Both the position numbers and the translations under genes were made by a program. Below are positions 1 through 32,000 of a stretch of 32,000 bases of DNA, one piece after another. How positions within the stretch are numbered: position 1 is the first letter of the stretch; every line of letters begins with the position of its first letter. The stretch spans positions 1,140,001-1,172,000 of the forward strand of contig NZ_CP074694.1 of the NCBI RefSeq assembly GCF_018398935.1, in the 5' to 3' direction. The DNA is from Telmatocola sphagniphila (lineage in GTDB: Bacteria > Planctomycetota > Planctomycetia > Gemmatales > Gemmataceae). The notes under the pieces were generated by a model. That model was not told where the DNA came from. It did not search any database and saw nothing but the letters and a program-made list of their open reading frames with translations.

Positions 1-2550
1 GTTTCCACCTGTAAACATCGCAAATCGATGATACCGCAAATTGGGATGGGGCCGTCGGGCCGCAAATAGCATGGCCAAGTTCGAAAACATGAGCATGAGC
101 AACCACATCCACGGCTTGAATACGCCTCTGTGCATGGCCTCGACGCACTCACAGGTACCGAGATTCTGGAACGGCTGAAACGAATTGTCGGCCCACCAAC
201 CCAGCAGCATCCCGAAGTTGCCCAGGGAAATCATTCCAAAAGACATATCGAGATCATGGCCGATCTCTTTTTGGTTCGACCATAAGAGAGACAGTATCCC
301 GCCGCAGATAGTAAATCCGAGGATTACCAGATTGGCCGCGGTACCCGTCAGTTCCAGCATTCTCACTGCCATCCAGGCCTGGCCAAAAAACGCCGCCATG
401 TGAAGGAACATTTTGAGCGTCAGGCCCAAGTCGAAACGGGCTTTCGCTACCGGGATCGGGGGAGCAAAGCAGTGATCGAAATTAGCGGGGACTCCAATTC
501 GTACGCTGGACCACGCCACCAGCAGGCTGGAAAACACCATGAGAAGTGCTGCCGTAATTGGGTGCAGCATACCGCAAGCGGCCAGTGACACCCCAAGAAT
601 GTTATAAGCTGTCGCCCGGAAGATATTACGGCGGACGACCCGCATGGCTTCCCGACTTAAGGCCATCGCCCAGGGGATTACGCGAAGATCCGTCGTGTAC
701 ATTACAGCGTCTGAGGAACCCAGTGCGATGTCAGTTCCCGAAGCCATAGCGAAACTGACGTGCGCCGTTTTTAAAGCGGCCGCGTCGTTCACTCCATCGC
801 CAATCATGATGGGATGGCGACCCTTATCGATGAGCCGTTGAATGTGGGACTGTTTTTCTTCCGGGAGTAAATTGCCCAGCGAGTGCTGAAGGCCGAGAGC
901 TTCCGCTCGCTCCGTACGATCCCCGGTCAGAACCTCGAACGGAATCTGCATTCGCTGCAGACTTTCCAGTGTGTCGGAGGCGGAATCGCGAAGTCGCTCG
1001 GTGAGAACCGCAAGACCCGCAACAGCTCCATCCAGTGAGAATGCAATTTTGTGGCCTTCCCGATGCAGCAGTTGCGATTCCAGCTGAAACAGAATTTCGC
1101 CTTTTTCATCGAGCCATTCCGGACGGCCGATTTTTACCTCGTGTTGTTCTCCAGAGGCATCTCGGATGATGGCCCGTACGCCGCGACCCGAGAATGTTTG
1201 GAAAGAAAGAACGTTAACATCCGAGCCCGTAATCAATTCCGCAAACGGTCGAGCCACCGGATGATCGCTTTTCTGCTGCACGGCTCCCAGCCAACTCAAT
1301 AGTTCCTGCCGCTTGACTCCTTTCTCCGTGGTGACCAAATCCGTTAGAGCATAGCGATCTTCGGTCAGTGTGCCGGTCTTGTCGAAGAGGACGCTATCGG
1401 CCGTGGCCAATCGCTCGATGACATCGCCCGATTGAACGACTATCCCTCTTTCCGCCAGACGTCCCAAAGCTGACCAGAGTACGATGGGAGTGGCCAATCC
1501 TAAGGCACAAGGGCAGGCGACAAGGAGTACCGACATGGATCGGAATGTTCCGGTCTGCCAGCCGGCGACACTCGTCCAGTAAGCAAAAGTGCCACCGGCA
1601 AGGATGAGGAGAATAGGGAGAAAAATGGCCGTGAGGCGATCCGCAATCGACTGAACCGAAAGCGGTTTGGATTTCGCCTCCTCGACCGCATTCAAAAGAC
1701 GATCAATCTGCCGTTCTTTTCCGGGCTTCGTCGCTTCCACGCGAAAGAGCGCATCGTAGCTGATTGTACCGGCAAGAATCTGATCCCCTTGTCGACGAAC
1801 CACCGCGAAAGGCTCTCCCCTAACAGCGGCCTCCGAAACGAAGCCAGTTCCTTCCCGGATGACGCCGTCCACGCTGAACGATTCCCCAGGGTGAACTTCG
1901 ACACGATCCCCAATCTGCACTTCGGAAACGGGAATATTTCGCGTTCGACCGTTCGAGTCGACTAAGCGGGAAGTGGCGAGTTCTTTTGCCCACTGCCGAG
2001 AGGAAGCCAGTGCAGCCGCCCGACTTCGAGCGCCAATGGCTTTTCCCAGCGAGTAAACCACTAAAAGAACGCTGACGACTTCAAAATAGATGGGGCCAGA
2101 ACCTGAAATGAAGGATTGTAGGGAAGCTGCCATTGCCCCGACGAGGGTCAGGATAAACAACAGTTCCACGGTAATTCGTTTCCGCGAGAGTTCAGAAAGA
2201 GTGTTCCGAAAAAGTGGCCAGCCGAGGAGTGCCACGACGACCAAAGTCGCTGCCAGGATGATGCCATGAACGATCAGCTTTACGGTTCGTGGTGTATCGT
2301 CGTGGAGGTTAATCCCCAGACCAAAAATCATCGATTGCCCGATGATGAACAGGCTAACTCCCAGACGGATAGAGAAACCGTCTAACTTCCAGGAATGATT
2401 TGAAGGTTGTTTAAGCGAAGCCAGATCGGCTTCGCCCAGGCTTAAGCAGCCAAAACAGCAGTAATTTGCGGGAGGAGTATTAGGCCAGGGCCGGCCCTGA
2501 TATCCCTTTCCGGAGATCAATCCTTTGCAATAATCACACGTGCGGGACAT
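1..2550 (-). CDS. ccoI: Cu(I)-translocating P1B-type ATPase, CcoI/FixI-like. It is partial: the 3' end lies beyond the left window edge. It carries a non-canonical C-terminal membrane extension.
   Basis: The minus-strand frame is open from the ATG at 2550-2548 to nt 1 with no stop, which is why it is absent from the ORF track. My translation shows MSRTCDYCKG...NYCCFGCLSLGE, a CxxC...CCxxC N-terminal metal-binding motif of FixI/CcoI type. It also shows the TM CPC motif (VACPCALGLATP), FDKTGTLTE, SDHPVARPF, LTGDRTE and GDGVNDAAAL. AYNILG (YN) and MVFSS (MxxSS) complete the Cu(I) P1B-1 signature. The gene lies directly downstream of ccoNOP. Confidence 0.93.
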   Translation of the reverse strand, partial: MSRTCDYCKGLISGKGYQGRPWPNTPPANYCCFGCLSLGEADLASLKQPSNHSWKLDGFSIRLGVSLFIIGQSMIFGLGINLHDDTPRTVKLIVHGIILAATLVVVALLGWPLFRNTLSELSRKRITVELLFILTLVGAMAASLQSFISGSGPIYFEVVSVLLVVYSLGKAIGARSRAAALASSRQWAKELATSRLVDSNGRTRNIPVSEVQIGDRVEVHPGESFSVDGVIREGTGFVSEAAVRGEPFAVVRRQGDQILAGTISYDALFRVEATKPGKERQIDRLLNAVEEAKSKPLSVQSIADRLTAIFLPILLILAGGTFAYWTSVAGWQTGTFRSMSVLLVACPCALGLATPIVLWSALGRLAERGIVVQSGDVIERLATADSVLFDKTGTLTEDRYALTDLVTTEKGVKRQELLSWLGAVQQKSDHPVARPFAELITGSDVNVLSFQTFSGRGVRAIIRDASGEQHEVKIGRPEWLDEKGEILFQLESQLLHREGHKIAFSLDGAVAGLAVLTERLRDSASDTLESLQRMQIPFEVLTGDRTERAEALGLQHSLGNLLPEEKQSHIQRLIDKGRHPIMIGDGVNDAAALKTAHVSFAMASGTDIALGSSDAVMYTTDLRVIPWAMALSREAMRVVRRNIFRATAYNILGVSLAACGMLHPITAALLMVFSSLLVAWSSVRIGVPANFDHCFAPPIPVAKARFDLGLTLKMFLHMAAFFGQAWMAVRMLELTGTAANLVILGFTICGGILSLLWSNQKEIGHDLDMSFGMISLGNFGMLLGWWADNSFQPFQNLGTCECVEAMHRGVFKPWMWLLMLMFSNLAMLFAARRPHPNLRYHRFAMFTGGN

Positions 2551-2562
2551 AGCAGAATCCCA

Positions 2563-2596
2563 CCCGGATGACTTCTTGCCTGATCGATCATCCGGG
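2563..2596 (-). promoter_or_regulatory. Intercistronic stem-loop between ccoP-like and ccoI: a 9-bp perfect stem with a 16-nt loop.
   Basis: cccggatga (2563-2571) is the exact reverse complement of tcatccggg (2588-2596). The hairpin sits in the 51-nt gap between the ccoP stop (2602) and the ccoI start (2550). No U-tract follows it on the minus strand. Confidence 0.4.
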
Positions 2597-2601
2597 ATTA
2601 G

Positions 2602-3387
2602 TTACTTTTTCATATCTTTGGGTGCGTCTTTTTTCGGTGCATCCTTCTTAGCATCGGCTTTCGCAGCAGGGGCTGCGGACGCTGCTACTGGATCGCTGTA
2701 TTCCACAGGCAATGCAAGCAAAGTTATTTGCGTCATGGATTGTGCACCAGTCATCTGCCGGCCGGTTTCCTTCGCCCGGGCAGCCGCAATGACCGACGGT
2801 CGAATTGGATCGGCGGCATTTTCCCAGTTCGAACGAACATAGGTCAAAACTGCGGCGATCTGTTCATCTTTCAACTGTGCACCCCAGGCAGGCATCTGTC
2901 CATTATAGCTCTTGCCTTTCACGGTGATGCTACCGTTTAAACCATAAAGCAAAATTCGAGCCAGCCGGGCGGGTGAACTCTGTTCGCCGACGACCCATTC
3001 CGATTTGTTCAGAGCAGGGAACTGGGCGGGAAGACCTTCGCCATTAGCCTGGTGACAGCTGATGCAGTTGTTGAAAACGCGAGCCCCGAGTTTCTTCAAC
3101 TCGTCTACGGGGGCGGTTTCATAATCGATTGCGGGCTTGGCGGGACCTTGATTACCGACTTTAGGCTGGGGTCGATCCATTACCGTCGAACTATAATCCC
3201 CGGCGTAGGTGGCTACATACCAACCTCCCCAGGAGAGTAATCCCGCAAAGCAAAGTGTCATCCAGAAGGGAACTGGTTCGAAACCATCGTGCGGTTCGTT
3301 GTGTTCCCGACTGATCGCATGCTGGGCGGCATGGAGATCGTATTCGTGGGATGCAATTTGATCATTGGAATCTGGCGTCGTGCTCAT
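2602..3387 (-). CDS. ccoP: cbb3-type oxidase subunit III-like membrane-anchored monoheme cytochrome c (CcoP-like).
   Basis: There is a single CXXCH (NNCISCHQANGEG) in a class-I cytochrome c domain (QMPAWG...LTYVRSNW). The N-terminal anchor HDGFEPVPFWMTLCFAGLLSWGGWYV resembles the FixP N-terminal segment. I chose the ATG at 3387 because it overlaps the ccoO TGA (ATGA) and is preceded by GGAGAG; the ORF track's upstream start is at 3429. The protein has a Lys-rich C-terminal tail. Confidence 0.8.
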   Translation of the reverse strand: MSTTPDSNDQIASHEYDLHAAQHAISREHNEPHDGFEPVPFWMTLCFAGLLSWGGWYVATYAGDYSSTVMDRPQPKVGNQGPAKPAIDYETAPVDELKKLGARVFNNCISCHQANGEGLPAQFPALNKSEWVVGEQSSPARLARILLYGLNGSITVKGKSYNGQMPAWGAQLKDEQIAAVLTYVRSNWENAADPIRPSVIAAARAKETGRQMTGAQSMTQITLLALPVEYSDPVAASAAPAAKADAKKDAPKKDAPKDMKK

Positions 3388-4016
3388 TGTTTGCTCTCCG
3401 GCAGTTCCACGGTCGAACGATTGAGCCACAGGAGAAATTCTACCAGCGATTTAGCCTGGCTGGTGGGGACGATTTCAAAACCTGGTGCCACATATCGGGA
3501 TTGTTCTTCCCCAAAATTCAGAGCATCTACCGAGGGTTGACCGATGATCTTCCGGGTTTCATAAAGGAAGCTAAAGGGAGGCATGATCGATCCTGGGCTC
3601 GTCGAAACAGGTCGATACAGGTGTCGATGATGCCAGGCGGGATCGGGGAGGCGTTTGCCGATATTGCTCAGATCCGGACCGGTACGCATCGTACCGAGCA
3701 TGATCGGCCGGTCGAACATGTAATCGCGTGGATAAGTGCGACGATCGCCCCAACCCCGCAGAATGTCTGTATTGTTGCCGAACGACTCGTCGCGGATCTG
3801 CTGCGAATGGCAGTAAAGACAGCCGTTCGCCTTGTAGACAGCGAAGCCATCGGCGACTGCACCCGACATGGGCTTCGGGTAGACATCGTTGGTCGTTTCA
3901 TCAACTACCACCGGCTGCATTTGATTGACCTTAACTAGCGGGGCAAAAACAAGGCCCAGCCAAGAGGAGGTAAAAGTCAAAAAGCAGCCGAGAAACAGGA
4001 CCATACCCCGATCCAT
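3384..4016 (-). CDS. ccoO: cbb3-type cytochrome c oxidase subunit II (monoheme, CcoO/FixO).
   Basis: It has an N-terminal TM segment, the heme motif YKANGCLYCHSQQIR, and MRTGPDLSNIG...WHHRHLYRP, which is typical of FixO. AGGAGA lies upstream of the ATG. The gene is directly downstream of ccoN. Confidence 0.93.
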   Translation of the reverse strand: MDRGMVLFLGCFLTFTSSWLGLVFAPLVKVNQMQPVVVDETTNDVYPKPMSGAVADGFAVYKANGCLYCHSQQIRDESFGNNTDILRGWGDRRTYPRDYMFDRPIMLGTMRTGPDLSNIGKRLPDPAWHHRHLYRPVSTSPGSIMPPFSFLYETRKIIGQPSVDALNFGEEQSRYVAPGFEIVPTSQAKSLVEFLLWLNRSTVELPESKQ

Positions 4017-4067
4017 GTTTGCTCTCCTAAACTATGGCTGTCTTGGGCACAGCCGGATTCTCAGAAA

Positions 4068-5576
4068 TCAACTCGCGACAGCCATCTCTTCGGAGGAGTG
4101 GCTAGTTTTCTTAGTAAAGTAGGTCGGTCCGGATCGTTTAGCACTCATTTTCGTCACGTTCATGAGGAACAGAACCAGGAAGACGATATGACCCAGAGTC
4201 ATCAAGCTTCCGCCGATCGTGCGGCTCATCAAGTACGGAACGGTATCCTTCACGATGTTCATGAAAGGAACAGGTTTTCCTTCTGGATCGATAGCGATCA
4301 AAGCTTTGCCTTGATACCAGCCGCCGATGCTCAAGCCCGTGAAATAAATTACGATACCCAGAGCAGTGCACCAGAAATGGATGCGAATCAGTCTCGAGGA
4401 TCCCCATTCCCAACCGGTCAGACGCGGAACGATGTAATACATGGTCCCGAACATGATCATCGTGTAGAAGCCGTAAGCTCCAAGGTGAGCATGTCCCACA
4501 GTGTAGTGAGTGAAGTGAGCCACTTCGCTGAAGTCGCGAAGCGCCTCAATCGAACCCTGCAAACTCACAGCCGTGTAGGAAATCGCCCCAAAGACTACGA
4601 AGCGGAGTGATGGACTGTATCGAAGTTGGTCGAAGTGTCCCCACATAGTCATGTGGTGATTCAACCCGACCGCCATAACCGGGATGAACATCATCATCGA
4701 TCCCACCACGGAGGCGGAGACCATCCAGGCGGGAATCGGGCCACCGATCAGATGGTGCATACCCGCCCAACTGTAGAATAGTGCCAATGCCCAGAACCCG
4801 ATGATGCTCAGGTAATAGCTGTAAACCGGCCGGCCGATCACCTTGGGGATGATGTAGTACGCCGAGCCAACACCGATCGGCGTGAGCCAAAGGCCGAGAA
4901 CGTTGTGGGCAAACCACCAGTTACAAGCAGCCTGTACCACGCCTTGAGCAGGATCCATGACTCCGGGAATGCCGAAAATCACCAGTTGAGCGACAGTATA
5001 AAGCCAGGGCATCCAGAACATGGCACCGAAAATATACCACTGAGTCACGTATACGTGCTTTTCACGACGATTGCGGAAAGTGGCGATCGTCCAGGCCGCA
5101 ACTAATCCCAGGGAGATAGTGATCAGTGGACCGATGACTTGAGGAGCTTCGAGCCATTCCACGCCCGCACTGTAGCCTGCGAGAATACCCACGAGAGCGG
5201 TACCCACTGCGATATTGTAAAGCACGACCGAAATGTAAAGAATTTTCGGATAGATCAGCTGCACGCGCGACAAACGGCACATCAGCCAGATCGAGACGCC
5301 CATACCGACGCCAAAACCCCAGCCAATACCGACCATGTTCAAGTGGGCCGGTCGGACGCGTCCGAACGTCAGCCAGGAGGTTTCGGAAAGAAACCAGGTG
5401 GCGTGCATTTTGATGGAGGCGGTCAGCCCGAGCAAAGATCCGATTACGAGCCAGATCAGAGCGCTGCCAAGGAATAAAAGAACCGGACCCCGGCAGGATT
5501 CATCGATTAATCTTCGCTCTTCAGCAAAACGAGCTTTTTCAGCCGCGGAGAGTGGCGCTTCAGCTGTAACTGACAT
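4068..5576 (-). CDS. ccoN: cbb3-type cytochrome c oxidase subunit I (CcoN).
   Basis: This is a 502-aa polytopic membrane protein with heme-copper oxidase His ligand patterns (WFAHNVLGLW; AGMHHLIGGP; HFTHYTVGHAHLGAYGF). GAGGGA precedes the ATG, and the ccoO/ccoP context supports the call. Confidence 0.95.
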   Translation of the reverse strand: MSVTAEAPLSAAEKARFAEERRLIDESCRGPVLLFLGSALIWLVIGSLLGLTASIKMHATWFLSETSWLTFGRVRPAHLNMVGIGWGFGVGMGVSIWLMCRLSRVQLIYPKILYISVVLYNIAVGTALVGILAGYSAGVEWLEAPQVIGPLITISLGLVAAWTIATFRNRREKHVYVTQWYIFGAMFWMPWLYTVAQLVIFGIPGVMDPAQGVVQAACNWWFAHNVLGLWLTPIGVGSAYYIIPKVIGRPVYSYYLSIIGFWALALFYSWAGMHHLIGGPIPAWMVSASVVGSMMMFIPVMAVGLNHHMTMWGHFDQLRYSPSLRFVVFGAISYTAVSLQGSIEALRDFSEVAHFTHYTVGHAHLGAYGFYTMIMFGTMYYIVPRLTGWEWGSSRLIRIHFWCTALGIVIYFTGLSIGGWYQGKALIAIDPEGKPVPFMNIVKDTVPYLMSRTIGGSLMTLGHIVFLVLFLMNVTKMSAKRSGPTYFTKKTSHSSEEMAVAS

Positions 5577-5587
5577 TAGTTATTCCC

Positions 5588-5848
5588 TCAATCAGCCGTA
5601 GGACGACCCGGTTGAGACGGTCGACGTTGTGGTTGCCCCGGAAACGCATCGGTAGTTTCGCCGATCGGCTCATCCGGATCGAAAATTGCTCGGGCCGAGC
5701 GCGTGAAATTTTCAAATTGACCATCTTTAACGCCCCAGGCCAGGGCCATGATCATCGCGGCGGAAAACATCAGACTTGCCACGGTAACGATCAAAATCAT
5801 CAGCTTGTCGTTGGAAGTGATAACTTCCGGATCAATTGGAATGCTCAT
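5588..5848 (-). CDS. ccoS: cbb3 oxidase maturation protein CcoS/FixS-like.
   Basis: This is an 86-aa protein with a single TM segment followed by ALAWGVKDGQFENFTRSARAIFDPDEP. That matches the CcoS pattern W-x3-GQF(D/E)..........D(D/E). A strong GGAGGAGG Shine-Dalgarno (SD) sequence precedes the ATG, which lies 11 nt upstream of ccoN. Confidence 0.8.
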   Translation of the reverse strand: MSIPIDPEVITSNDKLMILIVTVASLMFSAAMIMALAWGVKDGQFENFTRSARAIFDPDEPIGETTDAFPGQPQRRPSQPGRPTAD

Positions 5849-5875
5849 CGAATCTAACCTCCTCCGATTCGAAAA

Positions 5876-6337
5876 TTACTTCTTTTCCGGCTTCGGAGCG
5901 TCCTTGGAAGAGGCTTTGGGCTCTTCCTTTTTAGCGTCTTTGGGCTCGTCTTTTTTAACTTCCTTGGGAGCAGGAGGTGTTTCGGCCTTCGGCTCGGGTT
6001 TGACAGTAGGCTTCATAGGGAACGGGAGTTTCCCGTTCTTGGAACCTTCTTCGATCATTTTCTGAACGGAGACATCTACGGGAATACGAACCGTATTGGT
6101 GGCTTTGTCGAAGTTGCCATAAGAGCTGATCATGTCCTTCTGAGCAGCCAGCAATTCTTTTAGTTTCTGTTCACCGCTGATGGTCGGAGTCGCCACGTCC
6201 ATTTTGTTGGAGTAGTAGTAGATGACAACGATCAAACCGGCAAACAGGAACAAAAGCAACAGCGTGGTCACAATTGTAATCACCGGGAAACCGGGTGAAG
6301 GAATCTCATGTTTGTTGGGAGTCGTATTGATGTCCAT
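5876..6337 (-). CDS. Hypothetical single-pass membrane protein with a Lys/Pro/Glu-rich C-terminal tail. It sits between actF and ccoS.
   Basis: It has an ATG start and one strong TM segment (FPVITIVTTLLLLFLFAGLIVVIYYY). A short globular segment follows (NTVRIPVDVSVQKMIEEG), then a 45-aa tail (KPTVKPEPKAETPPAPKEVKKDEPKDAKKEEPKASSKDAPKPEKK). The gene is co-directional within the respiratory cluster. I recognised no family. Confidence 0.6.
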   Translation of the reverse strand: MDINTTPNKHEIPSPGFPVITIVTTLLLLFLFAGLIVVIYYYSNKMDVATPTISGEQKLKELLAAQKDMISSYGNFDKATNTVRIPVDVSVQKMIEEGSKNGKLPFPMKPTVKPEPKAETPPAPKEVKKDEPKDAKKEEPKASSKDAPKPEKK

Positions 6338-6349
6338 TTCTCGGATTCT

Positions 6350-6381
6350 CGCAAAATAACCCGGCTGGCAATACCGCCGGG
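6350..6381 (-). terminator. Candidate intrinsic terminator or attenuator between actF and the downstream orf/cco genes.
   Basis: On the minus strand, CCCGGC (complement of 6376-6381) pairs with GCCGGG (complement of 6360-6365) across a 10-nt loop. TTATTTTG (complement of 6350-6359) follows directly. The element lies about 30 nt after the actF stop. Confidence 0.4.
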
Positions 6382-6411
6382 GTAAATTCGTAACACAGAC
6401 GGCGTTCCGGT

Positions 6412-7665
6412 TTATTTCGGATCGCCGAACTCGTCGTTTTCAAAATGGATCGATTCATCCAGTCGGGGATCGCCTACGGGAATCATCGGAGCCTTTTTCC
6501 AGCCGTTGAAGAGGCAGGTCATCAACAAGCCCCCGAAGAACAGCAGCGATGCGATCGTCGTCCAGTGGAATTGTATCCCGCTGATCGGATCGTCGTGAAC
6601 GGTTGGCTTCAACATTTCCGGCATGATCTGCCAGTATTGATCGTAGCAGTGGAAAAACAGAATCCAGGATGCCACAAAGGCCATAATCTTTGGATTACGC
6701 TTGTTGCCGCGGGGCAGCAGGATCAGGAACGGAACCACGAAGTAACCGAGCGGTAGTATCACCGACATGTGATACCAGGTTCCGACACGGCGGTTGCGGA
6801 AGAACTGAACTTCCTCCGGCATGTTGCCATACCACTGCAGGAAGTACTGGTCGAATGCGATATAGGTCCAGAATACAGTGAACCCGAAGGTCAGCTTGCC
6901 CATATCGTGCAGGTGTTCTCGAGTGATCGTGTTTCTCAGGTATCCCGCCGAGCGGAGACCCAAAGTGATCAGAATAATCAACGCCAGAGAACTGCGGATC
7001 CCACCGGCCCAGAAATAAACGCCGAAGATCGTGGAGAACCAGGTGTAATTCAAGCTCATGATGAGGTCGAAAGCGGTGAACGTCGCCGTCAAGCCTAGCA
7101 GAAGTATACCGGAGGGAGCCCACCATTGCATCTTCTTGGTGATGGAGACTTCTCGTGTCGAGTCCTGCTTCAGCGAATTATTTCGCATGAAATAGGAGTA
7201 ACCGATCCAGATCGCGAAGTAGATGCAGATGCGGGCAATGAAGAATCCCGGACTCAGCCAGAATCGCTTGGAGCTAACCGGAATATCAATTTCTGTTGCG
7301 TGTGCCCCCTTATAAATGGAACCCAATCCCAGAGCAATTGGCAGGAACAGCACCAGAAGAATCGGCAGAGCCCGAGTGATATTCTCGAAGCTTCGACGAA
7401 TACCGACCGACCATCCGGCGTCCGCCACGTGATGAATCATCGTCCAGAAAAGGCAGCCCAGTGTAATCGACAGGGCGTAGACGTAGCCGTGCAGATACGA
7501 AAAGAGAAACTGCTTGTGGCCTTCGGTACTATCGAGAATGAAGCCGATCGCCAGTAGTACGGCACCGGTCAAAGTCACCGCAAGCGCCTTCTGATAAAGG
7601 CCTGCGCTGACCGACTCAGGCATATTGGGAGAATCCGGCAGTGTATGTTCCGCGGTTGCGCTCAT
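6412..7665 (-). CDS. actF: Alternative complex III subunit ActF (polytopic membrane subunit).
   Basis: This is a 417-aa multi-TM protein. The motif FWTMIHHVADAGWSVGIRRSFE is typical of ActF-type quinol:cytochrome c oxidoreductase membrane subunits. Its ATG overlaps the actE TAA by 1 nt. Confidence 0.8.
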   Translation of the reverse strand: MSATAEHTLPDSPNMPESVSAGLYQKALAVTLTGAVLLAIGFILDSTEGHKQFLFSYLHGYVYALSITLGCLFWTMIHHVADAGWSVGIRRSFENITRALPILLVLFLPIALGLGSIYKGAHATEIDIPVSSKRFWLSPGFFIARICIYFAIWIGYSYFMRNNSLKQDSTREVSITKKMQWWAPSGILLLGLTATFTAFDLIMSLNYTWFSTIFGVYFWAGGIRSSLALIILITLGLRSAGYLRNTITREHLHDMGKLTFGFTVFWTYIAFDQYFLQWYGNMPEEVQFFRNRRVGTWYHMSVILPLGYFVVPFLILLPRGNKRNPKIMAFVASWILFFHCYDQYWQIMPEMLKPTVHDDPISGIQFHWTTIASLLFFGGLLMTCLFNGWKKAPMIPVGDPRLDESIHFENDEFGDPK

Positions 7666-8477
7666 TATTTAGGCACCCCCAATTGTTCGCGCTGTGAAGC
7701 CGGTACGAGGCTCTTATCGGCGATCTGCGAGTATTGCAAAGCTCGAACGTAAGAGACAATCGCCCAACGATCGATCGGCTTGGTCATGTGCCCATAGGGA
7801 GACATGGTGTTCTTTCCCATGGTGATCGTGTTGAAGATTTCGCCATCGGCCATTTCCCGCAGCCGATCCTGATGATAGCTGGCGATGCCGACCATGTTAT
7901 ATTTGCCAACGATACCCGCCGCTGTGTCTCCCTGGCCGCCATATCCGGAAAGGCCGTGGCACATCGAGCAGTTAATGGTGTATCGTTCCTTACCGCGAGC
8001 CAGTAATTTGTCCCATCCGCCCAGTTCGTCGATGGCTCTTTGCGGTATGTTTGTAATCCACTTGGGCTGCATTTCCTTGCGTTCTTTTTTCACGAGGACA
8101 GGCTTGCCGCCTTCGAGAACTGGCTTCCCGTCCGCTCCCATCTTCGGAGTCTCGTCGATCACCGTCACCTCGTGCATACCCTTGTAGCCGAAGTAGAAGT
8201 TCTCGTCTTCCTTGAGGAAGTCGGGGTTGTCGGCTTTAAGATATCCCGCATCGGCGAAGTAGTCGGCGCCGGAGTAAGCCACCGTCCCGGAAACGGGCAT
8301 GCGAGCCGAGCGTCCATCGCCGAAGAATCGGCTCTGGGACTGCGCGTAATACTTGCCCTGATACTTCATATCCCAGAACAAGTGCCGGGGACGATTAGTC
8401 GTCTTCTGTCCCCGGGCTCCGAGCATGGCCGCGATAACGGCCGCGAGTCCGAGAATAACCAGAATCATTCGCAACAT
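7665..8477 (-). CDS. actE: Alternative complex III monoheme cytochrome c subunit ActE.
   Basis: It has an N-terminal TM anchor, an FWDMKYQ...DGRSARMPVSGTVA segment and a single heme motif, NCSMCHGLSGYG. The C-terminal class-I cytochrome c fold is indicated by MSPYGH...IVSYVRALQ. Its position between actCD and actF supports the call. Confidence 0.85.
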   Translation of the reverse strand: MLRMILVILGLAAVIAAMLGARGQKTTNRPRHLFWDMKYQGKYYAQSQSRFFGDGRSARMPVSGTVAYSGADYFADAGYLKADNPDFLKEDENFYFGYKGMHEVTVIDETPKMGADGKPVLEGGKPVLVKKERKEMQPKWITNIPQRAIDELGGWDKLLARGKERYTINCSMCHGLSGYGGQGDTAAGIVGKYNMVGIASYHQDRLREMADGEIFNTITMGKNTMSPYGHMTKPIDRWAIVSYVRALQYSQIADKSLVPASQREQLGVPK

Positions 8478-8485
8478 AGTGTTTC

Positions 8486-10489
8486 TTACGCCTCCACTAC
8501 GGCAATGTTATAACCACCCAGCTCCTGGAGCTTGGCCGTGGTCTTGGCTTCGTTGTACATGGGATCCTTGGCTTCCACAGTGAGGAAGAAACCATTGTCC
8601 GTCGAGGCGGACATTCTTCGATACTGATCCAGCGGGTGGAACAGTCTCGGAAGTCCGCAAAGGCCGATGAGGCCGAGAACCGTAAAGATCCCGCTGATCA
8701 AGACTGTCAATTCAAAACAGATGGGAATAAAAGCTTCCCAGGCTCGATACAGCTTGCCCTGAACGATGGTCGGATACCACCAGGTCATCAAGCCGAATTG
8801 CATGATGATGGCGGTACTCAAACCGGTGATCGAGCCGCAAATGGTAATCCAGGGTACGGGAGACCGAGTCATACCGATCGCTCGAACCATACCGTGAACC
8901 GGATAGGGAGTATAGGCATCGAGCGACTTGTATCCGGCATCCCGGAGCGTCTCGGCCGCGTGACGAATTTCAGCAGGAGTATTAAACTCCGCCACAATCC
9001 CCCAGTTGACGCCCTTGCCACCTTCGGCTTTGAGCACGAGTTCATCCGCCGGCACTAACACTTTCGGTGTGGCCGGAGGCTGAGGACTATGATCCCCGTG
9101 AGGATGAGAGAAGGGAAGAACGCCCTTCACTTCCGACATGGCGATCATCGGCAGGAATCGGATGAACAGCAGAGTCAGCGTGAAGAACAGGCCGAAGTCT
9201 CCGAACATCTGAATCCAGTCCACATAAGAGGGATAGAAATTCCCCCAGGAACCGGGCAGCAGATCTTTGTGCAGCGATTGAACGATAATTACGAACCGTT
9301 CATACCACATACCGATGTTGACGAAGGTCACAATGATGAATGACTTCCAGGGAGTGGTACGCCAGGACTTCATCCAATACAGCTGGGGAATGAACAGGTT
9401 GCAGCTCACCATGATCCAGTAAGCCCACCAGTAGTTGCCGGTCGCACGATCAATGAAGGTCTGAATTTCGTTAACATCCCCACCGTACCAGGCAATGAAG
9501 AACTCCATTGCGTAGGCGTAACCCACCAGCGTTCCCGTAGCAAGGATGAACTTGGCCATAACGTCCATATGGCGTTCGGTAACGATGTGCCGAATGCCCG
9601 GATACATGGCTCGCACCGGGATCATGCACTGAAGCACCATCCCGAAACCCCCGAAGATCGCACCAGCCACGAAATAAGGCGGGAAGATCGTCGTGTGCCA
9701 GCCCGGTATGATCGAAGTGGCGAAGTCGAAGGACACCACCGAGTGGACTGACAGCACCAGGGGAGTCGAGAATCCGGCCAGGATCAGATAAGCAATTTCA
9801 TAGTGCCGCCAGTGGCGGGTTGACCCACGCCAGCCGAAGCTCAGTACGCCGAAAACTGTTTTGCGATACTTGTTGGTTGCACGATCGCGAAGGGTCGCGA
9901 GGTCGGGAACCAGACCGGTGTACCAGAACAAAAGAGAAATCGTGAAGTACGTCGAAACGGCGAACAAGTCCCACAGAAGAGCCGAACGAAAGTTCTGGAA
10001 GATCCAGTTGGCATTCGGCAGCGGGAACATGAACCAGGCGTACCAGAACCGCCCCACGTGAATACCAGGGTACACCCCAGCGCAAATCACGGCGAAAATC
10101 GTCATGGCTTCTGAGAAGCGGTTAATCGAGGTACGCCATTTCTGTCGGAACAGGAACAAAATGGCCGAGATCAATGTACCGGCGTGACCGATACCGATCC
10201 AGAACACGAAGTTCGTGATATCGAAGGCCCAACCTACCGGGATGTTCGATCCCCAGACTCCAACACCGGTCGAGATCAGGTAGACTGCAGACATGACGCC
10301 CGAAAGCAAAATCGTTGCGGACATCAAAAATGCAGGCCACCACCAATCAGGCTGCGCCTTTTCCGTGATGGAACTGATCGTCTGGGAAATCTTGTGGAAA
10401 TCCTGCTGGATCGGTTCCACCCACTGGATGCGAGGTAGAGTCTCACCGGAGTGCCCGCTGCCATGGGCCGTTTCGGCTGTACTGCTCAC
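8486..10489 (-). CDS. actC: Alternative complex III ActC (NrfD/PsrC-like quinol-interacting membrane subunit) fused in frame to ActD (DUF3341-type).
   Basis: A single 667-aa ORF. Residues ~1-455 are an NrfD-like polytopic domain (GHAGTLISAILFL, WHTTIFPPYFVAGAIFGG, NIGMWYERF). A His/Pro linker follows (SHPHGDHSPQPPATP, nt ~9014-9124). Residues ~493-667 match the ActD pattern (WGIVAEFNTPAEIRHAAETLRDAGYKSLDAYTPYPVHG plus 2 TM segments). The GTG start overlaps the actB TAG by 1 nt. Confidence 0.9.
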   Translation of the reverse strand: MSSTAETAHGSGHSGETLPRIQWVEPIQQDFHKISQTISSITEKAQPDWWWPAFLMSATILLSGVMSAVYLISTGVGVWGSNIPVGWAFDITNFVFWIGIGHAGTLISAILFLFRQKWRTSINRFSEAMTIFAVICAGVYPGIHVGRFWYAWFMFPLPNANWIFQNFRSALLWDLFAVSTYFTISLLFWYTGLVPDLATLRDRATNKYRKTVFGVLSFGWRGSTRHWRHYEIAYLILAGFSTPLVLSVHSVVSFDFATSIIPGWHTTIFPPYFVAGAIFGGFGMVLQCMIPVRAMYPGIRHIVTERHMDVMAKFILATGTLVGYAYAMEFFIAWYGGDVNEIQTFIDRATGNYWWAYWIMVSCNLFIPQLYWMKSWRTTPWKSFIIVTFVNIGMWYERFVIIVQSLHKDLLPGSWGNFYPSYVDWIQMFGDFGLFFTLTLLFIRFLPMIAMSEVKGVLPFSHPHGDHSPQPPATPKVLVPADELVLKAEGGKGVNWGIVAEFNTPAEIRHAAETLRDAGYKSLDAYTPYPVHGMVRAIGMTRSPVPWITICGSITGLSTAIIMQFGLMTWWYPTIVQGKLYRAWEAFIPICFELTVLISGIFTVLGLIGLCGLPRLFHPLDQYRRMSASTDNGFFLTVEAKDPMYNEAKTTAKLQELGGYNIAVVEA

Positions 10490-13400
10490 TAATGGGCCTC
10501 CTTCTTGACGACCTTACTCATATTTTCATTGAGATTTCGAAGTCTCGGCAGATAGCTGGTTCGAGGTTTCGTATTGCGGGAACCCAGCACGAGAAAATCG
10601 GCTTCTCGCTGCTTGAGCTGATACACCCGACTGTCGGTGTCGTTCACGTTACCGAATACGATCGCTTGGGAAGGACAAGCCTGCTGGCAAGCGACGTGAA
10701 TGAGACCGTCTGGACTGACGATCTTGGCTTCACCGTCGATCTGTCGGATATCGTAACCCCAGGCCATTGCATCTTCTTTGGTCTTGGGTTTGAGGTAATT
10801 CTTCTTGGCGGCTGCGACCTTGGCGCCAATCTTCCCCCGCTCGAGTCGCTGGATGCAGTAGGTGCATTTTTCCATGACGCCTCGCATACGAACGGTGACG
10901 TCGGGATTCTTCTGCATCTTCAGCGTTTCAGGAATTCCCTTAGGTGATAAACTTTCCGTATCGAGCCCTTCGTCAGAGTTGATCTGGCCAAGGAAAGTCG
11001 GGACTCGCAAGCTGTCTTGCTGCCGTTGATTGAAATCGAACCAGTTGAAGCGGCGTACCTTATAGGGGCAGTTGTTGGAGCAATACCGGGTTCCGATGCA
11101 GCGATTGAACACCTGAATGTTCAAACCTTCCGGGCTATGCACGGCCGCATTCACCGGGCAAACGGACTCGCAGGGAGCCCCTTCGCAATGCTGGCAGGCC
11201 ATCGGTTCGGTCACAACTCGAACGTCGTCGATACCGTCACCGAAGCCGCCTTCGGGTTCCATCGGGTTCGAGTTTAGTTCGACGTTCGTGAAATAGCGAT
11301 CCAATCGGATCCAATGCATTTCACGGTTGCGTTTCACTTCCCCCTTACCGACCACCGGAATGTTGTTTTCACTCTGGCAGGCAATCACGCAGGCACTGCA
11401 ACCGGTGCAGGTATTCAGGTCGATGACCATACCCCACTGATGGTGGCCGAGCAATTTTTCGGGATAGGAAACATCCAGCGAGATTCGTTTCTTTTCGTCC
11501 AGTTCACGAGCCACTTTGTAGCCGTATTGGAAGCGAAGTTTGGGATTGTCTTCGTGGTGCTCTGGATGAACACCTTCTCCCTTGCCATGACGCTCGCCGT
11601 TTTCGTGCTCTTCGCCATGGGGTTCCCCATGCTTGTGAAGCACCAGAGTTTCGTAGTCACTCAGAGTGAATTCCGAGACAACTTCGTCTCTTTCCGCTGG
11701 AATCGTGCTGTGTTCCTGAGTCGTCACCAGCTCGTAGAAACCGGTAATCTTGGTCACTTTCGCAGGTGCGAAATGGAGATCAACACTAGTGCGAATCGGA
11801 TAGACGTCAAAGCCACCCCCACCCTGCTGATGGCCGATCGATTTGCTGCCCTTGTAGCCGAGGGTCAAAGAGATCGAGTTGTCGGCATGGCCGGGAAGGA
11901 TGTAAGCGGGAACTTCGATGGACTTGGCACCGACTTCGATTTTCAGAAGCTGGCCCTGTTTGACCGAAAGCAGCTTGGAAGTCTTGTAGCTGATGATCGC
12001 CGCGTTATCCCATACCAGCTTGGTCATGGGATCGGGCAATTCCATCAACCAGCTGTTAGTGGAGTAACGACCGTCGAAAACGCTGTAGCTGGGATGGAAG
12101 GAGACTTCCATGTTGGATTCGGACACGGCCTGCGAAGGCTTCCAGCGTCCCACGGCATCCCCAAGAGTTGCTGCAATCGTCGGCTTGACGAAAGCCGGAG
12201 CACTGTCGGCCAGGAAGCCCGTGTGGAGGAAACGGCGAAACTCGATCGGTTCGGTTTTCTTGGAGCGGGCGGTGAAAGCCTTTTGAACGACTTCATAGGC
12301 TTTGTTTTGTGCAATCAGATAGCTGCTGGCTTTTTCGTAGCTGCTGAGTTGAATCAGCAACTCCAGAGCCGAGCGACCTTTATAAAGCGGCGCGATCAGG
12401 GGTTGAATCGAGCAGTAGTGCCCATCCGACGTTTCCGCATCCCCCCAACTCTCGAGGTAGTGGGCCATTGGCAGGTGCCAGGTGGCTTTCTTATCCGAAG
12501 GTTCGGTGAACAGACCAAGACGGATAACTGTCGGAACTTTAGCGAGTTGTTTGCTGAATTCCAGATCGGCAGGAGCGGTATATGCCGGATTGCTGCCGAG
12601 AATCAATAGAGTTTTGACTTCACCCTTGCCCATTGCGGAGGCTAGATCGCTGATCGAGCGATTGTTTTCCTCGGTAACCGGACGATAATCGACGGTGACA
12701 CCCACATTGCCCAAAGCTTCGTTGATGCTGGCAGCCAGAGCATGTACGAGTGGCGGTTGACGATGGCCGACTACCACCAGACTTTTGCCCTTGTATTCGA
12801 CCAGATCCTTGACGACTTCTTCGATCCAGATGCGATCGATTTGAATCGTGCTGGCTCCGGCTTTATCGACCGAAGCCTTCCAGCTCGCACTGGTTTTGGC
12901 CCCAATCTCTTTAGCGATGGCAACCGCATAGTCAGCGATGTTGGTGGCGGGTAACCGCAGGCGGTGATCCGCCATGGAGCCGGTAATGCTAAAACCGTTC
13001 TCCACAACGTAGAGTCGATTCAGTTTCTTCGAAATGTTGTGATCGTGCGAATGCAGGGCGTCGGTTCCTCGTCGGCCGGTCGCGTAGCCGAGCGAATTTG
13101 GAATAACCGAATCTTCAATTCCCAGAAAATCACAGTCGATCGACAAGATTCGCAATGCTTTTTCGAAGTGGTAGACCGGTTGCAAAGTCTGACCGAAAGC
13201 AATGTGAGTACCCTGGCGCGCCGGGCCAACCAGATCCACTGGTTCGTGAACGTACCAGGTAGCCTTGGGCATCACACTCTTTATGTGTTCCCGAACAAGT
13301 CGGATCGAGGGAGAAGGAAGGTCTTTCGCCAGAATTGCAAAGCCTTCTCCTTGCTTCTTCGCCACTTCCGAGAAGTAGTTGACAGCGAAAGCATCGAAGT

Positions 13401-13920
13401 CTTCCCAACTTTTGCTTTCCCCGTTATTCAGAACTTCACGGGATCGGTCGGGGGAGTAAATATCCAGGACAGAGGCTTGTGCAAAAGCGTCTGTTGATCC
13501 CTGGCTGGCGGGATGCTGGGGATTGCCCTCGATCTTGGTAGGCCGACCTTCATGGCTCTCGACGATGAGCGGGATGCAGCCGCCCGGCCGAGGCTGACAA
13601 GTCGCATAGAAACTGGGCAGGCCTGGAACAGGAGTATCGAGAGGACGATTATTCTCGTCCGTGGTCCGGGCGTAAGGCAGAATCTGCAAGTCGGGTCGAC
13701 GGCAGCCAGCCAACCCGGCCAAGCCCAAGCCAGCGACAGAGAGCGAAATGAACTGGCGGCGATTGAAACCACCAGTAACTTCCGCCTCGCCGGTCGATTC
13801 ATAGATATTGGCGAAACCGGGAAATTCCTGCTTGGTGAACGCTCGAAACTCCGGGGTGTCGGCCAGATCTTCCAGAGATTGCCAGTAAGGTTTCAAATTG
13901 TTGCTCTTTTCCAGACTCAT
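10489..13920 (-). CDS. actB: Alternative complex III subunit ActB: a molybdopterin-oxidoreductase-like domain fused to a 4Fe-4S ferredoxin-like domain, with a TAT signal.
   Basis: It carries a twin-arginine signal (FNRRQFISLSVAGLGLAGLAGC) and a large MopB-like N-terminal domain. The C-terminal domain has FeS cysteine clusters (CTGCSACVIACQSENNIP; CQHCEGAPCESVCP; CIGTRYCSNNCPYKVRRFN; CTYCIQR; CQQACP). I chose the ATG at 13920 because it overlaps the actA TGA (ATGA); the ORF track's start at 13938 is a TTG. Confidence 0.93.
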   Translation of the reverse strand: MSLEKSNNLKPYWQSLEDLADTPEFRAFTKQEFPGFANIYESTGEAEVTGGFNRRQFISLSVAGLGLAGLAGCRRPDLQILPYARTTDENNRPLDTPVPGLPSFYATCQPRPGGCIPLIVESHEGRPTKIEGNPQHPASQGSTDAFAQASVLDIYSPDRSREVLNNGESKSWEDFDAFAVNYFSEVAKKQGEGFAILAKDLPSPSIRLVREHIKSVMPKATWYVHEPVDLVGPARQGTHIAFGQTLQPVYHFEKALRILSIDCDFLGIEDSVIPNSLGYATGRRGTDALHSHDHNISKKLNRLYVVENGFSITGSMADHRLRLPATNIADYAVAIAKEIGAKTSASWKASVDKAGASTIQIDRIWIEEVVKDLVEYKGKSLVVVGHRQPPLVHALAASINEALGNVGVTVDYRPVTEENNRSISDLASAMGKGEVKTLLILGSNPAYTAPADLEFSKQLAKVPTVIRLGLFTEPSDKKATWHLPMAHYLESWGDAETSDGHYCSIQPLIAPLYKGRSALELLIQLSSYEKASSYLIAQNKAYEVVQKAFTARSKKTEPIEFRRFLHTGFLADSAPAFVKPTIAATLGDAVGRWKPSQAVSESNMEVSFHPSYSVFDGRYSTNSWLMELPDPMTKLVWDNAAIISYKTSKLLSVKQGQLLKIEVGAKSIEVPAYILPGHADNSISLTLGYKGSKSIGHQQGGGGFDVYPIRTSVDLHFAPAKVTKITGFYELVTTQEHSTIPAERDEVVSEFTLSDYETLVLHKHGEPHGEEHENGERHGKGEGVHPEHHEDNPKLRFQYGYKVARELDEKKRISLDVSYPEKLLGHHQWGMVIDLNTCTGCSACVIACQSENNIPVVGKGEVKRNREMHWIRLDRYFTNVELNSNPMEPEGGFGDGIDDVRVVTEPMACQHCEGAPCESVCPVNAAVHSPEGLNIQVFNRCIGTRYCSNNCPYKVRRFNWFDFNQRQQDSLRVPTFLGQINSDEGLDTESLSPKGIPETLKMQKNPDVTVRMRGVMEKCTYCIQRLERGKIGAKVAAAKKNYLKPKTKEDAMAWGYDIRQIDGEAKIVSPDGLIHVACQQACPSQAIVFGNVNDTDSRVYQLKQREADFLVLGSRNTKPRTSYLPRLRNLNENMSKVVKKEAH

Positions 13921-14570
13921 CGATGGCAACCTCCACAATTGTTCGGCGGATTGATCCCCAGCTTCTGCTTCAGATCAGCCCCTTCGCTATCAGAAGTTGA
14001 CTTGTACAGCATGTTGGTCACTTCTTCACGCGGACGCAGATGAACTTCTGCGTTGTAGTGGCAGTGCAAGCACCAGCCCATGCTCAATGCTTTTTCCTCG
14101 TAAACCACTTTCATCTCATTGATCTGCCCGTGGCAGCTGACGCAGCCGACGCCGCGAGCCACGTGAACGCTGTGGTTGAAGTAAGCGTACTCGGGAATTT
14201 TGTGAATTTTCTTCCATTCCACCGGTTTGCCCGACCGGTAACTTTCCCGAACCAGAGAAAGCAGCGGGCTCGCACCCTTGACATTTGCCTTCTCAGGATT
14301 GTGGCAGTTCATGCAGGTCTGACTGGTTGGCACCGTCGCATGTGGAGAGTTTTCCACATTCTGGTGACAGTACCGGCAGTCCATACCGAGTTGCCCGGCG
14401 TGAATCTGGTGGGAAAAGGGAACAGGTTGTTCGGGTTGATAGCCCACTCGCGTATAGCTGGGCTGAACGTAATAGTAGAAACCGAGTACGAAAAGAGTCA
14501 CCGCAAGCCCGGCCGCCAATCCGGCTTGCCGGATTGTTGTGTCGATGCTTCGCGAGAAAATGGCTGGCAA
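13917..14570 (-). CDS. actA: Alternative complex III pentaheme cytochrome c subunit ActA.
   Basis: It has an N-terminal TM anchor and five CXXCH motifs (CRYCH, CMNCH, CVSCH, CLHCH, CGGCH). The TTG start at 14570 is preceded by AGAGGAG, and there is no in-frame ATG or GTG nearby. Confidence 0.9.
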   Translation of the reverse strand: MPAIFSRSIDTTIRQAGLAAGLAVTLFVLGFYYYVQPSYTRVGYQPEQPVPFSHQIHAGQLGMDCRYCHQNVENSPHATVPTSQTCMNCHNPEKANVKGASPLLSLVRESYRSGKPVEWKKIHKIPEYAYFNHSVHVARGVGCVSCHGQINEMKVVYEEKALSMGWCLHCHYNAEVHLRPREEVTNMLYKSTSDSEGADLKQKLGINPPNNCGGCHR

Positions 14571-14728
14571 GTTCCTCGCTCCTCTCTAAGGCAAATTGGT
14601 TAAGCTTCGGCCCCATCTTTCGAATAGAGAGACCGAATTCCTGTCAGATTTCGTTAGCGATTCAAACAGTATATGAATACTGCTCTTTCTCTAACCGAAC
14701 CTAAACGCCACGGTTAACTGGTATAGAG

Positions 14729-14754
14729 CTTCCTTCCATTACTATGGAGGGAAA
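14729..14754 (-). terminator. Weak candidate hairpin downstream of the TauE/SafE gene and upstream of actA.
   Basis: cttccttcca (14729-14738) and tggagggaag (14745-14754) form a 10-bp stem with one G:U-type mismatch and a 6-nt loop. There is no U-tract on either strand. Confidence 0.2.
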
Positions 14755-14823
14755 GCCTACCGAAAAGCTGCTGTCTAAAATTATGAACAATGGGAAGGTT
14801 TTCTCAGATTCGGGAATGACGGC

Positions 14824-15636
14824 TCAAGGGCTCGTCGGTGCGAAAAATTGCTTGTAAAAGAGATAAATCGTCACGGTGCTTCCAATGAAGATAACGATTG
14901 TTCTCACCATTTCTTTCGAAAGTTTTTTTGCAATCACCGCCCCGAGATAGCCGCCAAGGATTGCGGTGAATGACATGGGGATCGCCATTTCCCACACTAT
15001 GATGCCTTTGAACAGGAAAATAATCAGCGTTACAAAATTGATGATTGACGCCAGAACTGTCTTCACGGCGTTGATCTCCACGATATTCGAAAATCCCATG
15101 TATCCGAGGGTACTGATCATGAGAATGCCGATGCCCGCGCCGAAGTAGCCGCCGTAGATTGAAATCAGAAATTGAAAACCGATGATCCACGAGAGTGTTC
15201 GCGACGAAGGTGCCTGGAAATGTTGAATTCCCGTCCAACGCTGGATCGGCTTCTGCAGTAAGAAAAGGAGCGTGGCGAGTAGCATCAGCCAGGGATAAAG
15301 TTCGCCGAATTGCACGGGGTAGAGAATCACGAGCAGCGATCCAATTACTGCCCCGAGGATACTCGGTCCGATCAGCTTGAGCAGTATGGGCCGGACGGGT
15401 TCTAGAAATCCACGGAAGGTCCACGCTCCCGCCAGTGAACCGGGCAGCAGTGCGAACGTCGAGGTTCCGTTCGCCAGTATAGGATTCATCGTTGTGAGTA
15501 ATGCTGGAAAAGTGAGAACGGTCCCACCTCCGGCAATCGAGTTCATCACCCCCGCCAGAAGGGCCGCGACGAGACAAAGCAGATAAGTAAAAAAACTATA
15601 TTCCAATGAAAAATCCTTCCCGGTAATTAGTACCAA
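14824..15636 (-). CDS. TauE/SafE (TSUP) family anion-exporter-like membrane protein.
   Basis: This is a polytopic protein with the family-typical N-terminal motif GVMNSIAGGGTVLTFPALL and an internal repeat, GYFGAGIGILMISTLGY. The track's start at 15636 is a TTG. An alternative TTG at 15606 is preceded by GGAAGGA. Confidence 0.85.
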   Translation of the reverse strand: MVLITGKDFSLEYSFFTYLLCLVAALLAGVMNSIAGGGTVLTFPALLTTMNPILANGTSTFALLPGSLAGAWTFRGFLEPVRPILLKLIGPSILGAVIGSLLVILYPVQFGELYPWLMLLATLLFLLQKPIQRWTGIQHFQAPSSRTLSWIIGFQFLISIYGGYFGAGIGILMISTLGYMGFSNIVEINAVKTVLASIINFVTLIIFLFKGIIVWEMAIPMSFTAILGGYLGAVIAKKLSKEMVRTIVIFIGSTVTIYLFYKQFFAPTSP

Positions 15637-15662
15637 GGAGGGATACGAAAATTACACGAGTC

Positions 15663-16829
15663 TTATCTTCCGGGAATTCGAAAAGGCAGAGGCTGAGTTT
15701 TGAAATCCCGGCTTCCGTTCTGATCGGTCGCACCACCAAAGGTCTGCAATTGCGTGCTCATGATTGTTTTTTTTGCAGCGTTGATGGCCGCGTCGTTATC
15801 CGAATCAAACTCCCCGAGGCAGACGTAACTGCCTTTCAGTGTGTGAAATACGAATGGCCTGAGACCTATTTTAACGCGGGGATCACTGAGCACTCGGGCG
15901 AGTTCCTCGGCCTGGAGCGCACCATTTTCCAGAAGAGACTGCTTGGGGCTACTGCCGAAGATTTTTTCCATCACGGTAGGTTGCGGATCCGCAGTCTGCA
16001 AAACCGCCCCGCCGCTAAAACCTTTAACTACCAGGGTATAGTTCTTGCGACATTCGAAGACGTTGTACTTCTGGCCGTGGTTGATTTTTTTCCAAACTTC
16101 GATTTCCTCTTTTTCCGCTTGCAGCTTTTCGGCGGCATCATCGAAGGCGACGCTCGGATTGCGAACGACGAACGACTGTAGAAAAGGATTGAGCGGTTTC
16201 ATATCGCTTGCGCCTCGAAATGGCGTTGTAGGCACTTGCGACTGGATGGAATCCATAATTGGCGCCTTCGAAGCGCTTCCCACCACGATTTTATCGCACA
16301 GATAATCGGGAGGTGTTTTGATCTTGCGAACCTCATCCAGCCAGCGTCGCGCGGATTCCATGTCTTTCCAGGGCGAGCGAGCGGGGCCCAGGAGTACCAC
16401 ATACTCCACGTCAATATGCGTTCGCTTTACAGAAATTTTGTTGCCGTCCGGTTTGACGCCGAGCTTCCGGTACTCTTCCTGGAGTCGCTCTTTTTCCGCT
16501 TTAACCCGATTCTCCTCGGCTATCTTTTCCTTGAAGTTTCGAATCTCAATATAGGGATTAAATTTCGTGCTCGACTTAATGTAGTCAGCCAGATCCTCGG
16601 CCAGTTCCAAGCCGGATTTCTGAGAATCTTTCGGATCCTTATAGGATTTCACGATAATCAAAAAATTCCCCGCGTTGGGTACGAGCGGGTATTTGGCCTG
16701 CGGGGCCTGAGGCACCCCCACCGAAGTGATGCTGGGTAGGCCCGGATCGTTTCTGGTTTGCGCGAATGTGGCATTCTTCTGGCCAAATAAACTCGCCGCG
16801 CAAATTCCCCCGATAATCCATTTTCGCAT
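15663..16829 (-). CDS. Secreted hypothetical protein with two SPOR-like (beta-alpha-beta-beta-alpha) repeats; the domain call is tentative.
   Basis: It has an ATG with AAGGAG upstream and a signal peptide (MRKWIIGGICAASLFGQKNATFAQ). Repeat 1 is FLIIVKSYKD...GLELAEDLADYIKSS...YVVLLGPARSPWKDMESARRWLDEVRKI. Repeat 2 is YTLVVKGFSG...LQAEELARVLSD...SYVCLGEFDSDNDAAINAAKKTI. Both follow the SPOR secondary-structure and hydrophobicity pattern. This was not verified by a profile search. Confidence 0.65.
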   Translation of the reverse strand: MRKWIIGGICAASLFGQKNATFAQTRNDPGLPSITSVGVPQAPQAKYPLVPNAGNFLIIVKSYKDPKDSQKSGLELAEDLADYIKSSTKFNPYIEIRNFKEKIAEENRVKAEKERLQEEYRKLGVKPDGNKISVKRTHIDVEYVVLLGPARSPWKDMESARRWLDEVRKIKTPPDYLCDKIVVGSASKAPIMDSIQSQVPTTPFRGASDMKPLNPFLQSFVVRNPSVAFDDAAEKLQAEKEEIEVWKKINHGQKYNVFECRKNYTLVVKGFSGGAVLQTADPQPTVMEKIFGSSPKQSLLENGALQAEELARVLSDPRVKIGLRPFVFHTLKGSYVCLGEFDSDNDAAINAAKKTIMSTQLQTFGGATDQNGSRDFKTQPLPFRIPGR

Positions 16830-16973
16830 TATGGGAACTCCTTCCCCAAATAGCTGATGGTCCAGCGAAATTATTTAGTTGAATTCGTGTGGAATAACTG
16901 AAGTGTCGTGAGAAGGAAAGGGGAAAACGTCAATTCGCACTGGAATTTGGAGGGTCTGGGCAAACCCAGGAAA

Positions 16974-18368
16974 TCAGGGTTTGGACATACCCACAAAGCT
17001 GCCATCGTTTTCCCGGGAGAGGGCCCAGAGGAATGCCCCAACATCAGGACTTTCATAAAAGAAGCCGACCGAATTTATTCGCACTTTCTGACCTTGAGTA
17101 TCGGGTCGATTCCAATTGCGATTCATAGTTTGGCGAATGTGCTTGCCCAGAATGTCGCCGAGTTGGCTCTCCGATAGCACGGCCTGCTGCTGAGTTGGGC
17201 TCAAGCCCGGGCCGGCATTGGGTAACCCGTCGGAAAGCAAATAAATGGTATCCAGTCCTTTGCTGCGCATTCGAAATGCTGCTTCGAATGGTTCGTACAT
17301 ATTGGTTTCACCGAGTGGGCGTGTTCCCTTAACTGCTTCTTCTGCTTTGGTCTCGCTTTTTCCCGCTTCGTAATCGAGCCACTCGCCTGACTGACCCAAA
17401 GGGTAGACCAAACGATTGGAGAACATGATGATCTGGTATTTCTCCAAGTTGGGTAAGGATCGCATGATCTTTGCCACGGTACCGGCGACGATCGGCCATT
17501 TATGGGGAGCCACCGTATTTTCGTCGGTGCGTTCCATACTCCCGGACATATCGACCAGAAAAACGACCTTTCGCCCCGTGAGAGCAATGCCGGCAAACTT
17601 ATTGTCTTTTTCGATCTGCATCTTGTTCAATTTGTCGGCCAGCTTGGCTTTAGTTCCCTGCAAATCGATGAGCTGTACGGCGGCTTGATCGAGCTTTTTC
17701 TTCAACTCATCCACCGATGCGGAATTGTTGGCAGTCCTCAAGCGCATTTCTTTAATCTCGGCGGCGAGCTGGGCATTCATCCGTTCCAGCTCTTCCTGTC
17801 GGGATTTGGCGTCCAAGGTGTTGCGCGTCAGACTGGCCATCTCCGCGGTCTTTTTGGCGAGATCCTTTTCGAGAGAGGTGGATTTTTTCGCGAGGGTTTC
17901 GGCTTCTTCGCGTCGACTCTTGAGGAGAGCCTCCGCATCTTTCGCAGTTTTCTCTGCCAAAGCCAGATTGCGAGCATTTTTCTCGGCTACATCCTTCACC
18001 GTCGCGAGATTTTTCGCCTGATCCTCGAACTCCTTGCGGGCTAATGCCAGATTTTTTTCGGTTTCGTCCCTTTCTTTACGAACCAGAGCGAGTTGTGCGT
18101 TGGCTTCCGTCTTCTGCTCATTGGTAAGAGCGAGATTTTTTTGCAATTCTTCGATGTCCGCGGAAAGACGCATGGCTTCCACGTTGCGATCAAACAGGTT
18201 AAGCTGCGTTTCCAGCAATTCCGCTTGAACGGTCTGGGTTTGATCCCAGGCGAGGCTGGCGTCTCGGGTTTTCAGCAACCAGAGGAGGGTGACGCATCCT
18301 AAAGCACAGCAGAATACGTCGAGCATCCACATGCTGACGAATCCGGGAGCCTTGTGTTTGATTTTCAT
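16974..18368 (-). CDS. Membrane-anchored coiled-coil vWA-domain protein with an ExbD/TolR/MotB-like Asp-containing N-terminal TM helix.
   Basis: The N-terminus is MKIKHKAPGFVSMWMLDVFCCALGCVTLLWLL. It contains Asp17 followed by Val inside the TM segment, as in the ExbD/TolR 'DV' motif. Residues ~40-255 are heptad-rich, with KNLAL-type motifs at 77, 105, 119 and 133. The vWA domain has an intact MIDAS site (VVFLVDMSGSM ... IYLLSDGLPN). The ATG overlaps the TGA of the upstream gene (ATGA at 18365-18368). Confidence 0.85.
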   Translation of the reverse strand: MKIKHKAPGFVSMWMLDVFCCALGCVTLLWLLKTRDASLAWDQTQTVQAELLETQLNLFDRNVEAMRLSADIEELQKNLALTNEQKTEANAQLALVRKERDETEKNLALARKEFEDQAKNLATVKDVAEKNARNLALAEKTAKDAEALLKSRREEAETLAKKSTSLEKDLAKKTAEMASLTRNTLDAKSRQEELERMNAQLAAEIKEMRLRTANNSASVDELKKKLDQAAVQLIDLQGTKAKLADKLNKMQIEKDNKFAGIALTGRKVVFLVDMSGSMERTDENTVAPHKWPIVAGTVAKIMRSLPNLEKYQIIMFSNRLVYPLGQSGEWLDYEAGKSETKAEEAVKGTRPLGETNMYEPFEAAFRMRSKGLDTIYLLSDGLPNAGPGLSPTQQQAVLSESQLGDILGKHIRQTMNRNWNRPDTQGQKVRINSVGFFYESPDVGAFLWALSRENDGSFVGMSKP

Positions 18369-19576
18369 GAGGCGCTCCCGATAAGAGGTATCTTTTCTCG
18401 GATGCGGTCGGTAGGGCCGGGCGGAGGAGCCTGACTGGCCAGGCGAACGAGGGCACCTGCCACGGCATCGGCCGGTAAAATACGCACTCGAGTTTGCTCG
18501 GCCAGATTTTGATGAAGCCCCACGGCCAAACCCGGCAGACGACCAGCTTCAGCCCGTAGCCAGACTTCCGAAGGCATTTCCTCGGGAAGTGTACGTTGCA
18601 ACCAATCGACCAGCGTCGAGACACAGGGATTCGAAAGCGGCTTTGCCAGCAGTGTCAGGTCTTCTTCGCCCAGAATCAGATCCTGATACCAAGTTTCTGC
18701 CCGAACGGTGACGGTGACTTTGCGGCCGAAGCGAACCCCTTCGAGCATAGGTTCGATCTGATCGTAGAGCATTTGTTCGGAATCGGCAGAATCTCTAGGA
18801 TCGCGACGACAGATCCGGACGCAGCGATCCGAAAGTCCATTGATCAATCGTTCAATCCAGAAGCGCTCGCTGTATTTAGTGAGGTGGATCGAAGCGATCA
18901 GTTTGGCTTCATTGTGATCGACCCGGACGAGGCTTGCGGTCAAGGCATGATAGTCCGCCTGCAGAATCAGAACGACCGCGTTTTCAGTCGTCTTCCGTTT
19001 GGTTTGCTTCGAAGGGTGCCAGCTTCCAGTTTCCGGTTCATCGCTTGGCAGATCGGTTTGAAAGAGGGTATGCACCCGGTCTGCAACCAGTGCCAACTCG
19101 GGTAAGTAAAACGGATTGACTTCAATTTGATTTTTCGCGAACACCGATTGCAGCATTCGCGTCGACGCTTCCGAAAGATAGCTGGGTAGGGCCCAAAGAC
19201 CGGGCCGATTTCCCTGCAATCTTTGCTTGAAATCTATTACCCACACACTTAAGGCCGCTTCCGGATTAAGACGATGCCAGTCGCTCCGCCATTCGATCTT
19301 CTGCCCCAATTCCGCGAGTAAGTTCAGGCACATCAGATGCGGATTTTTTTTGCAAGTTTTCAGCGCGTTGCGACCGAATGTGATCCGTCGATTTCCCAGA
19401 CCCAACGCTAAAGGTAGACTCGGGTTTTGCTCCTCGAGAAAAGGGGTTTCCAGTTTTTCCCCTTTAATCCGACCGACCAGCAATCGACTGCCGGTCAAAT
19501 CGTAGCCATGCGGATTGTCCGTTCCGCCGGATAATTTCTCCGCACCATTCCGTCGACCCCAGTTGAATAACGCCAT
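18365..19576 (-). CDS. Hsp70 nucleotide-binding-domain-like (ASKHA/actin-fold) protein with degenerate ATP-binding motifs and no substrate-binding domain.
   Basis: By-eye colinear matches to the DnaK NBD are as follows. HGYDLTGSRLLVG matches IGIDLGTTNSCVA, and LWALPSYLSEASTRM matches AVITVPAYFNDAQRQ. NQIEVNPFYLPELALVA matches AGLEVKRIINEPTAAAL, and ERFWIERLINGL matches EDFDSRLINYL. VWLRAEAGRLPGL...ILPADAVAGALVRLA matches VILVGGQTRMP...VNPDEAVAIGAAVQG. I chose the ATG at 19576, because the track's start at 19726 overlaps the upstream gene. Confidence 0.75.
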   Translation of the reverse strand: MALFNWGRRNGAEKLSGGTDNPHGYDLTGSRLLVGRIKGEKLETPFLEEQNPSLPLALGLGNRRITFGRNALKTCKKNPHLMCLNLLAELGQKIEWRSDWHRLNPEAALSVWVIDFKQRLQGNRPGLWALPSYLSEASTRMLQSVFAKNQIEVNPFYLPELALVADRVHTLFQTDLPSDEPETGSWHPSKQTKRKTTENAVVLILQADYHALTASLVRVDHNEAKLIASIHLTKYSERFWIERLINGLSDRCVRICRRDPRDSADSEQMLYDQIEPMLEGVRFGRKVTVTVRAETWYQDLILGEEDLTLLAKPLSNPCVSTLVDWLQRTLPEEMPSEVWLRAEAGRLPGLAVGLHQNLAEQTRVRILPADAVAGALVRLASQAPPPGPTDRIREKIPLIGSAS

Positions 19577-19647
19577 GCTGGACTTCCGTGATGGAGTGAT
19601 CAGTTCAAATCGAATCGCTAACTTCCATAGGACATATCGTCTGCAAA

Positions 19648-20454
19648 TTACTCGACGCTCTCCGCGAGTTCGGGTTGCGGATCGTAAAGTCGCAATAACA
19701 GATGTTCTTGACAGTACTGCTGGCAATCGATCAAAAGTAACTCCTCCGCTCGCTGGACGACGTGAATGATGTACATGAGCACAACGCTCAGCGCCAGTGC
19801 CACAAAGGTACAGTCAAAGGCAATTCCCAGCTGATCAGTCACCTGTTTGATGAAATCGGGGTCGCGCTGGTTGCCTGCTTTACTCATTCCGCCGGCCAAG
19901 CCACGTACGGTTCCCAGGAAACCGATGGCCGGGATGGCCCAACTCAGATAGGACAGAATTCCCATGCTGGAAATCATGCGATTCTGTTCGACTTCGGTTT
20001 GAGTCCTTACCACCTCACCCACATCGGTGGCTTTTCGGCTAATTGAAAACTTGCTCAACCCCAGTTGAATCATCTTGGCAAGAATAAAAGGCTTTCCTCG
20101 AGTTATGGAATCGATGCGGCGCGAGAGCGGCCGGCCATCTTCGGGAAGCACTCTTACACCTTCCTCGGTGGGGAGCAGACCGAGAGAAAATGCCTGTCGT
20201 TGACGGAGGCATTCCTGGTAGCGCTGCAGGAGTAGCAGACCGGACCAGACGAAGCAGAGGTAGCAAAGTATTTGTTCTGGCCCCAGGAGCAACCTGGCCA
20301 CGCGTTCCTTGTTCCACTTGGCCCAATAGGCCGCCGTGCTTTCGGCGGGCTGGAAGTACTGCCAAAGTGGGATCGTTATGCCGCCTACAATGAGAATGGA
20401 TAAAAGAAACCACAGCCACTCTCTGTGGGGGCGTCGGGACTGCTTGACACTCAT
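19648..20454 (-). CDS. MotA/TolQ/ExbB-family proton-channel-like membrane protein.
   Basis: It has 4 predicted TM segments with a large loop between TM2 and TM3. The C-terminal signature SWAIPAIGFLGTVRGL...LGIAFDCTFVALALSVVLMY parallels TolQ/ExbB (PxxGLxGTVxG ... AExLxxTxxGL). I chose the ATG at 20454; the track's start at 20496 is a TTG. Confidence 0.8.
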   Translation of the reverse strand: MSVKQSRRPHREWLWFLLSILIVGGITIPLWQYFQPAESTAAYWAKWNKERVARLLLGPEQILCYLCFVWSGLLLLQRYQECLRQRQAFSLGLLPTEEGVRVLPEDGRPLSRRIDSITRGKPFILAKMIQLGLSKFSISRKATDVGEVVRTQTEVEQNRMISSMGILSYLSWAIPAIGFLGTVRGLAGGMSKAGNQRDPDFIKQVTDQLGIAFDCTFVALALSVVLMYIIHVVQRAEELLLIDCQQYCQEHLLLRLYDPQPELAESVE

Positions 20455-20737
20455 GAGGTCTAACTTCCTGTAAGCGACTACCTGCTTTGAAGGCAATAAT
20501 ACTTACGGTCTAATGACTCGTTGACCGTTATTCGTTTCGATCGGGTTCATATTTTGAAATCTCTACCATTGTCACCGAGCGGTCAAGTAAGTTCAAGCAT
20601 TCAATAGAACGAAATTGCATTTCCCGAGAAACGAAATGCTCCGCTTTCCGGCTCCTACCGATAGAGCTAGTCTGAATATTAGTTTAGAGTAGCATAACGA
20701 GAACTCTACCCTGCTTCACTCGTCGGAAAGACTTAAC

Positions 20738-22003
20738 ATGAAGCCATCTCTCCTGGTTTGTCTGCTCCTGCTACACGGAGCTTCCTCAGCCGCGCAAACT
20801 CCCCGATTCGAGATGCAGGAAATTACTCGAGATCTCTCGATCGGTTATGCCGTAATTGCCGCGGATATCAACGGCGACGGTAAACCGGATCTGGTGGTGG
20901 TCGACAAGCATCGCGTGATCTGGTTTGAAAACCCGACTTGGAAGATGCACACGATACTCACCGGCAAAACTCGGCCGGACAACGTCTGTATCGCCGCCTG
21001 GGATGTCGATGGGGATGGTAAAATCGATTTGATTCTCGGAGCCGATTGGGCTCCCTTCAATACGAAAAGTGGCGGGACTTTGCACTGGCTAAAACAGCCC
21101 AAAAATCTGAATCAAGAGTGGGAAATGTTCCCCATTTGCGAAGAGCCTACTGTTCATCGGGTGAAGGTGATACCCAATTTGTATCCCGGCCACAAACCTG
21201 GTATCGTGCTCGCACCTTTGATGGGCCGCGACTCCAGTCGGGAAGCAAACTGGATGGATGGCCGGCCAGTGAGATTATTATCTTTTCCAATTCCGAAAGA
21301 TCCGCAAAAAGGGCCCTGGAAAGCGGATGTGATCTCCGAAGAATTACACGTTGTTCACAATTTCGCGTTTGAGGAGGTTGCTCCGAACTCGCTGCGGATT
21401 GCCACCGCGAGCTATGAAGGAGTGAGTCTATTCACTCGCACCACTAAAGATGGATCTTGGGTCAAGCGAAATTTCAATCCCGGTAATCAAGCCAATCTCA
21501 AAAGTAATCGGGGCTCTAGCGAAATCGCCCTCTTTCTATTAAAAGGCGGCGACGGTGCGAATAGGGACGGCCGCGGCAAAGCGATAATCGCTACCATTGA
21601 GCCCTGGCATGGCAATCAAGTGGTCGTGTATCCGCCGACAGCGTCCTCCGCGACTCAGATTGAGAACTCCACGAAAAATCGACTCATTTTAGATGATCAT
21701 CTGCGCTGGGGGCATGCCGTGAAATTCGGTCATCTTCTAGGCGCGGATTCGCCGTTTCTTGTCGCAGGAGTTCGAGATAATCCGAACAAAGAGGACAAAT
21801 TTTCCGAGAAATGTGGCGTGAGAATTTATCAGCCTGAGGATGCGGCGGCTACGAAGTGGAGACGGACAATTCTCGATGAAGGCGGGATCGCGGTGGAAGA
21901 TTTGATTGTGGCCGACCTCGATGGCGATGGTCGGCCGGAAATCATCGCAGTGGGCCGAGCCACCAAGAATATGCGGATCTATTGGAATAAGACCGGAAAA
22001 TAA
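20738..22003 (+). CDS. Secreted FG-GAP/VCBS-repeat (beta-propeller) protein.
   Basis: It has a signal peptide (MKPSLLVCLLLLHGASSAAQ). It also has repeated Ca-binding-loop motifs: DINGDGKPDLVVVD, WDVDGDGKIDLILG and ADLDGDGRPEIIAVG. Confidence 0.85.
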   Translation: MKPSLLVCLLLLHGASSAAQTPRFEMQEITRDLSIGYAVIAADINGDGKPDLVVVDKHRVIWFENPTWKMHTILTGKTRPDNVCIAAWDVDGDGKIDLILGADWAPFNTKSGGTLHWLKQPKNLNQEWEMFPICEEPTVHRVKVIPNLYPGHKPGIVLAPLMGRDSSREANWMDGRPVRLLSFPIPKDPQKGPWKADVISEELHVVHNFAFEEVAPNSLRIATASYEGVSLFTRTTKDGSWVKRNFNPGNQANLKSNRGSSEIALFLLKGGDGANRDGRGKAIIATIEPWHGNQVVVYPPTASSATQIENSTKNRLILDDHLRWGHAVKFGHLLGADSPFLVAGVRDNPNKEDKFSEKCGVRIYQPEDAAATKWRRTILDEGGIAVEDLIVADLDGDGRPEIIAVGRATKNMRIYWNKTGK

Positions 22004-22006
22004 TTC

Positions 22007-22924
22007 TTATTTTTGTGCTCGGATTTCTTTTTCGAGTGCGGCCGCCTGCTTCATGACTTCAGCAGGCACTTCACTCTTTGGATTCATAGTCACATTTCTC
22101 CAGGCATCCGCCATCAGCTTGGATCTCTTCTGAACGAGTTTGAACCAGTCTTTTCGATCCTTTTCAACGGTATTGAGAAAGGAATCGATGCCCTCGACAT
22201 CGTTGGGAAAGAAAGATTTCAAAATCACACGAGCGGCTTCCCGATGACCTTCGAAATTCGGATGCACCCCATCCCCAGCCACCGTGTAATCAGGTTTCAT
22301 CTTCCTCCTCTCCGCGACGTAATCCTTGAGGGCCTTGTGAATATCGACTACCTTGCGGGAATCGGACTGCTGACTCAAAATGTAATCGGCATATTTTTGA
22401 AGAACTTCGTCATCGTACTTTTCATAAAAGCGACCGTAGCCGATATTCTGGGCATCTTTTTTCACCAGTTTTTGAGCCACCGGAACGGGATCGAACGGGA
22501 AGGGGGTAAGCAGAACCACTTTGGAACCTGCCTTTTCACAGCGATCGACCACACCTTCCATAAGGCCTTTGCGATAGGCTTCGAATCGCTTCACATCGTA
22601 AGGCTGGTAGATTCCGTCGTTCATGCCGTAACAGATCGAAACGGTGTCCGGCTTGAGAAGTTCCAGGGCTCGAGCCAGCCGATTGTTCACATTAGGTCGC
22701 GGTTGGGGATTTTCGGATAAGCCGCAAACGGTTTCACTAGATAAGCCAATATTGATAAGTTCGAATTCGAGATTCGGCTGTTTTGCGAATAGATAGGCAT
22801 CGATGAAATAAACGTAGCCCGCCGCTTGAGTAATGCTGTCGCCTACGAAAACGACTCTCTTTCGATCTGCCGCATGGCCTACGGACGTTAGAAAGATCAA
22901 TGCCAGACTGAAAAACCAACGCAT
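22007..22924 (-). CDS. Secreted SGNH/GDSL-family hydrolase (esterase/lipase-like).
   Basis: It has a signal peptide (MRWFFSLALIFLTSVGHA). SGNH blocks are present: VVFVGDSITQ (block I), YGMNDG (block III) and GDGVHPNFEGH (block V, DxxH). I chose the ATG at 22924, which has GGAG upstream, because the track's start at 23086 overlaps the upstream gene. Confidence 0.85.
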   Translation of the reverse strand: MRWFFSLALIFLTSVGHAADRKRVVFVGDSITQAAGYVYFIDAYLFAKQPNLEFELINIGLSSETVCGLSENPQPRPNVNNRLARALELLKPDTVSICYGMNDGIYQPYDVKRFEAYRKGLMEGVVDRCEKAGSKVVLLTPFPFDPVPVAQKLVKKDAQNIGYGRFYEKYDDEVLQKYADYILSQQSDSRKVVDIHKALKDYVAERRKMKPDYTVAGDGVHPNFEGHREAARVILKSFFPNDVEGIDSFLNTVEKDRKDWFKLVQKRSKLMADAWRNVTMNPKSEVPAEVMKQAAALEKEIRAQK

Positions 22925-22952
22925 AGGTGTCTCCGGTTGGAAAATCTTCGAA

Positions 22953-25064
22953 TCAAACTTTGGAAACTTCGACCAGATTGTCGAAAAACGTCGCACCGCC
23001 GCCCAGATCGGTGAGCTTTGTGCTGGTGAGCGTGTTGCAATTCTGCCCGTCGTGCGTGTCTTTGTTCCACCAGATTCCCAAGACAACGATCACTCCCGGT
23101 TTTGTCTCTTCACCCACATTCGCACGGCAGCGATATTTGCCGCGTGTGCTTCGAACTTCGACCAGATCACCCGCTAAGATCCCTCGTTGCGACGCATCCG
23201 TTTGATGCATCTCAAGGCGGGGTTCTCCGGCCTCTTTACGATTTCGATCCAGGTTGGCAAAACTGGAATTCAGGAATGCCGGCTCCGGTGGAGTAATCAT
23301 CTGCAGCGGAAACTCGCGAGCCAGAGCGGAACCATCTAGAGCATCTTCATGAGGCGGAACATAGCAGGGCAGGGGATCAAAGCCCATTTGCTTCAGCCGT
23401 TTGCTATAGAACTCACATTTTCCCGAAGCCGTTCCAAATTTCCCTTCGACGAAAGGGGCATAATCCTTCGGTAGATGGAGCCGTACGGGTCCCTTTTTTG
23501 TGCTTTCGAGCGTTACACCCGTAAAAGCTTCAGCGGCGGGATAGCCATTGGCACCGGCGTGAGGCTTCAAGCAAAGTGCGGCCAACTCTTCATCGCTGAT
23601 CTCGAATAGTTCTGGCTCGAGGTTCATGGCCCGTGCCAGGAGCCGAAATACTTCGTTGTTCGGTTTCGCTTCGTAAAGCGGCTCGATTGCGGGATTGTTC
23701 GACTGAATGTAGAAATGGCCGTAGGTGTTGTGGATATCGAAATGTTCGAGTTGTGTAGTGGCGGGTAAAACAATATCGGCATATTCGGCGGTGTCGGTCA
23801 GGAATTGTTCGTGTACGACCGTGAACAGGTCCTCGCGCTTTAACCCTTGAATTACCCGGGATTGGTCTGGGCAGACCGAGGCCGGGTTGGAGTTGTAAAC
23901 GTAGAGTGCTTTAACCGGTGGCGGGCCGAGTTGATTGTGCAAAGCCTCGGCTAACTGGACCATGTTTATGGTGCGGGTTTTCGGAGGAATTAAATCGGGC
24001 CGCTCTAGGGCTTCACTATCGAATGGAGCGAGCTTGCTCGTGGAGAGCAGGGCACCCCCGCCTGGATATCGCCAGGCGCCGCTGATCGCCGGGATGCAGC
24101 AGATGTTGCGAACGGCCATACCGCCGCCGCCGTGCCGCTGCAACCCGTAATTGAGGCGTATCAGAGAAGGGCCACCACGATCTTGCAGAGATAGGGCGTA
24201 TTCTCGGGTCAGCAGTTCGATATCTAGTTGCGGGATTCCCGTGATCTGAGAAATTTTCTCGAGTGGATACTCTCGAAATAATTTCTGTTTGAGTTCTTCT
24301 GTCCCCAAACAGTAACGATCCAAATAATCCTGATCGACAAGATTGTCCCGAAACAGGATGAGCATCATACCCAGCGCCAGAGCGCCGTCAGTTCCGGGTC
24401 GAATGGGAATCCACCAATCGCTTTTCCGCGCCGTTTCCGACCTATATGGATCTATGGTGACAATCTTCGCGCCGCGCTTGCGGGCTTGAAACATAATCGC
24501 CCAGAGATGGCTGTTGGTGACTGCGGTATTGGAGCCCCAGTTGATGATGTACCGGCTATGAATCACAGCTTCGGGATCAATCACCGCCCGTGTGCCCAAG
24601 GTCATATCCGAGCCGACTCCTCCGGCCGTGGCGCAAATCGTTCGATCCAAAAGCGAAGCACCGATGCGATTGAAAAAGCGCCGATCTAGCGAAGATCCTT
24701 GAAGTTTCCCCATGGTCCCCGCATAACTGTAAGGCAGAATCGCCTGAGGTCCATGTTCGGAACGAATTATCGACTGGAATCGCTCGGCAATCTCTCGGAT
24801 CGCGGAATCCCAGGAGATTCGTTCGAATTGGCCGGATCCTTTGGGTCCGGTTCGTCTCAAAGGGTATTGCAATCGCTCGGGATGGTAAACTCGCTCGAGA
24901 TAGTTGGCCACTTTTCGACAGAGAAACCCTTTGGTAAACGGATGGTCTTTATCCCCCCGAAAATCGGTAGCCTTACCATCTTCCACGGTAATAACAAAAC
25001 CGCAGGTATCGGGGCAGTCATGCGGGCAAACCCCTTTGACAGTTTTCAGGGAGAGCGAAGCCAT
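22953..25064 (-). CDS. Cytoplasmic molybdopterin (bis-MGD) oxidoreductase of the DMSO-reductase superfamily; substrate unknown.
   Basis: The N-terminal 4Fe-4S motif is CPHDCPDTCG...FLCRK (C-x2-C-x3-C...C), and there is no TAT signal. The length and motifs are MopB-like (ICATAGG, ALYVYNSNP), and a C-terminal molybdopterin dinucleotide-binding-like beta-barrel is present (GDLVEVRSTRG). Confidence 0.88.
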   Translation of the reverse strand: MASLSLKTVKGVCPHDCPDTCGFVITVEDGKATDFRGDKDHPFTKGFLCRKVANYLERVYHPERLQYPLRRTGPKGSGQFERISWDSAIREIAERFQSIIRSEHGPQAILPYSYAGTMGKLQGSSLDRRFFNRIGASLLDRTICATAGGVGSDMTLGTRAVIDPEAVIHSRYIINWGSNTAVTNSHLWAIMFQARKRGAKIVTIDPYRSETARKSDWWIPIRPGTDGALALGMMLILFRDNLVDQDYLDRYCLGTEELKQKLFREYPLEKISQITGIPQLDIELLTREYALSLQDRGGPSLIRLNYGLQRHGGGGMAVRNICCIPAISGAWRYPGGGALLSTSKLAPFDSEALERPDLIPPKTRTINMVQLAEALHNQLGPPPVKALYVYNSNPASVCPDQSRVIQGLKREDLFTVVHEQFLTDTAEYADIVLPATTQLEHFDIHNTYGHFYIQSNNPAIEPLYEAKPNNEVFRLLARAMNLEPELFEISDEELAALCLKPHAGANGYPAAEAFTGVTLESTKKGPVRLHLPKDYAPFVEGKFGTASGKCEFYSKRLKQMGFDPLPCYVPPHEDALDGSALAREFPLQMITPPEPAFLNSSFANLDRNRKEAGEPRLEMHQTDASQRGILAGDLVEVRSTRGKYRCRANVGEETKPGVIVVLGIWWNKDTHDGQNCNTLTSTKLTDLGGGATFFDNLVEVSKV

Positions 25065-25076
25065 TGCAACGATCCT

Positions 25077-26093
25077 TTACAGAGAGACAATTTTCCCCGT
25101 TCTTACGGATTCAATTTCTTTGTGACACATTACCAGGGCATCTCGAGCGAGTTGCCCATCGAGTAATGCCGATTTTTTCCCGGAGAGGACCGAATTCACT
25201 GCTTCGGTGATTTCCGCGGTAAAGGAATCGACGGGATCGCCTCCGGGCAGGTTCGGGTGATCAATGCTACCGTCCTCCTGGTAGACGGTCAGAGGTATGG
25301 CACCCGATTCGTAAACGATCGTCGCTTTTTCAAAATAAAGTTCATAGCCGTGGACGAAAGGACGGCCTTTCATGGTCACAGCTCCGGAAGTACAGGTGAT
25401 CGCGGATCCGCCCGGATAGCCGTAAGTGGTGGTCAGATGCTGTACGGTCTCTTTCTCAACGTAGCCAGCGGAAGATACCGTTTTTGGCATACCAAAATTC
25501 AGTCGGATGAAATGCGTATCATGCACGTGCAGATCGACCGCCGGCCCACCGGTTTTAGAGGCGTCGCCGATGTCGGCCGACCAGTCCGGTCGGGAAATAA
25601 TGCGGCGGAAGTGTCCCGCCATAAGTTTGCCGAATTTGTTGGAACTAATCAACTGGCGAGCGTAATCGAAATCGGGGAAGAACGGTAAGACGTGAGCGAC
25701 CATCAACATTTTGCCACTGACTTTGGCAGCCGCCATCATCGCGTCAGCGCCTTCCGGGGTCAAGGCAATCGCCTTTTCCACAAGGACGTGCTTGCCGGCC
25801 TTCAATGCGGCGATTGCCGTGTGAGGGTGTTGATCCGTCGGATTGCAGATATCGATCAGATCGATTTCGGGGTCCGAGAGTAAGTCTTCCAGGTTCGCAT
25901 ATTTTTTGATGCCGCTGAGATCCATCTGCTCACCGGGAGGGCCGAAATTTCCCCGAATCGAAGTCCAGTCGCCCGCCAGTTTTTTAGGATCGCGGCTACA
26001 GACCGCCGTCACTTGAGCACCGGTGACCTTCCTACCTGCCAGGTAGTGGATCATCCCCATGAAGCCCAATCCAACGATCCCAATTCGAAGCAT
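25077..26093 (-). CDS. Gfo/Idh/MocA-family NAD(P)-dependent oxidoreductase.
   Basis: The N-terminus has a Rossmann motif (MLRIGIVGLGFMGMIHY) and HVLVEKA, which is typical of the family. I chose the ATG at 26093 because it is preceded by GGAAGG; the track's start at 26165 is a TTG. Confidence 0.88.
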   Translation of the reverse strand: MLRIGIVGLGFMGMIHYLAGRKVTGAQVTAVCSRDPKKLAGDWTSIRGNFGPPGEQMDLSGIKKYANLEDLLSDPEIDLIDICNPTDQHPHTAIAALKAGKHVLVEKAIALTPEGADAMMAAAKVSGKMLMVAHVLPFFPDFDYARQLISSNKFGKLMAGHFRRIISRPDWSADIGDASKTGGPAVDLHVHDTHFIRLNFGMPKTVSSAGYVEKETVQHLTTTYGYPGGSAITCTSGAVTMKGRPFVHGYELYFEKATIVYESGAIPLTVYQEDGSIDHPNLPGGDPVDSFTAEITEAVNSVLSGKKSALLDGQLARDALVMCHKEIESVRTGKIVSL

Positions 26094-26201
26094 ATCGACC
26101 TTCCGGAGAGCAGTAATTCCGATATTTTGGTGTTGAAGAAATTCTAGCGAAGAAATCGGATTCAAATAGATTCGAAACGGGAGATGGCTTGGACGGGAGA
26201 T

Positions 26202-26232
26202 CCTCCCCAGTTGGTTAATCCAACCGGGGAGG
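26202..26232 (-). terminator. Strong hairpin immediately downstream of glgP (candidate terminator without a U-tract).
   Basis: cctcccc a gttgg ttaat ccaac c ggggagg forms 12 bp of stem with one internal mismatch and a 5-nt loop. It begins 6 nt after the glgP stop codon (26239-26241). Confidence 0.4.
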
Positions 26233-26238
26233 AGTTAT

Positions 26239-28800
26239 TTAAGCCCAGGTAATCAGATTGGGTTCGAAGGCGTTGAACAGCAGTTCGTTCCTGGGAACCA
26301 CACGCAGGCAGTAGCCGTAGTAACCACTCGCTTTGCAGGGGACTTTACCCGTGTATTGGAGCGAGCCGTTCTGGACGTTACCATCGGTAGTGAGAGTCAC
26401 TGTGTGCGGCTGCGAAATCTCACCCGCATTATCGGTCGGACCATGATAGAGCTGGACCTCTACCTCTTGGGGAGAGATCTCTCCCAGATGGACTTTGACC
26501 TGAACGTTCAAAGATTCCCCAACGCGAATGTGATCACCGGTTGTAACGTCCACATTTTCAAATCGAATCTGAGGCCAACGAGCGCTGGTATAAACTTTCC
26601 AATTCGCCAATTCCTTGGCTTTCGAAAAGTTGTCCGCAATCAGCTTGGTGTGGCGTTCCTGTGACGGCAGATAGCAAACCTTGGCATACTCCGACACCAT
26701 GCGGTTGGTGTTGAACACCGGGACATTAGTGAGGATCGAACGCTTCATGCGGTGAATCCAGCCGCGCGGCAATCCATCCGCCCCTCGGTTATAAAACAGT
26801 GGCACGATGTCGCGTTCGATGAGTTCGTAGATCGCTCGACCTTCCACCTCGTCCTGATAGTTGGTGTCTGTGTACTCTTCCCCAGCGCCAATCGCCCAGC
26901 CGTTGTCGCCCGCGTAACCCTCATCCCACCAACCGTCGAGAATACTCAGATTCAAACCGCCGTTGCAACAGACCTTCATTCCCGACGTACCACTGGCTTC
27001 CAGAGGACGGCGAGGATTGTTCAGCCACACATCTACGCCCTGAATCAGATGTCGGGCAATATTCATGTCGTAATCTTCCAGGAAAACGACTCGGCCGCGT
27101 AATTCCGGCCGCCGCGCAAACTGTACAACCTGGGCGATGAAGTCCTTGCCGGCGTTGTCCTTGGGATGCGCTTTGCCGGAGAAAATGAGCTGCACCGGCC
27201 GTTTGGGATCATTCAGAATTTTTGCGAGCCGTTCGATGTATCGGAAGACCAGTGTCCCGCGCTTGTAGGTCGCAAAACGGCGAGCGAAGCCGATGGTCAG
27301 AGCTTCGGGATCTAAAACTTCCTCCGCAGCTGCGACTTCCGAAGGAGGTGAACCCCGTTTGACGAGTTGGGCTTTCAGCCGATTGCGGGCCAAGGTGACC
27401 AGTCGCTCACGGCGATGTTCATGAGCTCGCCAGAGTTCTCCATCGGGAATTTTTTCGATCTTGGTCCAGATTTCGAAGTTCGTCGGCTGCTCGGTCCAGT
27501 CCCGGCCCAGATAGCGGTTGTACAGGTGTTCGATTTGCGGTGCGATCCAGGTTTGAGTGTGCACACCGTTGGTGATCGAGGTAATCGGAATCTCGACTTC
27601 GGAAAGTTCTGGCCAGATCGAGTTCCACATCTTTCGGGAGACTTTTCCGTGCAGTTGGCTGACGCCGTTGCTGGTGTTGGAAATCCGGATGGCCAGAACA
27701 GTCATGCTGAAAGGTTCGCCGCCATTGTTCGGCTTTTCGCGGCCTAGGTTCAGGAAGGTGTTCCGATCAATTCGCAGCGAATGGATGTACTCGCCGAAAT
27801 AATGATCCATCATCCCTTCCGGGAAAGCATCATTGCCCGCCGGGACTGGAGTATGAGTCGTAAAGCAGGTGCCCGCTTTCACGGCCTCGGAAGCAACTGC
27901 GAAATCCATATTGAAGTCTTCGATGTAGACTCGAATACGTTCCAGCGCAGAGAAGGCAGAATGCCCCTCGTTCATATGGCAAATGGAAGGGGACTTACCC
28001 AGAGCCTTCAGGGCTCGAATGCCGCCAATTCCCAGCACAATTTCCTGTTGAATTCGGGTATGCTGATCGCCGCCGTAGAGCTGCGAGGTAATCGCGCGAT
28101 CTTCCGGTCGATTTTGGGGGATATTGCAATCGAGAAGATACAGCGGGATGCGGCCGACTTGAATCCGCCAGATTTTCACGAAAACTTCCCGGCCCGGCAG
28201 CGGCACGGAAATGAGAATGGGACTGCCGTCTGGCTTGGTCTCCAAGATCAGCGGTAAATTGAAAAAGTCATTTTCGGGATATAACTCCTGTTGCCAGCCG
28301 TCGATGTTGAGGTACTGGCGGAAATAGCCCTCACGGTACATGAGGCTTACGCCACAGAGTGGAACCCCTAAGTCGCTGGCGGATTTCAAATGATCCCCGG
28401 CCAGGATGCCTAGGCCGCCGGAGTAGACCGGCACACTTTCATGGATTCCGAATTCTGCACTGAAGTAAGCGATTTGAATGTCATTGTTTTCGGCATAATG
28501 GCTCTGCCACCAGGTTTTAGCTTTCATGTAGCGATCGAGCATTTCCTCGACGCGATCCATGTTGTCCAAAAAGCCCGAGTCCTTCGCCAATTCTTCAAAA
28601 CGTTCCTGCGGCACCGCCCCCAATAGTTTAATCGGACTGTGGTTGAGCTTGTCGAAGAGATCGATATCGATGCGGCGAAAGAGTGCGACGGCTTCCAGAT
28701 GCCAGCACCACCATAGATTGTAAGCGATCTTCTGCAGAGCGTGCAGTCGAGTCGGCAGTTGGGGCAAAACGGTGAAGGTGCGAATGTTGCGACGTGGCAT
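26239..28800 (-). CDS. glgP: Alpha-glucan (glycogen/maltodextrin) phosphorylase, GT35, long form with a DUF3417-type N-terminus.
   Basis: The N-terminus LPTRLHALQKIAYNLWWCWH is typical of the alpha-glucan phosphorylase subfamily. GGLGILAGDHLKSASDLG is present, as is the PLP-lysine region LEASGTSGMKVCCNGGLNLSILDGWW. Confidence 0.95.
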   Translation of the reverse strand: MPRRNIRTFTVLPQLPTRLHALQKIAYNLWWCWHLEAVALFRRIDIDLFDKLNHSPIKLLGAVPQERFEELAKDSGFLDNMDRVEEMLDRYMKAKTWWQSHYAENNDIQIAYFSAEFGIHESVPVYSGGLGILAGDHLKSASDLGVPLCGVSLMYREGYFRQYLNIDGWQQELYPENDFFNLPLILETKPDGSPILISVPLPGREVFVKIWRIQVGRIPLYLLDCNIPQNRPEDRAITSQLYGGDQHTRIQQEIVLGIGGIRALKALGKSPSICHMNEGHSAFSALERIRVYIEDFNMDFAVASEAVKAGTCFTTHTPVPAGNDAFPEGMMDHYFGEYIHSLRIDRNTFLNLGREKPNNGGEPFSMTVLAIRISNTSNGVSQLHGKVSRKMWNSIWPELSEVEIPITSITNGVHTQTWIAPQIEHLYNRYLGRDWTEQPTNFEIWTKIEKIPDGELWRAHEHRRERLVTLARNRLKAQLVKRGSPPSEVAAAEEVLDPEALTIGFARRFATYKRGTLVFRYIERLAKILNDPKRPVQLIFSGKAHPKDNAGKDFIAQVVQFARRPELRGRVVFLEDYDMNIARHLIQGVDVWLNNPRRPLEASGTSGMKVCCNGGLNLSILDGWWDEGYAGDNGWAIGAGEEYTDTNYQDEVEGRAIYELIERDIVPLFYNRGADGLPRGWIHRMKRSILTNVPVFNTNRMVSEYAKVCYLPSQERHTKLIADNFSKAKELANWKVYTSARWPQIRFENVDVTTGDHIRVGESLNVQVKVHLGEISPQEVEVQLYHGPTDNAGEISQPHTVTLTTDGNVQNGSLQYTGKVPCKASGYYGYCLRVVPRNELLFNAFEPNLITWA

Positions 28801-28980
28801 ATTTGATCCTAAAACCGGAAAACAAACCTAATCAATCCAGAACAGCGAGAGAGGTTCGAATTCTGAAGGCTTTCGTAATCTAGCAATTGAACTCAAGTTC
28901 ATCAACGCGAATGGGTTTCGCTCAATAGGATTTCATTATCCGAGTAAACTCTAGTACACGCTTTCTGATGGGATTCTGGA

Positions 28981-30984
28981 ATGTCTTCGATCGAAGAATT
29001 CGGTTTCATTCGAGTGGCAGCCGCCAGCCCGGCGATTCGACTCGCCGATCCGAATTACAATGCCCAGGCGGTCATTGAGCTTTGTAGCAGAGCCGAGAAG
29101 GAAGGTGTCGCGGTTCTCGTTTTCCCTGAACTCTGCCTGACTGGTTACACCTGCAACGATCTTTTTCACCATCAGAAGCTACGGCAAGGAGCTTTAGAGG
29201 CGCTACAGAAAATCCTTCTCTTCAGTCAGGATGGTTTCACCGGCCTGATTGTTGTCGGGTTACCAATAGTTATCGACGATCAACTCTTCAACTGCGCGGC
29301 GATCCTGCAAAGCGGACATTTGTTGGGAATTGTCCCGAAAACGTTCCTGCCCAATTACAAAGAATTCTACGACGCCCGTTTCTTTACTTCCGCCCATCGA
29401 TTACGATCTCAGCAGGTCCTGCTTTTCGGTAAAAGTACACCGGTAGGAACCGATCTTCTGTTCGGAAATATCCGTAGCGGTGCCGTTGTAGGTGTGGAAA
29501 TTTGTGAAGATCTTTGGGTGCCAGTCCCACCCAGTTCTTTGCAGGCCACGCAGGGCGCGAATCTGCTGTTGAATCTCAGTGCGAGTAATGAAACTATCGG
29601 AAAAGTCGCCTATCGGCGGACTTTAGTGGAAAGTCAATCGGCTCGCTGCATCGCAGGCTACATCTACGCTTCTTCCGGAACGGGCGAATCGACCACTGAT
29701 CTTGTGTTCGGCGGCCACTGTCTGATTGCCGAAAATGGTTCATTTCTGGCAGAATCTCAGAGATTTTCGAAAGCCGATCATCTGGTTATTTCAGATATCG
29801 ATTTGGATCGCCTGCAATTCAATCGCATGCAAACGACAAGCTTTGGAGATCAGTTCAGCGATGTTGCTTGGACGAAGAAATTTCGTTTCGTCGATTTTGA
29901 GATAGCCGAACGCTCGAAGCATCGGAATTTATTGAGATTTTTAGACCCTCACCCGTTCGTACCCAGCGCACAGGATCAGCTGAAGGAACGCTGCGAAGAG
30001 ATTTTCCATATTCAGACGGCTGGACTGGGCCGCCGACTGGAACAAACGAAGTTTCCGCGGACGGCCATCGGAGTCTCGGGTGGTTTGGATTCAACGCTGG
30101 CATTACTTGTTCTCTGTAAAACGCTCGATCAGTGTGAGCAAAAAAGAACTTCAATCCGCGCTCTGACGATGCCCGGTTTCGGTACCAGTAGCCGTACCAA
30201 AAATAATGCGATTCGACTGATGCAAAGCCTGGGAGTTACTCACGAAGAAATCGATATTCGTGAAATTTGCCTGGCGGAAATGAAATTGTTGGGACAAAAG
30301 CCGTTTGGGATCGATTTAGAGGGGCTTAATGTCGGACAGTTCGTCGAGAAATTGAAAACGCTTCCGCCGGAAAAAAACAGCGATGTGGGCTTTGAAAATG
30401 TTCAGGCACGCGTCCGTACCAATCTACTCATGAATTCCGGCATGGTGGTCGGTACGGGAGATCTATCCGAACTGGCCCTAGGCTGGTGTACCTACAACGC
30501 CGATCACATGAGCATGTACAATGTGAATGTCAGCGTACCCAAGACCCTGGTCAAATTCCTGGTGAAGTGGGCGGCCGAGAACGAATTCTCGGGTGAAGCT
30601 CGAAATATTCTGCTCGATATCGTCGATACGGAAATTTCTCCGGAACTTTTACCTCTTGGACCGGAAGGCAAAATTCAGCTCACCGAATCGGTGGTCGGCC
30701 CCTACGAATTGGTCGATTTCTTTCTCTACCACTTTTTGCGTTTCGGTTGCTCCCCGCGAAAGATCCTGTTCCTGGCCAGTCAGACCTCATTCGATGGCCA
30801 GTATTCGCCGGAGGAAATTCGGAAGTGGTTGAAAATCTTCATATCGAGGTTTTTCAACAATCAATTCAAACGCTCCTGCTTGCCGGACGGTCCGAAGGTC
30901 GGCTCGGTGTCCCTCTCCCCGCGGGGAGATTGGCGAATGCCAAGTGATGCGTCGGCCGATCTGTGGCTTTTGGAACTGGAATGA
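28981..30984 (+). CDS. nadE: Glutamine-dependent NAD+ synthetase: an N-terminal nitrilase/CN-hydrolase domain plus a C-terminal NAD synthetase domain.
   Basis: The CN-hydrolase catalytic context is present (VLVFPEL ... GVEICEDLW). The PP-loop GVSGGLDST is present, and the 667-aa length is typical of the large two-domain NadE. Confidence 0.93.
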   Translation: MSSIEEFGFIRVAAASPAIRLADPNYNAQAVIELCSRAEKEGVAVLVFPELCLTGYTCNDLFHHQKLRQGALEALQKILLFSQDGFTGLIVVGLPIVIDDQLFNCAAILQSGHLLGIVPKTFLPNYKEFYDARFFTSAHRLRSQQVLLFGKSTPVGTDLLFGNIRSGAVVGVEICEDLWVPVPPSSLQATQGANLLLNLSASNETIGKVAYRRTLVESQSARCIAGYIYASSGTGESTTDLVFGGHCLIAENGSFLAESQRFSKADHLVISDIDLDRLQFNRMQTTSFGDQFSDVAWTKKFRFVDFEIAERSKHRNLLRFLDPHPFVPSAQDQLKERCEEIFHIQTAGLGRRLEQTKFPRTAIGVSGGLDSTLALLVLCKTLDQCEQKRTSIRALTMPGFGTSSRTKNNAIRLMQSLGVTHEEIDIREICLAEMKLLGQKPFGIDLEGLNVGQFVEKLKTLPPEKNSDVGFENVQARVRTNLLMNSGMVVGTGDLSELALGWCTYNADHMSMYNVNVSVPKTLVKFLVKWAAENEFSGEARNILLDIVDTEISPELLPLGPEGKIQLTESVVGPYELVDFFLYHFLRFGCSPRKILFLASQTSFDGQYSPEEIRKWLKIFISRFFNNQFKRSCLPDGPKVGSVSLSPRGDWRMPSDASADLWLLELE

Positions 30985-31044
30985 ATCAACTAAGCAGCGA
31001 ACTGTTTCCTATAATTATGGGAAGCCTCCCGATAAAGGAATAAC

Positions 31045-31974
31045 ATGAACACAATCAATCGCCGGCAAGCTCTCACGGCGGCGGCAATCCCCATTTTCGC
31101 AAGCTCCGTTCAAGCCAAAGTCACGGACAAGAAATCGACTTTCGGATTCTGCCTGAATACCAGTACCATCCGCGGCCAGAAGCTGCCTGTGGAAGAGGAA
31201 GCGAAACTAGCGGCCAAAGCAGGCTATAACGGCTTCGAGCCTTGGATTTTCGAACTGGACGCTTATTCCCGAAGCGGCAAATCGTTAAAGGATTTGGGAA
31301 AGCTCTTCGCCGATCTGGGCTTGCAGGTACCCAGTGCCATTGGCTTTGCCAAGTGGATTGCGGAGGATGAAAAAGTTCGCAAGGCAGGGCTGGAAGAAGC
31401 GAAACGGGACATGGATAAGTTGCAGCAGATTGGCGGACAACGCATGGCCGCTCCTCCGATTGGGGCAACCGATGTCAGCGGGATGGATATGCTGAAAATC
31501 GCCGAGCGATTTCGGGTGCTCGTGGAACTAGGCGAGCAGATGGGGATTATTCCCGAATGCGAACACTGGGGACATTCCAAAACTTTGAGCCGATTAGGGG
31601 AAGTCACCCTTGTCGCTATGGAATCTAAACGACCCAAGGCGGTTCTACTCCCGGATATTTTCCACCTGTTCAAAGGTGGATCCGATTTCGAAGGTTTGAA
31701 GATGCTTCGGGGAGAATCGATTGGGATCTTCCATATGAACGATTACCCGAAAGATTTACCGCGCGAACGCATCAAGGATGCGGATCGGATCTTCCCGGGT
31801 GACGGGATTGCCCCTTTAAACACCGTTCTAAAAACGCTCCACCAGATCGGTTATCAGGGTTTCCTGTCTCTGGAATTGTTCAACCCGGAATATTACAAGC
31901 GAGATGCTTTTCAGGTCATCAAAACCGGTCTGGAGAAGATGAAGGAGCAGGTCGCCAAGAGTGAGGTTAGCTAG
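31045..31974 (+). CDS. TAT-signal sugar-phosphate isomerase/epimerase-like (xylose isomerase-like TIM barrel) protein.
   Basis: It has a twin-arginine signal (MNTINRRQALTAAAIPIFASSVQA). AP-endonuclease-2/xylose-isomerase-like features are present (GYNGFEPW, ECEHWGHS, IFHMNDYP, SLELFNPEY). Confidence 0.8.
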   Translation: MNTINRRQALTAAAIPIFASSVQAKVTDKKSTFGFCLNTSTIRGQKLPVEEEAKLAAKAGYNGFEPWIFELDAYSRSGKSLKDLGKLFADLGLQVPSAIGFAKWIAEDEKVRKAGLEEAKRDMDKLQQIGGQRMAAPPIGATDVSGMDMLKIAERFRVLVELGEQMGIIPECEHWGHSKTLSRLGEVTLVAMESKRPKAVLLPDIFHLFKGGSDFEGLKMLRGESIGIFHMNDYPKDLPRERIKDADRIFPGDGIAPLNTVLKTLHQIGYQGFLSLELFNPEYYKRDAFQVIKTGLEKMKEQVAKSEVS

Positions 31975-32000
31975 CTCCAGGTTGCGAAGGCTCTGGTGGG

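Follow-up and report, generated by a model that had tools for sequence, protein, structure and literature searches.

A three-gene module of Gemmata-type planctomycetes encoding a TolQ/ExbB-like channel, an Hsp70-like protein and a stalked vWA subunit: a candidate proton-driven envelope machine

Gene organisation and conservation

The window, a 32,000-nucleotide stretch of the Telmatocola sphagniphila genome (contig NZ_CP074694.1), contains three co-directional genes that we term A, B and C. The features discussed below, numbered from the first nucleotide of the window, are the following:

16974-20454, minus strand: three-gene module A-B-C
19648-20454, minus strand: gene A, 268 residues, TolQ/ExbB-like channel subunit (PF01618, AlphaFold fold, orthologue-backed start)
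19909-19911, minus strand: codon of Thr182 in the A motif GFLGT(182)VRGL of TM3, invariant in both A alignments
19678-19716, minus strand: cytoplasmic C-terminal motif YCQEHLLLRLYDP of A, near-invariant in 73 orthologues
19577-19647, minus strand: intergenic spacer of 71 nt between A and B
18365-19576, minus strand: gene B, 403 residues, soluble Hsp70 nucleotide-binding domain (NBD) fold with degenerate nucleotide-binding motifs (AlphaFold, Foldseek, family profile)
18773-18829, minus strand: most conserved B motif, DRCVRxCRRDPRDSADAEQ, residues 250-268, subdomain IIB region, with invariant columns
16974-18368, minus strand: gene C, 464 residues, bitopic, candidate axle ('B-type') subunit with transmembrane Asp, coiled coil and vWA domain
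18330-18368, minus strand: basic cytoplasmic tail of C, about 13-16 residues, preceding the transmembrane helix
18273-18329, minus strand: transmembrane helix of C, residues 14-32, WMLDVFCCALGCVTLLWLL, containing Asp17-Val18 (Asp17 at 18318-18320)
17595-18257, minus strand: coiled-coil stalk of C, residues 38-258, with 14-residue KNLAL-type repeats
16977-17594, minus strand: vWA head of C, residues 259-464 (MIDAS DxSxS at 17538-17552)
20738-22003, plus strand: gene for a secreted FG-GAP beta-propeller protein, divergent to A (FG-GAP_3 and AUDH beta-propeller matches)

The stop codon of B and the start codon of C overlap in the ATGA at 18365-18368; this, the gene directions and the 71-nt gap agree with the coordinates of the first-pass annotation. 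Translation of A is taken to start at the ATG at 20454, in preference to a TTG further upstream (20496), as the equivalent ATG is found in 72/72 full-length A orthologues.

That annotation had treated the three genes as one unit, and their order in related genomes bears this out. A lies directly upstream of B at 71/71 evaluable loci, and C is found downstream of B at 60 of 67; a search of approximately 5 kb downstream of B gave no C at the other seven. The genes flanking the trio are unlike from locus to locus, and its linkage is far beyond chance. Divergent lineages keep the trio at only 41% (A), 24% (B) and 33% (C) identity. The proteins most similar to those of Telmatocola are from Zavarzinella; Fimbriiglobus and Limnoglobus come next, and Gemmata shows the lowest identity. 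There is a single copy per locus, amid housekeeping genes, and essentially every Gemmataceae genome with a match has the trio. Judged by the identity gradient and the single copy per locus, inheritance looks vertical.

Among the window ORFs scanned there is no TonB, TolA, ExbD, MotB or Zorya partner, in line with what had been reported for TonB/TolA-like and Zorya proteins, and neither a receiver nor an output gene is conserved beside the trio in the loci compared. In 33 of the 62 loci that could be evaluated, the FG-GAP beta-propeller gene (45-59% identity) lies upstream of A in divergent orientation; it is possibly accessory, outside the core.

The channel subunit A

A scores 42.9 bits against PF01618 MotA_ExbB (cut-off 22.9), which all 44 of the A orthologues scanned also match, and it carries the motifs AIPAIGFLGTVRGL and AFDCTFVALALSV. 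It has four hydrophobic transmembrane helices (residues ~13-33, 59-85, 165-195 and 206-233), and residues 88-163 make up a helical domain in the cytoplasm. Its assignment as a four-TM channel of the MotA/ExbB family is therefore upheld. The AlphaFold (AF2) model of A (pLDDT 80) has its best PDB matches in ExbB and TolQ, with weaker ones to MotA, ZorA and PomA, all at Foldseek E-values of 2e-3 or weaker, and the A family profile does not match the solved MotA, ExbB or TolQ sequences at E ≤ 10. Given both, A is a remote member of the family. The term 'MotA-like' fits the four helices, one of which is an extra N-terminal one, but the fold is nearer to ExbB/TolQ than to MotA. A weak match to PADLOC ZorA (E = 3e-4, 18 bits) was also obtained.

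With hhalign, residues 173-196 of A align with TolQ 136-159, which places T182 on T145. Thr182 thus appears, from the alignment, to be the counterpart of the pore-lining threonines TolQ Thr145 and ExbB Thr148; this pore threonine is reported to be essential (PMC12905483). In the same alignment, T216 of A is not paired with the second pore threonine, TolQ Thr178. We tentatively put forward the YCQEHLLLRLYDP motif as a candidate docking site for B.

The Hsp70-like protein B

No hydrophobic segment or signal peptide was found in B, and searches of Pfam, NCBIfam and PADLOC gave no match. Its AlphaFold model (pLDDT 89.7) retrieves Hsp70/DnaK/BiP NBDs as the top 50 PDB hits in Foldseek (E ~1e-19 to 1e-17, TM 0.65-0.74), and the B family profile gives weak but collinear matches to the DnaK NBD. 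In the alignments with DnaK, DLGGGT is replaced by DADEHA and LVGGSTRMP by WLTHEAGRLPGL. The model confidently predicts an Hsp70 NBD fold without the Gly-rich ATP loops, which accords with the original description of B as Hsp70-NBD-like and lacking a signal peptide. The most conserved motif is retained as RRDPRDS/RRDPRRS in three divergent trios (L085-L087). In two of these, L085 and L087, B is fused to a C-terminal FHA domain; L086 has a separate FHA gene near the trio.

The membrane-anchored vWA protein C

The charge bias of C favours an N-in topology. The transmembrane Asp is at residue 16-19 in nearly all C orthologues, and across 184 family members this Asp, Cys at +3/+4, Leu at +6 and Gly at +7 are all invariant. 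The first 45 residues do not match ExbD or MotB profiles even at E ≤ 10, so the label 'ExbD-like' that the anchor had been given is based on its Asp, its topology and its genomic setting but not on profile similarity. A relative (P0488) with a C-like head and coiled coil has a transmembrane helix without the Asp and no MotA/ExbB neighbour.

The stalk of about 220 residues would measure about 30-33 nm if continuous. Residues 38-258 contain no Pro and one Gly and match SMC and DUF7491 coiled-coil profiles. Their hydrophobicity recurs with periods of 3.5 and about 13.8 residues, and the power seen at 3.5 was attained in 5 of 1000 shuffled sequences. The distance from Asp to MIDAS ranges from 173 to 413 residues across orthologues, and most of the steps are heptads or hendecads: classes 0 or 4 modulo 7 account for 173 of the 213 sequences and for 39 of the 70 distinct values (binomial p = 2e-6 on distinct values, kinship ignored). 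Such quantisation is what a rigid shaft would require if angular register matters.

The head matches VWA_2 (34.3 bits, cut-off 27). In 34 C orthologues the MIDAS residues D273, S275, S277, T355 and D380 never vary. The C-terminal NDGSFVGMSKP is also invariant, and the proposed architecture, in which an Asp-bearing anchor is followed by a coiled coil and then by a vWA domain with intact MIDAS, is confirmed. The head belongs to a small distinct subfamily (168 clusters at 50% identity, E ≤ 1e-30, among 1.84 billion proteins). It also occurs C-terminal to a transmembrane helix on Ser/Thr kinases and an nSTAND1 (STAND) NTPase, while on a caspase-domain protein it follows a signal peptide; these positions place it outside the cytoplasm. 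Both a sensory and a mechanical role would fit this company. At the level of sequence, the spacing steps and the use of the head on other proteins are evidence for a rigid stalk located in the periplasm.

Discussion

We suggest, with a probability of roughly 55%, that A, B and C together make up one proton-driven machine of the cell envelope, of the '5:2' kind represented by MotA/ExbB/TolQ. Five copies of A would form a ring that conducts protons across the cytoplasmic membrane and two copies of C its central axle (A5C2), the C transmembrane helices lying in the pore with the protonatable Asp17 beside the Thr182 ring. With its two Asp17 helices so placed, C would substitute for ExbD/TolR/MotB; it is the only candidate axle, since an ExbD/TolR/MotB gene is absent from the module and from the window ORFs scanned and C is the sole other membrane protein of the module. 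Above the membrane, the two chains would form a parallel, register-preserving coiled coil of ~220 residues (~30 nm) that spans the wide planctomycetal periplasm and displays two MIDAS vWA heads, which may bind a periplasmic or outer-membrane ligand via a metal ion. Proton flow would turn ring and axle relative to each other and, if we infer the physiological role correctly, this turning would transmit torque or tension to the head-bound ligand. B, cytoplasmic and catalytically degenerate, is probably placed on the cytoplasmic face of the motor at the invariant C-tail of A or the basic tail of C and may act as regulator, clutch or assembly adaptor; the FHA domain on B in sister lineages would tie the motor to Ser/Thr-kinase signalling.

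The ExbB-ExbD-TonB and TolQ-TolR-TolA systems share with A the PF01618 domain, the nearest fold and the pore motif GxxGTVxG, and ExbD/TolR resembles C in being of axle type, with a short basic N-tail ahead of one Asp-bearing transmembrane helix; in both cases force is predicted to cross the periplasm. However, A has the additional N-terminal helix, C lacks the ExbD/TolR periplasmic fold, the axle itself carries the long periplasmic element, in place of a separate TonB/TolA with its SHLS helix, and there is a further cytoplasmic Hsp70-like subunit. MotAB, PomAB and ZorAB also combine a 4-TM A subunit with an Asp-TM B subunit that carries an anchoring or target-binding domain at its periplasmic end, but C has neither a plug nor an OmpA-like peptidoglycan-binding domain, and the module lacks flagellar genes, the ZorA cytoplasmic tail and ZorC/D. 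For B, the PilM-PilN/GspL arrangement of type IV pilus and type II secretion assembly platforms offers a possible parallel: the gene for an actin/Hsp70-superfamily cytoplasmic protein that is not known to act as an ATPase sits immediately upstream of one for a bitopic inner-membrane partner with a short conserved cytoplasmic N-tail, one transmembrane helix and a periplasmic coiled coil. It might serve as a functional analogy for B holding C, although B matches Hsp70 NBDs instead of PilM/FtsA, and the trio has no PilO/P/Q or secretion ATPase and additionally pairs C with a proton channel.

The closest published counterpart is a family of membrane-tethered vWA proteins predicted in silico, as force transducers, from AlphaFold 3 models and gene neighbourhoods (PMC12204202; Mol Biol Evol 2025;42:msaf138). 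In this class (TPH-vWA), a tolQ/exbB homologue is tightly linked to the vWA gene with no tolR/exbD nearby, a 'transpore helix' resembling that of TolR/ExbD, with a conserved Asp, is proposed to lie inside the Thr-ringed TolQ-like pentamer, and rotation driven by the proton motive force is proposed to act on outer layers, much as we propose for A and C. It differs, as described, in having mostly heterologous pairs of vWA genes where our module has one, and disordered linkers before the head where C has a heptad coiled coil of 170-410 residues. The motor class is reported mainly in Proteobacteria and Verrucomicrobia (reference species Idiomarina loihiensis), the present trio in Gemmatales.

The module could instead be a ligand-gated proton channel or trans-envelope sensor, a reading that we take seriously but consider unlikely. 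Ligand on the vWA heads would send a signal down the rigid coiled coil and shift the Asp-TM helices in the A ring, and the resulting proton leak or altered cytoplasmic face would be read out by B into Ser/Thr phospho-signalling. The signalling architectures in which the head recurs outside the cytoplasm, the phosphothreonine-binding FHA domains on or near B and the loss of ATPase motifs, which suits a scaffold, all agree with this. Yet the characterised complexes of PF01618 proteins with Asp-TM partners all turn ion flow into mechanical work (PMC9389320, PMC12905483), the stalk quantisation suits transmission of torque or tension at least equally, and the loci compared have no conserved receiver or output gene next to the trio. 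The weak ZorA match, and the nSTAND1 and caspase proteins that carry the head and are typical of conflict systems, might point to a Zorya-type anti-phage system in which the MotA-like channel senses envelope perturbation and triggers an effector. This is highly improbable: the ZorB-type peptidoglycan-binding domain, long ZorA tail, ZorC/D and nuclease are all missing, the trio seems to be vertically inherited as a single copy among housekeeping genes, and its near-universal presence in Gemmataceae genomes with matches is unlike patchy defence islands.

Another reading is that C is not the axle at all, A being an ordinary Ton/Tol-type motor with its ExbD/TolR encoded elsewhere, C simply a vWA adhesin or tether anchored in the membrane, and B a degenerate chaperone-like protein. 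Planctomycetes have many ExbB/ExbD paralogues, the helix of C goes unmatched by ExbD/MotB profiles, and A-B lacks an adjacent C at seven loci. We nevertheless think this quite improbable, for the buried Asp and the residues on either side of it never vary in the 184 sequences, whereas elsewhere in C identity falls to 33%, the relative without the Asp also has no MotA neighbour, and the gene order persists over deep divergence between unrelated flanks. The TPH-vWA analogue, too, does without tolR (PMC12204202).

As a whole, the observation made in the first-pass annotation is confirmed and its interpretation partly supported. Its description of the system as new does not hold for the class combining TolQ with an Asp-TM vWA protein; it does hold for a vWA component encoded by one gene only, for its coiled-coil stalk and for the obligatory Hsp70-like partner, sometimes fused to FHA, whose gene lies between A and C. 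The text of PMC12204202 mentions neither an Hsp70-like nor an FHA partner and contains no occurrence of Hsp70, DnaK or 'coiled'. The idea of a motor joined to a vWA protein was thus already predicted in 2025 in other phyla, and the three-part version found in Gemmata-type planctomycetes is previously undescribed.

Gene organisation and conservation

The window is DNA of Telmatocola sphagniphila (Gemmataceae, Planctomycetota), and the trio and its neighbours occupy the following positions in it.

2602-14570, minus strand, respiratory cluster, unrelated to the trio
15663-16829, minus strand, 388-residue protein with an N-terminal signal-like sequence, directly downstream of C
16974-18368, minus strand, C (candidate axle), 464 residues
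18365-19576, minus strand, B (Hsp70-like middle protein), 403 residues, 100% identical to KIH39_04945
19648-20454, minus strand, A (channel subunit), 268 residues
20738-22003, plus strand, secreted FG-GAP/AUDH-type beta-propeller, divergent from A

A and B are separated by a 71-nt spacer, and B and C overlap in an ATGA, as the first-pass annotation had it; the three-gene unit it proposed is confirmed. The start of A is the ATG at 20454 according to 72/72 full-length orthologues, and the upstream TTG that opens the longest ORF is unused. A scan for relatives of B with one genome per species yielded 115, from which 80 loci were retained, nearly all of them from Gemmataceae (Zavarzinella, Gemmata, Fimbriiglobus, Limnoglobus and Frigoriglobus). 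The genes flanking the trio vary from locus to locus, and despite these differing flanks all 71 evaluable loci have A immediately upstream of B, and 60 of 67 have C on the downstream side; seven loci have no C within ~5 kb of B, and one has a 2-kb insertion between the two. Across the related loci A shares 54-76% identity with its counterpart in the window, B 29-37% and C 34-50%, and the vWA gene is single at every examined locus. Searches with A and with C gave nothing but orthologues among the 120 matches listed, and a promoter and terminator scan found nothing exceeding shuffle expectation. In a few metagenome-assembled genomes with implausible labels (L011, L013, L020, L071 (Alcaligenaceae), L081 (Bacteroidales), L051 (Isosphaera) and L070 (Singulisphaera)) the trios are of the Gemmataceae type and show the usual identities; mis-binning or mislabelling is the likely cause, rather than horizontal transfer.

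The respiratory cluster, which is not syntenic with the trio elsewhere, encodes a multihaem cytochrome c (13917-14570), an ActB-like Fe-S protein of 1149 residues, a fused NrfD/ActD of alternative complex III, c-type cytochromes and haem-copper oxidase subunit I. The 388-residue protein has no Pfam match and no counterpart among 83 related loci. Of the 62 evaluable loci, 33, belonging to several genera, have an orthologue of the propeller (45-59% identity) at this place, 138-420 bp away from A. By analogy, a propeller beside a MIDAS vWA head recalls the alpha/beta pairing of integrins, and the propeller could be the partner of the C head or could reflect mere retained synteny.

Gene A is a remote MotA/ExbB-type channel subunit

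The placing of A in the MotA/TolQ/ExbB family, made earlier from the sequence, agrees with both Pfam and the predicted fold. A matches PF01618 (MotA_ExbB) over residues 125-236 with 42.9 bits (cut-off 22.9), as do 44/44 orthologues tested, and its AF2 model (pLDDT 80) shows four long helices that are hydrophobic, together with a cytoplasmic domain that is also helical. The top 50 PDB fold matches are solely A subunits of 5:2 motors, in which a MotA/ExbB/TolQ-type pentamer surrounds a dimer of an Asp-bearing transmembrane (TM) partner (MotB/ExbD/TolR); ExbB and TolQ rank first (TM score up to 0.69), ahead of MotA, ZorA and PomA. The E-values of these fold matches are weak (2e-3 or worse), and a profile of A orthologues searched against PDB sequences at E <= 10 found no MotA, ExbB or TolQ, giving chance asparaginase matches only. 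We therefore regard A as a remote member of PF01618 whose assignment rests on Pfam and the fold comparison.

The segment GFLGT182VRGL is invariant in A orthologues, and hhalign pairs T182 with what we take to be Thr145 of TolQ. Thr145 is one of two essential pore threonines of TolQ, and the pore-lining threonines are T148/T181 in ExbB and T145/T178 in TolQ (PMC12905483). T216 of A, within AFDCTF, is also invariant and was given no pairing with TolQ T178 by hhalign; it is plausibly the equivalent of that residue. The cytoplasmic C-terminal tail of A, YCQEHLLLRLYDP, is nearly invariant. We considered, and do not claim, that its LLLRL mimics the interdomain linker of Hsp70.

Gene B has the fold of an Hsp70 nucleotide-binding domain

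B was originally described as a protein that lacks a signal peptide and resembles the nucleotide-binding domain (NBD) of Hsp70, and structural comparison bears out the resemblance. It has no hydrophobic segment and no match in Pfam, NCBIfam or PADLOC, PF00012 being absent even at E <= 1; one orthologue has a weak PF00012 match. The AF2 model built from 40 homologues is confident (pLDDT 89.7, pTM 0.88), and the best 50 Foldseek matches in the PDB are all NBDs of Hsp70, DnaK, BiP or Hsp110 (E 9e-20 to 9e-17, TM score 0.65-0.74, identity 12-15%). The family profile can be aligned with DnaK NBDs in three stretches, weakly but in collinear order. In this alignment the phosphate-2 loop of DnaK, DLGGGT, corresponds to DADEHA in the B family (LQADYHA in Telmatocola) and the adenosine loop, LVGGSTRMP, to WLTHEAGRLPGL, and thus the glycine loops have been lost. 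On our reading of it, the catalytic positions Lys70 and Glu171 also appear not to be retained. The protein ends past the NBD, and the substrate-binding domain is absent. It is a reasonable inference that B is a pseudo-ATPase, that is, that ATPase activity has been lost. Conservation is strongest at residues 250-268 (DRCVRxCRRDPRDSADAEQ), which match the start of subdomain IIB in Hsp70.

Unusually conserved cysteines are found in all three proteins: Cys20, Cys21 and Cys25 in the TM helix of C (18273-18329); Cys64, Cys215 and Cys248 in A (tail at 19678-19716); and Cys252 and Cys256 in B, which form a CxxxC (motif at 18773-18829). The most divergent trio, L086, has lost the cysteines of both the A tail and the B motif. 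One possibility is a metal clasp formed by Cys248 and His251 of A with Cys252 and Cys256 of B; against this, Zavarzinella has Asn in place of His251, and the co-loss was seen in a tiny sample.

Gene C joins an Asp-bearing membrane helix to a coiled coil and a vWA head

C begins with a basic tail, followed by a single TM helix, WMLDVFCCALGCVTLLWLL. Its Asp17 is invariant among 184 family members, as are the two cysteines at +3 and +4, the Leu at +6 and the Gly at +7, with a nearly invariant Cys at +8; almost every orthologue has the Asp at residue 16-19. The charges around the helix (3/0 ahead, 2/3 behind) favour an N-in topology. The whole protein has no ExbD/TolR or MotB match in Pfam and NCBIfam, and residues 1-45 show no ExbD/MotB similarity there at E <= 10. 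A match of the TM helix and coiled coil to NF006543 ('peptidoglycan-binding protein' PRK09039) was too weak to accept (E = 0.12), and the C profile searched against PDB sequences gave generic coiled-coil matches and a weak match to the ITIH4 vWA domain only. Since no profile matches, and the periplasmic part consists of a coiled coil and a vWA domain, C does not belong to the ExbD/TolR or MotB families; it may nevertheless work as their axles do. The label 'ExbD-like' given to C by the first-pass annotation thus describes function, not family.

Residues 38-258 (stalk, 17595-18257, minus strand) are proline-free and have hydrophobic periods of 3.5 and ~13.8 residues, the power of the former being matched in 5 of 1000 shuffles. 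Part of the stalk consists of repeats of 14 residues, KNLALxxxExDxxA, whose copy number varies among orthologues, and Tandem Repeats Finder detected no DNA-level repeat beneath them. In some relatives the stalk is about twice as long; the Asp is spaced 173 to 413 residues from the MIDAS, with a median of 276. Spacings of 0 or 4 modulo 7 account for 173 of the 213 sequences, for 67 of the 96 representatives at 50% identity and for 39 of the 70 distinct values, where 2/7 is expected (binomial p = 2e-6 for distinct values, in statistics that ignore phylogeny). The enrichment of these two classes indicates that the stalk changes length by heptads or hendecads, as would be expected of a continuous coiled coil that preserves the angular register between membrane helix and head.

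The head (16977-17594, minus strand) matches VWA_2 above the cut-off, and DxSxS, Thr355, Asp380 and the C-terminal NDGSFVGMSKP are invariant. It defines a small, distinct vWA subfamily, with 630 matches at E <= 1e-3 and 168 at E <= 1e-30 among 1.84 billion representatives. The same head with a preceding coiled coil is found C-terminal to a TM helix in two Ser/Thr kinases and one nSTAND1 NTPase, and behind a signal peptide in one caspase-domain protein; these relatives (P0400, P0504, P0421 and P0433) are 49-54% identical over the head and keep the ...GSFVGMSKP end. Given these architectures and the N-in prediction for C, we place the head in the periplasm. Another relative, P0488, has the same coiled coil and head behind a TM helix that lacks the Asp, and has no MotA/ExbB neighbour. 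A tblastn search of plasmids with the head gave one match, to an unrelated Shinella sigma/anti-sigma YfbK-like vWA protein.

Divergent trios and a link to FHA domains

The module is conserved across Gemmataceae and is kept in more divergent, taxonomically unassigned lineages, represented by L085, L087 and L086. Identity to the window proteins in these three loci is, respectively, 53%, 46% and 41% for A, 32%, 29% and 24% for B, and 38%, 39% and 33% for C; the hhalign probability for B is 100% in L085 and 99.6% in L086. A phosphothreonine-binding FHA domain is fused to the C-terminal end of B in L085 (4466-5947) and L087 (4469-5938), and a stand-alone FHA gene (8315-8848) lies 1.4 kb downstream of the trio in L086. 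B orthologues from Gemmataceae begin with a disordered M-x-W-x-x-W-S-R-K (19576 region; columns 1-12 of A1, the alignment of B orthologues; pLDDT < 50), which is missing from the FHA-bearing B of L085 and L087 and may be a membrane- or partner-binding peptide.

Discussion

The first-pass annotation held that the trio matches no known stator system. Literature searches on the trio (ExbB/MotA with vWA and Hsp70; Gemmata with ExbB and von Willebrand) returned nothing beyond PMC12204202 (Mol Biol Evol 2025), which, from AF3 models and gene neighbourhoods, describes vWA proteins that are TM-tethered and show tight co-occurrence with tolQ homologues in the absence of tolR/exbD. There, a 'transpore helix' with a conserved Asp is modelled inside the pentamer beside a ring of threonines, and the vWA proteins are proposed to rotate within the pentamer and so exert force at the outer membrane (PMC12204202). 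Our trio likewise has an adjacent tolQ homologue, no tolR/exbD, and a TM-tethered vWA protein with an Asp in its TM helix. The published family consists mostly of heterologous gene pairs with disordered regions ahead of the head, mainly in Proteobacteria and Verrucomicrobia, and the paper makes no mention of Hsp70, DnaK, coiled coils or Gemmata (PMC12204202). In contrast, the trio has one vWA gene, a rigid, length-tunable heptad coiled coil in place of the disordered linker, and an obligatory Hsp70-fold partner that bears an FHA domain in some lineages. The head of C has just 630 relatives in the search of 1.84 billion representatives, which suggests at most a distant relation to the Idiomarina-type vWA proteins. 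The claim of novelty must therefore be narrowed: the core idea of a vWA axle motor was already in print as a prediction (PMC12204202), and the trio of Gemmatales is a distinct variant of this recently predicted kind of 5:2 motor. Zorya was rejected, the trio having an 18-bit ZorA match and no other PADLOC component; the long tail of ZorA, the peptidoglycan-binding domain of ZorB and the ZorC/D effectors are absent from trio and window, and the earlier statement that the window holds no Zorya-type partner stands.

The most likely mechanism, in our view, is a motor made of an A pentamer and a C dimer, with B as its regulator or assembler. The pentamer would conduct protons past Asp17 of the C dimer, presumably through an Asp-Thr contact, and the resulting relative rotation would be carried through the coiled coil to periplasmic MIDAS heads that hold a ligand. 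B would bind the cytoplasmic face and regulate or assemble the motor. The analysis shows which domains are present, which residues are invariant, that gene order is conserved, that the head is used outside the cytoplasm and that the stalk is periodic; we infer the stoichiometry, the Asp-Thr contact, the rotation, the site at which B binds, the ligand and the role. The observations behind the first-pass annotation are confirmed and its interpretation is supported in part. The main rival to the motor is that the trio acts as a sensor or gated channel. Both the occurrence of the head in signalling architectures and the fusion of B to FHA speak for such a role.

Motor and signalling could also be joined in one scheme, a closed mechano-sensory circuit of proton rotor, MIDAS stalk of at least 30 nm, pseudo-Hsp70 clutch and head-bearing kinases. 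The rotor would turn or reel a rigid stalk with integrin-like MIDAS heads across the enlarged periplasm, and the clutch, FHA-bearing in some lineages, would gate the motor from the cytoplasm in answer to Ser/Thr kinases with the same periplasmic head. We consider this circuit unlikely. The genes for the kinase-vWA paralogues have no trio alongside, and the connection from kinase to FHA therefore stays guilt by association. Were the circuit real, it would be a previously unrecognised, lineage-wide planctomycetal machine that could drive some envelope process special to Gemmata-type cells, such as macromolecule uptake, outer-membrane tethering or remodelling, or FtsZ-free budding.

Ion-driven 5:2 motors power flagella, TonB-dependent uptake, the Tol-Pal system, gliding and type IX secretion, and Zorya defence, and each newly found output has opened new envelope biology. 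The trio would put the whole force-transmitting element, a length-tunable coiled coil ending in a metal-dependent adhesion domain, on the axle subunit. It adds a cytoplasmic Hsp70-fold subunit, tied in some lineages to phosphothreonine signalling; we know of no described stator family with such a subunit. With the trio, the 'vWA axle' class predicted in 2025 could be put to experiment for the first time. The enlarged periplasm of Gemmataceae, which is unusual, and their FtsZ-independent division by budding are traits that to our knowledge have no mechanistic explanation, and the trio, conserved across the family, is therefore a concrete, genetically testable candidate.

Follow-up and report, generated by a model that had tools for sequence, protein, structure and literature searches.

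A candidate motor B subunit with a coiled-coil stalk and a vWA head, encoded with a TolQ-like channel protein in Gemmatales

The energetics of the bacterial envelope has a unifying theme in the ion-driven 5:2 motors, among them MotAB, ExbBD, TolQR, GldLM and ZorAB. The locus described here raises the question of whether a membrane protein that consists of a single helix, a long coiled coil and a vWA domain can serve as the B-type (inner, ion-binding) subunit of such a motor. The protein is encoded in Telmatocola sphagniphila (Gemmataceae) within a window of 32,000 nucleotides, by which we mean the whole stretch of DNA that was analysed, and the product of its open reading frame (Table 1) is identical to QVL33266.1/WP_213498156.1, which carries the name “VWA domain-containing protein”. 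A reading made from the nucleotide letters alone (the sequence-only reading) had proposed a B-subunit-like protein in which a periodic coiled coil plus a vWA/MIDAS domain replaces the periplasmic domain. The analysis reported here supports that first reading of a B-type subunit with a vWA head, and we put the probability that the vWA gene encodes the B-type subunit of an ion-driven 5:2 motor of the MotA/ExbB/TolQ class at roughly two in three. It has to be noted that the concept has already been published, in silico, for related proteins (PMC12204202).

Table 1. Features of the locus, given as positions in the window; residue numbers refer to the encoded protein.
Feature	Position	Strand	Basis or detail
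Putative B-type subunit gene, 464 aa: Asp-bearing TM helix followed by a coiled-coil stalk and a vWA head	16974..18368	(-)	
vWA domain with complete MIDAS, residues ~266-464	16977..17573	(-)	PF13519, AlphaFold2, Foldseek
MIDAS D380 codon	17229-17231	(-)	SDG at residues 379-381
MIDAS T355 codon	17304-17306	(-)	
DxSxS motif	17538-17552	(-)	DMSGS at residues 273-277
Heptad-periodic helical stalk, residues 33-255	17604..18272	(-)	periodicity, AlphaFold2, coil matches
Probable hinge/discontinuity in stalk, residues 187-218	17715..17810	(-)	AlphaFold2, register shift, indels
14-residue repeat zone (xKNLALxx), residues 76-141	17946..18143	(-)	motif positions, lag identity
Transmembrane (“transpore”) helix, residues ~10-32	18273..18341	(-)	hydropathy and AlphaFold2 helix
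D17 codon	18318-18320	(-)	
Degenerate stand-alone Hsp70 NBD-like protein, 403 aa	18365..19576	(-)	AlphaFold2, Foldseek
A subunit, 268 aa: channel protein of the MotA/TolQ/ExbB family with 4 TM	19648..20454	(-)	PF01618
FG-GAP/beta-propeller protein, 421 aa, secreted, divergently transcribed; possibly associated	20738..22003	(+)	FG-GAP_3, AUDH_beta_propeller

The Operon and Its Surroundings

The vWA gene is the last of three genes on one strand, following those for a TolQ/MotA-like channel protein and an Hsp70-NBD-like protein, and its ATG overlaps the stop codon of the middle gene (ATGA), which indicates translational coupling of the two. The one-genome-per-species GTDB collection holds 188 matching stretches, and in 57 of the 59 Gemmatales loci whose upstream flank reaches 2.7 kb or more both the TolQ-like and the Hsp70-like gene are kept upstream of the vWA gene.

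The first of the three products, named MotA/TolQ/ExbB proton channel family protein by NCBI, matches PF01618 with an E value of 5.3e-11; its ATG start lies at 20454, and the longest open reading frame extends back to a TTG at 20496. Its profile aligns to residues 28-212 of E. coli TolQ, i.e. to the core formed by TM1, the loop, TM2 and TM3, and the invariant Thr residues of its GFxGTVxG and AFxxT motifs match T145 and T178 of TolQ, meaning that both of the pore-lining threonines are kept. No ExbD, TolR or MotB gene accompanies the operon, in which there is no second candidate B subunit either. The B-subunit-like identity proposed for the vWA protein is thus supported by a co-operonic PF01618 partner with both pore threonines and by the lack of a rival B gene in the operon.

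The middle gene encodes a protein that is 100% identical to KIH39_04945 and has neither a signal peptide nor a TM. AlphaFold2 models it (pTM 0.82) as an actin/Hsp70-type NBD fold consisting of the NBD only, with no substrate-binding domain, and Foldseek relates the model to the NBDs of DnaK and BiP at E values of 1e-17 to 4e-19 and TM scores of 0.7-0.78. At the level of profiles the matches to Hsp70 are weak, and Pfam Hsp70 gives none for this protein. The phosphate loops are degenerate, with DLNASR and DADEHALT standing where Hsp70 has DLGTT and DLGGGTFD, and the Glu position of INEP is lost; DRCVRxCRRDPRD is invariant.

The wider surroundings of the operon are housekeeping respiratory genes, and the locus of the triad resembles core gene content and not a defence island. 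PADLOC reported no catalogued set of anti-phage components: the A subunit matched ZorA2 weakly (E 3e-4), the hits to JetC and LmuB were coiled-coil noise, and there was no further defence component. A reading of the locus as a defence system was rejected on this basis. A BatA/BatB-type vWA membrane protein and a PpkA-type vWA kinase were likewise rejected, the window having no MoxR, kinase or T6SS context. A scan of the operon region for promoters returned 0 promoter-like sites, and terminator-like sites occurred at chance level. Divergent to the operon lies the gene of a secreted propeller protein (FG-GAP_3, E 4.7e-16; AUDH_beta_propeller, E 2.3e-15), which is syntenic in 29 of the 51 loci with enough flank, the remaining neighbours not being conserved; judged from this synteny, the propeller is possibly linked to the triad.

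The Asp-Bearing Helix, the Stalk and the Head

The transpore helix of the vWA protein, VSMWMLDVFCCALGCVTLLWLL, carries Asp17 and contains neither a His nor an SHLS motif. Asp17 is invariant in 26 aligned homologs, as is the whole segment M15-V26 (MLDVFCCALGCV) except for the nearly invariant V18, and the residues L16, D17, C21, G24 and L28 are common to the gammaproteobacterial homologs as well (L-D-x3-C-x2-G-x3-L). Conservation of the TM Asp among orthologs, on which the sequence-only reading had made itself depend, is therefore found not only throughout the aligned Gemmatales but also in distant proteobacterial homologs.

The compact periplasmic domain of other B subunits, whether of the TolR/ExbD fold or OmpA-like, is absent from the vWA protein, which has a coiled coil and a vWA domain instead. 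Residues 33-255 contain no Pro and one Gly and would measure up to ~33 nm at full extension. Fourier and autocorrelation tests against shuffled sequences showed that the heptad periodicity of the coiled coil is highly significant, the power of the hydrophobicity signal at periods of 3.5 and 7/3 (2.33) exceeding that of the shuffles in 2000 of 2000 cases. The heptad register does not change within residues 57-175 or within residues 204-252 and shifts at ~176-204. Profile matches of the stalk are to the coils of SMC, myosin and tropomyosin, and the hits to SMC, Rad50 and PspA models are regarded as coiled-coil noise. In a set of 56 orthologs the stalk is between 206 and 291 residues long.

Within the stalk, a motif with the core [KR]NLA recurs at residues 77, 105, 119 and 133. 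These are the positions that had been given beforehand for the motif as a whole, and they hold for the cores, the quoted strings beginning one residue earlier (76, 104, 118 and 132); the spacings of 28, 14 and 14 residues are confirmed. Over residues 36-257, sequence identity at lags of 14, 28 and 42 residues lies 4.3-5.7 SD over shuffles and is not raised at lags of 7, 21 and 35, which indicates that the recurrence of KNLAL is more than chance. The copy number of the 14-residue unit differs among homologs. Tandem Repeats Finder detected no DNA-level repeat in the vWA gene, so that the duplications of the unit are old and a recent duplication was rejected.

The same earlier reading had considered a single continuous helix. 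In the AlphaFold2 monomer a helix formed by residues 10-186 runs straight on from the TM and a second one covers residues 219-255, and to this extent the idea holds; between them it gives way to a break, residues 187-218 being predicted as non-helical at a pLDDT of 45-55 and coinciding with the register shift, in the part of the family alignment that is richest in indels. This segment looks like a hinge, and the stalk is therefore probably hinged rather than one continuous helix. Strong hydrophobic residues occupy only about half of the a/d positions of the repeat zone, and this weak hydrophobic core, together with the break, makes the transmission of torque along the stalk uncertain. The stalk is proposed to be dimeric and two-stranded, with its strands probably parallel.

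The head is matched by VWA_2 (PF13519) over residues 268-381 with an E value of 3.8e-8 and is modelled by AlphaFold2 at a pLDDT of ~90. Foldseek aligns it with the vWA domains of ITIH, alpha2delta, ANTXR2 and LapA (E 2e-8 to 1e-6), and also with TFIIH and Rpn10. The retention of a MIDAS, first noticed as DMSGS with a downstream SDG, proved to be complete: none of the five ligand residues (D273, S275, S277, T355, D380) varies in the 26 sequences compared, and SDGLP is found in 56 of 56 orthologs. Toward the C-terminus, GSFVGMSKP is invariant save at its K/R position.

Relatives in Proteobacteria

An exhaustive search with the A subunit led to Gammaproteobacteria in which paired genes for TM-coiled-coil-vWA proteins lie downstream of a MotA-like gene that is 30-36% identical. 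In pairwise BLASTP comparisons the Telmatocola vWA protein matched the two paired proteins of one of these loci (L082) at E values of 3e-16 and 4e-11, and the N-terminal motif as well as a C-terminal GxFxG motif are common to the Gemmatales and the proteobacterial proteins, which are thus homologous. The proteobacterial operons include a Ser/Thr kinase gene and an Hsp70-like partner with an FHA domain, to which the middle protein of the Gemmatales operon is homologous (hhalign E 2.9e-5). The triad is conserved from Gemmatales to Proteobacteria at only ~20-36% identity.

A family named TPH-vWA has been predicted in silico to provide the dimeric partner in a 5:2 motor (Mol Biol Evol 2025, PMC12204202), its pairs being placed by AF3 models inside TolQ-like pentamers such that the Asp pair is ringed by Thr (PMC12204202). 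That account is silent on a coiled coil and on an Hsp70-like component and does not list Gemmatales (PMC12204202). We infer that the proteobacterial loci (L082-L086) belong to this family, the match having been made by the paper's description. The protein described here resembles the TPH-vWA family in that it is a vWA protein tethered by a TM whose gene lies with a TolQ-like gene but not with tolR/exbD, and in that its TM helix has a conserved Asp and no SHLS motif; with the proteobacterial loci it shares the same operon logic, the Hsp70-like middle gene included. It differs in that Gemmatales have a single gene, presumably for a homodimer, where the proteobacterial loci have a heterologous pair: the number of TPH-type genes per Gemmatales locus is one in 78 of 81, none in three and two in 0, as opposed to two in each proteobacterial locus examined. 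Further differences are a stalk of ~220 residues (206-291), about twice as long as the ~120-135 residues of the proteobacterial proteins, an Hsp70-like partner that lacks the FHA domain, and loci without neighbouring kinase or PEGA/FGE-sulfatase genes.

Proposed Mechanism and Its Alternatives

In the model that we propose, the TolQ-like protein would form a pentamer whose pore takes up the Asp17 helices of two copies of the vWA protein, and relative rotation would be driven as Asp17 gains and loses protons against the conserved Thr ring. The TM helix would pass directly into a two-stranded, probably parallel stalk that is ~220 residues long and probably hinged at residues 187-218, and the stalk would project into the periplasm and end in paired vWA heads with intact MIDAS. 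The MIDAS may bind an envelope or outer-membrane protein, with an acidic side chain of that protein as the contact; the syntenic secreted FG-GAP propeller is a candidate. PMF-driven rotation or pulling would in this way reach a point ~30 nm away from the inner membrane. At the cytoplasmic face of the assembly, the ATPase-degenerate Hsp70-NBD-like protein could act as a regulator or an anchor.

The same assembly might do its work in the reverse direction, with the vWA heads anchoring the B dimer as a stator to a fixed component of the envelope, the pentamer turning around this dimer and the Hsp70-like protein taking the output, as in a Zorya-like sensor or transducer of envelope state and not as in a machine that applies force to the outer membrane. 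The peptidoglycan-binding periplasmic domains of MotB and TolR serve as anchors, which is a precedent for such a role of the heads. The cytoplasmic partner is strictly conserved and encoded between both motor genes, and the FHA domain and the Ser/Thr kinase of the proteobacterial operons point to cytoplasmic signalling. A stalk of 206-291 residues whose length varies would, however, be an unusual anchor, the ZorA match given by PADLOC is weak and comes with no other defence component, and the locus lies in a core-like position among respiratory genes. We consider this reversal unlikely and retain the motor whose output is carried by the stalk and head.

A different arrangement would follow if the vWA protein were inserted the other way round, N-out, with the coil and the vWA domain in the cytoplasm together with the Hsp70-like protein, and with the MotA-like protein as a mere membrane platform. 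As the Hsp70-like operon partner, with neither a signal peptide nor a TM, is cytoplasmic, the coil and vWA domain could be taken as cytoplasmic too; cytoplasmic vWA domains do exist, as the Foldseek matches to TFIIH and Rpn10 illustrate, and the C-flank of the TM holds K/R residues (KTRD/E). The topology was judged from counts of flank charge, following the positive-inside rule. Among 56 orthologs the net charge of the N-flank is +3 (+2 in two of them) and that of the C-flank ~0 (-2 to +2), and this excess on the N-terminal side favours an N-in topology, which would place the vWA head outside the cytoplasm, in line with what the sequence-only reading had expected. Asp17 is positioned in the N-terminal third of the helix, and an Asp at this position, meeting the Thr ring, is the arrangement of N-in B subunits; to our knowledge, all known B subunits are N-in. 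Taken with the flank charges, this renders an inverted protein very improbable.

As for relatedness to the known B subunits, ExbD/TolR (PF02472), MotB_plug and OmpA produced no Pfam/NCBIfam match in the vWA protein at E <= 0.1. Gemmatales and proteobacterial sequences were combined into a profile of the N-terminal 49 positions, and this profile, compared with all PDB chains, found no ExbD, TolR, MotB, GldM or ZorB helix, its sole match being an irrelevant one (E 3.9). The missing similarity weighs little either way because the TM comprises only 23 residues. It is what would speak for a membrane-anchored coiled-coil/vWA adhesin or spacer with no part in a motor and with the TolQ-like gene as a mere neighbour, but we give this hardly any credence given the conservation of the triad between Gemmatales and Proteobacteria at such low identity, the invariant charged Asp within a TM helix, the translational coupling indicated by the ATGA overlap and a TolQ-like protein that has no other B subunit.

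Comparison with Other Motors

With the ExbB-ExbD-TonB and TolQ-TolR-TolA systems the proposed motor shares a TolQ-like pentamer-forming subunit, the conserved Thr pair and a partner TM with an essential-type Asp, and a long periplasm-spanning element that ends in a binding domain is a functional analogy to domain II of TolA and to TonB. The difference is that a single polypeptide here comprises Asp helix, spanning rod and binding head, which would merge the roles of ExbD/TolR and TolA/TonB, and that this polypeptide lacks the periplasmic fold of ExbD/TolR, an SHLS helix and the C-terminal domain of TonB/TolA. In gliding and type IX secretion the B-type subunits GldM and PorM form long dimeric shafts by which the motor output crosses the periplasm, and the presence of such a shaft on a B-type subunit is the likeness to GldL-GldM and PorL-PorM. 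The shafts of GldM/PorM, however, consist of globular and Ig-like domains instead of a coiled coil and carry no vWA head, and no sequence relation between GldM and the vWA protein was detected.

MotA-MotB and PomA-PomB are similar in having a 4-TM A subunit and a single-TM B subunit with a conserved Asp near its cytoplasmic end. MotB differs in its plug helix and its OmpA-like peptidoglycan-binding domain, neither of which is matched here, and in its output to FliG in the cytoplasm. The ZorA-ZorB pair of Zorya likewise combines a 5:2-type motor with a very long coiled coil, and the A subunit has the weak ZorA2 match mentioned above, whereas in Zorya the coiled-coil tail belongs to ZorA and is cytoplasmic, ZorB binds peptidoglycan, and genes resembling those of ZorC/D are not found here. 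A connection between a motor of this class and a vWA domain has been described for the Agl-Glt system of Myxococcus, in which a TolQR-type PMF motor is functionally linked to the vWA/MIDAS adhesin CglB (PMC9946355). CglB is a separate outer-membrane lipoprotein that is reached via many Glt proteins, in contrast to the vWA domain described here, which is fused to the putative B subunit.

Implications

If the proposed model is true, the roles of TolR/ExbD and of TolA/TonB have been fused into one polypeptide, and the vWA protein family joins an output device, made up of a long stalk and an integrin-like head, directly to an ion-binding helix. A single mutant of D17 or of the MIDAS would consequently probe the coupling between ion flow and distal binding. 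The Gemmatales version is the simplest one, having one B gene and no kinase/FHA layer, and it is widespread in the order. With a stalk whose length differs from species to species, it offers a natural experiment on the width of the periplasm in bacteria whose periplasm is known to be enlarged. The conserved pseudo-Hsp70, which is absent from the published account of the TPH-vWA family (PMC12204202), would offer a concrete new way into the question of how the cytoplasmic side holds or regulates such motors. As the general idea has already been published and no function has been demonstrated, the value of the present analysis lies in a testable hypothesis and not in a new principle.

A more far-reaching picture, offered tentatively and with more doubt than confidence, is that the triad could constitute an unrecognised three-component envelope machine extending from Proteobacteria to Planctomycetota, of which Gemmatales would have the core, homodimeric version. 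Gemmatales are bacteria with an unusually wide, enlarged periplasm, and a PMF-driven shaft across it, tuned in length in 14-residue steps, might rotate or pull on a partner bound at the MIDAS, perhaps the FG-GAP propeller, with the pseudo-Hsp70 serving as a cytoplasmic clutch or anchor.

Architecture and conservation of the vWA protein and its operon

The protein encoded by the vWA gene, hereafter the window protein, is identical to the NCBI entry "VWA domain-containing protein" of Telmatocola sphagniphila (Gemmataceae, Planctomycetota), and the anatomy first read from the sequence, a TM helix with an Asp followed by a coiled-coil region and a vWA domain, was borne out. A short, basic N-terminus (MKIKHK) precedes a single hydrophobic helix (residues ~10-32) with Asp17 within MLDVFCCALGC, the following ~220 residues hold no proline and one glycine, and the C-terminal vWA domain matches PF13519 (residues 268-381, E 3.8e-8). 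In the AlphaFold2 model (26 homologs as input, mean pLDDT 80), an unbroken helix runs from the membrane segment to residue 186, residues 187-218 are non-helical and of low confidence, and residues 219-255 form a second helix, with the vWA fold modelled confidently and resembling, by Foldseek, the vWA domains of ITIH, Cav alpha2delta, ANTXR2 and LapA (E ~1e-7 to 1e-8).

Features of the window around the vWA gene
Feature	Position	Strand	Description
Respiratory cluster	2602-14570	-	alternative complex III, cytochrome c oxidase subunit I, c-type cytochromes
Downstream ORF	15663-16829	-	388 aa, signal-peptide-like N-terminus, no family match
vWA gene	16974-18368	-	ORF, 464 aa; QVL33266.1/WP_213498156.1
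Hsp70-like middle gene	18365-19576	-	403 aa; start ATG 19576
TolQ-like gene	19648-20454	-	268 aa, MotA/TolQ/ExbB-family (NCBI name), PF01618 E 5e-11
FG-GAP/AUDH-type beta-propeller gene	20738-22003	+	secreted; divergent from TolQ-like gene

Full-length homologs, 42-53% identical to the window protein, number at least 120 once clustered at 90% identity, and those named by organism are from Gemmataceae. A GTDB scan with one genome per species matched 188 stretches; of these 188 loci, the best 80 come almost entirely from Gemmatales, in which the window-type variant is widespread. Among 26 aligned sequences the invariant residues include M15, L16, D17, F19, C20, C21, A22, L23, G24, C25 and V26 of the TM helix, the neck DLQG.K..L.D, the C-terminal GSFVGMS.P and all five MIDAS ligands (D273, S275, S277, T355, D380), so that both the TM Asp, whose non-conservation would have counted against the sequence-only reading, and the MIDAS residues are retained. 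The TM-helix cysteines C20, C21 and C25 (window 18294-18311, minus strand, residues 20-25) are invariant in Gemmatales, C21 being conserved also in paired proteobacterial homologs.

The vWA gene is the third and last of three same-strand genes, its ATG overlapping the middle-gene stop (ATGA), and among the 59 Gemmatales loci whose upstream flank reaches 2.7 kb or more, 57 keep both upstream genes in unchanged order. No ExbD, TolR or MotB gene accompanies the operon, and a single Asp-helix-motif gene is present in 78 of 81 loci, with more than one in none. The TolQ-like protein has four hydrophobic segments, and a profile including it can be aligned with residues 28-212 of E. coli TolQ, its GFxGTVxG and AFxxT motifs matching the positions of TolQ's two pore-lining threonines. 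The middle protein, which gave zero Pfam, NCBIfam or PADLOC matches, was modelled as a confident Hsp70 nucleotide-binding domain (pTM 0.82) resembling those of DnaK/BiP (TM 0.70-0.78, E down to 4e-19); it has degenerate phosphate loops (DLNASR, DADEHALT) and has lost the catalytic Glu position. A substrate-binding domain and a signal peptide are both missing from the protein, which carries the invariant motif DRCVRxCRRDPRD and a conserved N-terminus, MxWxxWSRK. Read from TTG 19726, its longest ORF (18365-19726, minus strand) extends into the end of the TolQ-like gene; the homolog lengths and the NCBI model indicate ATG 19576 as the true start.

In two Gemmatales loci (L049, L065) the TolQ-like and Hsp70-like genes are absent within 6 kb upstream of the vWA gene, the operon apparently being split. 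Gemmataceae-type operons also occur in five GTDB records titled "uncultured Alcaligenaceae" or "Bacteroidales" (L012, L016, L017, L034, L047; vWA proteins 42-46% identical to the window protein), which are probably mislabelled or contaminated bins.

The coiled-coil stalk

The recurring motif strings start at residues 76, 104, 118 and 132, with [KR]NLA cores at 77, 105, 119 and 133, confirming the spacings of 28, 14 and 14 read earlier. The recurrence exceeds chance: in the stretch from residue 36 to 257, lags 14, 28 and 42 give sequence identities 4.3, 5.7 and 4.9 SD over shuffles, with lags 7, 21 and 35 at background, and the hydrophobicity-spectrum peaks at periods 3.5 and 7/3 exceed all 2000 shuffles. 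No repeat is detectable at the DNA level, which implies that the 14-residue units are old; the number of ERDxxAKNLALV-type units differs between homologs, a 530-aa homolog carrying several additional ones. Between the end of the TM helix and the conserved FAGI motif, 56 orthologs have 206-291 residues, or ~30-43 nm at full extension (0.15 nm/residue), and ~33 nm in the window protein.

The proposal of one continuous helix holds only in part. The optimal heptad register is unchanged over residues ~57-175, and then again over 204-252. In the repeat zone, strong hydrophobics occupy just about half of the a/d positions, and residues 187-218 look like a hinge, as judged from the AlphaFold2 confidence drop, the register shift and the indels clustering there.

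Proteobacterial relatives and the TPH-vWA family

An exhaustive search with the TolQ-like protein gave 915 cluster representatives (E <= 1e-10), many of ~260-290 aa and 30-36% identity, and a profile of these matches led to a large proteobacterial family, of which five loci (L082-L086) were compared. In order, these loci encode a Ser/Thr kinase (some with TPR), a PEGA + FGE-sulfatase protein, a small protein that is secreted, a MotA-like protein, a protein of 434-468 aa whose C-terminal domain is FHA, and, one after the other, two proteins of ~340-365 aa. These paired proteins (N-termini, for example, SLSFLDIMSCGFGAV and LSFLDVICCGFGAVILLL) continue with a ~120-135-residue helical region and a vWA domain, one paralog ending in NGGTFVGLN. 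By BLASTP (E 3e-16 and 4e-11) both are homologs of the window protein, with which they share L16, D17, C21, G24 and L28, and the FHA-containing protein has its Gemmatales homolog in the Hsp70-like protein (hhalign E 2.9e-5, with an RxxRxDPxxxAxxEQ motif inside the alignment). The triad is therefore an ancient, widespread unit of which the Gemmatales operon is one branch.

This kind of protein is already proposed in the literature, in silico only, as the TPH-vWA family (PMC12204202), whose genes co-occur tightly with tolQ homologs without tolR/exbD, mostly as heterologous pairs in Proteobacteria and Verrucomicrobia, and whose products lack the SHLS motif; AF3 models place the pair inside a TolQ-like pentamer with Thr ringing the Asp pair (PMC12204202). 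L082-L086 agree with the description given in the paper and are putative members. Within this kind, the window gene stands apart as a variant: it occurs in single copy, its product presumably forming a homodimer, whereas the proteobacterial members are paired, the Gemmatales stalk has about twice the length of that in L082-L086 and is species-variable, and the Gemmatales Hsp70-like partner lacks the FHA of its proteobacterial counterpart. The text of PMC12204202 mentions neither a coiled coil nor an Hsp70-like or FHA protein nor a kinase, and descriptions of a conserved pseudo-Hsp70 third component and a coiled-coil stalk were not found in the literature searched.

Proposed mechanism and alternatives

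The TolQ-like operon partner, the invariant TM Asp, the MIDAS vWA and the stalk support the B-subunit-like reading, and the window protein most likely serves as a B-type subunit in an ion-driven 5:2 motor. Searches showed it to resemble none of ExbD, TolR, MotB, GldM and ZorB in sequence, and the claim is therefore that it belongs to the TPH-vWA family and putatively works like a B subunit, not that it is an ExbD/TolR family member. For this putative motor, whose assembly, rotation, stalk oligomer state and ligand we infer, two Asp17 helices would sit in the TolQ-like pentamer, and a two-stranded, probably parallel stalk, hinged near residue 200, would reach into the periplasm, where the paired MIDAS heads may bind an envelope partner; the pseudo-Hsp70 would act at the cytoplasmic face.

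The kinase and FHA of the proteobacterial relatives suggest phospho-regulation, which the Gemmatales version lacks, and the same layer favours an alternative, on the whole unlikely, in which the B dimer, held in place by its vWA heads, would be a stator, with output or signal passed inward via the Hsp70-like protein. An inverted topology, in which a cytoplasmic vWA domain would cooperate with the Hsp70-like protein, is improbable given the TM flank charges: across 56 orthologs the N-flank is net +3 (+2 in two) and the C-flank ~0 (from -2 to +2). These charges, and an Asp lying within the helix's N-terminal third, support the predicted N-in topology. That the vWA gene is no more than a neighbour of the TolQ-like gene is hardly credible in view of the conservation of the triad across phyla, the invariant Asp buried in the TM helix and the translational coupling of the middle and vWA genes. 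The window gene presents a real, testable and mechanistically attractive case that involves no new principle.

Surrounding genes

The FG-GAP propeller gene is syntenic in 29 of the 51 Gemmatales loci with enough flank, the other neighbours not being conserved. Its position beside a MIDAS vWA gene resembles the integrin alpha/beta pairing, and that analogy puts its product forward as a candidate for the vWA head's ligand or partner. The 388-aa ORF directly 3' of the vWA gene lies beside the operon in no other locus. A defence-island reading of the locus was rejected on account of its housekeeping neighbours and of PADLOC returning, apart from coiled-coil noise, just a weak ZorA2 match. The remaining window genes encode alternative complex III (ActD/NrfD-like, Fe-S and multihaem cytochrome subunits), cytochrome oxidase, a TauE exporter and similar housekeeping functions.
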